A stretch of DNA of 64,000 nucleotides from an uncultured Gemmatimonadales bacterium (GTDB lineage Bacteria > Gemmatimonadota > Gemmatimonadetes > Gemmatimonadales > GWC2-71-9), in assembly GCA_963844035.1 (NCBI GenBank), contig CAWJMT010000005.1, positions 64,001 to 128,000 of the forward strand, written 5' to 3'. This document shows positions 1 through 64,000 of this stretch, in pieces; positions within the stretch are counted from its first letter, which is position 1; each line of letters starts with the position of its first letter. Both the position numbers and the translations under genes were made by a program. The notes below the pieces were generated by a model. The model was not told where the DNA came from, did not search any database, and saw only the letters and a program-made list of their open reading frames with translations.

Positions 1-586
1 CCCGCCGAGTCCCACCGGCCAGTTGATTGATGTGCCCTTGCCCGGCCTTCTGTGCCCACTCCGGGCTCACCTTCGAGAGGTAGTCCGTGAAGATGAAGCT
101 CGTGCCCGATCCGTCGGAGCGGTGCACGACGATGATGTCCTGATTTGGGAGCGTGACGCCCGCGTTGACGCTCGCGATGCGCGGGTCGCTCCACTTGGTG
201 ATCTTGCCGAGGAAGATGTCCGCCAGTACGTCCGGGGTGAATTTCAGGGGGGCGGAGACCCCTTCCAGCTTGTAGATCAGCACCACCGCGCCGAGCACGG
301 TGGGGATGTGGAGCACGTTGCCCTGGATCGCGGTGATGGCCGAGTCGGTCATCGGGGCGTCGGTGCCGCCGAAGTCCACCGTCTTGTCGGAGAACTGGCG
401 GATACCACCGCCTGAGCCGATCGACTGATAGTTGATCTCGATATTGTCGAACTTCTGATTGTAAGTCAGGACCCACGTCTGGTAGATGATGTTCGGAAAC
501 GTCGCGCCCGCGCCGTTCAGGCGCACCTGCGCCGTGAGCGGCATTGCGACGAGCCCGAGCAGGCTTGCGAGAATGGCCTTACGCAT
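1..586 (-). CDS. pstS: Phosphate ABC transporter substrate-binding protein PstS (runs off window start)
   Basis: Manual translation MRKAILASLLGL...LNGAGATFP...YQSIGSGGGIRQF...DFGGTD...VHRSDGSGTSFIFTDYL shows canonical PstS motifs; GGAG RBS upstream. Confidence 0.95.
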   Translation of the reverse strand, partial: MRKAILASLLGLVAMPLTAQVRLNGAGATFPNIIYQTWVLTYNQKFDNIEINYQSIGSGGGIRQFSDKTVDFGGTDAPMTDSAITAIQGNVLHIPTVLGAVVLIYKLEGVSAPLKFTPDVLADIFLGKITKWSDPRIASVNAGVTLPNQDIIVVHRSDGSGTSFIFTDYLSKVSPEWAQKAGQGHINQLAGGTRR

Positions 587-600
587 GGTTCCGGGACTCC

Positions 601-1819
601 TCAGAAGTTGGATTGCCAGGAAAACTTGAGCTCTTTCGCGGTGCGCGACTCGCCCGTGATGTCCTTGTACATGTAGAGATCCAGGCCGGCCCGCAGCTGG
701 ACGCTGTTGGCGAAGTAGATGTTGAGGACAGGCGTGATGAGGACGCCCTGATCGTTGTCCGTGTCGGTGTTCGGGTCGGTGAAGTCGAGTCGGACGGCAG
801 GCTCGATGATCTTGATGATGCGCGTGTCGGAGCCCTTGGTCGCGACGCGATACGCCACGATAAAATGCCAGCCCATGAACTTCACGATGTTCGAGTCCGC
901 GCTGTTCCGCAGGTTGGCGGTGTTGCGGCCAGTGTTCACGCGGAGCTGGGCCGCGGCGGCGCCCTGGACGATCGGGACGTTGTCACCGGCCGCGAAGTCG
1001 GCGATGACGTGCAGACCCGGGCGGTAGCCACCCCATTCGGCGTCGATGCCGAACGCCGTGGTGGCCTTGGACGAGTCGGCGAAGAAGGTGGGGGCTGCCG
1101 GGATCGCGCCGGCCGGGCAGTTCGAGCAGATCGCACGGTCGCGCGAGCCAAACGACGCACCGACCTGGAGCATCGGTTGTTTGTCCTTGTTCTGTAGCGC
1201 GACGGCGGTGGCCCGTCCGAAGAAGCTCTTCGCGTTGTTGACGTCGGTGGCGCTCTCACGCGAGCCGCCCTGGACGACACCCTTGATGAAGAACTTGTGA
1301 TCGTTGCTCTCGAGCTCCACGCCGGCGCCGAGATCGTGGGACGCATAGCCGTTTTGCGCCAGCACGTCGTTCAGGCCCTCTTTGCCAGAGAGTCGCAGAA
1401 TCCGCACGCCGCGCTCGATCGACAGCAGGTTGTTGGAGCTGATCAGCTCGTAGCGCTGGAACGGCGACTTTTCCTGTCCCATCACGACGAACACGTTGCG
1501 CGTGAGGCCGACGCGCAGGAACGCGTCGCGCATCCGCAGCGCTCCCATTTCGAAGCTCGGCTGGATGACCAGGTTGATGTTGTCGCCGAACCGCACGTTG
1601 GTCTGGATGCGGAGCCGGCGGACTTCGAAGATGTTGTTCACGCCGGTCGAGTTGTAGCCGACCCCCCCGCTGAGGGTGGAGTCACCCGACGAATTGCGGT
1701 ACTGCACCTGGACGCGGCCCTGCACCTGGATGTTCGGGGCCTGCGCGGCGAGCGATGCGGCGCCGAGCGACGGCGGCCACGACGATGATCGATACACGGC
1801 TAAACAGTCCTGTGTGCAC
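601..1819 (-). CDS. Phosphate-selective porin (OprO/OprP-like) outer-membrane beta-barrel
   Basis: FEVRRLRI and LRMRDAFL...GQEKSPF motifs; C-terminal Phe (WQSNF); directly upstream of pstS; probable GTG start at 1819 with an indel in the signal peptide. Confidence 0.75.
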
Positions 1820-1898
1820 GGTGAGCTCCCCAAGACAGAGTAGTAGACGGACGACACGCACAACGTGGCCGCACGCCATCACCGTCAGGTGGCAGCAA

Positions 1899-1915
1899 TG
1901 TCACGGATGTGTAAC
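1899..1915 (-). promoter_or_regulatory. Candidate Pho box (GTTACA-catcc-GTGACA)
   Basis: 11-bp-period direct repeat upstream of the porin-pstS unit. Confidence 0.7.
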
Positions 1916-1923
1916 GAGGGAGG

Positions 1924-1955
1924 CAGGTAGCGGAGCCGAGTGGCCACCGCTCCCG
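1924..1955 (-). terminator. Imperfect hairpin after porin 2, related to the 3079-3112 hairpin
   Basis: caggtagcggagccg arm is identical to the one at 3079. Confidence 0.45.
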
Positions 1956-1966
1956 TGGGAAGCTGG

Positions 1967-3007
1967 CTAGAAGGTGAACTGAGTTTGAAAGAGCGCCTGC
2001 GAGCGGGCCGCTTCCTGCGCCGCCGTGGGCGTGCCCTGGTAGTCGACGATGTCCAGATCGACCAGGAGCCGCCAATTGGGATGGATCTGATACGACGCAC
2101 CGCCGATGTAGCGGATCTGCTGATCGGTGCCGTTGCCGGCCTGAGGGTTGAAGATGTCAACGCGGCCGAGCACCGCGGCCTTCGAGTTCTTGAACTTGTA
2201 CACCCCGAACGCGCTGTACAGGTGGCCGTTGGTCGGCACTCGCACGGGGGCGGTCACCGTATCGTGCGTGAGCGCCATTTCGGCGGCGAGGGTGGCCTGT
2301 TTCGAGCGGTAGGAGAGCATCGTCAGGAGGTAGCTTCGCTCGCCCCCCGACGTGGGCTTTCCGTACTGACCGTAGAGCGAGAGGCGGAGGCCGCCGACTC
2401 TGCTCGAATCGTCGGTGCCCATGAGCCGTGCGGACACGCGACCCATCAGGTCCTTGCCCTGATCCCCCGTGCCACGGTTGTAGTTGTCGCCGTTTACCAA
2501 GGTGACCTGCATGTTCACCTTGTCGGGACCCCACTTGCCGTCGATACCGGCGCCGAAGTCAGCCGACGCGATGTACCCGTTGCGCTCCATCGCGATCTGC
2601 CCCTGCATCCGGTAGTCCCACAGCGTTTCTTCCCAATCGACCCAAGGGGTGTGGATGAGGCCGAGCTTGAAGGTCAGCGGGCTCTTCCCGGGGGTGTAGG
2701 CGACATACGCGTACTTCAGTCGGTAGGCGCGGGAACTGTCGGCGTTGTTGAAGATGTCGGCCGTGACGCGCGTGTACAGGCCGCCCGAGAACTTCCCGAT
2801 CACGTTGATGTAGGCGCGGGTCACCTCGAATCGATTGAGGTGATTCGCGGTGTCGTTGAGCTGGTACAGGAACTGGGTGTAGACCAACCCGCCCACGGTG
2901 ATCGGCGATGGTGGGGACGGGGCGGGGGTTTGCGCAGCCACAGCCCCGACGCCCAGCGTAGAGAGGACGACCACAAGGGAACGCCAGCGAATCTGTCTTG
3001 CGTGCAC
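1967..3007 (-). CDS. Outer-membrane porin-like beta-barrel protein
   Basis: Signal peptide, FEVTRAYINV and RLKYAYV motifs, C-terminal TQFTF; GTG start with GAGGAG RBS. Confidence 0.7.
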   Translation of the reverse strand: MHARQIRWRSLVVVLSTLGVGAVAAQTPAPSPPSPITVGGLVYTQFLYQLNDTANHLNRFEVTRAYINVIGKFSGGLYTRVTADIFNNADSSRAYRLKYAYVAYTPGKSPLTFKLGLIHTPWVDWEETLWDYRMQGQIAMERNGYIASADFGAGIDGKWGPDKVNMQVTLVNGDNYNRGTGDQGKDLMGRVSARLMGTDDSSRVGGLRLSLYGQYGKPTSGGERSYLLTMLSYRSKQATLAAEMALTHDTVTAPVRVPTNGHLYSAFGVYKFKNSKAAVLGRVDIFNPQAGNGTDQQIRYIGGASYQIHPNWRLLVDLDIVDYQGTPTAAQEAARSQALFQTQFTF

Positions 3008-3040
3008 GGTGATCTCCTCAGGGAAGGGGTCGTCCAGTAG

Positions 3041-3057
3041 TGCCACGGGATTCTAAC
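3041..3057 (-). promoter_or_regulatory. Candidate Pho box (GTTAGA-atccc-GTGGCA)
   Basis: 11-bp-period degenerate repeat upstream of porin 2. Confidence 0.5.
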
Positions 3058-3070
3058 GGCGGCCGGGAGG

Positions 3071-3112
3071 CAAGAAAACAGGTAGCGGAGCCGTGTTGGC
3101 CTCCGCTACCTG
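3071..3112 (-). terminator. Rho-independent terminator
   Basis: caggtagcggag/ctccgctacctg stem followed by TTTTCTTG on the minus strand. Confidence 0.8.
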
Positions 3113-3165
3113 GCACCCGGACAGCACGGCCGTGCAACCGGTCGCCGGGCGTCGCTCGGGAACGT

Positions 3166-3746
3166 CTAGAGCTTGTTGGCGAAGCTGACGAACTTGAACC
3201 GTTCGCCGCGTTCGAGGATGGGCCCGAACAGACGCTCCTGCGTTGCGACCAGCGCACGACGTCCACACCGTATTCTCTCCCTGGTGGCTCGGCGCGTCGT
3301 CGCAGGCGTAGCCGACGTAGCCGAGCGAGCGACCGCCCCGCTGCTCAAGGGCGCGCATCAGTCCCTTGCGACTGCCTTCCTGCATCAGAGAACCACATCA
3401 GCCCCGGGCTGAGGTCGTACGGTGGCCTGGGCCTCGGGGTTGGTGGGATAGTACAGGTAGGCGAACTCGGCACGGTTGATGGCGAGGGCGGCGAGGGCGG
3501 CGGTGTCCGACCGCTCCAACGCGCGGACGTAGCGCTCGACCAGCGCGTCGCGGGTCGGGGCCGCGTCCACGAGTCCCGACGGTTGCTCGAGCCCGGCGCG
3601 AAACCGTGCGAGCTCGACGTCACGCGGAACGACGCTATCCACGTGCTGCGGCGGGGCGGCGGCGGCTTGCGCCGGCTGCCGCCGGCAGGCGCCGGCGGCA
3701 GCAAGCAGGCTGCAGCAGCATGCGAGCGGAGCACCGGTGCCTTCAT
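3166..3746 (-). CDS. Hypothetical exported protein (frameshifted across several ORFs)
   Basis: Consecutive fragments DSVVPRDVELARFR...AEFAYLYYP / PYDLSPGLMWF / GYVGYAC / RLFGPILERGERFKFVSFANKL. Confidence 0.6.
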
Positions 3747-3749
3747 CGC

Positions 3750-5196
3750 TCAGTTGATCGCGTAGGCTGGTCCACCCCTGCCACCACTTGGCACCGGCGG
3801 GGTCGGCGGCGCCGAGGTAGGTCGGTATTCACCCACGTGCCGCCGAAGTAGCTCGCGACGCGGGCGGCTGGAGCGGTGCCGCCGCCCGACGTCGCAGGTG
3901 AGCCGGCCTTGGGCGTCCAGTCGAGTCCGGTCGGATTCACGTTGATGCCGAGCAGCGTGTCCACCGCGACGTTCGCCGCGTACTGCTTCAGGGTGGCGAG
4001 GCGGCCGGCATCCCAGTTGGTGGTCTGCGCGAAGCCCGCGCCGACGGTGTCGAAGTTGAAGCCGTTCTGGGCGACCAGGAGGTTCGTGATCTGGAGCGAG
4101 TCCTTGCCGCCCGACGCGACGAACAGCGAGTCAGACCAGGCGTCGCGGATGTTGATCGCGATGCCCTTCCAGCGGGCGAGGACACCGTTCATGAACGTCC
4201 CGCCGGTGCCGCGGCGCCACACGCCGCCGTTCCCGTCGGCGGGAATGCTGGCGAGCTGCCCGGGGCCGATGAACGTGAAGTTCGCGACCACCGGGTTCGA
4301 GTACGGCGTGCTCGCCCCGGTCGCCGTGACGACGCACCCGCTCACGGTCGGGTCGCAACCGTCGCCCTCGAAGCCGCGGGGATCGGTCGAGAAGACGCCG
4401 GCGCCGGAGGCGGGAATGAGGCGCTGGGTTTGCAGGGCGATGACGAACTGGCTGCGTCCCACGTAGCCTTCGGTCCAGTCGAAGTGATCGTCGCCCGACT
4501 CGTACGACACGAGGTATCGGGTGTCGACGGCGCCACCCCAGAACTCGAAGGAGTCGTCGAGGCCCGCCATCGTCTGGATGTACTCGTAGGTCGTGCCGCG
4601 ACCCACGGCGTAGGACGACAGCGAATTCAGCTCCTGCCCGGCGCCGTTCGAGATATCGTAGCCGGCGAACTCGATGCGGACGTAGCGCAGCACGCCGCTG
4701 TTGTCGTTGTTGTCGGTGCCGCCGGCGTAGTTCTCCGCCTGGCCGGCTGCTCCGCCCTCGGTGAGGATCGTGGCCCCGGTGCGGTTGATGATCCCGTTGC
4801 CGATGACGATGATCCCGCCCCAGTCCCCTGGTTTCCGGTTCCCGACGGCGCGCTGCGACGTGAAGACGATCGGCGCGGCGGCGGTGCCGCTCGCCATGAT
4901 CTTCGCGCCGCGCAGGATCCACAGGGAGCTCCCGAGGACGGTGGTATCACCCACGATCTTCGTGCCTGCCGGGATCGTCAGGGTGGCGCCGTTCGTCACC
5001 TTCACGTAGCCGCTGAGCGTGTACACGGTGTCCTTCGAGAGCGTGCGGCTGGCGGTGATGTTGCTGTTGATGACCGACGCACCGTCGTCGGCGTCGGATT
5101 GGGGTTAGTGGGGGAGTCGTCATCTCCGCAGCCCGCCACGGCGCCGAGCAAAACGGCCGTGGCAACGGGAAGGAGCATTCTCGGCAGGCGCATCAT
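3750..5196 (-). CDS. Surface lipoprotein, predicted beta-helix, partner of the TonB receptor
   Basis: Lipobox VAGC; PGDWGGIIVIG, NSGVLRYVRIEFAG and DDSFEFWGG...DDHFDW motifs; indels near both ends. Confidence 0.75.
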
Positions 5197-5227
5197 GATT
5201 CAATCCTCTCGGTTGGGGTGAAGGACA

Positions 5228-8022
5228 TCACAGCGTCCAGGTGACGCCCAGGCTGACCACTCGGCCCGTCGTATAGCGCAGCCGCATGACGGATCCCTGG
5301 ACCATTTGATACGGCGAGTCGAGCAGGTTCTTGCCGTCGAGTCGCATCGCCAGCTGCGGCGTGACGAGCACCTGCGATGAGAAATCGACGACGTGCCGGG
5401 GCTGGTCGTACGCGTCCGGCACCGGCTGTTGCCCGACCTCGGCGACCCGCCGCCCCACGACGTTGTACAGGCGCGGTGGCGCTGATGCGGCCCCCGCTGC
5501 TGGCGTACGACATGCCGAGGTTCACGACGTAGGGGGCCTGGCCCTGCATCGGGCGCTCCGAGCTGGTATTGCTCGAGATGCCCTCGTTGCCCGGCCGGAT
5601 CTGGCTGTGCATCAGCGTCGTGTTGGCGAACAGCGTGATTGGCGTGAGCGCATGGCGCGATCGCACGCAGGTTCTTGCGGACTTCCAGCTCGACACCGTA
5701 GTTCGAAGGCGCCGTCCGCGTTGACGAACTGCAGCGAGGACGTCCCCGTCGATCCCGACGATGACCTTCTCGATCGGTTGATCGAACGTTTTCGCAAACA
5801 CGCCGAGACTCACGACCTCGGCGGACGTGGGATACCACTCCCAGCGGACGTCGTAGTTCTGAATGAGCACGCGCTGCAGGGACGTGTCACCGGCGATGAT
5901 CAGCCCCTCGAACCCGTTTTGTGCGTAGCGGATGGGCGAGATCTCGCGGTATTCGGGCCGGGACAACGTCTGACTCGCCGACAACCGCAGGTTCTGCGAC
6001 GGCGTGAGCCGGTAGGTCAGCGCGGCTGCGGGGAGGAAGTCGAGGTACTCGTGCACCGGGTCTGTCTTGGTCCCTTGCGCATCCTGCGTGTGCAGCTCCA
6101 CGCGACTGTTCTCGGCACGCAGGCCGGTGATCACGCGGGTGCGCTCGCCGAGCGCGAACTCGAGCTGGACGTAGCCGGCGCCCAGGTGGTCGTTGGCGGT
6201 GTAGTAGCCACCGTTCGAGTTGAGGAGCAGCAACATCCGGCTGCTCGCGGCGTACGCGCCGTCGAAGATCGTCTCGGGCGCCTGGGCGCGCTCCTGATCG
6301 GAGAGGTCCAGGTTGTCGATCTCGAACGGGCGAGTTTCTTCCGTCCGGTCCACCGCGCGGTAGACGCCGCCGAGCTTGAGCGCGCTTCCGCGACCCGGCT
6401 CTCCCCAGGACAGCTTGTAATTCCCTGACAGCTCGAGTGCGCTTCTCGTGCAGGTCGCCGAACGTCCGTACCGCCGATCGGGATGCGCCCCACCACGCGA
6501 TCGGCTGCGACGTGCGCGCAATCGTATCGAGCGTGGCGGTATAGATGATCTCGGAACGGTCGGGCTCATAGCGCCGTACGGACGAGCTCGATACCGACCA
6601 GTCCACCATGTTCCGCGCGCCCAGATGGTGTTCCGCGTGGAGCTGGGTCGAGCGGACGTAGCGCTCCGTGAACGTCAGGCGCGTGATGTCGAGGCCCGGT
6701 AATTGCGAGAACTCTTCGGTCGTCCCGGCCAACCGGGTGGCCTGGTTGTCGGCGGTGCGACTGTACGTATTGTTGAGCCCGACCTTGGTGGAGCCGAGCT
6801 CGGCGGTGACGATTGAAAATCCCACCCCAGAGCACCCCCGCCGTCGCCGGTGGAGCCGTAGTAGGAGTTCAGGGGTCGCGCGCCGCCGTTGCCGTCGGCT
6901 ACAGCGACCGAATGCTGCTCGTCGGTACGCACGTCCTGGCTGGTCGAGTAGCTGAGCGATCCCAAGTAGCCCAGGGGGACGCTGCCGACCAGACCGCGAC
7001 CGCCGGCGGAGAGACCGAGTGAGCCGATGCCGGGACCCGCGGCGTTGCGGGCGGACCAGGCGTTCCGGAACGACCCGATGACCGCGTCCATTTCGGACCG
7101 GCTGAGTCCGGCCATGTCGGGTGGGCCGTGCAGCGGATCCGCCGGCGCGCGGAATCGCGCGCGCGCTGCCGGCGAACCCGAGCCATTCGGGGCCGACGGT
7201 CGGGGCGATCGGAATGTCCACCCGGGTCGCTCCCGTGTTCCCGCCGCCCGACATGGAAAACGTGAGCATCCTGCGGAGCGGGAACTCGCGCGTCTTGAGG
7301 TTCACCGACGCGCCGCTGAAATCCCCCGACTGGTCCGGCGTGAAGGTCTTGGACGTGGTGATCGACTCGAGCAGGCTCGATGGGAAGAGATCGAACGGCA
7401 CCACCTTGCGATCCGGCTCGGGGCTCGGGACGCGCGCGCCGTTCAGCGCCGTCGTGGTGTAGCGCTCGCCCAGTCCCCGCACGAAGACGTACTTGCCGTC
7501 CTCGACGCTCACGCCGGAGACACGCTGCACCGCCTCGCCCGCGTCGGAGTCGGGGCTCTTGCGGATCTGCTCTTCAGTTACCGCATTGGTGATCTGGTCG
7601 GCGTTGCGTTGCTCGTTCAGTGCGGAGCTCACCGAGCCGCGCTCCTGCTCGGCGGTCACCGTGACCGCCTCGAGCTCCACGGCCGCGCCCGCGAGCGTGA
7701 CGTCGAGCGTCGTCGTCTGACCGGCCACGACCGACACACCGGTGACGAACTTCGCTGCGCGTCCGATCGTGCGGGCGCTGATCGTGTAGATGCCCGGACG
7801 CACGTCGGCCAGGATGTACCGGCCGGACCAGTTGCTGATGACGGTGATCGTGGTGCCTTCGACGGTCACCTGGGCGCTGGGGATCCCGTCGCCCCGCTCC
7901 GCGTCGACGACGCGGCCGGCGATACGGCCGACCGCCGCGCTCGAGTCCTGCGCGTGAAGCGGTGACGTGATCGCAAGGAGGCCCAGCAGCAGGATTGGGG
8001 CTCGGAATGACGATGGTGACAT
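5228..8022 (-). CDS. TonB-dependent receptor with N-terminal carboxypeptidase-regulatory-like domain (frameshifted)
   Basis: Plug motifs QRVSGVSVEDGKYVFVRGLGERY and VPFDLFPS; barrel motif SQTLSRPEYRE...NYDVRWEWYP; C-terminal GRVVSLGVTWTL. Confidence 0.9.
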
Positions 8023-8070
8023 GACGCTCCCATGCACGGGTGGTTGCATGAAGAAGCGAACGCACGCGCG

Positions 8071-9214
8071 TCACGAGAGCGGTGGAAAGCGGTAACGGTT
8101 TGGTAACAGAGGCGACGCGCGGACGGCTCGCGCGCGTAGCGGCGGGGCTACGCTCGGTCGGAGCGGACGGCCTGACGCGGTGCTGAGCAGCAGCGGTGCG
8201 GCGGGGCGGGCCAGGGCGGCAGCCAGGCTCACGACCCCGGCTTGCAGCTCGGCCTGCGATTCGCGCTGCCGCTCTTCTCCGAACGCGCTGAACGCGTCTT
8301 GCTGCGCTTGTTGCGCGAGCCGCGCGAGGGCGAGCACGCCGGTGGTCGCCGCGAGCGGCCGCTTCCGCGAGGCGGGCGCGCGCCGGGGCGCGCGGGCGAT
8401 GGTGAGATCGTGCTGCCGCCGCGCCCGCTCTGCTGCGGCGTCGGCCACGGCATCGGCCAGCTCCGCGCTCAAGACCTGGAGATCGTGCAGGTCGCCGAGC
8501 TGCGTCTGGATCGCCTTCAACCGGATCAGGAGGGCGGCCGCTCCCGGGTGGGCCTCCGCGAGCGGCTCCAGCAGGTAGCGCAGGTGCTTGGCGACGAGGC
8601 GGATCCCGTGAGCGGTCGATTCGTCGCCCGCGGACTGGAGCGTGGAGATCTCCTGGGCCAGCAGGGCGGCCTGCTCCGTCAGCAGGCCGGCGGCGACCGC
8701 ACCGAAGGTTGGGACGACGCTCGCCGAGCCCGCCGGAATGTTGCCGGCGGCCCGCAGCGCCTTCCGCAGCCGGCGCTCGAGGCGTTGAAACTCCGATGCG
8801 AGCTCGTCCTGGATCTGTTCGTACGCACGGTCGCGGCGTTCGGCGAGTCGCGCCAGCAACCATGGGACGCCCGCGCGCTGGCCGCGCTCCTAACCTCCCC
8901 TCCAGCGTTTTCACCGCAGCGATCAGGACCTCGGCGTCGCGTCCCGCCGCCGTGGCGCGCGTCAGGTCGCGTAGACGATTGCGCAACTTCCTGGGAACGG
9001 CGTGATCGAGCTCGGAGCGGAAGCTGCGCAACGTGCTGCGCAGGCGGCGGACGGCGACCCGGAAATCGTGCAGTGCCTCCGTGTCGCTCGGGTCCGCGAC
9101 GCGTTGCGCCGCGGTATGCGCGGCGTCGACGTGCACCTGACAAACGAGCGCGGCCGCCTCCGGGGCGGAGCGCGTGGTAAGGTCAGCCGGGTACTCAGCC
9201 ACGATCGGCACCAA
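8071..9214 (-). CDS. CHAD-domain (polyphosphate-binding) protein (frameshift ~8880)
   Basis: EALHDFRVAVRRLRS, RDAEV, HGIRLVAKHLRY and QTQLGDLHD motifs. Confidence 0.85.
8091..8107 (-). promoter_or_regulatory. Candidate Pho box (GTTACC-aaacc-GTTACC)
   Basis: Perfect 11-bp-period repeat upstream of the TonB receptor. Confidence 0.75.
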
Positions 9215-9710
9215 GCCGGCGCAGGTGCTTGGGGCCGAGAAACCAGTCGAGCGTTGCCCCGCCGCGGGCGACGGGGCCGGTGAACTCGAGCAGGCACGCC
9301 GCGCCTTTTCGGAACTCGAGGAAGGGCCCGTTGGTGCTGGCCAGGAGGGCGCAGACCATCCGGCTCAGGTCCGGTTCGTGGCCCACGAGCGCGGCCGTGC
9401 CCCGCCCCGGGAGCCCGGCGACCCAGGCGAGCACCCGATCGATCGCGGTGCCCGGCGCGAGCTCCGCCACCCGCTCGACGGTGAGCCCGCCGTACACGCG
9501 CGCGACGATGTCCGCCGTGTCGAACGCGCGTTTGAGCGGGCTCGACGCGAGCAAGTCGATGGTCGGCACGATCTCCTTCAGGCCAACGGCGCCGCGACGC
9601 ATCTTTTCGCGGCCCTCAGGAGTCAGCGGCCGGGCTGCGTCATCGCGCTGCTCGCGCGCGAAGTCCTCCCGGTCTTCGGCAATGGCGTGACGGATGACGA
9701 GCAGGCGCAC
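9195..9710 (-). CDS. sixA: SixA-type histidine phosphatase
   Basis: LLVIRHA, RPLTPEG, SSPLKRA and LVGHEP motifs. Confidence 0.85.
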   Translation of the reverse strand: MRLLVIRHAIAEDREDFAREQRDDAARPLTPEGREKMRRGAVGLKEIVPTIDLLASSPLKRAFDTADIVARVYGGLTVERVAELAPGTAIDRVLAWVAGLPGRGTAALVGHEPDLSRMVCALLASTNGPFLEFRKGAACLLEFTGPVARGGATLDWFLGPKHLRRLGADRG

Positions 9711-9718
9711 CGGAAGTC

Positions 9719-11899
9719 TCAGGCAGGAGCGCGGGTGCGCGCGGCGCCGCGAGCCGACACCGTGCGCGGGTGCGGCACGACCGGGCTGAGCGGGGGACGC
9801 GCGTCGCTCATTTCCCGCGTGGCCTCGCGGGCGAGCTGCTGGAGCGCGATCTGGGAGCGGACCGATGGGTCGTCCTTTCCGGGGAGGCGCCGGTGGTATG
9901 TCCCGTCGGATGCCAGCTCCCGTGCTTTCACGTTGTCGGCCACCTCGAGACGCAGGATCTCGTTGATGAGGCGAGCCTTGAGGGCCGGATCTTCGATGGG
10001 GAACACCGTCTCGATGCGCCGCCAGAGGTTGCGGGGCATCCAGTCGGCGCTCGAGAGAAAGACGTCCGGGTCGCCGTCGTTCTCGAAGTAGAAGATGCGG
10101 CTGTGCTCGAGAAATTTGTCCACGACGCTGGTCACACGGATGTTGTCCGAGACCCTCGGCAGCCCTGGGCGGAGGCAACAAATACCCCGCACCATGAGGT
10201 CGATGGACACCCCTGCCTGGGACGCCCGGTACAGCGCGTCGATCACCGAGGGCTCCACCAACGCGTTCATCTTGAGGATGATGCGCGCGGCGCGGCCCGT
10301 GCGGGCGTTCTTTTCCTCGCGCCCGATCAGCGCCATCAGGCGTTCCCGCAGGCCCCGGGGCGCCAGGATGAGCTTCTTCCACGTGTACCCTTCGGCATAC
10401 CCGGTCAGCAGGTTGAAGAGCGCGCTCGTGTCCTCGCCGAACTCCGGCTGCGCCGTGAAGAGCCCGAGATCGGTATAGACGCGCGCGGTGGTGGGGTTGT
10501 AGTTCCCCGTGGACAGGTGGACGTAGCGCCGGATCCCATCGGGCTCGCGGCGCACGACAAGTGCTGCCTTGCAGTGGGTCTTCAAACCGACGATGCCGTA
10601 CACCACGTGGACGCCGGCCTGCTCCAGCGTGCGCGCCCAGTTGATGTTGTTCTGCTCGTCCATGCGGGCCTTGAGCTCGATGAGGGCGGTCACCTCTTTG
10701 CCGTTCTGGGCCGCGCGGGTGAGGGCGGCGATGATCTGGCTCGCGCCGCTGGTGCGGTACAGCGTTTGCTTGATCGCCAGGACCTGCGGGTCCTTCGCGG
10801 CCTGTTCGATGAAGTCCACCACACATCCGAACGATTCGTACGGCAGGTGCACCAGGACGTCCTGCCGCCGGATGACGTCGAACAGGTCATGCCCCATCCC
10901 GAACGGCGGGGGCACGCGGGGGACGAGCGGCTCGTCCTTGAGGGCCGCGAGGCCCTCGAGTCCCGCCAGCGCCAGGAGCGCCGTGAGGTCCACGGGGCCG
11001 GCGACGCGGTACACGTCGCGCGCGCTGAGGTCGAGCGCCTCGCTCAACATCCCAACGAAGGCCTCGTCGGCGTCGGCGGAGATTTCCAGACGGACCGGAT
11101 CGCTCCGGATACGCTGGCGCAGACTCTCCTCGATCATTTCGAGCAGGTCTTCAGCCTCCTCCTCTTCGAGGGTCAGGTTGGTGTTTCGCGTGACGCGGAA
11201 GACGGCGTGATTCAGCACGCGGAGGCCGCCAAACAACTCCTGCAAGTGTTGGGCGATGATGTCTTCCAGCAGCATGAAGCGTACGCGGCCGCCGCTGCGT
11301 GACACGATCACGACGCGGTCCAGCACCGCGGGCACTTGCACGACGGCGAAGTGCTTCCGGGGGGCGCTGCCGTTCGCGCGCTCGATCATGAGCGCGATAT
11401 TGAGACTCTTGTTGTGCACGTGCGGAAAGGGATGTCCGGGGTCGATCGCGAGCGGCGTCAACACCGGGTAGATGCTGGTGTGGAACAGCGCCTCGATCTC
11501 ACCCCGCTCGCTCTCGTTCAGGTCGTCGAACCGCACCCGCTCTACGCCTCCGGCGGCGAGTCCTGGAAAGAGATGCTCCGCCAAAATGAGGTATTGGGCG
11601 GCAACCAGCTCATGGGTACGCTCGGCGATCGCGGCGAGCTCCTCGGCGGGTGCCATCCCGTCGGCGCCGTAGTCCTGCGGCTCCACGCCCGCGAAGACCT
11701 GTTGCTGCAGTCCTGCGACGCGGATCTCGAAGAACTCGTCCAGGTTCGAGCTGAAGATGCCGAGGAATTTCAACCGCTCGAGCCAGGGGTTGGTCGCGTC
11801 CGCCGCTTCCTCAAGGACGCGTCCGTTGAACTCGAGCCACGACAGTTCCCGGTTGATGTAGTGATCCGGGGGATACGCGGGGATGGGGCGGTCGGTCAT
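9719..11899 (-). CDS. ppk1: Polyphosphate kinase 1
   Basis: YINRELSWLEFN, HLPYESF, KQTLYRT, KTHCK and FLEHSRI motifs. Confidence 0.97.
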   Translation of the reverse strand: MTDRPIPAYPPDHYINRELSWLEFNGRVLEEAADATNPWLERLKFLGIFSSNLDEFFEIRVAGLQQQVFAGVEPQDYGADGMAPAEELAAIAERTHELVAAQYLILAEHLFPGLAAGGVERVRFDDLNESERGEIEALFHTSIYPVLTPLAIDPGHPFPHVHNKSLNIALMIERANGSAPRKHFAVVQVPAVLDRVVIVSRSGGRVRFMLLEDIIAQHLQELFGGLRVLNHAVFRVTRNTNLTLEEEEAEDLLEMIEESLRQRIRSDPVRLEISADADEAFVGMLSEALDLSARDVYRVAGPVDLTALLALAGLEGLAALKDEPLVPRVPPPFGMGHDLFDVIRRQDVLVHLPYESFGCVVDFIEQAAKDPQVLAIKQTLYRTSGASQIIAALTRAAQNGKEVTALIELKARMDEQNNINWARTLEQAGVHVVYGIVGLKTHCKAALVVRREPDGIRRYVHLSTGNYNPTTARVYTDLGLFTAQPEFGEDTSALFNLLTGYAEGYTWKKLILAPRGLRERLMALIGREEKNARTGRAARIILKMNALVEPSVIDALYRASQAGVSIDLMVRGICCLRPGLPRVSDNIRVTSVVDKFLEHSRIFYFENDGDPDVFLSSADWMPRNLWRRIETVFPIEDPALKARLINEILRLEVADNVKARELASDGTYHRRLPGKDDPSVRSQIALQQLAREATREMSDARPPLSPVVPHPRTVSARGAARTRAPA

Positions 11900-11900
11900 G

Positions 11901-13532
11901 CTAGCGCTTCCGCTTGGCGCGCGGCCATGAGAGCGACACCTGGGTCTCGAACGCCTTCTCGAACAGACCCGCCTTCCGCCTCGCGTCCTCCAGCTCGATG
12001 AGCGGGTCGTGCGCCGCGGTGACCAGAATCCGCATCCATCCGTCGCCAACCCGGCAGCGCACTCCCGCGACGACCTGGCCGTGGGCCCGGTCGAGGCCGT
12101 CCGCGACCCGCAGGATTCCCGCGAGGCGCCGCACGAGACGACGCTCGCCCTTTTCGAGTCCGGCGAAGTTGGCGTGCGCCTTCTTCGGAACCGCGCGCCG
12201 GTGATAGCGGGCGACGTTGGCGATCAGCTCGACTTCCCGCTTCGAAAACCCCCGCAGGTCCGCGTGCATGATCAGGTGGTATGCGTGCTTGTGATGCTCC
12301 TCGTGGTTGATGAGGTAGCCGATGTCGTGCAACAGGGCCGCCGCGCGCAGGATGTCGCGACCGTTCGGCGGCAGCGCGTACGCGTCGCGCAGCGCGTCGA
12401 ACATCTCGGCGGCCAGGGCGGCGACGTGCTCGCAATGACGTTCGTTGGAGCGGCACTTGCGGGCGAACCGGCGCACCGCTTCGAGGCGGTCCGGCTGCAG
12501 GTCCTTCGCCGGCGCCGGGGTGCCGCCCCGCTCGTCGATCATCGACAGCAGCACGCCGTCCCGCACACCGCGGTCATTCACCATCACCCGTTGCGTGCCG
12601 AGCCACTTGGTCAGACGGGAGACGACGGCGACCCCCGCCAAGATGATGTCGGCTCGCGCAGGGTTGAGGCCTGGTATCCGGCGCCGGGCGTCGAGCGGCG
12701 TCTCCCGCAGCCGGTCGAGCGTGCGCTTGACCTCGGCGCGGCTGAGCGCGTAGTCCCGGGCGTTCGTCACCTTGCCGTCCCGCTCCGCCTGTGCCATCTC
12801 GGCCAGATTGGTAAACGTCCCGCCGCTCCCGATCATCAATGGGGCGGCGAACGGCGGCTTCCCGATCGCGTCCTTGATCGCCTGATCGATCGCGCGACGC
12901 AGCGCCTTCCAATGCTTGGGGCGGAGCGGGTCGGACTTCCCAAAGCGTTCCGTCAGCCGGACCGCGCCCAGCGGCAGCGAGACGACCTGCTCCACCAGGC
13001 CGCCGGCGGCAAGGACGACTTCGGCGCTGCCGCCACCGATGTCGACGATGGCGGTCAGGCGATCGTCGAGATCGTAGTGGCGGGTCACGCTCCGGAAGGC
13101 GAGCCGCGCCTCCTCCTCGGCCGGGACCACTTCGATGCGCAGGCGATGACGCCGCCAGGCTTCACGCACGAAGTCGCGCCCATTCGATGCCTCGCGCACG
13201 GCGCTCGTCGCGATCGCCCGCAGCTCGGCCACGCCGAACCCGTCGGCGATCGCTTTCATCTTGCCGAGCGCCTGCAGCGACTGTTCCATCGGCCCTTCAC
13301 CAAGGTGGCCGCTGCTGTATAATCCGCGGCCGAGGCGCGTCATCTCGCGGTCCTCATCGAGCAGGCGGTAGCTCCCATCGGCATCGACCTCGACCACGGC
13401 GAGACGAATCGAGTTCGTGCCGATGTCGATCGCGGCCAAGCGGGGGAGCGGTGGCTGCCCGCCGGGCGCTGGGGGCGGGGCGGCGCTGGCCTTGGCCACG
13501 CTTGCGGGTGCTGCCGTCGGGGCGATCACCAT
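11901..13532 (-). CDS. ppx: Ppx/GppA exopolyphosphatase with HD domain
   Basis: AIDIGTNS, ATSAVREA, DIGGGSAE and LLHDIG motifs. Confidence 0.93.
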   Translation of the reverse strand: MVIAPTAAPASVAKASAAPPPAPGGQPPLPRLAAIDIGTNSIRLAVVEVDADGSYRLLDEDREMTRLGRGLYSSGHLGEGPMEQSLQALGKMKAIADGFGVAELRAIATSAVREASNGRDFVREAWRRHRLRIEVVPAEEEARLAFRSVTRHYDLDDRLTAIVDIGGGSAEVVLAAGGLVEQVVSLPLGAVRLTERFGKSDPLRPKHWKALRRAIDQAIKDAIGKPPFAAPLMIGSGGTFTNLAEMAQAERDGKVTNARDYALSRAEVKRTLDRLRETPLDARRRIPGLNPARADIILAGVAVVSRLTKWLGTQRVMVNDRGVRDGVLLSMIDERGGTPAPAKDLQPDRLEAVRRFARKCRSNERHCEHVAALAAEMFDALRDAYALPPNGRDILRAAALLHDIGYLINHEEHHKHAYHLIMHADLRGFSKREVELIANVARYHRRAVPKKAHANFAGLEKGERRLVRRLAGILRVADGLDRAHGQVVAGVRCRVGDGWMRILVTAAHDPLIELEDARRKAGLFEKAFETQVSLSWPRAKRKR

Positions 13533-13593
13533 GGAGATACCGGGTGCAGGTGAGTGGTCGAGCGTGAGTTGCTTTAGAATCTACACCATGTTA

Positions 13594-13610
13594 CGTAACG
13601 ACCGGGCAAC
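13594..13610 (-). promoter_or_regulatory. Candidate Pho box (GTTGCC-cggtc-GTTACG) in the divergent ppx/ppk2 gap
   Basis: 11-bp-period repeat with a TAGATT -10-like hexamer downstream on the minus strand. Confidence 0.5.
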
Positions 13611-13703
13611 GGCTATGTCTCGGTGTAAGCTCATGCGCCGCCGCGAGATGCGCGGCATGCGTCGTGCGGCGTTCGCCCCGCACTCAGGCTGGAGGGTCAC
13701 GCG

Positions 13704-14513
13704 ATGACGCTGCGCGAGCGGCTGCTGGTCGAGCCGGGGAAGGCGGTGATGCTCGCCGACTGGGACCCGGCGGACAAGCTCGGGTTCACGAAGGACGACG
13801 AGCACAAGGTCGCCCTGGCGGAGGACATCGAGCGCCTGGATGAACTCCAGTACCTGATGTATGCGGAGGACCGGCACGCGCTGTTGATCGTGCTCCAGGG
13901 AATGGATGCCTCGGGGAAGGACGGCACGATCCGGCACGCGATGTCGGCGTTCAATCCGCAGGGGTGCCGGGTGACTGCCTTCAAGACTCCAACCCCTGAA
14001 GAGTTACAGCACGACTTCCTGTGGCGCGTTCATCGCGCCGTGCCTGGCCGGGGCGACATTGCGATCTTCAATCGGTCGCACTACGAAGACGTGCTGGTCG
14101 CCAGGGTCCGCAAGCTCGTCTCGAAGGACGTGTGGTCGAGCCGCTACGGGCAGATCAACCAGTTCGAAGAGCTGCTGCGAGACAACGGAGTTACCATCGT
14201 GAAGCTCTTCCTGCACATCAGCAAAGAGGAGCAGAAGGCGCGTTTCGAAGAGCGGCTCAAGGACCCGACCAAGCAGTGGAAGGTCGCACCGGGCGATTTC
14301 GAGGACCGGAAGCATTGGGACGACTACCTCACGGCCTACGAGGACGCACTCACTCGTTGCAGCACCGATGCCGCACCGTGGTACATCATCCCGGCGGACC
14401 GGAAGTGGGTCCGCAACCTTGTCGTATCGCGCCTGCTCATAGAGATCCTCGAGGCGCTCGAGATGAAATTCCCCAAGCCGGCGTTCGACCTGTCCGACCT
14501 GAAGATCGAGTAG
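13704..14513 (+). CDS. ppk2: Polyphosphate kinase 2 family (class III-like)
   Basis: LQGMDASGKDG Walker A, HDFLWR and FNRSHYEDVL motifs. Confidence 0.93.
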   Translation: MTLRERLLVEPGKAVMLADWDPADKLGFTKDDEHKVALAEDIERLDELQYLMYAEDRHALLIVLQGMDASGKDGTIRHAMSAFNPQGCRVTAFKTPTPEELQHDFLWRVHRAVPGRGDIAIFNRSHYEDVLVARVRKLVSKDVWSSRYGQINQFEELLRDNGVTIVKLFLHISKEEQKARFEERLKDPTKQWKVAPGDFEDRKHWDDYLTAYEDALTRCSTDAAPWYIIPADRKWVRNLVVSRLLIEILEALEMKFPKPAFDLSDLKIE

Positions 14514-14524
14514 CGTGACCGGCT

Positions 14525-14986
14525 TCAGGTATCGGGGGTCAACGGCACCTGCTCCGCCGGGACCCCGGACGGAGAGAACCGGACCGCCAGGACTCGCACG
14601 CCGGCCAGGCCCCCGATAACGACGAGCAGCAACGCAAACGATTTCCAGTCGCCGCCGCGCAGCCACAACGAGATGATTTCGGTCAGCATCACCACCAGGA
14701 TCGTGTCCACGATGAACGTCACCCGCACGCGTCCCTCGGCGAGGTAGGCGAGGGTGGCCTTGAAGACTTCGACCACGGCCAGCAGGATCAGGATCCCGAT
14801 CAACACGTGCCGCAGCACCAGCTCCACGTCCTCGACGAACAGGCGTCGCAGCTCCCACCCCACGGCGAGAATCCCGCCCACCAGAGTCGCCAGAATCAGC
14901 AGTAACAGCCCGCTCAGGACGGCGCGAATGAACCAGACGAACGGTCGCGCGCGCATGTAGACTGCGGCTTGTTCGAGGTCATCCAT
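14525..14986 (-). CDS. Phosphate-starvation-inducible PsiE-family membrane protein
   Basis: Four TM helices; VEVFKATLAY...RVRVTFIVD pattern; Pho context. Confidence 0.7.
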   Translation of the reverse strand: MDDLEQAAVYMRARPFVWFIRAVLSGLLLLILATLVGGILAVGWELRRLFVEDVELVLRHVLIGILILLAVVEVFKATLAYLAEGRVRVTFIVDTILVVMLTEIISLWLRGGDWKSFALLLVVIGGLAGVRVLAVRFSPSGVPAEQVPLTPDT

Positions 14987-15095
14987 TAGGTGTCAGGTGT
15001 TAGGTGCTAGGTGTCAGGTGGGAAACTCTGCAGGGTGGGTGCGGGGTGCTGGGCGTCATTACCTGACACCTCACACCTGGCACCTAGCACCTGCC
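14987..15095. repeat. Inverted array of degenerate heptamers (YAGGTGY x5 / reverse complement x5)
   Basis: taggtgt caggtgt taggtgc taggtgt caggtgg ... acctgac acctcac acctggc acctagc acctgcc. Confidence 0.9.
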
Positions 15096-15096
15096 C

Positions 15097-15528
15097 TTAT
15101 CCCAGCAACCGCGTCGCCACGATTGCGCCTGCCACGCCAAGCAGCACGCCGGCGAGCACGTCGCTCACGTGGTGAACCCGCAGGCGCACGCGCGAGTAGG
15201 CGACGAGTCCGGCGAGCGGCAGAACGAGGGCCGCGTAGATCGGCTCCGCGAGCACTACGCTGCCTGCGACCGCTGTCGCTGCCGCGGCGTGGCCCGAGGG
15301 GAACGAGAAGGGGTCGGGGAGATCGACCAGCGCGAGTGGCCGCCCGAAGGGGTCGCACGGGCGGGTACGCACCACCGTGCGCTTGAGTACCTGCACCGCG
15401 GCGTGCGACATCACGTTCGCGAGCAGGACGGTGAGTCCCAACCGCGCCGTGTTGCCGCCGAACAGCAGCAGCACGATCCCCGCAGCGACGGTCGCGCGCG
15501 CACCGCCGAGATGAGTGATCCAGCGCAT
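15097..15528 (-). CDS. PAP2-family membrane phosphatase
   Basis: KRTVVRTRP, SFPSGH and SRVRLRVHHVSDV motifs; ATGA overlap with the upstream gene. Confidence 0.9.
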   Translation of the reverse strand: MRWITHLGGARATVAAGIVLLLFGGNTARLGLTVLLANVMSHAAVQVLKRTVVRTRPCDPFGRPLALVDLPDPFSFPSGHAAAATAVAGSVVLAEPIYAALVLPLAGLVAYSRVRLRVHHVSDVLAGVLLGVAGAIVATRLLG

Positions 15529-16352
15529 CAGACGGCCACCATCTCGGCCGGAGCGCGGTGGAACGCTCCGGTGAGCGGGCGCCCTTCGTAACAGCTCGGG
15601 ATCTCCATCCCAAACCACCACAGGATCGTCGCGGGCAAGTCGAGCAGGGACACCGAGTGCGTCAGCTGGTGGCGGCGCATCACGCCCGGACCCGCGAGCA
15701 CCAGCGGGATATGATCGTTCACGGGGTGCGGCTCGTCGTGCTCGTGCGACTGAACGCCGCCGCCTCCGTGATCTGCGGTGACGATGAACGTCACCTCGTC
15801 GGTCCACTCGGAGAGAATGCCGATCGCGCTATCCACTTCCGCCGCGGCCTCGAGGTACGGCTCCGACATCCAGCCATGCGCGTGACCGGCGCGATCGCAG
15901 TCGGGCAGGTACAGAAACAGCAGGCGCGTTCCGGGCTCGGCGAGCAGTTCCCCCGCGGCCGCCGCCGTCTCGCGGGCACGCTGGCCCGATGCGATCAGCC
16001 GCCGCGCGCCGGCCGTGGTGGCCAGCGCCCACGCCACCGGGTGGACCGCGCGCCCGAGCTCGGTGGTGACGATGTCCACCGGAATGCCGCCCGTGGTCAA
16101 CTCGCGAGCGACCGGACGCAGCGTTCGCAGGCGTGGCAGGAAGCGCAGGCCGGGCTCGATCAGCCGGTGCGTCTCGGGCGCGACGCCGGTGGCGAGCGAG
16201 GCCAGCGCGGCGACAGTAGCGCTGGGCCGCACGGTGTGCGCCCGCGGGGCGTGGGTGAAGGCCCGACCCATTGCGTCGAGCGAGGGCATCACGCTCGGCG
16301 ACACCGCGTCGGGCCGGAGCCCGTCGGCGAGCACGAACACTAGGCGGCGCAT
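15528..16352 (-). CDS. Alkaline-phosphatase-superfamily (nucleotide pyrophosphatase/phosphodiesterase-like) enzyme, no signal peptide
   Basis: VLADGLRPD, PSATV, DCDRAGH and TADHGG motifs. Confidence 0.8.
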   Translation of the reverse strand: MRRLVFVLADGLRPDAVSPSVMPSLDAMGRAFTHAPRAHTVRPSATVAALASLATGVAPETHRLIEPGLRFLPRLRTLRPVARELTTGGIPVDIVTTELGRAVHPVAWALATTAGARRLIASGQRARETAAAAGELLAEPGTRLLFLYLPDCDRAGHAHGWMSEPYLEAAAEVDSAIGILSEWTDEVTFIVTADHGGGGVQSHEHDEPHPVNDHIPLVLAGPGVMRRHQLTHSVSLLDLPATILWWFGMEIPSCYEGRPLTGAFHRAPAEMVAV

Positions 16353-17502
16353 GCGGTCACCTGCTTCCCATTCCCATGCACCAGGCCCGCGTACTGCGCG
16401 AGGAGCCGGGCGTCTTCGTGCTCGCTGTCGCGCTGGAGCACCCATTCCCGTGCCGCCGCGGCGAGCGCGAAGCGGCGTCCGGAGTCGAGCACGAGGGCTT
16501 CGATCCCGGCCGCGAACGCCTGAGCGTCGTGCGGCGCCACCAGCAGACCGGTCCGCTCGTGATCGACGCTTTCGCGCAACCCGCCGGCATCGGCGGCGAT
16601 CACCGGGAGCCCGGAGGCCATCGCCTCGAGGGCGACGAGGCCACAGGTCTCGGTGTACGACGGGAGCACGCACAGGTCGCAGCTCGCGTACAGGGTGGCG
16701 AGCGTGGTGCGCGGCAGGAACCCGAGCTGGCGGACGAACGGCAGCTCGGTGAAGATCCGCGGTGCGAGCGGACCCTCGCCCGCGATGACGAACGTGGCGC
16801 GCTGTCCCAGGCGCTCGCGCGCCAGCTTCCATGCCGCGATCAAGAACCTCCAGGTTTTTCTCCGGGGCGAGCCGTCCGACGTGCAGGACGATCGCGCTGT
16901 CGTCGCCCCCCGCCATCCAGCGGCGCCATCCCGCCTCGCGCCGCGAGGGGTGAAACTGTTTGGAGTCGACTCCTTGCCCCCACACGTGCGCCTGGCTCAA
17001 GCCGTGGCGGTGCAGCTCATCGCGAGTCCCGTCTCCGGGTGTGAGCGTGAGGCGGGCCGCGCCGTGGAACCAGGCGAGCCAGCGCCACACGAGCGGCGCC
17101 AGCGCGGGCACTCCGTAGTGACGCGCGTAGCGTGGAAAGTCGGTGTGAAACGACGTGACCAGCGGGAGACCGCGCCGCAAGGCGAACCGCCGGCCGGCGA
17201 GGCCGAGCGGCCCTTCCGTGTGCACGTGCACCAGCTCGGGCCCGAAGTCGTCGAGGAATCGCGCCACGGCGCCGAAGGCGGGCAGGGACAAACGGATGGC
17301 CGGATATGGCGGGAAGGGAACCGACGCCACCCGCAGCTCGTGGGTAATGGGGCGGTCGTTCGCGATCGGGGTACCGCGGTGCAACGATCGCAACATCGTG
17401 CCCGGCTTCGCCCAGCATGTCGGCGATGCGCCCCACGATCGTGCTCACCCCGTTCACCTGGGGCGCGTAGGTATCGGAGACTAGCCCAATCCGCACGCCC
17501 AT
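16340..17502 (-). CDS. GT4 glycosyltransferase, glycolipid-synthase-like (frameshifted)
   Basis: SDTYAPQVNGV, SFHTDFPRY, VGRLAPEKN and ETCGLVALEAMASGLPV motifs. Confidence 0.85.
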
Positions 17503-17539
17503 ACGATCGGGCGGGACCGTCAATACCTCGCGACGGGGG

Positions 17540-17556
17540 GGTGACGGGTTTGTAAC
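17540..17556 (-). promoter_or_regulatory. Candidate Pho box (GTTACA-aaccc-GTCACC)
   Basis: 11-bp-period repeat 38 bp upstream of the GT4 start. Confidence 0.7.
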
Positions 17557-17577
17557 AACCGGCAAGTGCAGCCGGGA

Positions 17578-19305
17578 TCAGCGGTTGGACGGCTCTCCGG
17601 GGAAATGCAACTGGATCGTCGTACCGCGCCCCAGGGTGCTCTCCGCGGTGACGCGGCCCCCGTGCGCTTCCATGAGGTGTTTCACGATCGCGAGCCCCAG
17701 GCCCGTTCCGCCTTGCGCCCGGGAGCGACCCGCGTCGGCCCGATAGAACCGCTCGAAGATGCGGGGCAGGTGCTGCGGTGCGATGCCGGATCCGGTGTCC
17801 GCCACGGCGATCGTGACGCCGTCCGGGGCGGCGGCGGCCCGCACCGCGATCTCGCCGCCCGACGGCGTGTGGCGGAGCGCGTTGTCGAACAGGTTCGTGA
17901 GTATCTGCCGCAACGCGTCCGGGTCCGCCGCCACTGCGGCCGCATCCGGCGCGATCTCGACGGTGAAGCGCATGTCGCGGGCGCGCGCGCGGTCGCTGAA
18001 GGGCGTCCACGCCTCCTGCGCGAGCGCGGCGACATCGACCACGCGCTGCACCGGCTGCCAGCCGCCCGACTCGATGCGAGAGAGGTCGAGGAGATCGTCC
18101 ACCAGGCGCTGCATGCGTTGCGCGTTGCTGAGGATGGTATCGGCGAATTTCCTGGCGCGCTCCTTGTCGGGCTCCTCGGTCGCGAGGGTTTCCGCGTAGC
18201 CGGCGATGGAAGTGAGCGGCGTCTTGAGCTCGTGCGACACGTTGGCGACAAAATCGCGCCGGACGGCCTCGAGGCGGCGCAGCGCCGTGACGTCGCGGAA
18301 CATGAGCAGCGTGCCGCCGTTCGGGAGCGAGCGGCTGGTGACGAGCAGCGCACGGCCTTCGAGGTCGAGCTCCTGCTGGTCGAATTCGCGTCCGCCGAGT
18401 GCCGCGCGCACCAGCTCGCGGGCGCGCTTTTCGTGGAACAGCTCGGTGACTGGTGGAAGCGGCTCGGCAGGCCGGCGGACGAGGAGACGGCGGGCGGCGG
18501 TGTTGACGGTGGCGACGTTGCCCGCGGCGTCGGTGGCGAGCAGGCCATCCGCCATCGATTCGATCAACGTGTGCGTCTCTTCGCGCTCGCGCTGCAGCTC
18601 GGTAAAGCGCTGCAGCAACTGCTCGTGCATGTCGTGCAGCGCCTGGGCGTGCGCGGCGATTTCGGGGATCCGCGATTCGGGGAACACGGGTGACCCACCC
18701 GCCGCGATGGCGCGCGCGGCGTCGCCCAACCGCACGACATTCCGCGCCACGGCACGGCTCAGGATCAACGCGAGCAGCGCCGCCACGCTCAGCGCGGTGA
18801 GCCCGGCGAACAGCACGCCGCGCTGCACCGCGCCCACCGTCCGGTCGACCGCGACGAGGGTGGTCGACAGGCGCACGACCGCGAGGCCCCGCGGGCCACC
18901 CCGCACGGCGAGGTACATGCGGTTCTCATTCGTGGACGCGCTGAGCCGCTGGTCGCGACCCACCCCGGTTGCGATGGCTGCGCGTACTTCGGGACGGTCG
19001 GCGTGATTCTCGAGCCGCGTCAGGGCGGCGCGATCGAACTCGGTGTCGCCGCGCACGCGACCCTTGGGGTCGATCAGGGTGACGCGATGGCCCGACAGCC
19101 GTCCGAGCATGCGGGCCGCGTCGGGCCACGCGGAGGAATCGGCGGGCAGCAGGGCGGCGACGATGTGCGCCTCATGCTCGAGCCCGAGGGCAATCTCGGA
19201 TTCGAGGTTGCGGCGTAGCACCTGGTCCGCAGCGACGATCAGGCCGCCCACGGTGACGGCGAGGAGCAGGCCCGTGCCGACGTAGACACGGCCCGCGAGC
19301 GTCAC
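17578..19305 (-). CDS. phoR: PhoR-like sensor histidine kinase
   Basis: TM-periplasmic(ENHADRPE)-TM-HAMP-PAS; DFVANVSHELKTPL; RIFERFYRAD..RSR..GGTGLGL. Confidence 0.88.
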   Translation of the reverse strand: MTLAGRVYVGTGLLLAVTVGGLIVAADQVLRRNLESEIALGLEHEAHIVAALLPADSSAWPDAARMLGRLSGHRVTLIDPKGRVRGDTEFDRAALTRLENHADRPEVRAAIATGVGRDQRLSASTNENRMYLAVRGGPRGLAVVRLSTTLVAVDRTVGAVQRGVLFAGLTALSVAALLALILSRAVARNVVRLGDAARAIAAGGSPVFPESRIPEIAAHAQALHDMHEQLLQRFTELQREREETHTLIESMADGLLATDAAGNVATVNTAARRLLVRRPAEPLPPVTELFHEKRARELVRAALGGREFDQQELDLEGRALLVTSRSLPNGGTLLMFRDVTALRRLEAVRRDFVANVSHELKTPLTSIAGYAETLATEEPDKERARKFADTILSNAQRMQRLVDDLLDLSRIESGGWQPVQRVVDVAALAQEAWTPFSDRARARDMRFTVEIAPDAAAVAADPDALRQILTNLFDNALRHTPSGGEIAVRAAAAPDGVTIAVADTGSGIAPQHLPRIFERFYRADAGRSRAQGGTGLGLAIVKHLMEAHGGRVTAESTLGRGTTIQLHFPGEPSNR

Positions 19306-20027
19306 GCGCGCTTCCGGCCGGGGGTTGGAGCCTTGAACCGATACCCGGCGCCGCGCACCGTCTCGATCACGTCGCCGGCGGGTCCGAGCTTTTGGCGCAA
19401 GCGCTGCACGTGCATGTCCACGGTGCGGGTCTGGATGTCCGGCTGAGCCTGCCACACCGTCTCGAGCAGCTGCGCGCGGCTCTGCACCCGCCCCTGGCGC
19501 TCCATGAGCGTGCGCAGCAGCCGGAATTCGGTGGCGGTGAGCTCGATCTCGCGGCCGTTCACGGTTGCCTGGTGGGCGGTCTTGTCGAGCGCGATGGTGC
19601 CGGCGGCGAGCAGGCCTCCGGACGCGATGGCGGGTGCGGCGAGCCGCCGCAACACGGCGCCGACGCGCAGCACCAATTCGGGCGGCGAAAACGGCTTCGG
19701 CAGGTAGTCATCGGCGCCGAGCGACAGACCCTTGATGCGGTCGGGCTCGTCTTTGCGCGCGGTGAGCACGATGACGCCGATGTCCTTCGTCTCCTCCTGC
19801 CGGCGCAGCTCGGCCAGCACTTCGTACCCGGACAGGCCGGGGAGCATCAGGTCGAGGACGATCAGGTCGGGGCGCTCTTCCCGCGCGGCGCGCAGCGCGT
19901 CGCGACCGTTGGCGGCGGTGGTGACCCGGTAGCTCGCCTTGGCGAGGTGGTAGGCGACGAGTGCCGTAATGTCCGGCTCATCGTCCACCACGAGGATGCG
20001 CTGCCCGGCCGGCGGTGCGGAACTCAT
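19302..20027 (-). CDS. phoB: PhoB-like OmpR-family response regulator
   Basis: REC (LDLMLP) plus winged helix (TRTVDMHVQRLRQKL, IETVRGAGY); Pho context. Confidence 0.88.
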   Translation of the reverse strand: MSSAPPAGQRILVVDDEPDITALVAYHLAKASYRVTTAANGRDALRAAREERPDLIVLDLMLPGLSGYEVLAELRRQEETKDIGVIVLTARKDEPDRIKGLSLGADDYLPKPFSPPELVLRVGAVLRRLAAPAIASGGLLAAGTIALDKTAHQATVNGREIELTATEFRLLRTLMERQGRVQSRAQLLETVWQAQPDIQTRTVDMHVQRLRQKLGPAGDVIETVRGAGYRFKAPTPGRKRA

Positions 20028-20296
20028 AGCTGCACGTCTCCCCCGGGGTCGCGGCGCTTGAGCTTCCGCACGGCGTTCGCAGCGCCGGCCTTCGCGCGCG
20101 CTGTGGCATCGGTGTCCCGCACCAGCGTCACGACGGCGCGATCGCCGTCGGCCTCGACCGTCACGGCGAGCACGTCGTCGCCCCGGGTGCCGCGGGGCAA
20201 CAACCAGCGCGGCAGATCGAAAAATCCGGCGCCGTCCACTTCGACAACGGTCCGATTGTCCTCGTGGCGGTCCACGATCAGGCGATGGGCGTTCAT
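20024..20296 (-). CDS. DUF3006-like small protein
   Basis: IVDRHED...LPRWLLPRGTRGDDVL pattern; follows an MBL gene. Confidence 0.7.
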   Translation of the reverse strand: MNAHRLIVDRHEDNRTVVEVDGAGFFDLPRWLLPRGTRGDDVLAVTVEADGDRAVVTLVRDTDATARAKAGAANAVRKLKRRDPGGDVQL

Positions 20297-20317
20297 AGGG
20301 GGCTCCCAGTCGTGGCT

Positions 20318-21203
20318 TCAGTGCGGGCGTGGCAGGCTTCCAGCGCGCGCGGCGGTGACACGCCACGCGCCCGTGGGGCGCACGCGTACGGTAATCGTGC
20401 CCCGGTCCGCCGTGCAGTAGACCGGGATGCCCCGCGCTTTGATCATGGCCAGCACTTCAGCGAAGGGATGTTGCCGCCCATTCGCGCTGATGAGCACGGC
20501 GCGCGGCTGCACGACATTCAAGAGATCGGCGGTGGTCGCATTGGTCGAGCCGTGGTGGCCGGCCTTCAGCACGTCGGCGCGGAGCAGCGCGGGCCGGGTC
20601 ATCATCCACCAGCCGAACTCCGCCTCCTCGGCGTCGCCCGGGAACAGCATCGCGAACGTGCCATGCGTCAAGCGTACGCCGAGTGAGCAGTTGTTGATCG
20701 CGTCGCCGCCGGCGGTGGTGTCGAGCGTGCGGCAGCCCGGGGGTGGCGCGAGAATCCGGAGCGTGACCGTACTGCCGCCAGTCACCAGCGTGATCGTCCG
20801 CACCCCGGTATCGGCGGTGACGACGGTGATGTGCTTGGCGCTGACGGCCCGAAGCAGCGCGAGGTAGGTCTCCGCCGTCCGTCGGCGTTCCACCGTAGAT
20901 GAAGGCGCGTACGGGAATCTGGGCGATCACCCCGGCCATGCCGCCGTAGTGGTCGGCGTGGGGGTGCGACAGAATCAGGGCGGCGAGGGTATCGACGCGA
21001 AACTCGTGCAGACGCGCGAGCACTGTGGCACTGTGATCGCTGGCGTCGATCAGGATATGGCGCGCCCGGCTCCCGACCGAATCGGTGATGAGAATGGCGT
21101 CGCCGCCCATGCGCGCGTCGCTCACGTCCAGCACCCGGATCAGGAGAACCGCCGAATCGCCGGGCGCCGCGAGCAGCGACGCGCAGAGGAAAACGGTCCA
21201 CAT
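20318..21203 (-). CDS. ComEC/Rec2-like metallo-beta-lactamase-fold hydrolase, exported (frameshift ~20890)
   Basis: GDAILI, SHPHADHYGG, NNCS, FPGDAE and LKAGHHGS motifs; signal peptide. Confidence 0.85.
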
Positions 21204-21250
21204 GCGCCGTCAAGGTAGCGTCGCGAGCCGCGCCTTGGCAATTTTCGGGC

Positions 21251-22504
21251 ATGCGCGACGAACGGCTGCGAGTGTTTATCAACGAACGGCCGGTGGACGT
21301 CGCTTCCGGCGCGACCGTGCGGGACGCCGTCGCTGCGTTCGACCGCGGCCTCTCCGACATGCTGGCCACGGCGGCGGCCTATGTGACTGACGGTGTCGGC
21401 CGCGTCGTGGACGGCACGGATCCCGTGGGCGAAGCCGGCGGCGTGTTTCGCGTCGTGGTCACGGCAGGCCGCGGCGCTCCGCTCTTGTCGAAGGACACCC
21501 TGCGCCGTTGGCCCAAGGCCGAGCTGCACGTGCATCTGGACGGCAGCCTGCGGGCGGCGACGATGCTCGATCTCGGGCGCGAGCAGGGCATCCGCCTGCC
21601 GGCCGACACGCCCGACGCGTTGACGCGAGCCTTGGCCGGGTCGAAAGCGAAGAATCTCGAGGAGTACCTCGCGCGGTACCAGCTGACGCTCGCGGTCATG
21701 CAGACCGCCGCCGCGCTGGAGCGGATCGCGTACGAGCTGATCGTCGATCTCGCTGCGGAGCACGTTCGCTACGCGGAAGTGCGGTATTCGCCCCTGCTGC
21801 ACCGTCCGGCCCTGTCGCTGCCTGAGGCAATTGAGGCGCCGCTCCGCGGGTTCCGGCGGGCAGCCGCCGAGACGGGGACCAAGGTCGGGGTCATCGTGTG
21901 CGCGATTCGCACCCTCCCGCCGGCGCAATCGGTCGAGTTGGTGGAGGCAGCCGTGGACTATCAGGCCGCCGGGGTCGTCGGGTTCGACCTGGCCGGCGCC
22001 GAGCGGGGACACCCCGCGGAGGAGCACCGGGCGGCGTTCGCGCTCGCCGCGCGCCATGGGCTCGCGTGCACCTGTCACGCAGGTGAAGGGGACGGTCCCC
22101 GATCGATCCACCAGGCCATCCACGCCTGCGGCGCGCAGCGCATCGCCCACGGTACCCGGCTGGGAGAGGACCCTGCGCTGCTGGCGCACGTCATCGAGCG
22201 GCGGATTCCGCTCGACATGTGCATCACGAGCAACGTGCACACCCACGCGGTCGCGTCCGCTGCGGAGCATCCGCTGCGGCGCTATCTCGAGCAGGGAGTC
22301 GTCGTCACACTCAGCACCGACGGACGCCTGGTGGACGGCGTCACGCTCACCGATGAGTACCATCTCGCGCACACGGCGCTCGGGTTGGGCAGGGACGACC
22401 TCATGCGCCTGGTCTACAACGCCTGCGAAAACGCATTCCTTCCGGAGTTCGAGCGGGTGGCGTTGGTGGCGCGGGTAGAGAGCGAGATGGAGAGCATCGA
22501 ATGA
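21251..22504 (+). CDS. add: Adenosine deaminase with N-terminal ThiS/MoaD-like extension
   Basis: PKAELHVHLDGS, GFDLAGAE, HAGE and RIAHG motifs. Confidence 0.9.
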   Translation: MRDERLRVFINERPVDVASGATVRDAVAAFDRGLSDMLATAAAYVTDGVGRVVDGTDPVGEAGGVFRVVVTAGRGAPLLSKDTLRRWPKAELHVHLDGSLRAATMLDLGREQGIRLPADTPDALTRALAGSKAKNLEEYLARYQLTLAVMQTAAALERIAYELIVDLAAEHVRYAEVRYSPLLHRPALSLPEAIEAPLRGFRRAAAETGTKVGVIVCAIRTLPPAQSVELVEAAVDYQAAGVVGFDLAGAERGHPAEEHRAAFALAARHGLACTCHAGEGDGPRSIHQAIHACGAQRIAHGTRLGEDPALLAHVIERRIPLDMCITSNVHTHAVASAAEHPLRRYLEQGVVVTLSTDGRLVDGVTLTDEYHLAHTALGLGRDDLMRLVYNACENAFLPEFERVALVARVESEMESIE

Positions 22505-23340
22505 AGGGGAAGGGGGACGAGGGAGGGGGGACGGGTACTGCCGAGCATGCGGCCGACATCGTCGCGAAACGCCTGGCCGGACTCGAGCCCCGCGTCGCGA
22601 TCGTGCTCGGCTCCGGTCTGGGGGGACTGGCCGATCAGATCCGTGACCCGCAGCGCATCCCGTATGTCGAGGTCCCGGGCTTCCCGGTTACCGGTGTGGC
22701 GGGCCACCAAGGCACGCTCGTAGTCGGCACGCTCGCGGGAGTCCCGGTGATCGTGCAGAGCGGCCGCTTCCACTTGTACGAGGGGTATGCCCCGAGTGTG
22801 GCGGCCCTACCGGTGCGCTTGTTTCACCGCCTCGGCGTGCGCACCCTGATCGTCACCAACGCGGCGGGGGGAATCCGCGCCACGTTCCGGCCCGGCACCC
22901 TCATGGTGATCGCCGATCACATCAATCTGATGATGCGGAATCCCCTCACCGGCCCGGTCGAACCCGGTGAGGAGCGTTTTCCGGACATGAGCGATCCCTA
23001 TGACGCCGGGCTCCGCGCCCGCGCAAGCGATGCCGCCCGCGACGCCACAGTGCCGCTCGAGGCGGGAGTGTACGCCGGTGTGCTCGGTCCCTCGTACGAG
23101 ACGCCGGCGGAGATCCGCATGCTGCAGCGCCTCGGCGCCGACGCCGTCGGGATGTCTACGGTGCCCGAGGTGTTGGTCGCCCGCGCGTGCGGCATGTCGT
23201 GTCTCGGCTTTTCCGTGATTGCGAACATGGCGGCCGGGTTGTCTTCGGAGAAACTGTCGCACGAAGACGTGGTGGCCGCGGGTGCGCGGGCCGTAGGTCG
23301 GTTGGCGGCGGTTGTGGCGGGAGTGGTGCGTCGTTTGTAG
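22501..23340 (+). CDS. punA: Purine-nucleoside phosphorylase (trimeric type)
   Basis: LGSGLG, GRFHLYEG, GPSYETPAE and VGMSTVPE motifs. Confidence 0.93.
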   Translation: MKGKGDEGGGTGTAEHAADIVAKRLAGLEPRVAIVLGSGLGGLADQIRDPQRIPYVEVPGFPVTGVAGHQGTLVVGTLAGVPVIVQSGRFHLYEGYAPSVAALPVRLFHRLGVRTLIVTNAAGGIRATFRPGTLMVIADHINLMMRNPLTGPVEPGEERFPDMSDPYDAGLRARASDAARDATVPLEAGVYAGVLGPSYETPAEIRMLQRLGADAVGMSTVPEVLVARACGMSCLGFSVIANMAAGLSSEKLSHEDVVAAGARAVGRLAAVVAGVVRRL

Positions 23341-24153
23341 CTAGAGCCCTTCAATCGGCGGACGCGGCGGCCCCGGAACGAAGTGGTTCAGCGGCCCGTG
23401 TCCGCGCCCCAGACCCGGCGCGGCCGCGATCGCCCGCTGCACGAAGTCCACCGCATCTTCGACTGCCCGTTCGAGCGGCCGCCCATGCGCGAGCCCCGCG
23501 GCGATCGCAGCCGACAGCGTGCACCCCGTGCCATGCGTTGCGGTGGTGTCGATGCGAGGGTGGGTGAATACCCTCGTTACGCCCCCGTCTACCATCAGGA
23601 TGTCCTGAATTTCGTCGTCCATCAGGTGTCCGCCGGTGACCAGCGCTGCCCGCGCGCCCAGCTTGAGCAGCGCCCGTCCCGCGCGCGCCATGTGCGCGGG
23701 GGTGCGAACCTCCTCACCCACGAGGATGGCCGCCTCGTGGAGGTTGGGCGTGACGAGGGCCGCGAGAGGGATGAGGCGCCGGACGATCTCGTGCTCCGCG
23801 TCGCGGTCGAGCAGGCGGTCGCCGGAGGTCGCGACCATCACCGGATCGAGCACATAGGTGCGCAGGCCGTGCCGCCCGATCGCGTCGGCGACCGCCGTGA
23901 CGATCTCGGCGGAGCCCAGCATGCCGCTTTTCAAGGCGAGCGGGGGAAGGTCGGTGGCGACCGCGTCGATCTGTTGGACCACAAGATCGGACGGCTGGGC
24001 CTTCCACGCCCGCACCCCGAGCGTGTTTTGGGCCGTCACCGCCGTGATCACGCTGGTGCCGAAAACCCCGAACTGGTGGAACGTCTTGAGGTCGGCCTGG
24101 ATCCCGGCCCCACCGCCCGAGTCCGATCCGGCGATGGTGAGGGCGATCCTCAT
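23341..24153 (-). CDS. thiD: Hydroxymethylpyrimidine/phosphomethylpyrimidine kinase
   Basis: [19 protein letters not shown] and THGTGC motifs. Confidence 0.96.
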
Positions 24154-24252
24154 CGGCTCACCGCGGCGCCCAGCGCTTGGCAAACCTCGTCGCTCCCGCG
24201 AGCTTTAAAGGCCGCACGCGGTAGCACAGCCCACAGGCAGGAGACGGGACGC

Positions 24253-25056
24253 ATACCGAGTAATCTGCAGTCAACGCTGCTTGACTTACAGCGCCGCAAG
24301 GCGCGTGGCCGCCGGGGCCTCGCGTTGGTCGAGGGCGTGCGGCTCGTGGAGGAAGCGCTGGCCGCCGGCCTCAAGCTGCGGGGCGCCCTCGTGTCCCCCG
24401 ACCTCGAGCGCACGGCCCGGGGCACGGCGTTGCGCGTGGAGCTCAAGCGCCAGGGAATCGTCGTCGAGGAGATTTCCGCGCGGGCGCTCGACAAGCTTGC
24501 CGATACCGAGACACCGCAAGGCATCGTCGCGGTGGTGGAGCCGCGGAAGTGGGTGGCCGACGAGCTGCCACTTGCCGGCGGCGGCGTGGTGCTCGTGATC
24601 GACGGGGTGCAGGATCCCGGCAATGTCGGAACGTTGATCCGCACCGCCCATTCGCTGGGCGCCGCCGGCACGGTCGTGCTCCGCGGCACGGCCGACATCG
24701 TGAGTCCCAAGGCGCTCCGGGCGGCGATGGGGGCCACGTTCCGGCACCCGGTGGTGGCGCTCGACGACGCGGGGTTCATCGCCTGGGCGCGCAAGCACGG
24801 CGTCACGCTATGGGCCGCCGCGGCGGACGGGACGCCGCTCCACAAAGCCCTTCCCGAGCCCGGGCGGGGCAAGGGGGATGTGGGGCGCGATTCGCCGATC
24901 GCGGTGATCGTCGGGAACGAGGGGGCCGGGGTTCGTCCCCAGCTGAACGCGGTGTCGACCAAGCGGGTTGCCATCCCGCTTTCTCAGGGCGCCGAATCCC
25001 TGAATGTCGCGGTGGCCGCGGGGATCCTCCTGTACGAGGTGTTGCGTGGCCATTGA
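24253..25056 (+). CDS. TrmH/SpoU-family RNA methyltransferase
   Basis: VEGVRLVEEA, QDPGNVGTLIRTA, VGNEGAG and ESLNVAVA motifs; the best RBS-linked start reads ATA. Confidence 0.9.
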   Translation: MPSNLQSTLLDLQRRKARGRRGLALVEGVRLVEEALAAGLKLRGALVSPDLERTARGTALRVELKRQGIVVEEISARALDKLADTETPQGIVAVVEPRKWVADELPLAGGGVVLVIDGVQDPGNVGTLIRTAHSLGAAGTVVLRGTADIVSPKALRAAMGATFRHPVVALDDAGFIAWARKHGVTLWAAAADGTPLHKALPEPGRGKGDVGRDSPIAVIVGNEGAGVRPQLNAVSTKRVAIPLSQGAESLNVAVAAGILLYEVLRGH

Positions 25057-25843
25057 TGTCCTGGCGCTGTTGATCGCCGGGGTCGTGGGCCTGTGTTTTG
25101 GCAGCTTCCTCAATGTCTGTATCCTGCGACTTCCCAACGACGCGCCCAAAGACCGTTCCCTCATCCATCCTCCGTCGTCCTGTCCCAGGTGCAAGCATCT
25201 CATCGATTGGCGTGACAATATCCCCGTCGTGTCGTGGCTGGTGTTGGGCGGCAAGTGCCGCTGGTGCCAGGCACCGATTTCACGCCAGTACCCGATCATC
25301 GAAGCCATCGTGGGCCTGCTGTGGGTGAGCGCGGCGGCGAAGTACGGAGTCAGCGCCCACGGGCTCGCGGCAGGCATCTTCGGCACCGTGCTGCTTGGAA
25401 TCGGCATCATCGATTGGCGGCACAAGATCATCCCGGACGAGCTCAGCTATGGCGGACTGGTGCTGGGCCTCGCGATCTCCCTCGCCGGCGGGGCACCCGG
25501 TTTCGTGCAGGCCGTGCTGGGGGCCGCGGTCGGCTGGGGCTTGTTTTGGGCGATCCGCGTGGTTGGCGGGTGGCTGTTCAAGCAGGAGGCGATGGGGTGG
25601 GGGGACATCAAGATGATGGCCATGGTGGGCGCGTTCGTCGGCTGGAAGAACGTCCTGATCACTCTGTTTCTCGGCGCACTCACGGGCAGCCTGGTGTACG
25701 TGCCGTTGCTGCTTCGCGACCTGCGCAACATGCAACGACACGAAGTCCCCTTCGGGGTATTCCTGGCCATAGCGGCGGCGATCACCTTCGTGTCGGGGGA
25801 CTCCATCATTTCCTGGTACCTGCAGTTCCTCCACGGCAGCTGA
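25046..25843 (+). CDS. pilD: Type IV prepilin peptidase (A24)
   Basis: GSFLNVCI.RLP, CPRC...CRWC, MGWGDIKM and PFGVFL motifs. Confidence 0.92.
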   Translation: MAIDVLALLIAGVVGLCFGSFLNVCILRLPNDAPKDRSLIHPPSSCPRCKHLIDWRDNIPVVSWLVLGGKCRWCQAPISRQYPIIEAIVGLLWVSAAAKYGVSAHGLAAGIFGTVLLGIGIIDWRHKIIPDELSYGGLVLGLAISLAGGAPGFVQAVLGAAVGWGLFWAIRVVGGWLFKQEAMGWGDIKMMAMVGAFVGWKNVLITLFLGALTGSLVYVPLLLRDLRNMQRHEVPFGVFLAIAAAITFVSGDSIISWYLQFLHGS

Positions 25844-25847
25844 GCCG

Positions 25848-26997
25848 ATGAGCGATTCGCTCAGCGGCCTGTTCGAAACAGGCGACGTGCTGGAACGAGT
25901 CGGCGTCGATCTCACGGCACAAGCGCGGCGCGGCGACCTCGAGCCGGTGCGCTGCCGCGACGCCGAAATTTCCCGCGTCATCGATATCGTGCTGCGGCAG
26001 AGCAAGAACAACCCCGCCCTCATCGGGAGTGCCGGAGTCGGCAAGACGGCGATCGTCGAGGGCCTGGCGCAGCGGATTGCCGCGGGTGAGGTCCCACCGG
26101 CGCTGAAGGACGCGCGGATCGTCGCCCTCGACCACGTCGCCCTGCTGGCGGGAACCGCGTTCCGCGGCCAGTACGAGGAGCGCGTCCGCAAACTCGTCCG
26201 GGCACTCGGGGCGGACCCCGATCTCATCCTGTTCGTGGACGAGCTGCACAACCTGATGGGCCAGGGCACTGCCATGGGCGCCGCGATGGATGCCGCCAAC
26301 ATGCTGAAGCCGGCCCTGGTGCGCGGCGACATCCGCGTCATCGGCGCGACCACCGGGGGCGAGTACGACCGCTGGGTGCGGGGCGACCCCGCGCTCGAGC
26401 GGCGCTTCCAGCCCGTGCCGGTGGAAGAGCTCGACGCCATCCAGACGTGGGAAGTCCTCGTCGCACGCCGGCCGCGGCTCGAGCGCCACCACGCCGTCGC
26501 GATTACCGACGACGCGCTCAAGGCTGCGATCGTGCTCACCGACCGCTTCGTGCTCGACCGCGCGCGTCCCGACAAAGCGATCGACGTGCTCGATGAAGCG
26601 TGCGCGCACGCCCAGGCGACGGCCCGCGTGTCGCCCGAGCTCGACCGCTTGATCCGCGAGCGACGCAAAGTGGATGGGTTGATCCGGCGGGGAGGGGGAG
26701 GAGGGCAACGCGAGCGCTGAGCAAGGACCTGCCGACGACCTGGTGGCGGAGATCTTTCCGGTGCTGGAACGGATCGGAGAAGAGATCGAAAGAATGCTGG
26801 GCGGGCAGGCCAAAGCCGCGGAGCCTCCGCCCGCCAGCCCGGCTGCCCGCCCGACCGCCACACTTGCGGACCAGCGGGCAGAACTCGACCGTCTCCTCCG
26901 TACCGAGCTCGAGCGTCAAGGCATCGTCGTGGGCGGACAGGACGTCGCCCGGGTGGTCGCGATGGCGGTCGGAAAGGGGATCGAGTGGACCGGATGA
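25848..26997 (+). CDS. Stand-alone ClpA/B-type AAA+ NBD1 protein (frameshift ~26700)
   Basis: KNNPALIG.AGVGKT, FRGQYEER, FVDELH, IGATT, LERRFQ and PDKAIDVLDEA motifs; ends at DVARVV...GI. Confidence 0.85.
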
Positions 26998-28223
26998 AAA
27001 CCGCATGGTTGTCGTTTACGCTGGCAGCGATCACGCTGGCGGCGTTCGGAGTGTTGGCGTGCGGTGAGCGGGCAAGGGAAGTGCAGGGCGAATCCGAGCT
27101 GAAGCGCGCGGTGGACCAGATGATGCCCGCGGTGGAGCGTGCCACGGGACTCAAGTTCAAGCGGCATCCGTCGGTGCTGCGACGCACCCGGGCGGAGGTG
27201 CGAAACTACGTCGTCCACAAGTTCGACGAGGACCTGCCGGCTACTGAGTTGGCTGACGCGCAGGCGGCCTACCGGCTCTTCGGGTTGCTCCCCGACTCGG
27301 TGGACCTGCTGCGCATGATGATCGACCTCCTGACGGAACAGGTGGCGGGCTACTACGATGCCGACTCGGCCGCCCTGTACATTCCTACGGATGTCGACCC
27401 CGCGCAGGCGCGGCTCGTCATTTCGCACGAGCTGGTCCACGCGCTGCAGGGACAGTACGTCGATTTGAATTCTCTCATCCAGCAGCCGCACCAAAACGAC
27501 CGTCGCTCCGCCGCGCAGGCGATCCTGGAAGGACAGGCGACGCTCGCGCAGATCCTCGTCCTCATGCCCGAGCAGAAGGTCGAGAGCCTGCCGAACTTTT
27601 GGGAGCTGCGCAATGCACTCGGCACCCAGCAGGCGCAGATGGCTGTCTTCTCCCAGGCGCCCCAATGGCTGCGAGAGCGCCTGATCTTTCCGTACCTGGC
27701 GGGCGCGGAATTCATGCGACACTTCGAGCAGGCGCACCGGGGAAAGCAACCATTTGGCCCCCTCATGCCTGTGTCCACCGAACAGATCCTGCACGCCGAC
27801 CGCTACGAAGCGGGAGACCGGCCCACCGAATTGGCGTTCATCTCGCCCACGGCCGACACCCTGCGATACGAGGACGACCTGGGTGAATTCGAGATGCGGC
27901 TGTTGCTCGCCCAGCTGCTCGAGAACGAGGCACAGGCGACCCACCTTTCTACCGGATGGGACGGCGACCGCTACGCCGTGCTCGGTGCGGCGGCCGATGC
28001 CCTGGTGTGGTACACGGTATGGGACGACCGCGCGACGGCCGATCGCTTTGCGGTGGGCCTCAAGGCCGCCTGGGTCAAGCGGCGGGCCGGCGGTCCCGCG
28101 GGGCGGCGGTCGGAAATCGTTCGCCTGCCGCTGGGGACCCTGCCGGCCGTGCGCCTGATGGACGCGCCGGAGAGCTGGGTTGGCTGGAAACACCCGCCCA
28201 AGGTGCGTGTCGCAGGTAAGTAG
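26994..28223 (+). CDS. Lipoprotein with HExxH zinc-metallopeptidase-like motif
   Basis: Lipobox VLAC; VAGYYD, SHELVHALQ, EGQAT and GWDGDRY motifs. Confidence 0.7.
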   Translation: MKTAWLSFTLAAITLAAFGVLACGERAREVQGESELKRAVDQMMPAVERATGLKFKRHPSVLRRTRAEVRNYVVHKFDEDLPATELADAQAAYRLFGLLPDSVDLLRMMIDLLTEQVAGYYDADSAALYIPTDVDPAQARLVISHELVHALQGQYVDLNSLIQQPHQNDRRSAAQAILEGQATLAQILVLMPEQKVESLPNFWELRNALGTQQAQMAVFSQAPQWLRERLIFPYLAGAEFMRHFEQAHRGKQPFGPLMPVSTEQILHADRYEAGDRPTELAFISPTADTLRYEDDLGEFEMRLLLAQLLENEAQATHLSTGWDGDRYAVLGAAADALVWYTVWDDRATADRFAVGLKAAWVKRRAGGPAGRRSEIVRLPLGTLPAVRLMDAPESWVGWKHPPKVRVAGK

Positions 28224-28268
28224 CCCCCACTTGGTTTCGAGCACCTCGCTAAGTAGCTTCACGGGCTT

Positions 28269-29598
28269 ATGTTTACGGCGCTGTCCGAGCAGCTGACCGC
28301 GGTCCTCAAGAGGCTCACGGGCCGCGGCGTGCTGTCCGGGGACGACGTGACCGAGGCGCTGCGCGAAATCCGGCGTCATCTGCTCGAGGCGGACGTGAGC
28401 TTCGAGGTCACGCGCGGATTTGTGGAGCGGGTGCGCGAGCAGGCGATCGGCGCCGTGAAACTCGGCTCCGTGAGCCCGGGCCAGCAGGTGGTCAAGCTGG
28501 TGCGCGACGAGATCGCCCGGATGCTGGGCGCATCGGACGACGATCTCGCAGCCAAGGTGGCACGGCATGCCACGCCCCTCCAGCTCGCGTCCGTCGGTCC
28601 GACGGTCATCCTGCTGGTCGGGCTGCAGGGTTCGGGCAAGACGACGACCGCAGCGAAGCTCGCGCGCCGTCTGAAGCTCGAGCAGAAGGCGCCGGGGTTG
28701 GTGGCGGCGGACGTGTACCGGCCGGCGGCGCGCGAGCAACTCGCGCAGCTCGGCGGCGCAGGTTGGTGTGCCGGTGTTTGGGGCAGCGGAAGAGGGAAGC
28801 GGGAAGAGTGTCGTCGACGTGGTTCGCGACGCGCTCAAGGCCGCTGAAAAGGAACGCTGCCGCGCCGTCATCGTGGACACCGCCGGCCGCTCGCAGGTCG
28901 ACGCCGAGCTGATGGACGAGCTGCGCGCGCTCAAGGCCGCCGCGTCACCGCGCGAGATCCTGCTCGTGGCCGACGGCATGACGGGGCAGGACGCGGTGCG
29001 GTTGGCGCGCGGGTTTCACGACGGGGTCGGGTTGACCGGCGTGATCCTGACCAAGCTCGACGGCGACGCGCGGGGCGGGGCGGCGCTCTCGATCCACGGC
29101 GTCACCGGAGTGCCGATCAAGTACGTCGGCACCGGCGAGCAGGTGGATGCGTTCGAGCCGTTCGATCCCGTGCGCATGGCGGGTCGGATCCTCGGGCAGG
29201 GCGACGTGGTCGCGCTGGTCGAGAAAGCGGCGGCGACGATCGACGCGGACGCTGCCAAACGGCTCGAGCAGAAGGCACGCTCCAAGCGCGGCATGGACCT
29301 CGCCGATTTTCTGGTGGCGTTGAAGCAGATGCAGGCGATGGGGCCCATCAAGAACGTGCTCGGGATGTTGCCGGGGATGAGCGCCAAGGTGCTGAAGGAC
29401 GTACCGGCCGACGACAAGCGCCTCAAGCACGTCGAGGCGATCGTGTTGTCGATGACGCCGAAGGAACGGGCGGACCCGAAGATCCTGAACGGTTCGCGCA
29501 AGCTGCGAATCGCGAAGGGGGCGGGGCGTCCGGTGCAGGAAGTCAACCGATTGCTGGAGCAGTTCCAGCAGATGCGCAAGCTCCTACAGAAGGTGTAA
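28269..29598 (+). CDS. ffh: Signal recognition particle protein (frameshift ~28760)
   Basis: GLQGSGKTT, DTAGR and TKLDGDARGG motifs; M domain. Confidence 0.96.
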
Positions 29599-29608
29599 GG
29601 ACGACTCT

Positions 29609-29866
29609 ATGGCAACTCGAATTCGGCTGCGCCGGATGGGGCGGACGGGACAGAGCTACTTCCGCATCGTGGTCGCCGACCAGAAATCGCCCCGCGACGG
29701 GCGGTTCGTGGCGACCATCGGCCACTACAATCCGCGGACCAACCCCGCCGAGATCAAGGTGAACGCCGAACAGGCCCTGGCGTGGCTCGCCAAGGGAGCG
29801 ATGCCCACCGATACGGTGCGCTCGCTTCTCAAGAAGGCCGGGGTGTTCGGCACACGCCCCGCGTAG
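29609..29866 (+). CDS. rpsP: 30S ribosomal protein S16
   Basis: RIRLRRMG...FRIVVAD..SPRDG. Confidence 0.97.
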   Translation: MATRIRLRRMGRTGQSYFRIVVADQKSPRDGRFVATIGHYNPRTNPAEIKVNAEQALAWLAKGAMPTDTVRSLLKKAGVFGTRPA

Positions 29867-30144
29867 TCGGGAAGGTCCGCAAACCGCACGGCGAGCAGGG
29901 GGAGGTGGCGGTGCTCCCTCTGATCAAGAATCCGGGTGCGGTGCTCGTTCCCAAGGCGCGTCTGTACGTGGTGGACGAGGAGCGAAGGGTGATTGCCGGG
30001 CCGCTGGTGGTGGGGCGGCGCCGGGCGTACCATCGGGAATACCTGTTGGGGTTCGTGGGGGTCACGGGTCGCGCGGCGGTGGAGGGGTGGCGGGATCACT
30101 TCATCGCCACGGATGAGCCCGAAGCCAAAGATGCTGACGATTAA
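29845..30144 (+). CDS. rimM: RimM N-terminal domain only (start uncertain)
   Basis: VVGKVRKPHGEQGEV motif; located between rpsP and trmD. Confidence 0.7.
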   Translation, partial: VRHTPRVVGKVRKPHGEQGEVAVLPLIKNPGAVLVPKARLYVVDEERRVIAGPLVVGRRRAYHREYLLGFVGVTGRAAVEGWRDHFIATDEPEAKDADD

Positions 30145-30817
30145 TGTGGTCACGCTGTTCCCCGAAGTGTTCGCGGCCCCATTCGCCGCGAGCATCCTGG
30201 GGCGGGCCGCGGCGCAGGGGTTGGTGCGCTACCGCACGACGCAGCTGCGCGACTACGCGCACGACAAGCATCAGGTCGTGGACGACTCACCGTACGGCGG
30301 CGGCGCCGGGATGGTGCTCAAGCCGGAGCCGTTCTTCGAAGCGGTGGAGGATCTGCGGGCCGGTCCGCCGATCGTGCTGCTCTCGGCACGCGGTCGCCCG
30401 TTCACGCACGGCGACGCGGTGCGGTTCGCGGTGGGCGATGAGCTGACGCTGTTGTGCGGTCACTACAAGGATGTGGACCAGCGGGTGGTTGCAGGGTTGG
30501 GCGCGGAGGAGCTGTCGGTCGGGGACTTCGTGCTGTCGGGCGGTGAGCCCGCGGCGCTGTGTGTGGCGGATGCCGTGGTCCGGCTCCTGCCCGGAGCGAT
30601 CGGCGATCACGAATCGGCGTCTTCCGACTCGCATTACGACGGACTGCTCGCTCCGCCGAGTTATACACGGCCGCCGAGCTATCGCGGGATGGATGTCCCC
30701 GCGGTATTGTTGAGCGGCGACCATGAGAAGATCGCGGCGTGGCGCGCGGCAGAGGCCGAGCGCCTCACACGCGAACGCCGACCCGATCTCTGGGTCAAGT
30801 ACGCACAGGACGACTGA
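30131..30817 (+). CDS. trmD: tRNA (guanine-N1)-methyltransferase
   Basis: VDDSPYGGGAGM and SVGDFVLSGGE motifs. Confidence 0.96.
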   Translation: MLTINVVTLFPEVFAAPFAASILGRAAAQGLVRYRTTQLRDYAHDKHQVVDDSPYGGGAGMVLKPEPFFEAVEDLRAGPPIVLLSARGRPFTHGDAVRFAVGDELTLLCGHYKDVDQRVVAGLGAEELSVGDFVLSGGEPAALCVADAVVRLLPGAIGDHESASSDSHYDGLLAPPSYTRPPSYRGMDVPAVLLSGDHEKIAAWRAAEAERLTRERRPDLWVKYAQDD

Positions 30818-30829
30818 GGAAAAAAGGTT

Positions 30830-31201
30830 ATGGAACGGCTGAGAGCGGTTGAGCGCGAAGGGCTCAAGACGGATATCCCCGAGTTTTCGCCGGGCGACAC
30901 GGTGCGCGTCATGGTGCGCGTGCGCGAAGGCGAGAAAGAGCGCCTGCAGGCGTTCGAAGGCATCTGCATCGCCCGCCGGGGCGGGGGCATCAGTGAGTCG
31001 TTCACGGTGCGCAAGATTTCCGCCGGCGTGGGCGTCGAGCGGATCTTTCCGCTGCACAGCCCGTCGATCGCGTCGATCGAGATGGTCCGCAAGGGCCGGG
31101 TGCGGCGGGCCAAGCTCTACTTCCTGCGGAACCTCGCCGGGAAGGCGGCCCGTATCCGCGAGGATCGGGGCCTGACCGAAACGGGGCAGCCGCAAGCGTG
31201 A
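30830..31201 (+). CDS. rplS: 50S ribosomal protein L19
   Basis: [17 protein letters not shown] and [10 protein letters not shown] motifs. Confidence 0.98.
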
Positions 31202-31828
31202 GACATCCCCGCCCCTCGCTCGAGCGTGAACGCGCGCTCTGGCTGGAGGGGCGGGGACTTGTCGCCGGAATCGACGAAGCAGGCCGCGGTCCACTCGCCG
31301 GTCCGGTGGTGGCCGCGGCCGTCGTGTTTCCGGCATCCTACCAGGCGATCCGCGGCGTGCGCGACTCCAAGCTGCTCACCCCCGCGGCCCGCCAGCGGCT
31401 CGCCGTCCTGATCCGCCGCCGCGCCCTGGCCGTCGGCGTCGGCGCGGCCAGCGTCCACGAGATCGACACGATCAACATCCGGCGCGCCACCATCCTCGCG
31501 ATGCGGCGCGCGCTCGAGCGCCTGCCGGTCCGGCCGGCGCACATTCTCGTGGACGGCCTGCCCTGTCCCGAGCTCGGCAGTCCGCATGAAGCGATCGTGG
31601 ACGGCGACGCTCTGTGCCACTCGATCGCCGCCGCCTCGATCATCGCCAAGACGGTGCGCGATCGCCTGATGGAGCGGCTCGCGCTGTATCACCCCGCGTA
31701 CGCCTGGTTGACCAACAAGGGTTACGGCACGCCGGAGCATATGGCGGCGCTCGCGCGAGCATGGTTTCACTCCGCATCATCGCAAGAGTTTTGCACCGGT
31801 GCTGCAGCTCGAGCTCATCGCTCGCTAG
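31198..31828 (+). CDS. rnhB: Ribonuclease HII (indel near the 3' end)
   Basis: [27 protein letters not shown] and NKGYGT motifs. Confidence 0.95.
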
Positions 31829-31897
31829 GGGCCTCTCCCCACACGGCCCGGCGCGGGATACCTTTGTCGGCCCCTACGCCCTTGAGGGTGCCCTGCC

Positions 31898-32143
31898 ATG
31901 AGTGTCGCCAGACGAGATCTCAAGACAGTCAAGGAATTGATGGAGTGGATCGACAGCCACGCGAGCAGCGCCGGTGTGCCTGACGAGGGAGCGGCGTACG
32001 TGATCGTCAGACGGGCGCCCAAGAGCACGGTGGCTGATTGGACTGTCGTGGCTGCCCCGACCAAGGATGGTGAGCGGCCGCGTTGGAGCTCTGCTCGGCG
32101 CCACGCCATCCACACCGCGCAGCTGCTATTCGACGTGCGTTAG
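31898..32143 (+). CDS. Small hypothetical protein
   Basis: 81-aa ORF with ATG, GAGG upstream and a short hairpin after the stop. Confidence 0.55.
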   Translation: MSVARRDLKTVKELMEWIDSHASSAGVPDEGAAYVIVRRAPKSTVADWTVVAAPTKDGERPRWSSARRHAIHTAQLLFDVR

Positions 32144-32230
32144 GCGACCTGCCTAGTTGAACAGGTCGCTGTCCTCGAGGCTCGTGACATTGCCACGGGT
32201 ACCGGTTTCGCGTCCGCACTCCAATGCCGC

Positions 32231-32325
32231 CAAGGGCGGACCAGAACGGTTGAAGACGGTCAAAGGTGGTCGAGGGCGCGAACCTACCGTCCTTGACCGT
32301 CCTTGACCGTCCTTGACCGTCCTCT
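32231..32325. repeat. Inverted decamer array (caaggacggt-like x5 / accgtccttg x4)
   Basis: Right arm is near-perfect and overlaps the polX 3' end; left arm is degenerate. Confidence 0.85.
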
Positions 32326-34033
32326 CTTCAATCCCTTCCGAAACTCCGCCAAAGGCCGCGTATTCAGGATGTCCACTGCCTCCAACCCTGCTCGGCGCGC
32401 CAAGTCCACCGCGTAGCGCATGAACGACAGATTCCCCGGCTGGTGGCTGTCGGTCGACAGCACCAGTCGCACACCGTGTTGTTTCGCCGCTGTAGCCAAC
32501 GTGTCGGGTAGGTCCATTCGCTCAGGGTGGCCGTTCAGCTCGAGCAGACAGCCTGTCTCGGCACAGGCGCGGGCCACCGCATCGAAGTCGAGGGGATAGG
32601 GCTCGCGCTTTCCGAGCACCCGGCCGGTGGGATGCCCGATCGCATCCACCCAGCGGTGCCGGGCCGCGCCCACCAGGCGCCGCGTGAGCTCCGCTTGCGA
32701 TTGCGTGATCCCGTAGTGAATCGTCGCCACGACGTAGTCCGCTTCCGCTAACACGTCGTCGGGGAGATCCATCTCGCCGTTCTCCAAGATGTCCATCTCG
32801 ACGCTCTTCAGGATCGTGAGCCCATGGGCGGCGGCGTTCCACTCGTCGATCGCTCTTCCATTGTTCCCGCAGTCGCTTGGGATCGAGGCCCAACGCCATC
32901 GTCACCCGTTTCGAGTGATCGGTGATGGCGATGTATTCGTAGTTGAGCGCCCGCGCCGCCTGGGCCATCTCGTCGATCGTTCCCTTGCCGTCGGTGGCCT
33001 TGGTGTGCATCTGCAGGTCCCCGCGGATGTCCTTCAGCTCGACCAGGGCGGGGAGGTGGTGCGCGCGGGCCAGGGCGATCTCTCCGCGGGCCTCGCGCAG
33101 CTCCGGCGGCATCAGATCGAGACCGAGCTTGGCGTAGATCTCCTGCTCGGTCTTTCCCGCCACGCGGCGTGCGCCCTTGAACAGACCGTACTCGTTCAGT
33201 TTGTATCCCTGATCCTGGGCGATCGTGCGCAGCTCGACGTTATGCGCCTTGGAGCCCGTGAAGTACTGCAGTGCCGCCCCGAACGCGGCCGGCTCCACGA
33301 CACGCAGATCCACCTGCAGCCCGCTGCGCAACTTTACCGTCGAGCGCGTCTTGCCTTGCGACTCCACCTCGGCCACGTCGCCGTACTCCACGAACCGGCG
33401 CATCACTTTGGCAGGGGTGCTCGTGGTCACGAGCACGTCGAGGTCGCCGATCGTCTCGCGCCGCCGGCGGAAACTTCCCGCCACCTCGATCTGTCGCACG
33501 CCGCCGCCCGCCTTCAGGTGCCCGACGATGGCCGCGGCCTGAATCTCCGCCTCGTTCAAGAGCATCCGCCGCTCGGTGACGTGCGCCTGGCTGAGCCCCG
33601 CGCGGACCTTGGCTTCCATTTTAGGGCCGAAGCCCTTGAGCTTGGCCACGCGTCCCTCGTCCAGCGCCTTCCCGAGGTCCGCGGCGGATTTGATCTTGAG
33701 TTTCGAGTAGAGCTGCTTGACGCGCTTCGGGCCCAGGCCGGGGATGCGCAACAGGTCCAGCAGGCCGGAGGGGAGTTTTGCGAGCAGCTGGGTGCGGAGC
33801 GGCAGCTCACCGGTGGTGACGAGCCCGCTGATTTTTTCCGCCAGGTCGTCCCCGATCCCGGGAATCTCGGTCAGGTCTCGGGCAGTACGCACCCAGTCAG
33901 CGATCGCGTCAGGGAAATCACGGACGGTGCGCGCCGCGTTGCGGTAGGCGCGGACGCGGAACGGGTTCTCGTCCTTGATCTCGAGCAGGTCGGCAACTTC
34001 GTCGAACAGCCGCGCGATGTCGGGGTTTTGCAT
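32284..34033 (-). CDS. polX: DNA polymerase/3'-5' exonuclease PolX with PHP domain (frameshift ~32850)
   Basis: NPFRVRAY, GSFRR..ETIGDLD and YFTGSKAHN motifs; PHP motifs TDHS, HPTGR and STDSH. Confidence 0.93.
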
Positions 34034-34129
34034 GGGAGTAAAGATGGCGGGTAGCGTCGGGACAGGCGGGTCATCGTTCGCGCCCGGTGGTGCCGACCAC
34101 GCCCTCCCGCACCTCCCGCCCTCCCGCCA

Positions 34130-34953
34130 CTACTCCACGTGATCTCCTGCACCATGCCGCGCGCCAGGTGCGACGTACCCCTGGCATCGGGAATGAAGCA
34201 CACGAGCAGGTACTTTCCCTGAGGGAGCGTGACGGTGAACGTGGCGCTCTTGCCGGCATCGAGCGCCACGATACCCCCCAGGGGCCGCCCGGGCAGCGGA
34301 CCCGGCATCAGGTGCGACGTCCATGCGAGCAGGTCGTGCACACCTTTGCCAGGCGCAGGCGCGAGAATCATGATCTCGTGCACCTCGGGGCCTTGGTTGG
34401 CGACGTAGATCGTGTGCGTGCCGGCGCTCAGTGGGTGCGCGACATCGAAAGTGAAGTCCGCAAGGGTGATGGTGTCATCCCCGGCGACGGTCACAGGAGC
34501 GGTTGGTGCCGGCTCGCGTACCACCATCATCCGGATCATTCCCTTCTCGAGGTGCATCGTTCCGTCTGGGCTCGGCAGGAAACACACAAGCGCATAGGTG
34601 CCGGGCGTGAGGACCTGCGTCGAGGTTGCCGTATCACCCGAGCCCACGGCGTTCGGGCCGCCGACGAACGCCATCCAGCGCGGCGGGACGCTGCTCTCGA
34701 GCCCCGCCGCAATCTCCGTCGTCGTTCTCCGGCCTTCGATCCGAACCACACCGGCCTGGTGCGGCTCGCGCCCTGCGTTGGCGAGGCGCAGGGTCACGAG
34801 GCCCGATGGGATCGTGTCCGGGACGTCAAACGCGTACTCGGTGGCCGTAATCAGGGTGGACCGCGCCTCGGTTGCCTCGTGGCGTTTCTCCGGTGTGCAC
34901 GCCGGCGCGAGACCCAGGATGAGGGCGACTGTGGGAAGCCAGGGTGAGCGCAT
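34130..34953 (-). CDS. Lipoprotein with two tandem cupredoxin-like domains
   Basis: Lipobox-like APAC; N.G.E.H...Y.LVCF.P...G..H...GM occurs twice. Confidence 0.7.
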
Positions 34954-35222
34954 AGGCGCGAAATGTCTGTTGTCTCGAGGCTTGGGGCTAGGGTGGCATG
35001 TGAGGCGCATCACGCCGCGTTTCGACCCTCCACTACTTCATTGGGTGTAGCCGTTTCAGTGGGTGTTGCGCGCCTGCTACAGGTCTGAGCCCTCAGGCGC
35101 CCGGATTTTCCTTCGGTTCGTACTGCTTCGGGGCATAGGAGTTGCGCCCGGGCGTGCAGGAAAGCGCCCGGCGCCTCGGGGCCATGGCCCGAGGAAACCC
35201 CACAAGCGGAGTCGCGCATCTC

Positions 35223-35820
35223 ATGTTCACGGTCCTGCAGCGGTATCGGGTGAGGCTTGGTACTGTCGCTGACGCAGCGGCGCGCGCGGAAGAGTCACTC
35301 GTGCCACGCCTCAAGGAAGCGGACGGGTTCGTCGCCTACCAGTTCCTTCATACGGGTGACGGCACCGTTGCCGCGCTGGCACAGTTTGAGACTAAGCCCG
35401 CGGCGGATGCCGCAGCCCGCCTCCTCACGGAGTGGTTCCGGAGCGACTGGCCGGCGTTCCGTCTCATGGCGCCCGACCTGAGCGTCGCCGAATCGCTCAC
35501 GAGCGAGCAGGCAAACGGACGGCACCAGAGTGCCGGCGTGGCACTTCCGGCGAGCGGCGATGACGGGCAAGTGGTACCGTTTACGGACGGAATCACGGAG
35601 CAGGCGAGCCGGACCGCGGGTCGCCCGCGACCGGCGCCGCATCGGGGAACGTCGGCTCCTGGTCGCCGCGCGGGTACCGGAGCGGCGTTCGGGGATCGAT
35701 CGCCGTGACAGCGATGAGGTCGCCTCGGATCCGAGCAGGGCGGGTGGCGGAGACCCCGGAAGCGGGTCGCGATGCCCGAGCGCCGTCGCATCGCTCCGGC
35801 CTGGAGCCAGCGCGAGACGC
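35223..35820 (+). CDS. ABM-like (dimeric alpha/beta barrel) domain protein with C-terminal DRR/ERR repeats (frameshifted, end uncertain)
   Basis: LVPRLKEADGFVAY...; DRRRIGERR...ERRSGIDRR in the shifted frame. Confidence 0.55.
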
Positions 35821-35853
35821 TGCACGTAGGGTAGCCCTTAGGAAGGGAGGACC

Positions 35854-36189
35854 ATGGAAGTACGTCCGTGGGCGCGAGTCGTCGGGGACGTCAACGTCAG
35901 AGTGCGCCGCGGGGCCTGGTACGAGGTGATCCGTCTGACACAGGAGGCGGCGCTCCTGGAGGTGAATCGTCAGACGCTCAACGTGCCCCGGTCGGCGGTC
36001 CAGGTCCAGACGGTGCGGCCGCGCGAGTGGTCCATCGTGGCCCGTCCCCACGACGCCGTGGACATTCCTGTCAGCTGGGGTTCCCAGTACGCGGTCTGTC
36101 CACGTTGCAGCATCCGGGCGTCCCTCAGGGACCAGCGCGTCACGATGAAGTGCCCGGGGTGCCAGGGGGTGTTTTCGATCCGCTTGTAG
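35854..36189 (+). CDS. Uncharacterised RRGAWY / zinc-ribbon protein (copy 1)
   Basis: GGAGG RBS; CPRC...CPGC; paralogue at 40402-40758. Confidence 0.85.
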   Translation: MEVRPWARVVGDVNVRVRRGAWYEVIRLTQEAALLEVNRQTLNVPRSAVQVQTVRPREWSIVARPHDAVDIPVSWGSQYAVCPRCSIRASLRDQRVTMKCPGCQGVFSIRL

Positions 36190-36230
36190 GCGCGTGAAAC
36201 TCCGACAGCTGGGTCCGCGTAGTCGGCGGC

Positions 36231-36440
36231 ATGACACCGCTCACCGTTCAACTCCGGCCGCAACGGCTGGACAGAGGCTGGACTCAGGAGGAGTTGGCCC
36301 GGCGCTCCGGAGTTGATCAGAGCACCATCTCGCGCATCGAGAACGGCCTGACCCGTGGCGTGGGGTTGGGCATCGTGGAACGCCTCGCCGATGCCTTGGG
36401 TCTCAATCCGCGGTCCCTGCTGACTCCCGCCGACCAGTAG
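36231..36440 (+). CDS. XRE-family HTH transcriptional regulator
   Basis: WTQEELARRSGVDQSTISRIENG. Confidence 0.88.
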   Translation: MTPLTVQLRPQRLDRGWTQEELARRSGVDQSTISRIENGLTRGVGLGIVERLADALGLNPRSLLTPADQ

Positions 36441-36535
36441 CCCTTTGATTTATTGGTATTCCCAAGCTAGCTCGCAGGCGTCCGAGGCTCCCGCCAACAC
36501 CCCTCCGAACGTAAGTTGAACTCCGGTGTATTTTT

Positions 36536-36608
<73 letters not shown>

Positions 36609-36684
36609 TCCGCGCCATGGACCGAGGCCGCACCCAGAACGGTGCTTGGATCGTATCGACAGGGCATTTTTGGGGAGGCACGAC

Positions 36685-37153
36685 ATGAAGTTCGGCGTTC
36701 TGTTTCTTCTTGCGGTTCCTGCAGTGATCGCCTGCGATACGACCACGGACACGGGCGACTTCGTGGGCACACCGTCGATCAGAATCGCAGGCACTTGGGC
36801 CTACAATTTCAATCGTGTACGACGCCGACAGCTCGGCGTACTGCACTGACGTCCGGGAATGTCATGCTCAGCCAGACCCAGAACGGTGACCAATTCACCG
36901 GCGGAGTGTCCGGCGTCTTCAACTGCATCGAAAACGGCTACCCGGGCGAGGAGCCTGACCGCGCTCGTGCCTGTTACGGCCGGGGAGCTCGCGGGTACAT
37001 CGGTCCGGTTCATCGCGTTCGGCTGCATTCACCTGGGGGCGGTCAACGGCTACTCCCGCGAACCATTTCACCGGGACCCTGAACTGCACCTTCCCGCTCA
37101 CGGAGTTCGGCCCCACGCGCCCGATTAGCGGGACGTGGGAAGCAACCCGCTAG
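36685..37153 (+). CDS. Hypothetical lipoprotein (multiple indels)
   Basis: GGAGG RBS; MKFGVLFLLAVPAVIAC lipobox; IAGTWAY...SGTWEATR beta-rich fragments. Confidence 0.55.
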
Positions 37154-37290
37154 AGCACGGTACGCTATCTTAGGCGCATGCCTGACCGGCGTGCGCTTGT
37201 TCGTCGCGACCAAACGCATCACCCATCCTGACCACGGGCTGCTTCCAGCCGTTCGACGAGTTTCGGGTGAACCCCCCACGTTAGCGCCGC

Positions 37291-40200
37291 GTGCGTTCTA
37301 GGGCCGCGCTCGCCTTTAGCATCGTTTTCTTCCTGTCCGGCGTCACCGGGCTCGTCTACGAGTTGCTCTGGGTCCGGCTCCTCTATCAGGCATTTGGCTC
37401 CACCATTCAGTCGGTGACGACCGTCGTGGCTGCCTACATGGGCGGCCTCGGACTGGGCGCCTGGCTGCTGGGCCGATACGCCGACCGCCACCCGAAGCCG
37501 GCGTGCGCTCTATGGCTGGCTCGAAATCGCCATCGGCCTGTTCGGGATCGTGTCTCCGCTCGTCCTTGACCCTCGCGCACCGGGTCTATGTCGCCACCGC
37601 GGGCGCGCTGGCGCTGGACGGCGCCCCGAGCCTGGCCCTGCGGTTCTTCCTGGCGGCGATCGTGCTGCTCATCCCCACGACGCTGATGGGGGGGACGCTC
37701 CCGGCGCTCACCCGCGCCTTTATGGGCGTCGAGCGCGATCGCCTCAAATCCTCCGTCAGCCGCCTGTACGGCCTCAACACGCTCGGCGCCATGGTCGGCA
37801 CCGCACTCGCCGGATTCTTTCTCATCGAGCATGTGGGGATTCGCGCGTCGCTCTGGGGCACCGCCACCGTCAACGTGGTGCTCGGGGTGGCGGCGCTCGC
37901 GGCTGGCCCGTCACTCCGAGCCGAGCTGTCCGCCCGCCCGCCCCGGTCGGGCCGCGCGGCGCGGGGCACATACGGACCGTCGCGCTCGCTCTCCTCGCCG
38001 TCACGGCGTTTGCGTCCCTGCTCAACGAAATCGCCTGGACCCGCGTGCTCGTGATGATGGTCGGCGCCTCGACGTACGCGTTTACCCTTGTGCTGCTCGT
38101 CTTCTTGCTCGGGATTGGTCTGGGGAGCGCGCTGGTCGGCAGATGGGGTGCCGCGCGGCCCGCCACCTTGGTCGACGCCGCCCTGGCTCAGGGCATTACC
38201 GGCGCAGGAGCCGCGTTACTGCTGATCTTTTTCAACGCGCTCCCCCTGTATGTCATGGCTGTATTTCAGCATCACGAATTCGGAGCGATTACCCGCCTTC
38301 TCCTTTTGGGTGTGGCCGTCGGAGGGGTAATCCTGGTCCCGGCGATCGGCATGGGCCTCACGTTTCCACTGCTCACTGATCTCGCTGCCCCGCCCGATAC
38401 GGCGCGCGGTGCCGATGTGGGTCGCGCCTACGCACTCAACACCCTGGGCAGCATCGCTGGCGCCGTGCTCACGGGTTTCGTCCTCGTGGTGGTGCTCGGC
38501 AGCAAGACGACGTTGCGCGTCGGACTGGTGATCAACGGCGCTGCCGCGCTCACGCTCGCCGCGCTCGCCGCTGGAGGCGTCGCGGCGGGGTCGGTGGGGT
38601 ACCGGGGGCTGCGGCGCCGGGTGGTTGCCGCGGGCGCGCTCGCGAGCGTGGCACTCGGAGTCGCGATCGGCGCGCCGGGATGGAGCACGCGCCTGATCGA
38701 CCTGGCACCCACCATCTACGCGCGTCAGGAGATGGATGCCGCGGCCCGCCGCGCGTTCATCGCGCATCGGGGTCAGCGCCAGATCGCCTTCCGTGAGGGC
38801 TGGAATGCGACCGTGAGTGTGTGGGATGGGGTGAACGGGCGCACGCTGCGCGTGAACGGCAAGGTGGACGCATCGGACGGCCCGGACATGAACACCCAGA
38901 TCATGCTGGGGCTCGCGCCTGCGGCGGCGCGGCCGGACGCAGCGTCCGCTCTGGTGATCGGATTCGGGAGCGGGGTCACGACGCGGGTCCTCGCGGATGT
39001 CCCCGGGATGAAGCGGGTGCGCGTCGTGGAGATCGAGCCCGCCGTGCTCGCCATGCGGGGGTTGTTCGCGAGAGTGAACGACTCGGTGCTCGAACGCCCG
39101 AACGTTGCCGCTGTCGTGGACGACGCGCGCAGCGCGCTGCAGCTCTCGGGACGACCGGTTTGATGTCATCGTTTCCGAGCCATCCAACCCGTGGGTCGCG
39201 GGCGTCGCGACGCTCTATACGCCCGAGTTCTTCAAGATTGTCCGATCGCGGCTCGCCGAGGGCGGGGTGTTCGGCCAGTGGGTCCAGCTGTACCAACTTC
39301 CCCTGCCGGTGGTGGCCGGCGTGGTGCGCAACATCCGCACGGTATTTCCGCATGTGGAAGTGTGGTTTTCCAGTACGCTCGACATCATTGTCCTGGCCTC
39401 GGACCACCCCCTGCGCTACGAGCGTCCCTGGCTCGCGCGTCTCATCGGGCCGGGCACGAGCATCGGCGCGCTGGGCCGGGAGTGGTTGGGCATCGATTCG
39501 GTAGGCGATCACTTTGGCCGCCGGCTGTTGGGAGAGGCCGGCGTGGCACGCCTGGCCGAGCGGGGCGTGCTGGTCCATCGCGACGACCGTCCCCAGCTCG
39601 AGTTCGTCGCGGCCCGGCGATTTCTGGATCCGGATTGGGATGCTCACGTGTTCGACTCGCTCGTTGCTGTTGGAGACCGCGCGGGCGACACACCCGGGAC
39701 GTCTCCCGTGCTGCTGGCGCGGGCGATGACCGTGTCCCGGGTCTCGTCTATCGAGATGGCGATCCTGGAAGGAGCCCATCGCGCGCGGCCCGACGACCCA
39801 GTGTGGACCATACGTCTCGCCGCGGCGAAGTTCGCTTTCGGCGATACAGCGTTCGCGGACAGCGTGGTGCCCGCTCTCCTGGCGCACGCGCGACATCCGG
39901 AGGTGTTGTTGTTCGCCGCCGGCCTGGCGGATCGCAGGGGTGACCCTGTCCGACGCGGTGCCCTGCTCGAAGAGGTCCTCGCGCGCGGTGGCGATACCGC
40001 GATGGCGTTGGCCAGCTTGGCAGGTCCAGCCGCCCGCGCCGGCCGGTGGGAGGAAGTGGGCGAACACCTGCGGGTTGCCTTCGCAGTGGCCCGCGGGAGC
40101 TACCGCCATCCATTTCCCGCGACTCAGCTGCGAGAAGCACTCGCGCAACTGGCGGTGAAGGGGCCGGTTGCCATGGCCGACAGCGTGCTGGTGATCGCGC

Positions 40201-40388
40201 ACGACTCGCGCCCGGGGTGGGCGCCGATCTACGGATTGCGCGCTGTGGTGGCGCTACGCTCCGGCCGCTGCGACGTCGCCGCCGCTCAGTTCGAGGAGTT
40301 GTCGGAGTTCGGAATCGAGCCGGCCGACGTACAGCGCCAGCTCATGAAGTGTCGTCGTGGGGAAAAGGTCAGGGCCGAGGGACCCTAG
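37291..40388 (+). CDS. Fused membrane domain / spermidine-synthase-like SAM-fold protein (frameshifted)
   Basis: FFLSG..GLVYE, YGLNTLG, VNGKVDAS, LVIGFGSGVT and DVIVSEPSNPW motifs. Confidence 0.85.
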
Positions 40389-40401
40389 CCTTGGGCGTCG
40401 C

Positions 40402-40758
40402 TTATTTGCGGCCCAGGTATTTCTCGTCCCAGGCGACCGGGAACAATCCTTCACACTGATGGCACCCCATCATCGGCGGGGATCCCTCGAGCGACTCGCG
40501 ATGCCCGCAGTTCGGGCACGTTCCGTATACCGCGCCCCAACTCTCGGGGAGGTGCTTTGCTTGCAGCGGTCGCGGCACCACCGTCCAGCGCATTGGTCGC
40601 TCTTCGGTGATCTCGACGTCGGAGAGCGGGAGTCCCACCGGCGACCAGAGAATGTCGACCAGCACTTCGTTGGACTGAAACTCACTCACCCGATACCACG
40701 CACCGCGGCGCAGCGGGTAGGGACCGTCGGTCTTCACACGAGCCCAGTACTGTTCCAT
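40402..40758 (-). CDS. Uncharacterised RRGAWY / zinc-ribbon protein (copy 2)
   Basis: GGAGG RBS; CPNC...CHQC; aligns over its full length with 35854-36189. Confidence 0.85.
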   Translation of the reverse strand: MEQYWARVKTDGPYPLRRGAWYRVSEFQSNEVLVDILWSPVGLPLSDVEITEERPMRWTVVPRPLQAKHLPESWGAVYGTCPNCGHRESLEGSPPMMGCHQCEGLFPVAWDEKYLGRK

Positions 40759-40831
40759 GGTGATTCCCTCCGATCCTCGATAGCGGTGTGCGTCGAGTGC
40801 GTCGACCGGGACCCAATATAGGGGCTGCCCG

Positions 40832-41600
40832 CTAGCGCGTCGCCGGTAGCCTCTGCAGCGTCGCGAGGTCGAGCATCGTCGCGCCATTCAGGAGCGATCC
40901 CGCGAGCGCGTGGCACGCCAGGCCGGGGTCGCCGAGGTGGTCGAGCACGAGCGCCGCGCCCCGGAAGTCGTGGGCGCGGGTGTAGTCGTTCACGGTGACC
41001 ACCGTCGTGACGCCGGCGGCCGAGGGCCGACCGCAGCCCGTTTTCCGAGTCCTCGAAAGCGACGCATGCGCTGGCAGGGAGACCGAGCTGTTCGAGCGTG
41101 TACACGTAGATGTCGGGCGCGGGCTTCTTCGCGGGCACGACATCGCCCGCGGCGATGACGTCGAACCATCCGGCGGCGTCTGGCGCGAGCGCGTGGTGGA
41201 GCAGGGCGTCTACGTTTTCCGGAGTCGTCGTCGTGGCGATCGCCAGGCGGACCCCCGCGTGCCGCGCTTCATCGAGCAGGCGTCGCACGCCGGGCCGCAG
41301 CGGGATACCGGCCTCGGCCACGAGCGCTGTGAAGTGACGGGTCTTTTCCGCGTGCAGCCGGGCGACCAGCGCCTCGAAGTCCGCTGGCGGGCGATAGTCG
41401 GGGCGGTAGCGCTCGACGTAATGCCGGATTCGCTCCTTGCCGCCGGTCACGGCCAGGAGGTCGCCGTACAGGGGGACGTCCCACACCCAGTCCAGACCGG
41501 CTTCGACGAACGCCCGGTTGAACGCTACACGATGCCCGTCGCGCTCGGTGTCGGCCAGCGTGCCGTCAACGTCGAAAAGCAGAGCTTGGGGGAGAGGGAC
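40832..41600 (-). CDS. HAD-superfamily hydrolase, CbbY-like
   Basis: LLFDVDGTLADTERDGHRVAFN, TGGKERI, KKPAPDIY and FEDSENG motifs. Confidence 0.85.
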
Positions 41601-42038
41601 TACTTCGAATCCTCGTTGGCCGCCCGCGTGGCGGCGTCAACCGCGCGGTACACGTCGTCGACGTGGAGCGGAGGGCTCAAGACCCCGGACGCCCCGGCCT
41701 CGAGGGCCGCCAGGCGCTGGTCCGCCGTGGGTGGGTCGTCGCTCACCGTGATGATCGGCGTGCGCGGTGCGACCAGTGGATCGTCCCGCAGCGCGCGACA
41801 TAGACTCCAAGTCGTCGATGTCGGTCAGTGTGGTATCGAGCACGATCAGATCCGGATGGCTCACCCGTGCTTGCTTCCGGGTTGCTTCGCCGGTGTGGGC
41901 GAGCAGCACTTCGTACCCCTTCGCTTGCAGCAGGCTGCCGAGTGCGCGGCTGGACCACTCTTGCGCGCTCCCGATGAGGGCGATCGGATGATGGATCGGT
42001 GCTGCGGATTCGGTCCCACGGCTGTTCCGTGTTCCCAT
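41600..42038 (-). CDS. Single-domain atypical receiver protein (frameshifted)
   Basis: GYEV...PDLIVLD...TPII...ALEAGA; lacks the N-terminal acidic pair. Confidence 0.65.
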
Positions 42039-42325
42039 GCGGTGAAGCTCCACTCTAGGGCTGGGCGACTTGCGTCACGGGCGATGGCGCTCGTGCGCCA
42101 CCTATGACTGCACAAAGTATACATAAGTCAAGCTTCGTGCAGTCCCCCGGCCGAATTTGGGGGCGGACGCCCGGCCCGGAGCGTGGTGACGGCGGTCACG
42201 CCTCGACCCCGGCCGCGCCGATTGGCACGTAACGTCCTTCTCCGGGCTCGCGGGAAATGGCGTAGTTGCGCCGTCATCTCGCCCACACTTCACCAAACCC
42301 TGACCCTGGCGCATCTTTCACTCCC

Positions 42326-43189
42326 ATGCCTACCACCATCTGGATCGACGGGCAGTATCACGACAAGGCGAGCGCCAAGGTCTCGGTGTTCGACCACGGA
42401 CTGCTTTACGGGGACGGCGTTTTCGAAGGGATCCGCATCTATAGCGGGCGCATCTTTCGCCTCGACAAGCATCTCGATCGTCTGTACGACTCGGCGAAGG
42501 GGGCGTGGATCGAGATCCCCCTGGCTCGCAAGGCCATGGCCAAGATGATGGAGGAAGCGGTCGCCAAGAGTGGGTTCGTAGACGGGTACATCCGGTTGAT
42601 CGTGACGCGCGGCATTGGTGACTTGGGCCTCGATCCCCGGAAGTGCCCCAAGCCGACCGTGATCTGCATCGTGGATGAGATCGCGCTCTATCCCAGCGAT
42701 CGCTATGAAAAGGGTCTCACGGCTGTCTCAGCGGCGACGCCGATCCATCACCGCGAGAGCGTGTCGCCGCGCATCAAGTCGCTCAACTACCTGGCGCATA
42801 TTCTCGCGAAGGTGGAAGGGATCGCTGCCGGCGTGGACGAAGTGGTCATGCTCGACCCGGCCGGTTTCGTCACCGAGGCGAGCGGTGAGAACATCTTTGT
42901 GGTGAAGGACGGCGTCGTGAAGACCCCACCCGTCTACAGCGGTATTCTGCTCGGTGTGACGCGCGAGGCGGTGCTGGAGCTGGCGCGCGAGGCGACCTAC
43001 GGGGTCGAAGAGGTCCCCATGAGCCGCTACGATCTCTACACCGCCGACGAGGTGTTCCTTACCGGTACCGCCGCCGAGGTCATCGGAATGACCAAGCTCG
43101 ACGCGCGGACCATCGGCGCCGGCGTGCCGGGCCCCGTGACCAAGGAGCTCGCCAAGCGCTTCAAGGCGCTTGCCACTCGGGGTGACTGA
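42326..43189 (+). CDS. ilvE: Branched-chain amino acid aminotransferase
   Basis: DHGLLYGDGVFEG, KSLNYL and EVFLTGTAAE motifs. Confidence 0.95.
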   Translation: MPTTIWIDGQYHDKASAKVSVFDHGLLYGDGVFEGIRIYSGRIFRLDKHLDRLYDSAKGAWIEIPLARKAMAKMMEEAVAKSGFVDGYIRLIVTRGIGDLGLDPRKCPKPTVICIVDEIALYPSDRYEKGLTAVSAATPIHHRESVSPRIKSLNYLAHILAKVEGIAAGVDEVVMLDPAGFVTEASGENIFVVKDGVVKTPPVYSGILLGVTREAVLELAREATYGVEEVPMSRYDLYTADEVFLTGTAAEVIGMTKLDARTIGAGVPGPVTKELAKRFKALATRGD

Positions 43190-43340
43190 CTAGCCCCAGT
43201 ACCCCCCGCCCCCCCCGCCCCCCCATCGGTGATGATTCGCACCGACGCCTGAGGGGTATATCCCCATATTGTTGCAGCGGCGTTCTCGGGTTCCCTACCA
43301 TCCCGGCGTCACTCGATTCAACGTTTCAGGCGTCCAACTA

Positions 43341-43370
43341 TTGACCTGACTTCGGGTTAGGACACATATT
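43341..43370 (+). promoter_or_regulatory. sigma70-like promoter TTGACC-N18-CATATT
   Basis: Upstream of a GAGGAGG RBS and the 43400 start. Confidence 0.55.
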
Positions 43371-43399
43371 GGCGCCGGTCTTTGCCGAGGAGGTACTGG

Positions 43400-43646
43400 G
43401 TGCCATGGAGAGTCATTGCACACGGTGACCAGGTATGGCATGTGGACGCGATCGCGGAGCGTCCAGCCAACACGGTCGCGTGGCAGCTGGCCCTGTCGTT
43501 CCGGGCAGCGGCTGAACGGTCGCGTGGACGCGCCTTTTGGACGCGCTACCCGCTCGAGGCGACATCCAAGACCTCTTTGTTCATCCAGGCCGAGCGGATA
43601 CCGAATACAGCCTTGTCCGAAACTCCTGGCCCAGCGGTTGGCGTGA
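43400..43646 (+). CDS. Hypothetical protein (indel near the 3' end)
   Basis: GAGGAGG RBS; GTG start MPWRVIAHG... Confidence 0.65.
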
Positions 43647-43651
43647 GCGCC

Positions 43652-43891
43652 ATGGGGCTGAAGGACTTGCGCCGCATGGTGGCTGCAGTGGCCCGGTTGC
43701 GCGGTGAGGCGGTGCGGGACGTGACGGTGCGATCTGATGCCCGGCACCTCAAGATGGATCTCGAGAGCGGGCGCATCCTCGTCGTCTCGGCGGAGCAGGA
43801 CGAGCAGGGACGTCCGCGCCTCGCGGTGGACGTTGTCGACGCGCCGCAGGACGCGTCGGCCAGGCAGCAGATCGAAGTGCGCTTCGACTAG
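43652..43891 (+). CDS. Hypothetical protein
   Basis: MGLKDLRRMV...IEVRFD; tightly packed in the operon. Confidence 0.65.
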   Translation: MGLKDLRRMVAAVARLRGEAVRDVTVRSDARHLKMDLESGRILVVSAEQDEQGRPRLAVDVVDAPQDASARQQIEVRFD

Positions 43892-44325
43892 TGACCCCCA
43901 CGGATTCGTCTGGGGGAGGGGCCCAGCTCCCGGAACGTCTGCGGTTCGAGGACTTCACGTTCGAGCGGCTGACGAACGGCCGCTGTCGTGCCCGCGTGGT
44001 CCTGTCCTGGTCGGATGGACGGCAGTTCACCGGTGAGTCCGAGGGCGTGATCTCGCAGGCAGGGGAACTGCGCTGCTCGGCCGAGGCGGTGGTCCGGGCA
44101 CTTGAGCGGGTGGTGCACCCGAAGTTGGGTTTCGAGGTGCTCGGCGTGAAAGCGGTAAAGGCATTCGATGCTACGGTTGTTATCGTGTCTATCTCGGCCC
44201 GGACAGAGACAGCGGTGTCACGGCTCGTGGGCTCGTACCTCACGGAAACAGACCCACCACAGGGAGCGGCATTGGCAGTGTTGAACGCGACGAACCGAAT
44301 GCTCGGGAACTACTACTTCCGATGA
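43891..44325 (+). CDS. Conserved-looking hypothetical protein
   Basis: 144-aa ORF ending ALAVLNATNR; overlaps both neighbours. Confidence 0.7.
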   Translation: MTPTDSSGGGAQLPERLRFEDFTFERLTNGRCRARVVLSWSDGRQFTGESEGVISQAGELRCSAEAVVRALERVVHPKLGFEVLGVKAVKAFDATVVIVSISARTETAVSRLVGSYLTETDPPQGAALAVLNATNRMLGNYYFR

Positions 44326-45863
44326 GCCGCCCCACGATCTCATCCGGAGCGGTCGGTGCGATGCCGGCAATGCTTGCGATGTTGCTTGCGATCGCGGGGT
44401 GCGGCGGGGCCCGGGGTCCCGCGAGCACGGCCGCGGTTCCCGCCGCCAAGAGCGGCCCAATCGTCCCCACCGAGCAAGACTCGGCTGCCGATCAGGCCCT
44501 GCTGGACACGCTGCACCGTCGCGTGCCCGCCAAGTCCGACACGGCCCGTGGTACTCCGCCGGTTGCCCCCAAGGGCGAGGAGGTGGAGCGTGAGGCCGTG
44601 CGCCTCTTTGGGCCCGAGGAAGGGCGGGCGGCGGTTGGAGCGGCGGAGCCCACGTTCGATATCGATGTCACCACGTTCTCGGCGAACCGCCGCGTCCTCG
44701 AGTACATGGAGTTCTTCCAGGTGGACGCCCGCGATCGCTTCGCGATCTGGCTCACGCGGCTCGGGCGCTACGAGGGGATGATCCGCGAGCGCCTGCGCGC
44801 GAAGCGTTTGCCCGAGGATCTCGTCTACCTCACGCTGGTGGAGAGCGGCCTGTCGAACACGGCAGTCAGCAGGGCGCGGGCGGTGGGCATGTGGCAATTC
44901 ATGGCCAGCACGGGACGGCTGTATGGCCTCACTATCGATCCATGGGTAGATGAGCGCCGGGACCCGTTCCGCGCCACGCAGGCGGCTGTCAACCACCTGG
45001 CCGACCTGCGCGACCGTCTGGGGGGTAGCGTGTACCTCGCGGCGGCTGCCTACAACGCCGGTGTGGGCCGCGTCGAGCGGTCCTTGAACCGTCTGCCGGG
45101 TGAGCCGGACTCGGTCACCGACAACACCTTCTTTCAGCTGGCCGATCGGCGCTACCTGCGGCGCGAGACGCGCGACTACGTCCCCAAGCTGATCGCGGCC
45201 TCCCTCATCGCGAAGCAGCCGGCGCGCTACGGGTTCGAGGATATCCAGCTGCTGTCCCCCCTGGTGTTCGACGAAGTGTCCATCCCGGACGCCACGGGCC
45301 TGGACGTTCTCGCGCGCCTGGCTGACACGACGGTCGATGCGTTCCTCGAGCTCAATCCGCAGTTCGTTCGCGGCATCACGCCCCCCGGTCGATCGGTGAC
45401 CGTGCGCGTGCCGCGTGGTCGCGGCACCCTGGTCGCGGCGCGTTTCGACACCTTGCCCGTGACCGATCGCATCACGTTCGTGGATCACTACGTGTCGCGT
45501 GGGCAGACGCTCACGGATATCGCGCACCGCTACAAAGTCACCGTCGCGATGCTGCAGAGCGCGAACCCCCGGGTGAAATCGCGTGCTCTGCGGGTGGGAG
45601 ACCGCATCATCGTGCCGATGAGCGGCCGCATCGTCCCTGCGTCTGCCTGGTCCGTGCCTCCGGAGCCGCGGATGCGCAGATCGCGGCCATCGGCGCGCGG
45701 TGGGCCGGTGGGCGCCAACGCGCATCGCGTGGGGGCGGGCGAAACGATGAGCGAAATCGCGCGGCGCTATTCGGTGTCGCTAGCTGAACTGCTCGACTAC
45801 AACGACATGACGATGAAGTCGATTGTTCGGGCGGGCCAAGTCGTGAAGATTCCACCCCGGTAG
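44322..45863 (+). CDS. mltD: MltD-like lytic transglycosylase lipoprotein with LysM domains
   Basis: Lipobox IAGC; LVESG, GMWQFM, AAYNAG and ETRDYVPK motifs; LysM repeats. Confidence 0.9.
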   Translation: MSRPTISSGAVGAMPAMLAMLLAIAGCGGARGPASTAAVPAAKSGPIVPTEQDSAADQALLDTLHRRVPAKSDTARGTPPVAPKGEEVEREAVRLFGPEEGRAAVGAAEPTFDIDVTTFSANRRVLEYMEFFQVDARDRFAIWLTRLGRYEGMIRERLRAKRLPEDLVYLTLVESGLSNTAVSRARAVGMWQFMASTGRLYGLTIDPWVDERRDPFRATQAAVNHLADLRDRLGGSVYLAAAAYNAGVGRVERSLNRLPGEPDSVTDNTFFQLADRRYLRRETRDYVPKLIAASLIAKQPARYGFEDIQLLSPLVFDEVSIPDATGLDVLARLADTTVDAFLELNPQFVRGITPPGRSVTVRVPRGRGTLVAARFDTLPVTDRITFVDHYVSRGQTLTDIAHRYKVTVAMLQSANPRVKSRALRVGDRIIVPMSGRIVPASAWSVPPEPRMRRSRPSARGGPVGANAHRVGAGETMSEIARRYSVSLAELLDYNDMTMKSIVRAGQVVKIPPR

Positions 45864-45905
45864 CGCGTCGTTGGCGGTATCACACCGCGAGGTCTAGAAA
45901 ACAAT

Positions 45906-45933
45906 GGAGGGGCGCGACACGTCGCGCCCCTCC
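45906..45933. terminator. Bidirectional terminator hairpin
   Basis: ggaggggcgcgac / gtcgcgcccctcc between convergent genes. Confidence 0.85.
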
Positions 45934-45961
45934 GTCTGTTTCGGCCACCAGGAGCTCGCCG

Positions 45962-46606
45962 TTACCGCTTGTATCCCCTCAGGACCGCGGTCGAGTAGCC
46001 GTTCTGCGGGTCCTGGCCGGCGTCGAGCAGCTCCTGCACGCGGCCTGGTCCACGATTGTAGGCGAGCAGCGCGAGACGCAGGTTGCCGTCGTAGCGCTCC
46101 AGCAGGTCGCGGAGGTAGCGGAACCCGAGGCGCAGATTCGTGGAGCGATCAAAAATCTGCTTGTTCGTCAGCCCCGGCTCATACAGCCGAGCCGTGCTGG
46201 GAAGCACCTGGGTGAAGCCGAGCGCGCCTGCCTTGCTCTTCGCCATCTGGGTAAAGCCGGACTCGGTCCGCACCAGGCGGAAGGCGAGGCCGGGGTCCAC
46301 CCCCTCGGACAGCGCCACGTCGTAGATCGCGGCGGCTAAGTCAGCGGCGATGCTGTAATGGGTGGAGTAGTCGATGATGGCGTTGGCCCGCTCGAGCTGC
46401 AAGCGCGCAACCGCGAGTTCACCGCGCGTGGCCTCGAGCGACTGCGACAGGGCGCGCAGCTCACCGAGCAGCACGGGCGCCGTGACGGCGGTCGGCTGAT
46501 CGTCGGCAGTTGCACGCCGCGCCCACCCTCCAATGCTGCTGATCACCAGGGCGCCGAAGAGGATGAAACTTCCCTGCAGCACCAATCGCTGTGTCTTTGT
46601 CTTCAT
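45962..46606 (-). CDS. SLT-domain lytic transglycosylase
   Basis: ESGF, GALGFTQV and ALLAYNRGP motifs. Confidence 0.88.
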   Translation of the reverse strand: MKTKTQRLVLQGSFILFGALVISSIGGWARRATADDQPTAVTAPVLLGELRALSQSLEATRGELAVARLQLERANAIIDYSTHYSIAADLAAAIYDVALSEGVDPGLAFRLVRTESGFTQMAKSKAGALGFTQVLPSTARLYEPGLTNKQIFDRSTNLRLGFRYLRDLLERYDGNLRLALLAYNRGPGRVQELLDAGQDPQNGYSTAVLRGYKR

Positions 46607-46673
46607 CGCTTGCTCCTAGTCAAAAGGCGTCGTCACACCGGCACGACGTTACGGCACCACCGTCAACCCTCGG

Positions 46674-47730
46674 TCAACGGGGCCCTGCACTCGACCACAG
46701 GTCCTCAACCAGAACGGCGGTGAGGAGCTGCGGGTTCACGTTGCCCTGTGCCAGTTCGCGAGCGTCCAGCACTCGCGCCATGGCGGCAACCACTGCCTGG
46801 GTCTCGCGTCCGGACCGTGCCTCGCTCCGCAGCCGCTCCAGCAGATCGTCCAACAGCGCGGTGAAAGCTCCGCGCGCTTGAAACGGTGGCTGCCCCAAGG
46901 CGAGGGCGTACCGGTCCGCGGGGGACCGACGTGCAGCCGCTAATACTGCATCTACTGCCGATCCCGCAGAACGGTCCATATCTTCCGCAAGGAGCCTGCC
47001 AATACTTCCCTCGGAATACGTAACTCGTTGCTCTAGAACGCGTTGATCAGTAATGCCAAGCTCCACGCTGCGCGAATTGTGTCACGACACTATCAGGCAG
47101 TCTCCCCACCCTAATCCGCACGACGCGAGAGAGGACGGTCGGCAGCAGGGCCTCCGGCTCGGAACTGGTGAGCACGATCACCGTGTCCGCCGGGGGCTCC
47201 TCGAGCGCCTTCAACAGGGCGTTCGCCGCCTCAGGGTTGGCTGCCTGGACGGCCAGCCGCTCAGCGTCTCCCACCACGAACACCTTGCGCCGGGCCATTG
47301 CCGGGGTGAGCCGCAGCCGGCGCGAAAGGAGCCGTGCGGAAGCGATCCCGTGACTCGCGAGTCCAGACGCCGGCTGATAGAGGGGCTGGTCGCGGCGGGC
47401 CGCCATCTCCTCGCCAAGGGCCGCCTCGGCGAGGTCCACCTGCTTGTCGGCGTCCGCCCCTTTGCGCGCCAGCTCAATCGGCACGAGCCAGTGCACGTCC
47501 GGGTGTGACAGGGACAGGACCAGCTTGCAGGGCTGGCATGACCCACACGGCTCGATCGCACCCTGGGCGTCCTGACAGAGGGTGGCCTGGGCGAGCCAGA
47601 GGGCGAGCCGTTGCTTACCCACCCCGCGTGGGCCCTCGAACAGGAGGGCTTGGGGAAGGCGGCCGGAAGCAATGGCCCCGGCTAGGCGACGGCGTAGCCC
47701 CTCGTGGCCGTACAGCGGGCGCAGAGGCAT
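46674..47730 (-). CDS. holB: DNA polymerase III delta' subunit (frameshift ~47065)
   Basis: GPRGVGK, PCGSCQPC, HPDV, ANALLKALEEP and LLPTVLSR motifs. Confidence 0.88.
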
Positions 47731-48099
47731 GGCGGGAATGTAGCCGGGTCCCGGTGTTGGCCAGGGGTGGTGTCCCGTAACAGGCTGTGCATCTAGGCAG
47801 TTAGCGGTTTCGGCAGGGACTTGCGCCAACCTATAGACATTAGTAGCAACGCATTATAATTAAAAGTGAGCACACACTCACAATCCTCGTGCTCAACCGG
47901 GCGCCACTTCGGCACGCCCGAGGCCTATTTCTCAACGTCGCGCACCGGTGGTGCTGCGTAACCGCAACACCTGTAGCGCATTACACAACATGTGACCTCG
48001 GGCACGAAAGGGCCGTACCTGGCGCGATGGCACTTGGCTGGGTGTGGTGCAATGTTGTGGCGCTTCCACAACCAGCTAGGGGTTTTGACCAACGTCCGT

Positions 48100-50922
48100 A
48101 TGAGGCTTGTTCGGGCCGTCGAAGACTTCTCCCTGGAGCAACCCCGGGCTGAGGAGACGCTTCGCGCGACCGCTCGCCAGCAGGCGGCCGTGGCGCATTT
48201 GAGCCAGCAAGCCCTGGGCGGCGCGCTCGTGCCCGCACTCATGGATGAGGCGGTTGCCATCGTCGCCCGCGCGCTGGACGTGGAGTTCGTGGGGCTCTTC
48301 GAGTTCCGACCGGAGAGCCGTTCGTTGCTGCTGCGGGCGGGCGTCGGCTGGTCGGATGGGTGCGTGGGTCGCACCGTGGTCCCCGCCGACGGCGACCACC
48401 ACGGCGGCTACGCCCTCCGGTCCGCCACCCCCGTGGTCGTGGAAGATCTCGCCTCCGACCGGCGGTTCGGGTCGGCCCAGCTGCTCGTCGATCACGACAT
48501 CGTGAGCGGCGTGACCGTCGTCATTCAGGGGAAGGACCGCCCCTTCGGCATCATCGGCGCTCACACCCCGCGCCGGCGGGAGTTCACGGTGCACGATGCC
48601 CACTGCATTCAAGCCGTCGCCCACGTCCTCGCCACGGCGATCGATCGCGCCCGCACGGAGGAGGCGCTCCGCAAGAGCGAGGAGCATTTCCGGTCGCTGA
48701 TCGACAATGCGTCGGACATCGTCACCATTCTCGGTGAGGACGGGATCTTCCGCTACGCGAGTCCGTCCGTCCAGCGCCTCCTGGGGTACGCGCCGAGCGA
48801 GCTGCTCGAGCGCAACGTGTTCGAGCTGCTGCACCCCGACGACCTTCCCGTGGTGGCGGATGCGCTCGCCCGCGCGTTGGGAGAGCCGGGCACCCCGCAG
48901 TCAGCCGAGTTCCGCTTTCGTCACCGGGACGGCTCGTGGCGGGTCCTGGAGTCGGTCGGCCAGGCGCGTGTGGGGCAGTCAGGCGCCTTCAAGTTCGTGG
49001 TCAACTCGCGCGACGTCACCGAGCGTCGCGCACAGGAGCGTGCGTTGCGGGCGAGCAAGGAACGGCTCCGGACGGTGGTCGCCGGCGCGCCGCTCGTGCT
49101 CTTCTCCCTGGACCTGCAGGGGGTGTTCACGCTGGCGGAGGGCCGCGGTCTCGACGCGCTCGGGGTGCGGCCCGCGCAGCTGGTGGGCCAGTCTGCGTTC
49201 CAAGTGTACGCGGATATGCCCCAGGCTCTGACCGATGTGCGGCGCGCCCTCGCCGGCGAAGCGTGTTCGTCGACGGTCGAAGTGTTTGGCGTGGTGTTCG
49301 AGGTGTGGTACTCGCCGATCCGCGATGCGGCGGGTGCGGTCACAGGTGTGATCGGCGTTGCCAACGATATCACCGAGCGGCGCCGGGTCGAGGAGGCGCT
49401 GCGTCAATCCGAGGAGAGCAGCCGCGCGCTGGTAGCGAACGCGACCTACGGAATCTTCCGCGCCACTCCGGCGGGGCGGTTCCTCGCTGTGAATCCCGCC
49501 CTCGCCAGGATGCTTGGTTACGCCTCGGAGGCCGAGTTGATGACGCTCGAGCTGGGCCGGGATGTGTACGTCGACTCCGCGGCGCGCGATCGAGTAGTGG
49601 AGCGCGGCCCGACGGACGCTCCTCACAAGGATCACGAAGTGGAATGGAAGCGCAAAGACGGCGCGCGCATCCTGGTCCGGTTGTCCGGGCGGGCGGTGCG
49701 AGGGTCCGACGGCGCGGTCGAGAGCTACGAAATGATGGCCGAGGACATCACGGAGCGCCGCGCCCTTGAAGACCAGTTGCGCCAGTCTCAGAAAATCGAA
49801 GCACTGGGGCAGCTCACGGGCGGGATCGCACACGACTTCAACAACCTGCTGACGATCATCCTCGCGAATGCCGAGCTGGTCCGCAAAGCGCTGGGCCCGG
49901 AGTTTCTAGACCAGCAGGCCGACCTGCGGGACCTGATATCGGCAGCGTTGCGTGGCCGGGTGATGATTCGCGAGCTGCTCGGGTTTGCCCGACGCTCGAG
50001 CCTGGACCTCGAGGTGCTCGACCTGAACGACGTGGTCTCGACGCTGTCCGGCATGCTGCGCCGCATCGTCCCGGCCGACATCGAAATCGTCGTCGCCAAC
50101 AGTGAGGAGACCCCCGAGTTCCGAGCGGATCTGCACGCGGTGGAGCAAGTCCTCTTCAACCTGGCGACCAACGCCCGCGATGCGATGCCAGCAGGGGGCG
50201 TGCTCCGGATCGAGACGCGCTGCGGTGTGCCGAGCGAGGAACAGCGGATCGCTGCCGGCGTGCGCCCCGCGTCGCTCTGGACCTGCCTTGCGGTCGAAGA
50301 CACCGGCGTGGGGATGGACGATGCCACGCGGCGACGCGTGTTCGAGCCATTCTTCACAACGAAGTCCAGCGGCAAAGGGACCGGCCTGGGGATGGCCACC
50401 GTGTACGGGCTCGTCAAACAGCATGGGGGCGTCATCGAGGTGGACAGCGCTCCAGGGCTTGGAACGCGGATTCGCGTGTACTTCCCGGCCGTGGCGGCCA
50501 CGACCCCCGCGGTGGGCGACGAACCAGTGGGGAGCCGTGACGTCCGCGGCGGGAACGAGACGATTCTCATCGTCGAGGACGAAAGCGATCTGCGGCGCGT
50601 GGCGAAGCGGATACTGGAACAGGCAGGGTACCACGTGCTCACCGCCGCCGACGGGCAAGAGGCGCTCGAATTGCTGCGGCGGCCACCGGCCACCATCCAC
50701 CTCGTGCTATCGGACCTGGTGATGCCGCGCCTGGGCGGCCGGGGTCTCTTCGATGCCGTGCGCCGCGACGGGAACACCACCCCGTTCCTGTTCGCGAGCG
50801 GATACTCACCGGGCGACGACCGGGGCGGCCTGCCGCCGGAAGCGAGTGTGCCGTTGCTCTACAAGCCGTGGACTCACGACGACGTTCTCACGCGGGTGCG
50901 GGAGCTGCTCGACCGCGCCTGA
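48100..50922 (+). CDS. Hybrid histidine kinase GAF-PAS-PAS-PAS-HisKA-HATPase-REC
   Basis: GGIAHDFNNLL and FFTTK..GKGTGLG motifs; C-terminal REC. Confidence 0.92.
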   Translation: MRLVRAVEDFSLEQPRAEETLRATARQQAAVAHLSQQALGGALVPALMDEAVAIVARALDVEFVGLFEFRPESRSLLLRAGVGWSDGCVGRTVVPADGDHHGGYALRSATPVVVEDLASDRRFGSAQLLVDHDIVSGVTVVIQGKDRPFGIIGAHTPRRREFTVHDAHCIQAVAHVLATAIDRARTEEALRKSEEHFRSLIDNASDIVTILGEDGIFRYASPSVQRLLGYAPSELLERNVFELLHPDDLPVVADALARALGEPGTPQSAEFRFRHRDGSWRVLESVGQARVGQSGAFKFVVNSRDVTERRAQERALRASKERLRTVVAGAPLVLFSLDLQGVFTLAEGRGLDALGVRPAQLVGQSAFQVYADMPQALTDVRRALAGEACSSTVEVFGVVFEVWYSPIRDAAGAVTGVIGVANDITERRRVEEALRQSEESSRALVANATYGIFRATPAGRFLAVNPALARMLGYASEAELMTLELGRDVYVDSAARDRVVERGPTDAPHKDHEVEWKRKDGARILVRLSGRAVRGSDGAVESYEMMAEDITERRALEDQLRQSQKIEALGQLTGGIAHDFNNLLTIILANAELVRKALGPEFLDQQADLRDLISAALRGRVMIRELLGFARRSSLDLEVLDLNDVVSTLSGMLRRIVPADIEIVVANSEETPEFRADLHAVEQVLFNLATNARDAMPAGGVLRIETRCGVPSEEQRIAAGVRPASLWTCLAVEDTGVGMDDATRRRVFEPFFTTKSSGKGTGLGMATVYGLVKQHGGVIEVDSAPGLGTRIRVYFPAVAATTPAVGDEPVGSRDVRGGNETILIVEDESDLRRVAKRILEQAGYHVLTAADGQEALELLRRPPATIHLVLSDLVMPRLGGRGLFDAVRRDGNTTPFLFASGYSPGDDRGGLPPEASVPLLYKPWTHDDVLTRVRELLDRA

Positions 50923-50940
50923 GTCCGCTGCCCGGGGCCG

Positions 50941-53251
50941 CTAGCCCACGTCCCTGACGTCCTCCCGGTCCAGTACCTCTCGCACCTTGCGCACCAGCGC
51001 GTCCGGACTGAACGGCTTCTGCACGTACGTGACTCCGTGTTCGAGCACCCCGTGGCGCGTGATGGCATCGTCGGTGTAGCCGGACATGTAGATGGTGCGC
51101 ATGTCCGGCCGCAGGACGGTAAGACGCAGCGCGAGCGTACGACCGCTCATTCCGGGCATGATGACATCCGTAAGCAGCAGGTGGATCCGGCCGGAATGGC
51201 GTTGTGCCACATCCAGCGCCGCCTCCCCGCTCGGAGCCTCGAGCACCGTATAGCCGTGGCGCTGCAAAGCCTGGCGGGCGACAGCGCGCACGGCCGCTTC
51301 ATCCTCTGCCAGCAGCACGGTTTCGGTCCCATCCATCGCCGCGGGTTGGGCCGGCGCGGTCGACGCACGCCGCTCGGGCACCTGTTGGACGCGCGGCAGG
51401 TAGATCTTGAACGTCGTGCCGCGGCCCGGTTCGGAGTACACCCAGATGTAGCCGGCGCTCTGCTTGACGATACCGTACACGGTGGCAAGGCCGAGCCCGG
51501 TGCCCTGGCCCTTCGCCTTGGTCGTGAAGAACGGCTCGAACATGTGGGTTTGGGTCTCCGGGCTCATTCCGGTCCCGGTGTCGCTCACCGAGAGCATGAC
51601 ATATGAGCCGGGAAGGGCGGGGAAGTGCTCAGCGGCGTACGCATCGTCCATCTCGACGTTCGCGGTTTCAATCGTGAGCTTGCCGCCCTGCGGCATGGCA
51701 TCCCGCGCGTTGACGGCCAGGTTCAGGATCACCTGCTCGATCTGGCTCGGGTCGGTCTTCACGGCTCCGAGGTCTGATGCGAGCGCGGTGGCGAGCTGGA
51801 TGTCTTCTCCCAGCAGCCGCCCCAACATGCTCTCGGTCTCGCCCACGAGGGCGTTCAGGTCGAGGACGGTGGGCTGGAGCACCTGCTGGCGGCTGAACGC
51901 GAGCAGCTGGCGGGTGAGCCCGGCGGCGCGGTCGGCGGCCTTGCGAATCTCTTCCACATCCTCCCGGTGCCGCCCTGTCGGGTCCAGGTCATCGAGCAGC
52001 AGCTGGGCGTAGCCGGTGATCGCGGTGAGGATGTTGTTGAAGTCGTGCGCCACGCCGGCCGCGAGCCGGCCCACCGCTTCCATCTTCTGCGCCTGCCGCA
52101 GCTGCTGTTCGAGGCTCAAGCGATCGGTGACGTCGCGGGCGATGCCCAGTACGCCCACCAGGCGACCGTCGCGGAACTGTGGGGTCGCCGCGAATTCTCC
52201 CATGCGGTAGTCGCCCTTGCGCGTGTGGATGCGCAGCTGGCTGACCCGTCCGGTCTCGCCCCGCACGGCCCGCTCGACGAACTCGAACAAGAGCGCCAGA
52301 TCGTCAGGGTGGACGAGCGGCTCGAACGGCTTTCCGAGCCACTCGTGCGGGGGCCACCCCGTCACGCGCTCGAACGCCGGGTTCAGCGACGTGACGGTCC
52401 CGTCCGGCCCCAGCGCGAACACGATGTCGCGTACGCCTTCGATCAGCGCGTGATAGCGCGTTTCCGATTCCCGCAACGCCAGCTCTGCGCGCTTGCGCTC
52501 CGTGATGTCGCGCACGATGCCCAGGATCCGGCCGTCCTCGAGGCGCTTCAGGCTGACTTCCACCAGGATTTCGGTGCCGTCCTTGCGCCGCATCCGCCGT
52601 TCCGCACCGACGTCGTCCCCGGCCGCGAGGGCGGCGAGACGTTGTGCCGCCGCCAGGCGGTCTTCCGTGGGATAGGTGTCGGCCATGTCCAGCCCCAGCA
52701 ACTCCTCGAGGGGATATCCGGTCAGGTCGCATGCCTTGCGATTGGCGTCGATCAGGTGGCCCGTCGAATCCGCGATGAGGATCGCGTCGGCCGCCTGTTC
52801 GATGAGCGCGCGGTACTTGGTTTCGCTGTGCTGCAGCGCTTCGCGGGCGCGCGCCTGCTCGTCCCGGGCGCGGCGCAGATCCAGGGCCCGGCGCACCGCC
52901 GATGGGAGGCGATGCAGGTTGGATTTGAGGACATAGTCCGCCGCTCCCGCCTTGATGTAGTCGGCCGCGGCCTCCTCGCTGAGGTGACCGGTGACGACGA
53001 TCACGGGCGTGTTCGGGGCATCGCGTCGCACGATGCGCAGGGTATAGTGGCCGCTGAACTCGGAGAGGGAGTGATCGGAGAGCACCACATCGGGCGCGAA
53101 CTCGGCGAGGGCCCTGACGAGGCCTGCCTCGGAGTCCACCCGCAACACGTCTGCCGCAATGCCTGCGCGGCGCAGAGACTGCCGTCAACAACTCGGCGTC
53201 GGTCGGGGCTTCCTCGACCAGAAGAACACGAGGCGAGAGCGGGGCCGTCAT
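50941..53251 (-). CDS. Hybrid histidine kinase REC-PAS-PAS-HK-REC (indels at the N-terminus)
   Basis: VAHDFNNIL and G-box motifs; two REC domains. Confidence 0.9.
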
Positions 53252-53399
53252 GTGCTCACCTTATTGCACGACGTCATGACGACGACGAGGGGATGGTTTC
53301 GGTTACGGACGCCCCCTCCTGATCGTTCACGTCCAGACGGTATCGCTCGCCCCAGGGGAGCGCCACTCGGGGAAACCCCTAGGCCCCCAGCCCGGCGGC

Positions 53400-53989
53400 T
53401 CAGGATTCCTGGGAGATGAGCCCGACCCGTCAACGCGTAACGGACCAGTCCAGCGAGGTCGTGGATGGCGAGGCGGCTCATGACCGCGGCTCGGTGGGTT
53501 TCGACGGTTTTGACGCTGAGCGTGAGGCGCCGCGCGATGTCACGGGTGGTGAGACCTTCGGCCATCAGGCGGAGCACGTCGATTTGGCGGGGCGTCAACC
53601 GGCGCAGCGGTCCCCGCACCGACTGCGCGGCGGCAATCGCGGGGCCGAGCCGCGTCAGGTGCTCCTTGAGGAGGTAGTCGTCCACGCCGGCCTTGAGCGT
53701 ATCGACGGCCGCCTCGCTCGTCGAGCGTGTTGGTAACGACGATGATCGGTGTTGCGGGCCGTTCGGCGCGCGCCGCCCGCAGGGCGGCCATGGCGTCGTA
53801 GCGCGCCAGGCCGTGGTCGAACAGGATGATGTCGGGTTCGAAACTCCGCAACGCGTGGACAAACGCGCCTTCCGTGTCTACGCGCTGGGTGACACAGCCG
53901 ATCCCGGCCCGCTCGAGCTCGTGGGTGATCAGCTCGGCGTCCGCGGCACTGTCTTCCAGGAGCAGTATGCGAAGCGGTGGCTCAGCCAT
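53400..53989 (-). CDS. NarL/LuxR-family response regulator (frameshifted)
   Basis: RILLLEDS REC domain; LTPRQIDVL...LSVKTVETHR HTH. Confidence 0.88.
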
Positions 53990-54128
53990 GGGCCGACCCC
54001 GGCCCTCGAAACGCTGCTCGCGCGGTGCGTGAGCGAGGGGGGCGACGTCGGTCGGCGGTCGAGGACGGTGATCCGTCCGGTGAAGCACCGGGCATCACGC
54101 CGTAGATATCCCCGGCCTGGGGAGGCGC

Positions 54129-56683
54129 CTAGGGCGTTTTTGCGGCACGGAGGGGTGTTTTTGCGGCATCGAGGACTTCCCGAACCTTGCGCGCCAGCCG
54201 GTCGGGCGTGAAGGGCTTCTGGAGGAACGCGGTTCCGGGGTCGAGCACGCCATGTTGGGCGATGGCATCCTCCGAATAGCCGGAGATGTACAGGACGGCT
54301 ACCCCGGTCCGGAGCCCGGCGAGCTGCCGAACCAGCTCCCGTCCGCTCAGTCCGGGCATGACGACGTCCGTGACGCACCAGGTGGATGGGCCCACGGTGG
54401 CGCTCGGCGACCTGCAGGGCGTCCCAGCCGCTCGGGGCCGCCAGGACGCTGTACCCCAGCTTGTTGAGGGCCCGGTCGCTGAGCGTGCGCACGATTTCTT
54501 CGTCCTCGACGAGCAAGATGGTTTCGGTGCCGCGCGCCGGCGGGGAGCCGTCCCGGGGCTTACGGCCGGCTCCGGAGCGCCGGAGGTCTGCGGCAGCAGA
54601 ATGGAGAACACGGTGCCGCGACCGGGTTCGCTTTCCGCCCAGATGTATCCGCCGCTCTGCTTGACGATCCCATATACGGTGGCGAGGCCGAGTCCCGTCC
54701 CCTTGCCGACCGCCTTGGTGGTAAAGAACGGCTCGAACAGGTGTGCGCGCGTCGCGGCGTCCATTCCGACCCCGGTATCGCGGACTCGCAGCTGTACGTA
54801 GGAGCCCGGGACGGCGCCCGGGTGAGCGCGGGCGAATGCGGCGTCGAGCTCGAAGTTCGCGGTGTCAACGGTGAGCGTGCCGCCCGCCGGCATGGCGTCG
54901 CGGGAATTGATCGCCAGGTTCACGATCACTTGCTCGATCTGTCCGGGGTCGGCGCGAACCGAGGCGAGCTGAGGCGCCAGTACATTGATCAGCTCCACGT
55001 CCTCGCCGATCAACCGGTGAAGCATGTGGTCGAGGCCGAGCACGACGGCGTTCAGGTCGAGGATGCGCGGCGCGAGCACCTGGCGGCGGCTGTACGCCAG
55101 GAGCTGGCGGGTGAGGTCGGCGGCACGCTCGGCCGCCATGCGGATTTCGTCGACATCGGCGTAGTGGGGCGAATCACGCCCGATCTCGCGCTGCAGCAGC
55201 TGAGTGGTTCCGAGGATCGCGGTGAGAATGTTGTTGAAGTCGTGGGCGATGCCGCCCGCCAGCCGCCCAACCGCTTCGACTTTCACTGCCTGTCGAATCT
55301 GATCCTCGAGGCGACGTTGCTCGGTGACGTCGCGCTGTGTGCCCCATGCCCGCACGACGTGGCCGTCCTCGACGATCCCGACCATGTTGTTGAGGAAGAT
55401 CTTGGGGTGACCGTCGCGATCGCGCTCGTGAGACTGCACGTCGGTCAAGCGGAACCCCGACGCGACAAAGGCCTGAAGAAACTCGAGGTTCTTCGGATCC
55501 GACGGGACGAGCAGGGCGTCCAGCCGCGCGCCGATGATCTCTCGCGCCGAGCCGAACCCGTACATGTGCGCCATCGCGTCGTTGCACTCGGCGAGGTACC
55601 CGTCGCGAAACAGTCGTTCGGCCAGCTCGGCGGGCGGAAGATCCACCGGGACGGGGCGCTCGAGCTCGAACTGCCAGATTCCCTCGGTCGATTGCGCGAT
55701 GAAGGCGCGATAGCGCTCCTCGGCGTGCCGCAACGCGTCGGCGGCACGCTTGCCCTCGATCGCGAGGGCGAGCTGTGTGGACACGAATGCAAGGATATCG
55801 CGTTCCTGCTCGCCGTAGCGGACGCCCTCGGTGTAGCTCTGCGTCACCACCACGCCGATCGTCCGCTCGTGCACCCGCAACGGGACGCCGAGCCAGTCGA
55901 TCGAGGGCGCGCCGATGAGCTCGACTTCGCCGCGTGCCACCAGATCATCGTACACCTGCGGTGTGGCCAGCAGCGGCTGGCCGGTACGCAGCACGTACTC
56001 GGTCAGCCCCTTGCCCAGCCTCCGGGGCAAGTCGCGCGTGTCGAACTCGTCCACGAAATACGGGAAGCTGAGCGTCTCGGTGGCGGGATCGTAGACGGCG
56101 ATGTAGAAGTTGCGCGCCGGCATGAGCCCTTCGATGATCTCGTGAACCCGGCGGAGCAGTGCGGGGAGGTCGGCGGCGGTATTCGCCGCCTCGGCGATGC
56201 GATAGGTGGCATCCTGGACCTGCTCGGCCCGCTTGCGGGCGGTGATGTCCAGCATCACGCCCACCAGCCAGCGCGGGCGACCGTCTTCCGGGAGCACCCG
56301 GACCACGTCCTTCAGCCATACCACGCGGCCGTCCGCGGCCACCATGCGGTACTCCATCTCATGCGGCCGGAGCAGATCGGTCTCGACGCGACAATAGTGG
56401 GCGGCCCAGTCGCGATCGTCAGGGTGCACGTGATCGAGCCAGAACGTCGGCTCGGTCGTCCAGCGCTCCACGGGATACCCCAGGAGTGCTTCGGCCTCGT
56501 GGCTCACGAAGTCGAACTGGAACGTGCGAGCGTCGCCGCGCCAGACAATCGCCTGGATCGACTCGACGAGCACTCCGTACCCCAGCTCCGTTTCCTGTCG
56601 CTCGGCGCCCGTGGGGATGCGGGGGACGCGCTTGGTGGACTTGGTGGAGCGGACGCGCCAGCGGGCCGGGCTTTACGAGCCAC
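54129..56683 (-). CDS. Hybrid histidine kinase PAS-GAF-PAS-HK-REC (frameshifted)
   Basis: WLDHVHPDD, GAF WLGVPL and IAHDFNNIL motifs; REC. Confidence 0.9.
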
Positions 56684-56757
56684 GACCGAAACGGCGTAGG
56701 GGTCGCAGGAAGCCCTCCACGCTCAGGACCGGTGCTGCGGTCGTCGTCTCAACAAGA

Positions 56758-56830
56758 CTCCCGAGGAGGGACTCGAACCCCCGACCCGCCGGTTAACAGC
56801 CGGCTGCTCTACCAACTGAGCTACTCGGGA
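56758..56830 (-). tRNA. tRNA-Asn(GUU)
   Basis: Cloverleaf; gccgg-ctGTTaa-ccggc anticodon arm; CCA not encoded. Confidence 0.97.
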
Positions 56831-56868
56831 ATGTGCGGGAGGGAATATCGCGGTCACACGGCGTGACT

Positions 56869-57420
56869 TCAACCCAGTTGCGGCTTGAGGCGAGTTTCGT
56901 AGCAGTCAGGACACACGCCGTGGCTGAACTCGGCCTTGGAATGCTGCTCGATGTAGCGCTCGAGCGAGCTCCAGTTTCCGTCGGAGTTTCGCATCCGTTT
57001 GCAGTAGCTGCAGACCGACAGCAACCCTTCCAGGGCGAGGACCTCCTCCCGCAAGCCCAGAATACGCTCGGCCACCCGCAGCCGGGCCCCGAGCTCGTGC
57101 GCACTGGCGGGTTTCGTGATGAAGTCGTCGACTCCCGCCTCCATCGCTTCGACGTACGATTCCTGGCCGTGGCGCGCCGTCTGGAGGATGAAGTAGGTGT
57201 ACGGCCGCCCGAGTGTGGACCGAATCTTCCGGCACAACTCCAGGCCGTCCATTTCGGGCATCAGCCAATCCGCCACAACGACGCGGGGCGCCGAGAGCTG
57301 CCACGTTCCCCATGCCTGGCTGCCGTCCTCGGCTTCCGTCACCTCGTGGCCCTGCGCCTTCAGGAGCGCGCTCAGGGTGGCTCGGGTGACGAGATCGTCT
57401 TCAGCGAGCAGGATCACCAT
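56869..57420 (-). CDS. Response regulator with C-terminal CxxC...HGxCPxC motif
   Basis: ADWLMPEMDG REC domain; VCSYCKR...FSHGVCPDCY. Confidence 0.88.
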   Translation of the reverse strand: MVILLAEDDLVTRATLSALLKAQGHEVTEAEDGSQAWGTWQLSAPRVVVADWLMPEMDGLELCRKIRSTLGRPYTYFILQTARHGQESYVEAMEAGVDDFITKPASAHELGARLRVAERILGLREEVLALEGLLSVCSYCKRMRNSDGNWSSLERYIEQHSKAEFSHGVCPDCYETRLKPQLG

Positions 57421-57492
57421 GCGCCGGGACGGGGTGTGCGAAGTGAGACTGGGCGGGCCACGCCCTCAGTATTGGAAGCGCCCGACGCGAAG

Positions 57493-58381
57493 TCAAACCG
57501 GATCGGCGTCCGTCCGCGCACGGGGGAGCTCCGCCATCACCATCCCGAGCCAGGATCAACCCGCCGCCGGTCCACTGCAGCACGGACAACCGTTCCCCGA
57601 ACCACAGCCACGACGCCACGGCCGCGAACACCGGCTCCGCGCAAAAGATGAGCGCCGCGCGCGCGGAGGACATGAACCGCTGCGCGCGCATTTGCCAGAC
57701 CAACGCCACCGCGGTGGCGAGCACGGCGGTAAATCCCAGTGCGCCCAGCCAGCGCGGGGGTCCAACTCATCCGAACATCCTCCACCAACGCCGCCGCGAA
57801 CGCGGCGCCCACGGCCGTCACGATCGTCTCCATCCACACGAGGCGGAGCGGATCGTGTCGCCGCGAGAGGTGTGCCACGGCGACGATCTGCCCGCCGAAG
57901 CTGAGGGCGGTCACGAGCGTCCACAGGTCGCCGCGGTTCAAGCCGCCCGCGTCGGGCGCGGTGAGCAGATACATCCCGATCCCCGCCAAGACCAAGCGCC
58001 GCGACCACCCAGACGCGGGGGCGTTCGCGCACGACGAAAAACGCGACGACCGGCGCGAGCACCGACGAGCTGGCGACGATGAAGGCGGAACGGGCTGGGG
58101 TCGTGTACACCAGGCCCACGGTCTGCGAGGCGAAGCCGACGGCGAGCAGGCCGCCGAGCAGAGCCCCTGCACGAAGCTCGGCACGGGGGTACGGGGGCCG
58201 CAGATTGGTGAAGGGAAGCAGAACCAGGGCCGCCAGCGCCGAAACGGACGGCGGTGAACGCGAGCGGTGTGGCCGACTCCAGCGCGCCCTTCACGACGAT
58301 GAAGCTCAGACCCCAGAGGAGCGCCGCGGACACCAGGACGAGGTCCGCCCGCCGGGCGTTCGGGGCCGATGGAGGTGTCAC
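57493..58381 (-). CDS. DMT/EamA-family transporter (frameshifted)
   Basis: LWGLSFIVVK, GLN.GD and ALIFCAEPVFA motifs. Confidence 0.85.
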
Positions 58382-61198
58382 GTCAGGTCGCTCAGATAGC
58401 GGCCGGTGGGAGAGCCGGCCACGGCTGCGATCTGTTCCGGGGTCCCCTGCGCCACGATTCGTCCACCGTCCTCGCCGGCCCCCGGGCCCATCTCGATGAT
58501 CCAGTCGGCCCGCTTGATCAGGTCCAGGTGATGCTCGATGACGAGGACTGTGTGCCCGGCGTCGACCAGCCGGTCGAGCACGCGGCACAGCACGCGCACG
58601 TCGTCGAGGTGCAGCCCGGTCGTGGGCTCGTCCAGAATGTAGAGCTTGCGCCCCTGCTTCCGGCGGCCGCTCGCCAGCGCGAGCTCCCGCGCGATCTTCA
58701 GTCGCTGCGCCTCACCGCCCGACAGGGTGGTCGCCGGCTGGCCGAGCCGCAGATAGCCGAGCCCGACTTGCTGCAAGTACCACAGGGCGCGCGTGAGCCG
58801 GGCGTGCCGGTGCAGGCGCTCGATGGCCTGGTTGACGGTCCAGTTGAGCACGTCATGGATCGAGCACCCTCCCAGCTTGACGTCGAGGACTTCCCGCTTG
58901 AACCGGGTACCGCCGCACATCTCGCACGGCACGAACACGTTGGCCAGGAAGACCATTTCGACCAGCACGTGCCCGGCGCCCTGGCATGCCTCGCAGCGTC
59001 CCCCCGCCATGTTGAACGAGAACGTGCTCGGCGAGTAGCGGCGCGAGCGCGCCAGCGGTTCCGCGGCGAACAGGGCACGGATCTCGTCGAACGCCTTGAC
59101 GTAGGTCACGGGGTTGGACCGCGGCGTGCGACCGATCGGCTGCTGGTCAATCAGCGCAACGTCGGCGAGTCCATTCCATCCCTCCAGGGCTTCGACGGCG
59201 CCCACCGCTTCGCCGAGGTGCTGCTTGGCGCTGTGGCCGCCGTGCAGGCGTGCTTCGAGCTGGCGGTACAGAATGTCGTGCACGAGGGTCGACTTGCCGG
59301 AGCCCGACACGCCGGTGACCGCCGTGAGGGTGCCGAGCGGGATTCGCGTGTCGACGCCGCGGACGTTGTGGAGGCGGCCACCCCGCAACGTGATCCAGCG
59401 CGGCCCGATGGGCCGGCGGGCGGAGGGCACGCCGATCCGCTTCTCGCCACTCAGGTACTGCGCGGTGAGGGTGTTGCTCTCCCGTACCCGATCCATGGCG
59501 CCCTGGTAGACGAGCTGTCCACCGGCCTCGCCGCTGCCGGGGCCGAGCTCGACCATGTAGTCTGCGGCGCGAATGGCCGCCAGATCATGTTCGACCATCA
59601 CCACGGTGTTTCCCTGGTCGGCCAGGCGGCGCAGCAGACCGAGCAGGCGGTCGATGTCCGCAGGGTGGAGGCCGATGGTGGGCTCATCCAGGACGTAGAG
59701 GGTGTCGACCAGATGCGAGCCGAGCGCATTGGAGAGGGCGATGCGCTGTGCTTCGCCGCCGGACAGGGTGCGGGTCTGGCGGTCGAGCGTGAGGTAGCCG
59801 AGGCCGACATCGGTGACGAACGCGATCCGCGCGCTCAACTCGCGCAGCACGTGGAGGGCAATGGCCTGCTGGAACGGGGCCAGCGACAGGCTGGCCGCCC
59901 ACTCGCGCAGCGCCGCGGCCGTCAGCGCCGTGGCGTCGGCGATGGTGCGGCCGTCCACGCGCACGGCGAGCGCCTCGGGCTTGAGGCGCGCGCCGCGGCA
60001 CGCGGGGCAGGTCTTGGCGAGCTGATACTGGCGCAGGAAGACCCGGATGTACTGCTTGTACCGTTTTGCCTCGAGCCGCTCGAGGAACGGAAACATGCCC
60101 AGATAGCGTCCCTTGGCGTTGTTCAGCAGAAAGGACCGGTCGCGCGCGGGGAGGTCGCGCCAGGGCGCGTCGAAGTCCAGGCCGCGTGCCCGCGCGGTCT
60201 CCCGCAGCAGGCGCCGCCGCCCCTCGTAGCGTGGCTTGGTCCACGGGTCGAGGGCGCCGCGCGCGAGCGAGCGGGCTGGGTCGGGCACGATCAACGACTC
60301 GTCGTATTCGAGCACCGCCCCGAAGCCGTTGCATCCGGGGCAGGCGCCGCGGGGGTTGTTGAACGAAAACAGGTTGGGTGTGAGCGCCGTGCCGGGGGCG
60401 CCGCAGCGCGAGCAGGTCGGGTGCTCGGAGAAGCGGTGCCGCGATCCGTTGTCGAGCGCGACCGCGACGCCCTCACCCTCGTTGAACGCGGTCGCCACGG
60501 CGTCGGCGAGCCGGCCGCGGTTTGCGTCCGAGGACGTCACACGATCCACCACCACCAGCACGTCCGCCGCCTCCCGCACCCGCTGCTCGGCGTCGGGCTC
60601 GTCCAGCCGGACGATGGCTCCGTCGAGCTGGGCACGGACAAACCCCGCGGCCAGGAGCTGTGCGGCGACCGCGACATCGGGCCGATGGGCGGAGGCGGGG
60701 AGCGGGAAGGTGATGACAATGCGGAGTGCGGATTGTCGAGTGCGGAATTCCGCTGCCGCGCTCCGCGATGAGCTCGTCCACCACTTCCTGCACGGTGTCG
60801 GTCTTCACGACCTGCCCGCAGGCGACGCAGTGCGGAGTGCCTACCCGGGCCCAGAGCAGCCGCAGAAAGTCATAGATCTCGGTGGCCGTTCCGACGGTGG
60901 AGCGGCTCGTGGTGGTGGGGTTCTTCTGCTCGATCGCCACCGCGGGGGATATGCCGTCGAGCCCGTCGACCAGCGGCTTCGGCATGCGCTCGAGAAACTG
61001 CTTGGCGTACGTGGACAGCGACTCGATGTAGCGTCGCTGGCCCTCGGCGTAGAGCGTGTCGAAGGCCAGCGAGCTCTTCCCGGCGCCCGAGGGGCCGGTG
61101 ACCACCGTCAGCGCCCGGCGGGGCAGCGTCACCGAGATCCCCTTCAGGTTGTGCTGTCTCGCGTTGCGGATGACGATGTGGCCGGGAGACGTGGGCAT
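58378..61198 (-). CDS. uvrA: Excinuclease ABC subunit UvrA (frameshift ~60720-60770)
   Basis: [27 protein letters not shown], two LSGGEAQR and Zn fingers. Confidence 0.93.
60718..60752. repeat. Intragenic degenerate heptamer array (AGTGCGG-like) in uvrA
   Basis: aatgcgg agtgcgg attgtcg agtgcgg aattccg. Confidence 0.7.
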
Positions 61199-61214
61199 AA
61201 CCCGGAAAACTAAC

Positions 61215-61290
61215 TAGGTGTCAGGTGCTAGGTGTCAGGTGTCAGGGGCCAGGCGTCCGCGCTGACACCCGACACCTAGCACCTGACACC
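61215..61290. repeat. Second inverted YAGGTGY heptamer array
   Basis: taggtgt caggtgc taggtgt caggtgt caggggc ... ctgacac ccgacac ctagcac ctgacac. Confidence 0.9.
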
Positions 61291-61313
61291 GCTTCTTCTT
61301 AGCTTGCCACCCC

Positions 61314-62420
61314 ATGGCTCTGACGCCACGCCTGCTGCGACGCGGGCTACAGCTCTTCGCAGTGATCTCCCTCGGCGGCGTCGGCGTTGTCCTCTGGGTC
61401 TACGGCGAAAACCTCGCCGGCGTGCTCCAGACGTTGCTGCACCTCCACTGGACATGGATGATCGTGGGCTTGGTCCTCGCCTCGATGGATTGGTTCGGGG
61501 GAGGGACCCGGCTGTGGGTGGTGGCCCGACATGTGCATCCGGGGGTGCGCTGGAGGGACATGGTGCTGGCGGGCGGCATGAGCGCCTGGGGCGGCTATCT
61601 CACGCCGTTCCAGACCGGCGCAGGGCCGATGATGATGTGGTCGATGCGCCGGGGCGGTGTGCGCCTGCCGGAAGCGATGACGTCGACCTTCATGACCTTC
61701 GTCGCCACGGTCGCGTTCTTTGCGATCGCGGGACCGATGGCGATCTACTTCGGCGCCGGTAAGTCGCTCGCGCAGCACAACGTGGTGCTCGGGATCTCGT
61801 ACTACGACCTGTTTCGCACCAGCCTGACGATCTTCGGCATCATCGGCGCGGTGATGCTCGTGGCGATGGTGTTTCCCCTCTGGCTGCGCGACGTCGTGCA
61901 CGGGGTGGCGACGCGGCTCGAGCGCCGCAGCCGGCGGGTGGCCGCGCGCATCGAGCACCTGCGCGCAGGGATCGACCGCGCGCACGAGTGCATGGTGGCC
62001 TTCGGCAGTCCCAAGGGATGGCTCGCGCTCTTCTGGGCGGTGATTCTCTCGGGGCCGTCGCACGCCAACAAGTTGCTCGCCGGCTACGCCGCCCTGCGGG
62101 CCCTGGGGATCGAGGCGAACTTCGTCGACATCCTGCTGCTGCAGACGTTCATCACGTTTCTTCTCTACTTCGCTCCTACGCCCGGCTCGTCGGGGCTCGC
62201 CGAGTTCCTGTCCGCCGCCGTGATGCAGATCTACGTCGGCCCGGCCCAGCTGCCGTCGTACACCCTGATCTGGCGCTTCATCAACAGCTACGCGACGGTG
62301 GTGTTTGGGTCCCTGTTGTTCTGGAGCTGGATCAAGCGCGGGGTCGTAGGGGTGGAGGAGCGGTGTCGGTCGATGCGGTCTAACCCTTGTTTCCTTGCGC
62401 GGTTACGGCGTCGGCCGTAA
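61314..62420 (+). CDS. UPF0104 / lysylphosphatidylglycerol-synthase-TM-like membrane protein
   Basis: YLTPFQTGAGP, APTPGSSGLAE and LIWRF motifs. Confidence 0.8.
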   Translation: MALTPRLLRRGLQLFAVISLGGVGVVLWVYGENLAGVLQTLLHLHWTWMIVGLVLASMDWFGGGTRLWVVARHVHPGVRWRDMVLAGGMSAWGGYLTPFQTGAGPMMMWSMRRGGVRLPEAMTSTFMTFVATVAFFAIAGPMAIYFGAGKSLAQHNVVLGISYYDLFRTSLTIFGIIGAVMLVAMVFPLWLRDVVHGVATRLERRSRRVAARIEHLRAGIDRAHECMVAFGSPKGWLALFWAVILSGPSHANKLLAGYAALRALGIEANFVDILLLQTFITFLLYFAPTPGSSGLAEFLSAAVMQIYVGPAQLPSYTLIWRFINSYATVVFGSLLFWSWIKRGVVGVEERCRSMRSNPCFLARLRRRP

Positions 62421-62454
62421 CTTCGGGTCTCGCTTCCCCAGTAGGTCCTGAGAC

Positions 62455-63959
62455 ATGGCTCTGCTTGAGTTGGGCGGCAAAACGTTCCCGATACCGGTAG
62501 GTGAATTGGTGCTCGGCAGCGATGCCGCGTGCGGAATCGTGGTGTCGGGCAGTGGGGTGCTCCCCAAGCACGCCTTGTTTCATGGTCAACCCGACGGACA
62601 GGTGGTCATCCGCAAGGCCATCCCCAGCGCTGAGGTCATGATCAACGGCGTCCGCCTGGGCGCGGAGCCGACCCCGCTCCTGCATGGGGACAAGGTGGAC
62701 GTGGGTGGCCACGAGCTGAACTTCGTGGACGAGCGGCGCAGCGGAAGCACCCAGTTTCTCCAGGCGGTCAAGGTGCCGGAGGCGATGGCTCAGGCCAGGA
62801 GCGCGGCTCAGGCGGCGCCCGCCAGCGCGAATACCGGAGGCCGGCTCGTGAGCCTGACCGACGGGCGCGAGTATGTGATGAGCGGGGCGTCCCTGGTATT
62901 CGGGCGCGAGGCGGCGTGCGACGTGGTGGTCGGAGGGAAGGACGTATCGCGCCGGCATGCGGAGATCGTGCAGACGCCCAAGGGCTACCTGATCGTCGAT
63001 TCCAGTACCAATGGGACATTCGTCAACGAGGAGCGGGTCAGGGGCCAACGTATCCTGACGCGAGCCGACGTCGTGCGAATCGGAGACGACAACTTCCGAT
63101 TCTATGCCGATGCCGCTCCCGCCGCCGCCGCCGCGCCCTGCCTCTCTCGTCGCCCCCACCACGCCTGCGCCTCCACCCTCACCTCCACCGGCTCCGCCCG
63201 CTCCACCGCCCGCACCCGCCGTACCGGCCGCCGCCAAGGCTCCTGCCGCGAAACGCGCGCCGCAGTCCGGCTCCCTGGCGACCTTCCTGGTGAAGAGTGG
63301 GGCGCTCAAGGGGACCCGGTTCGAGGCGCGGACGCCAGTCGTGAATGTCGGGCGCGCCGACTACAACGACCTCCCGCTGGCTGATCCGTCGGTCTCGACG
63401 TCGCACGCGAAGTTGCAGCGGCGCGAGGGGGTCTGGGTGCTGATGGACCTGGACTCCACCAATGGGACCTTCGTGGACGGCGAGCGGGTGCCGGGCGAGA
63501 TCCCGCTTGCTCCCGGGGCGACCCTCAGGTTTGGGGACGTCGAGGTCGTATTCGAGCCGACGGATGACGCGTTAGGGATCGGGAAAGGGGGAGGGACGGT
63601 GGTCATGGCGGGGTTCAGCACCATTCCCGCGCCTGCGCCGAAGGCATCGGCCCCCGCCCCCGCGCCCGCACCCGCTCCGCGGCCGCACCTGCTCCAGCGC
63701 CCGCTCCTCCTCCTCCCTCCCGCTCCGGCTCCTGTGGCGGCCAAGGCACCTGCCGCGGCCAGGGCGCCCGCAGCTCCCGGCGCGCGAGCCGCCCAAGGCA
63801 GCGCAGCCGGCGGCAGCGCCGAAACCTGCACGGGCACCGGCGCGGGCCCAGAGCTCGACTCCGCCCGCCAAGAAGGGCAAGGGATGTGGCGCCAGCGTGG
63901 TCGTTTTGGTCGCGGGCGCGGGCGGGCTGGCGGCGTTGGCGCGCTGGCTTCTGGCGTAG
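62455..63959 (+). CDS. Triple-FHA-domain protein with Pro/Ala linkers and C-terminal hydrophobic anchor (frameshifted)
   Basis: FHA1 degenerate (LGS...KHA); FHA2 GR...VSRRHA...STNGTFVN; FHA3 GR...VSTSHA...STNGTFV. Confidence 0.85.
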
Positions 63960-64000
63960 AGCGATCCGAGTGCACATCACTTCGGCAGGGCGCAGCGACG

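Follow-up and report, generated by a model that had tools for sequence, protein, structure and literature searches.

Direct-repeat arrays as predicted Pho boxes in a phosphate gene island of a Gemmatimonadota bacterium

A 64-kb stretch of DNA (the window) from a member of the Gemmatimonadota carries an island of phosphate genes. A preliminary description of the window reported a direct repeat at five sites, GTTAC(A/C)-N5-GTNAC(A/C), and read it as a lineage-specific PhoB site defining a complete Pho regulon island. Are these repeats Pho boxes, and which regulator binds them? The genes of the island are as follows.

1..1819, minus strand: porinB (PF07396) and the start of pstS
1967..3007, minus strand: porinA, 54% identical to a porin on contig C16 that matches PF07396
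3743..8022, minus strand: TonB-dependent receptor (frameshifted) and beta-helix protein; the C16 copy is assigned to Atlas PF28492 at 0.97
8071..13532, minus strand: ppx, ppk1, sixA and CHAD (CHAD frameshifted)
13704..14513, plus strand: ppk2, transcribed away from ppx with the 13594 site between them
14525..14986, minus strand: psiE-family protein, lacking a box of its own
15097..17496, minus strand: GT4 glycosyltransferase (frameshifted in the assembly), phosphodiesterase and PAP2 phosphatase
17578..19299, minus strand: phoR-like sensor kinase with PAS, HisKA and HATPase domains
19302..20027, minus strand: phoB-like response regulator; best family TIGR02154 (258 bits, under the cut-off of 296), recognition helix RTVDMHVQRLR

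The island is not the complete regulon. The pstS-pstCAB-phoU genes extend past the left edge of the window, a sixth site lies 5′ of pstC just beyond that edge (G000:C5:63440-63456), and further sites precede a porin on C16 and a phoX-like gene on C12. A role of the GT4-phosphodiesterase-PAP2 operon in lipid remodelling is a guess; sequence comparison gave the GT4 glycosyltransferase no lipid family assignment.

Box sites and promoter layout

All five stretches are present on the minus strand 5′ of the named units, and four of the five spacers end in CC. The pattern as first worded is exact at three of them, 1899-1915, 8091-8107 and 17540-17556. The other two each have two mismatches: 3041-3057 reads GTTAGA-ATCCC-GTGGCA and 13594-13610 reads GTTGCC-CGGTC-GTTACG. 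Exact matches to GTNACM-N5-GTNACM numbered three in the 64 kb compared with a shuffle mean of 0.35, and at least three appeared in 2 of 100 shuffles. A matrix built from relatives, trained with the genome itself and the 12 nearest genomes or records left out, placed four of the five at the top of the window, with 25.6 bits for 1899, 22.9 for 8091, 16.8 for 13594 and 15.4 for 17540. The 3041 site scored 12.1 bits, which is within the shuffle range (a mean of 3.5 matches of at least 10 bits per shuffled window; at 14 bits or more, a mean of 0.5 and a maximum of 4 in 40 shuffles). The five are not equal sites: 3041 is a decayed copy and 13594, which is probably real, is weaker. The features at these positions are listed below.

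1862..1916, minus strand: promoter array of porinB-pstS; R1 GTTAC 1911-1915, R2 GTGAC 1900-1904, R4 GTGAT 1878-1882, -10-like CACGTT 1862-1867
3041..3057, minus strand: decayed duplicate box of porinA
3072..3112, minus strand: terminator-like hairpin just 5′ of the 3041 box, 12-bp arms followed by a T run
8054..8107, minus strand: array of the TonB receptor; R1 and R2 GTTAC 8103-8107 and 8092-8096, R4 GTGAC 8070-8074, weak -10 position TCGCTT 8054-8059
13578..13621, minus strand: weaker array between ppx (minus) and ppk2 (plus); GAGAC, GTTGC and GTTAC in phase, with orthologous sites in close relatives
17503..17556, minus strand: four-repeat array of the GT4 operon; GTTAC, GTCAC, GTCGC, TTGAC, -10-like GATCGT 17503-17508

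The sites are arrays of two to four (C/T)GT(T/G)AC repeats in 11-bp phase. Such arrays precede porin-pstS, pstC, the TonB receptor, ppx and the GT4 operon and are kept across the order. A weak predicted -10-like hexamer follows 10 bp past the last repeat position, and there is no -35 at the usual distance. Aligned over 85 sites, the hexamer 32 bp past R2 has T6 in 84% and A2 plus T6 in 55%; the latter combination reached at most 14% at 40 other offsets. The same 10-bp gap between last core and -10 is found in E. coli phoA and phoE. Both the offset test and the E. coli comparison give the fixed distance to a predicted -10 expected of a Pho box, and the arrays have its direct repeats, at least two with an 11-bp period. 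The preliminary description had gone as far as the box; the arrays are longer and tied to a predicted -10 element.

The 1899 array is the best site in the genome by both the two-repeat matrix and a 56-bp promoter model. The array of the GT4 operon starts 22 bp past the phoR stop; its -10-like element at 17503-17508 lies so close to the GTG start at 17496 that a leaderless GT4 transcript is predicted. Three sites, 13594, 3041 and that of pstC, depart from the four-repeat model. In the 13594 array TAGATT lies 11 bp past the last core, and that core forms half of the GTTACGTAAC palindrome.

Aligned with the leader at 1899 and with the C16 copy, the 3041 leader proves to be a copy of the 1899 leader. 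A 47-bp deletion 3′ of the box removes R4 and the -10, and the site lacks intact repeats with an in-phase -10. The 3041 box, a duplicate that has lost the promoter layout, is likely inactive. The hairpin upstream may be a terminator, judging from its arms and T run. Its 3′ arm persists 5′ of the 1899 box too.

Conservation and genome-wide occurrence

The motif is conserved upstream of orthologues. Given 34 porin upstream regions from relatives, with the source genome excluded, unseeded expectation maximization (EM) recovered CGTTAC-N5-CGTTAC at a log-likelihood of 328 compared with 74 and 76 for shuffles. Separate EM on the pstC, GT4, TonB-receptor and ppx upstream regions gave the same motif, and EM on dnaK and phoB upstream regions gave other motifs. 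With 200 bp 5′ of pstC, EM found the coding tail of pstS; with 110 bp it found the box. A porin-trained matrix with the 99th percentile of 736 shuffles as threshold was used to score orthologues. Box-positive upstream regions were 20 of 22 for GT4, 9 of 11 for the TonB receptor, 22 of 38 for pstC, 11 of 41 for pstS and 9 of 34 for ppx, leaving 16 pstC and 25 ppx orthologues in which this matrix found no box. All 34 porin regions exceeded the threshold, these being the training set. Control regions gave 0/17 (dnaK), 0/52 (phoR), 0/40 (pstA), 1/43 (pstB) and 1/8 (ada); for several of the controls that scored zero, an inner position in an operon makes the upstream DNA coding sequence, and the relatives are not independent. 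A position 5′ of pstS, pstC and other phosphate genes, as expected of a Pho box, is kept in orthologues. Among 40 hand-picked non-island regions of relatives, 10 scored at least 21 bits, and six of them lie 5′ of phosphate genes (Na/Pi-PhoU, phytase-like, ppk1 twice, DUF47-pit and a porin).

In the source genome the original pattern occurs 11 times at its own spacing; 13 other spacings gave between 0 and 4 occurrences each. The suggestion that the motif could serve for a genome scan also held. The 56-bp promoter model, trained on relatives, returned six matches in 3.47 Mb: three window sites, the C16 porin, the C12 phoX-like gene and one marginal match. The C12 site is the one strong off-island site, and the C16 site is a second copy of the box. 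The plain two-repeat scan was noisy, with 54 real and 26 control matches at 13 bits; none of the 17 off-island regions inspected from it in this genome lies 5′ of a recognised phosphate gene, and several are coding. Pattern matches on C10 were rejected as boxes; they lie in HYR-domain coding repeats. No box was found at the genome's own phoB, psiE, pit and second ppk1 or at phoX of relative G025, and searches of the source genome, which is 84% complete, did not find phoD or phoA.

These data bear on whether the boxes are chance matches or functionless leftovers of duplicated leaders. On the available evidence 3041 has such an origin, the leader there being copied from 1899, and low-scoring chance matches are common, as the two-repeat scan and the C10 coding repeats illustrate. 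Against it, motif discovery, orthologue scoring and matrix ranking refute it for four of the five sites, and cores, phase and -10 distance are conserved in three families whose flanks and spacers have diverged. As an account of the boxes in general it is extremely improbable.

The likely regulator and the middle base

The arrays most probably serve as Pho boxes for the PhoB encoded at 19302-20027, and we regard this explanation as a whole as highly probable on comparative sequence evidence. No other protein of the genome matches TIGR02154 better, and the regulator gene adjoins phoR and pstSCAB-phoU. The neighbouring genes look like a cognate pair, with PhoB and PhoR types as their best families, both below the curated cut-offs; the best PhoB matches of all 41 genomes likewise fall below the PhoB cut-off. 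A PhoB-like best match is absent in 4 of 41 genomes, and those four also lack the island. When phosphate is short, this PhoB would switch the boxed genes on. Extrapolating from E. coli PhoB and GlnR, PhoR would phosphorylate PhoB, one or two PhoB dimers would bind head to tail at about -60 to -22, and the promoter-proximal subunits would take the place of the -35 through contact with sigma region 4.

The arrays could instead be operators of another OmpR-family regulator, either a paralogue (two more full-length members are encoded on C36 and C37) or one missing from the assembly, with PhoB acting elsewhere or sharing the sites. GTNAC cores are a family-wide signature, used also by GlnR as described in the available part of PMC10235972, and the helix HVQRLR matches MtrA. 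Strong boxes occur in two relatives in which a PhoB orthologue was not found: 25 bits 5′ of Na/Pi-PhoU in G014 (97% complete) and 28 bits 5′ of an unnamed gene in G029 (100% complete). Assignment to GlnR/MtrA operators failed, since the MtrA model gave 192 bits against a cut-off of 300 and the targets are phosphate genes. Nearly all targets, on and off the island, are phosphate genes, and contig C36 and the surroundings of the C37 regulator have no site of at least 13 bits. Relative G039, in which PhoB, PhoU and pstC were not found, has no site, and five genomes without this PhoB type have 7 sites compared with 9 for the reversed-pattern control. Another regulator is very unlikely.

The particular feature of these boxes appears to be the T or G middle base, which accompanies V197M in the predicted recognition helix. 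In promoter direction, T or G occupies the middle base in 93% of R1 and 90% of R2 (101 sites), and M stands at helix position 197 in all 64 helix reads (non-deduplicated, at least 57% identity). Where PhoB genes of other lineages encode a V or a T helix, 17 of 23 and 11 of 14 cores, respectively, in the adjacent arrays carry A or C. One M-helix gene outside the phylum has TTTAC/GTGAC 5′ of the gene. A metagenome scan for M-helix PhoB found one more with pst genes, at which the array was not found, and a search for T-helix PhoB within the phylum at E 1e-75 (run without a positive control) gave 0 of 301 genomes. Possibly a lineage-wide V197M, with R200Q, flipped the middle base from C/A to T/G while promoter geometry stayed fixed, which would make this a natural one- or two-residue specificity switch. 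We rate this switch as rather unlikely. The association amounts to nearly one evolutionary event, G019 has a V helix together with TTTAC repeats, and the pstS promoter of the outside M-helix genome has mixed middle bases. If true, the link would extend the recognition code of OmpR/PhoB regulators.

Alternatively, PhoB may bind in the opposite orientation, contacting E. coli-like TGTCAC/TGTAAC on the template strand, with another activation contact or with repression, for example at ppx/ppk2. The binder would be the same and the geometry alone would differ. GTNAC is its own reverse complement, and the other strand of the box reads TGTCAC-N5-TGTAAC; the C (or A) middle base of the E. coli CTGTCAT type is found on that strand and not on the sense strand. 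Scored with the Gemmatimonadota matrix, the E. coli phoA box reaches 11.0 in reverse and 4.7 in forward orientation. The ppx site sits between divergently transcribed genes, at a -10 distance that differs from relative to relative. Against this, the sense-strand core follows pyrimidines, a feature shared with E. coli. The 10-bp gap to the -10 also recurs in E. coli and in other lineages with sense-strand GT(C/A)AC, consistent with a single protein orientation and an altered middle base. We consider a reversed PhoB possible but doubtful.

Comparison with known systems

No description of a Pho box in the Gemmatimonadota was found in the literature searched. For a soil phylum that is abundant and mostly uncultured, the arrays provide a Pho-box model that can be put to use, and they predict phosphate control of the glycosyltransferase-phosphodiesterase-PAP2 operon, of a phoX-like gene and of a TonB receptor together with its beta-helix partner. 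Element and mechanism are both of a textbook kind. The core binding region of Bacillus subtilis PhoP has four TT(A/T/C)ACA repeats at about -60 to -22. The arrays share the four repeats, the predicted span and the strand sense, and differ in the first base of the repeat, T in B. subtilis and G here.

The identification of the sites as PhoB sites is very likely right, judging from sequence comparison, but the core is not special to the lineage; the preliminary description had proposed that it was, from its difference to E. coli. The Desulfovibrio vulgaris PhoB (DVU1083) box, defined by DAP-chip and EMSA, is a (c/t)GT(n)AC direct repeat in the part of PMC3333781 available. That box shares the six-letter core, the 11-bp period in the listed sites and a pstS target, whereas its middle base is A or C in the two sites given there (PMC3333781) and T or G here in 90-93% of R1/R2. 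The Pho box of E. coli PhoB consists of CTGTCAT units (PMC4415409). Shared with the arrays are the 11-bp direct repeats, a last core 10 bp before the -10, as measured on the E. coli promoter sequences, and pst, porin and psiE-type neighbours. T194 and R201 of the E. coli PhoB helix are retained in the Gemmatimonadota protein. Differences from E. coli are a T/G rather than C/A middle base on the sense strand, V197M and R200Q, a G+C-rich spacer and a phoB gene that lacks a box. The actinobacterial GlnR four-site activation complex binds gTnAc and, in the sections of PMC10235972 available, resembles the arrays in its GTNAC core and in four tandem protomers around the -35 region. GlnR, as presented there, differs in being a nitrogen regulator without a kinase that binds two boxes with a and b sites, in another phylum and at other targets (PMC10235972).

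Candidate Pho-box sites in the window

The window contains a real, well-conserved array of candidate Pho boxes, with four credible sites, one apparently decayed site and further sites outside. The preliminary description had placed the pattern GTTAC(A/C)-N5-GTNAC(A/C) upstream of five minus-strand units. All five stretches lie where described and on that strand, the last two spacer bases are CC at four of the five, and the gene names hold across the island. The pattern itself is exact at three sites and has two mismatches at each of the others.

1899-1915, minus strand: porin-pstS, exact
3041-3057, minus strand: porin 2, two mismatches
8091-8107, minus strand: TonB receptor, exact
13594-13610, minus strand: ppx, two mismatches
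17540-17556, minus strand: GT4, exact

Island genes in the window are phoB, phoR, GT4-phosphodiesterase-PAP2, psiE, ppk2, ppx-ppk1-sixA-CHAD, the TonB receptor with its beta-helix partner, two porins and pstS; pstCAB-phoU continue beyond it, and several island genes carry frameshifts in the assembly. Shuffles average 0.35 exact matches, against the three seen here (at least three in 2 of 100 shuffles). Genome-wide, this spacing yields 11 occurrences of the pattern, against 0-4 for each of 13 other spacings. The 11 are 3 in the window, 1 ahead of pstC (545 bp beyond the window's left edge), 2 on contig C16, 1 on C37, 2 in HYR-domain coding repeats and 1 palindrome counted twice. A palindromic match lies in an A+T-rich stretch (C4:439705-439722), and the HYR-domain repeats (C10, about 20000-22500) have lower G+C; either could be foreign DNA or contamination of the bin.

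Conservation and anatomy of the arrays

Orthologous upstream regions came from 40 relatives plus a further 30 named loci, leaving out the source genome. The proposed motif-discovery check bore out the box: run without a seed on 34 porin regions, EM recovered CGTTAC-N5-CGTTAC (log-likelihood 328 versus 74 and 76 for shuffles), and separate runs on GT4, on the TonB receptor and on ppx from 10 close relatives gave the same motif. The first pstC motif was coding sequence and was rejected; shorter upstream regions gave CGTTAC-N5-CGTTAC. The motif was not recovered from dnaK or phoB upstream regions. Sites were called with the matrix trained on porin regions; the threshold was the 99th percentile among 736 shuffles. 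They were found in 34/34 porin regions (the training set), 22/38 for pstC, 9/11 for the TonB receptor, 7/21 for PAP2, 11/41 for pstS, 9/34 for ppx, 13/62 for phoB and 4/27 for phoU. Controls, several of which are inner operon genes, gave 0/17 for dnaK, 0/52 for phoR, 0/40 for pstA, 1/43 for pstB, 1/8 for ada, 1/12 for ppk1 and 2/15 for phosphodiesterase; kin are non-independent in all these counts. GT4 had a site in 20/22, and the GT4-phosphodiesterase-PAP2 operon (window 15097-17496), which looks leaderless, is possibly a phosphorus-free lipid pathway.

The dnaK upstream regions have their own top EM motif, a TGCCA-N3-TG(G/A)CA inverted repeat (L036:14480-14525, about 58480-58525 of the window's contig C5, and relatives; exact in 4/17), followed by a GG-N10-GC word resembling a sigma-54 promoter.

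The arrays are longer than the described two-repeat box. In the aligned sites, R1 and R2 are followed by an R3 that varies and an R4 that is conserved (GTGAC at porins, TTGAC at GT4), in 11-bp phase throughout. A predicted -10 hexamer lies 32 bp after R2, 10 bp after R4, with T at position 6 in 84% of 85 sites; A2 plus T6 occurs in 55% at this offset versus at most 14% at 40 others. The GT4 start codon is 6 bp after the hexamer, so a leaderless transcript is predicted. The pstC promoter of the source's own genus has two repeats, then TACGTT or TAGGTT 10 bp on. The ppx site is weaker, lies between divergent ppx and ppk2, and varies in geometry among relatives.

With a matrix retrained without the 12 nearest genomes or records, 1899, 8091, 13594 and 17540 are the window's top four sites and 3041 scores at chance level. 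Contig C16 (1-7285, L037) carries another TonB receptor-beta-helix-porin-pstSCAB block. It shares 83.5% identity with the island and has its boxes, at 2846 and 5150, intact; it is a paralogous copy or else comes from a sister population binned with this genome. In an alignment with this copy and the 1899 leader, the 3041 leader has both flanks in common with them, carries two core substitutions and lacks 47 bp covering R4 and the predicted -10. On this alignment, 3041 is most plausibly a decayed duplicate.

Genome-wide scan

A two-repeat matrix was compared with a 56-bp model that also covers R4 and the predicted -10 and was built from 70 sites in relatives. The matrix gave 8 genome-wide matches of at least 20 bits versus 0 for its reversal. 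At 13 bits it gave 54 versus 26, and none of 17 off-island matches inspected adjoined a recognised phosphate gene. The 56-bp model gave six matches: three window sites, the C16 porin, C12:43947 and a marginal C28 match. C12:43947, the best off-island match, is about 90 bp upstream of a signal-peptide gene matching PhoX (C12:43947-45400, L401; frameshifted in the assembly), which had not been sought. The suggested matrix scan for the regulon was usable with the longer model and noisy with two repeats. The 56-bp scan found no box at pit, phoB, psiE or the second ppk1 of this genome. In relatives, 10/40 hand-picked non-island regions score at least 21 bits, 6/10 upstream of phosphate genes; phoX of G025 has no box. 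Counter-evidence comes from G014 and G029, which have strong boxes but no detected PhoB orthologue, and from the phosphate genes just named that have no box.

Two-repeat matches of 16-22 bits, none fitting the four-repeat model, lie before a 510-aa protein without a Pfam match (C21:16711), BON-domain genes (C19:7570 and C11:17201, one site on two contigs), a sugar transferase (C6:5686) and a polysaccharide export gene (C6:12453).

The candidate regulator and known PhoB systems

The candidate binder (19302-20027) has its closest named relatives in Gemmatimonadota, at 86% identity or less. Its best family, TIGR02154, scores 258 bits, below a cut-off of 296 that 0/41 genomes and only 2/14 controls reach. 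Some relatives have a second phoB-like gene (59-78% identity; L041:15062, L056:8846, G002:C72, G004:C19, G005:C29), with its own box upstream in L041 and L056. The repeats, phase, conservation, placement relative to the predicted -10 and adjoining phoBR pair are observed here. On the model of known systems (PMC4415409, PMC3973317, PMC10235972), phosphorylated PhoB would bind head to tail, with each promoter taking one or two dimers, and would recruit RNA polymerase through sigma region 4. GTNAC reads the same on both strands, so the sequence does not reveal which way the binder faces. The Gemmatimonadota matrix scores 11.0 reversed versus 4.7 forward on the E. coli phoA box; the forward reading is favoured, given an unaltered distance to the -10.

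Among the freely accessible papers covered, none brings Gemmatimonadota, a Pho box and PhoB together, and an earlier description may exist elsewhere; a phylum-wide Gemmatimonadota genomics paper, in its accessible text, notes pstSCAB and PhoR-PhoB without a binding site. The core had been called lineage-specific. In Desulfovibrio vulgaris the box tested with PhoB is (c/t)GT(n)AC (PMC3333781), so Gemmatimonadota are not alone in having this core. The middle base is T or G in 93% of R1 and 90% of R2, whereas in other lineages the cores adjoining PhoB genes of the V- or T-helix type have A or C in 28/37. At E. coli position 197, whose residue contacts thymines in the PhoB-DNA structure (PMC3973317), Gemmatimonadota PhoB carries M. 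We hypothesize that M197 is linked to the T/G middle base, from about one evolutionary event. G019, with V197 and TTTAC repeats, does not fit the link.

This same-family genome has a different pho island (C14; L306:13140-13200), with a PhoB 44-46% identical (helix RNIDVHVRGVR), TTTAC repeats 10 bp upstream of TAAATT and no GTTAC-type box at ppx; it is possibly a replaced, transferred regulon.

The 10-bp gap to the -10 in E. coli phoA and phoE equals that of the Gemmatimonadota arrays.

Follow-up and report, generated by a model that had tools for sequence, protein, structure and literature searches.

The 64,000-nucleotide stretch of uncultured Gemmatimonadales DNA analysed here (the window) carries, directly after phoBR, an operon for a GT4 glycosyltransferase, a cytoplasmic alkaline-phosphatase-superfamily enzyme (AlkP) and a PAP2 phosphatase, in which GT4 and PAP2 form the core and AlkP is an add-on. 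From its sequence features, we propose that the operon serves Pho-induced synthesis of a phosphorus-free glycolipid by GT4 and PAP2, with AlkP recycling phospholipid, a reading to which, taken as a whole, we give even chances. In phosphate-starved cells, PhoB would induce the operon at a promoter of its own. PAP2 would convert phosphatidate to diacylglycerol (DAG) and free phosphate, and GT4 would add glucose or glucuronate to the DAG to give a glycolipid free of phosphorus. AlkP would act as a membrane-surface phosphodiesterase and, taking the part of PlcP, set DAG free from phospholipids already in the membrane. GT4 and PAP2 would thus constitute a de novo route and AlkP a recycling addition to it.

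Layout of the operon and its Pho-type promoter

The gene order on the minus strand is phoB, phoR, GT4, AlkP, PAP2, and the surrounding phosphate region holds ppk2, ppx, ppk1, CHAD, porin and pstSCAB-phoU genes. The features are as follows.

19302..20027, minus strand: phoB-type response regulator (TIGR02154, 258 bits against a cut-off of 296), context
17578..19305, minus strand: phoR-type sensor kinase (TIGR02966, 308 bits against a cut-off of 334), context
17519..17558, minus strand: four Pho-box-type half-sites with an 11-bp period (cores GTTAC 17556, GTCAC 17545, GTCGC 17534, TTGAC 17523)
17503..17508, minus strand: -10-like hexamer of putative function, its spacing conserved in the upstream regions of relatives
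16340..17496, minus strand: GT4 glycosyltransferase of the Agt/MgtA-like glycolipid-synthase group, GTG start, frame-broken in the assembly copy
15528..16352, minus strand: AlkP, a minimal cytoplasmic alkaline-phosphatase-superfamily enzyme with NPP fold (274 aa, Pfam Phosphodiest)
15097..15528, minus strand: PAP2 membrane lipid-phosphate phosphatase, short form (143 aa), all three motifs intact
14985..15096, no strand assigned: hairpin with arms of 7-mer repeats, 3' of PAP2 (about -49.6 kcal/mol)

The three genes and the upstream repeat thus lie after phoBR on the minus strand, as the initial annotation had them. Its description of the genes as joined by overlapping stop and start codons holds for the AlkP/PAP2 junction (TGATG) and fails for GT4 and AlkP, which instead overlap by 13 bases. 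An in-frame ATG at 17502 is an alternative to the GTG start of GT4. The hairpin is a possible transcript end and looks like a REP-type element; it is not specific to the operon, with 29 similar runs of 7-mer repeats across the genome, some of them as facing pairs. Both psiE (14525-14986) and ppk2 were considered as module members and rejected, as they adjoin the operon but are not conserved neighbours.

A Pho box upstream of GT4 had also been claimed, and the repeat in fact comprises four half-sites, an array shared by 42 of 45 co-oriented loci, where rows on the same strand were selected by a GTTAC located 55-72 bases before the GT4 start. The three rows without the array are apparently second GT4 copies 3' of PAP2. 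The GTTAC is followed by GT(A/C/G)AC at +11, GTCAC at +22 and TTGAC at +33, the last being in register in all 42 array rows without having been a selection criterion. In the window, the array scores 25.3 bits, whereas the best of 100 shuffles gives 12.6. At divergently arranged loci the array lies above all shuffles in 10 of 12 cases and is reached by 1 of 100 shuffles in the other two, and it also beats shuffles upstream of AlkP-GT28. The -10-like hexamer begins 10 bases past the last half-site, which we take to be the spacing of PhoB promoters, and the GTG start follows 6 bases further; the GT4 transcript is accordingly predicted to be leaderless.

Scanning the 3.47-Mb genome with a three-half-site matrix trained on the relatives gave five matches above the threshold of 17 bits. 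The operon site ranks first (25.3 bits, partly by homology). Second is a site of 20.7 bits between the divergent ppx and ppk2 (window 13532-13704), and the third, near position 1917 and scoring 17.9 bits, precedes the porin and pstS; the remaining two are sites without an assigned gene. PMC8528852 gives the Pho-box consensus and describes a Pho box before agt1 and agt2. By its promoter sequence, the operon is very probably under PhoB control.

The GT4-PAP2 core and its distribution

The affiliation of GT4 was assessed in a tree of 105 rows, computed by a quick method with no bootstrap, including 30 randomly sampled GT4s from AlkP loci and leaving out SqdX, true MgtA and Caulobacter Sgt1, with MgtA represented by an MgtA-like Tsukamurella gene. 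The window GT4 falls in a Gemmatimonadota subclade inside a 74-row set (SH-aLRT 92) that also holds Agt1 and Agt2 of Pseudomonas aeruginosa, recognised by their neighbours plcP and plcR, respectively, as well as rows that we take to be LafA-like and, for Tsukamurella by gene context, MgtA-like. This set stands apart from E. coli WcaC/I/L and WaaB/G and from the other GT4s of the same genome. As the earlier proposal of a DAG-glycosylating enzyme foresaw, GT4 therefore groups with Agt/MgtA-like glycolipid synthases and apart from LPS/EPS enzymes, while being neither sister to any characterised enzyme in the tree nor the exclusive sister of Agt.

Among the strongest annotated matches of GT4 is the gene in the Agt2 position of P. 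aeruginosa (36.5%, 1e-50); Agt1 matches at 1e-31. Agt2 is a proven DAG glucuronosyltransferase. Two NDP-sugar dehydrogenases are encoded in the source genome. Agt1 and Agt2 of P. aeruginosa make MGDG/GADG (PMC8528852), as do Agt homologs of Desulfovibrio (PMC5193443). The PhoB-regulated Sgt enzymes of Caulobacter use ceramide as acceptor (PMC6445935), and therefore regulation alone does not fix the acceptor of GT4. Judged from its affiliation, the product of the module is quite likely a glycosyl-DAG.

PAP2 belongs to its family with the motifs K-x6-RP, PSGH and SR-x5-H-x3-D intact. The colinear form does not have the approximately 28 N-terminal residues that 31 of 82 homologs have, and 43 of the 82 are short. 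Its closest solved relatives are LpxE (E 2e-6) and YodM/PgpB. PMC3599759 and PMC4796936 (section 16) state, respectively, that bacterial PAP2 enzymes such as Streptomyces Lpp-alpha/beta make DAG and that the only DAG sources are phosphatidate phosphatase and phospholipase C. PAP2 probably acts on phosphatidate, although the motifs of the family do not themselves reveal the substrate.

Neighbourhoods were compared over 2.5 kb for the best 80 of 269 confirmed AlkP loci, almost all of which are labelled Gemmatimonadales or Gemmatimonadota. Among these best 80, GT4 lies within range in 74, PAP2 in 72 and both in 69, so that the triplet is conserved, as had been supposed. A phoB/phoR-like gene is near AlkP in 62 of the 80, 39 are colinear as in the window and 28 have a divergent GT4, and the triplet occurs in at least three gene orders. 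As an obligate unit, the triplet does not stand. In a phylum sample of 161 genomes including our own, which are related and whose counts are therefore not independent, AlkP orthologs were found in 36 (35 above 250 bits and one partial, with 6 weaker matches dropped), the GT4 family in 79 and the PAP2 subfamily in 73 (one weak match dropped). Of the 36 genomes with AlkP, 31 have it close to both partners, and all 36 have the PAP2 subfamily. An adjacent GT4-PAP2 pair is present in 52 of the 161, 19 of them without AlkP. In one genome (G043), about 790 bases of AlkP are cleanly deleted in frame, leaving the last codons of AlkP on GT4. Adjacent GT4 and small PAP2 genes with similar motifs also occur in Bacillus mycoides, Acinetobacter baumannii and Ralstonia, and a search of a single record each for Bacillus and Acinetobacter found neither PlcP nor an AlkP ortholog. 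Since the pair stands without AlkP in the 19 genomes, in G043 and in these two records, GT4 and PAP2 are the core and AlkP is the add-on.

In three loci with no GT4 nearby, a GT28 glycosyltransferase adjoins AlkP, and in G126 one adjoins PAP2, at the following positions.

L109:5962-8087 and L115:5941-8060: AlkP with a UgtP/MGDG-synthase-like GT28 gene directly 3' of it
L114:5983-9344: AlkP followed by a second GT28, 27% identical to the L109/L115 type
G126:C37:13086-14890: PAP2 beside GT28

Six of the best 80 of 269 loci have no GT4 within 2.5 kb: GT28 is present in three, the contig stops short in one, another has GT4 at 3.9 kb and the last has no glycosyltransferase. No glycosyltransferase is near AlkP at L101, L180 and L181; an epimerase beside AlkP at L181, considered as SqdB, proved not to be SqdB. 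This GT28 family was matched in just 2 of 161 genomes, the PAP2 subfamily is present in all three AlkP-GT28 genomes, and G182, a genome of unstated completeness, has GT28, AlkP and PAP2 together with no GT4 match. AlkP is thus found with two different families of DAG glycosyltransferase, which bears out the proposed link between them (GT4 within 2.5 kb in 74 of the best 80 of 269 loci, GT28 in three GT4-less ones). This association fits DAG supply, but also the removal of UDP, the by-product common to both.

A GT4-AlkP fusion (P0003) was rejected as Rosetta-stone evidence, its junction being such as a +1 base at the usual overlap would produce and the argument weak. It shares a length of 702 aa with P0271 and P0272, the three being near-identical (698-700 of 702 residues alike), and the GT4 half of this fusion type belongs to a different subclade from the window GT4. 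A secreted-type Phosphoesterase (PF04185) is encoded near the triplet in 7 of the best 80 of 269 loci, including L045:7367-8761.

AlkP and alternative readings of the module

AlkP is a member of the NPP/alkaline-phosphatase superfamily, with bimetal ligands (D10, D153, H157, D194, H195, H205) and a Thr nucleophile (Thr46) on the alkaline-phosphatase fold; among 73 orthologs, conservation of Thr46 and the six ligands is 99-100%. The enzyme was described earlier as cytoplasmic, and it indeed has neither a signal peptide nor a transmembrane segment; the N-terminal extension is at most 21 residues in the 73 orthologs. The nearest folds to the AlkP model (pLDDT 95) are tied between Xac NPP (Z 28.4, rmsd 2.4, 251 aligned) and the alkaline sphingomyelinase ENPP7 (Z 27.7, rmsd 2.4, 253 aligned), with sulfatases ranking close behind; nucleotide phosphodiesterases as well as sulfatases share the fold, which does not point to a substrate. 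With the NPP family (Xac NPP, ENPP7, ENPP6, autotaxin), AlkP has in common the fold, the Thr nucleophile, the six ligands and a diester-pocket Tyr, but it differs in being a minimal core of 274 aa with no signal peptide, no TxPxH motif (0 of 73 orthologs) and no Asn111 equivalent. Compared to 108 outer relatives, the clade has gained the invariant D151 and H209, and a Lys common in these relatives (position 98) is mostly Glu/Asp.

The Asn111 equivalent is found in none of the 73 orthologs, against 80 of the 108 outer relatives. According to PMC3145672, a phosphoryl oxygen is contacted by this Asn in both NPP and SPAP; the SPAP/PafA-type active site is marked by the combination of Thr, Asn, Lys and Arg, and monoesterases of the fold by Lys/Arg. 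AlkP does not have this set: the Asn is missing, and position 98, mostly Glu/Asp, would correspond to SPAP Lys171 by an inferred mapping. The missing Asn counts against the main reading of AlkP. Residues 63-125 form a lid with a median net charge of +5, compared to +1 in the 108 outer relatives, and a higher hydrophobic moment, whereas in three control segments there is no gain in basic charge over those relatives; this basic amphipathic lid suggests a membrane surface. The outer cytoplasmic family showed no common neighbourhood theme (4 of 14 loci scanned), and four AlkP-like proteins (P0028, P0038, P0039, P0080) have lost several metal ligands and are possibly inactive paralogs.

On these sequence features, we lean slightly towards AlkP acting on membrane phospholipid. 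Cleavage of the phospholipase-C type is tentatively suggested and would rank first, closely rivalled by D-type cleavage and soluble scavenging. It is placed first because LtaS, EptA and MdoB, membrane enzymes of the superfamily with diacyl-lipid substrates, release DAG.

AlkP could instead be a soluble scavenger of UDP, glycerophosphodiesters or phospho-head groups, leaving GT4 and PAP2 to make the glycolipid de novo. The best match by both sequence and fold is a nucleotide pyrophosphatase, outer relatives P0130 and P0136 are fused to glycerophosphodiester phosphodiesterase domains, AlkP has no transmembrane segment, and UDP, released by GT4 and GT28 alike, would explain AlkP beside either family. 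However, the clade-specific lid suggests a membrane surface, and the change from Lys to mostly Glu/Asp would disfavour monoesters if the position is that of SPAP Lys171. We regard scavenging as rather unlikely.

An AlkP of the phospholipase-D type is unlikely; less likely again is the full series in which it would remove the head group and hand phosphatidate to PAP2, with the three enzymes acting in succession. Autotaxin, a lysophospholipase D, is among the sequence matches of AlkP, and the PAP2 subfamily accompanies AlkP in 36 of 36 genomes and in 3 of 3 AlkP-GT28 genomes, compared to 73 of 161 overall. This nesting is equally explained by AlkP as an add-on to a GT-PAP2 core and is inflated by kinship, and the release of DAG by LtaS, EptA and MdoB also speaks against D-type cleavage.

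The module might also spare phosphorus in lipid A/LPS or another envelope lipid, with an LpxE/F-like PAP2 and a GT4 acting on LPS or phosphatidylglycerol. Such a role would agree with LpxE as the closest solved relative of PAP2 and with the top NCBIfam match of GT4, the GlcNAc-PG synthase NF053787 (134-167 bits in 4 of 4 orthologs, below the cut-off of 480). But the DAG enzyme Agt2 has the same top match (135 bits against 480), the tree parts GT4 from the Waa/Wca enzymes, and the GT4-PAP2 pair occurs in Bacillus mycoides, an LPS-free organism, which together make this reading improbable.

GT4 itself is spread over three frames by +1 insertions near 17365 and at 16843-16847. In related contigs (runs X1-X3), the extra base is absent at both sites; these runs come from one study, with bridging pieces about 94-98% alike, while X4 spans neither site, and the reads compared are those of relatives of the source organism (best share of words 0.20). 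The GT4 frames of relatives are open in 15 of 15 cases, read from 14 loci, and a rough count puts frame-split genes at about 14 of the 67 bins of the same genome for which there is a close ortholog. Since relatives do not have the extra bases and other gene bins are split likewise, the breaks are probably assembly errors. A true pseudogene, with the module inactive in the source genome, would account for two frameshifts within GT4 but is scarcely credible, as both extra bases are missing in relatives, neither the promoter nor the partner genes are damaged, and the assembly has frameshifts throughout, including in the pst and TonB-receptor genes. The TonB-dependent receptor (window 5228-7900) and CHAD genes (8071-9214) have several frameshifts, as expected from indel errors over the whole assembly. 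A second gene set matching the pst/porin-region genes of relatives is located on another contig of the genome (G000:C16:1-6200), through either duplication or contamination.

Relation to PlcP-Agt and other known systems

The initial annotation proposed a PlcP-independent enzyme set, and this is supported by the near absence of plcP: a PlcP-like match occurs in 1 of 161 phylum genomes and in 1 of 41 genomes of a second sample, neither with an AlkP ortholog. In the source genome (84% complete), true PlcP was not found, the best candidate being a 29% LpxH-like match elsewhere, and the ornithine-lipid family PF13444 was not found either. In the two plcP genomes (G148 and G024), plcP lies beside a different glycosyltransferase, with PF13528 in G024. 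With plcP this rare in the phylum sample, the suggested anti-correlation between plcP and the triplet finds no support.

In known PlcP-Agt systems (P. aeruginosa PA3219/PA3218/PA0842, Phaeobacter MED193, SAR11, Agrobacterium Agt), as described in PMC8528852 and PMC4796936, the module finds its likeness in Pho-box control, the same broad GT4 group, and a predicted DAG acceptor and phosphorus-free product. It has the GT4 group and, by sequence conservation, the Pho box, but no PlcP gene beside agt: PAP2 and an NPP-fold enzyme take the place of the calcineurin-like PlcP, and GT4 is 33-37% identical to Agt1/Agt2. The module would work like PlcP-Agt but falls outside it for want of PlcP. It also resembles the phosphatidate-phosphatase route of Streptomyces Lpp-alpha/beta, proposed in cyanobacteria as well, with PAP2 as the proposed DAG source (PMC3599759, PMC4796936); in that route, DAG is used for triacylglycerol or constitutive glycolipids, whereas here PAP2 is coupled to GT4 and a Pho-type promoter. 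The pairs of Bacillus mycoides, Acinetobacter baumannii and Ralstonia have the same adjacency but differ by the missing AlkP ortholog, as searched in one Bacillus and one Acinetobacter record. In the part of the literature searched, no description was found of the triplet, of a Pho-regulated GT4-PAP2 pair or of lipid remodelling in Gemmatimonadota; a survey of the phylum (PMC10581226) lists pst, phoBR, phosphatases and ppk and, in its available text, mentions no remodelling.

At a little under even chances, AlkP would represent a new cytoplasmic NPP-fold phospholipase class and a non-homologous replacement of PlcP, providing with PAP2 and GT4/GT28 a second route by which membrane phosphorus is recycled independently of PlcP throughout a major soil phylum, which the GT4-PAP2 core would extend to plcP-lacking Bacillota and Proteobacteria. 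AlkP is in this sense a candidate new phospholipase family, and the module would offer a testable DAG source for bacteria making phosphorus-free glycolipids without PlcP. As plcP is the marker gene used for bacterial phospholipid-to-glycolipid remodelling, surveys based on it would, if the proposal is true, miss a whole abundant soil phylum (GT4-PAP2 pair in 52 of 161 genomes, plcP in 1 of 161).

Variant clusters of the order PAP2-GT4-DUF2334-GT4 are present at L165, L186, L118 and L192, lying behind phoBR in the first two, and suggest a second, deacetylase-dependent glycolipid.
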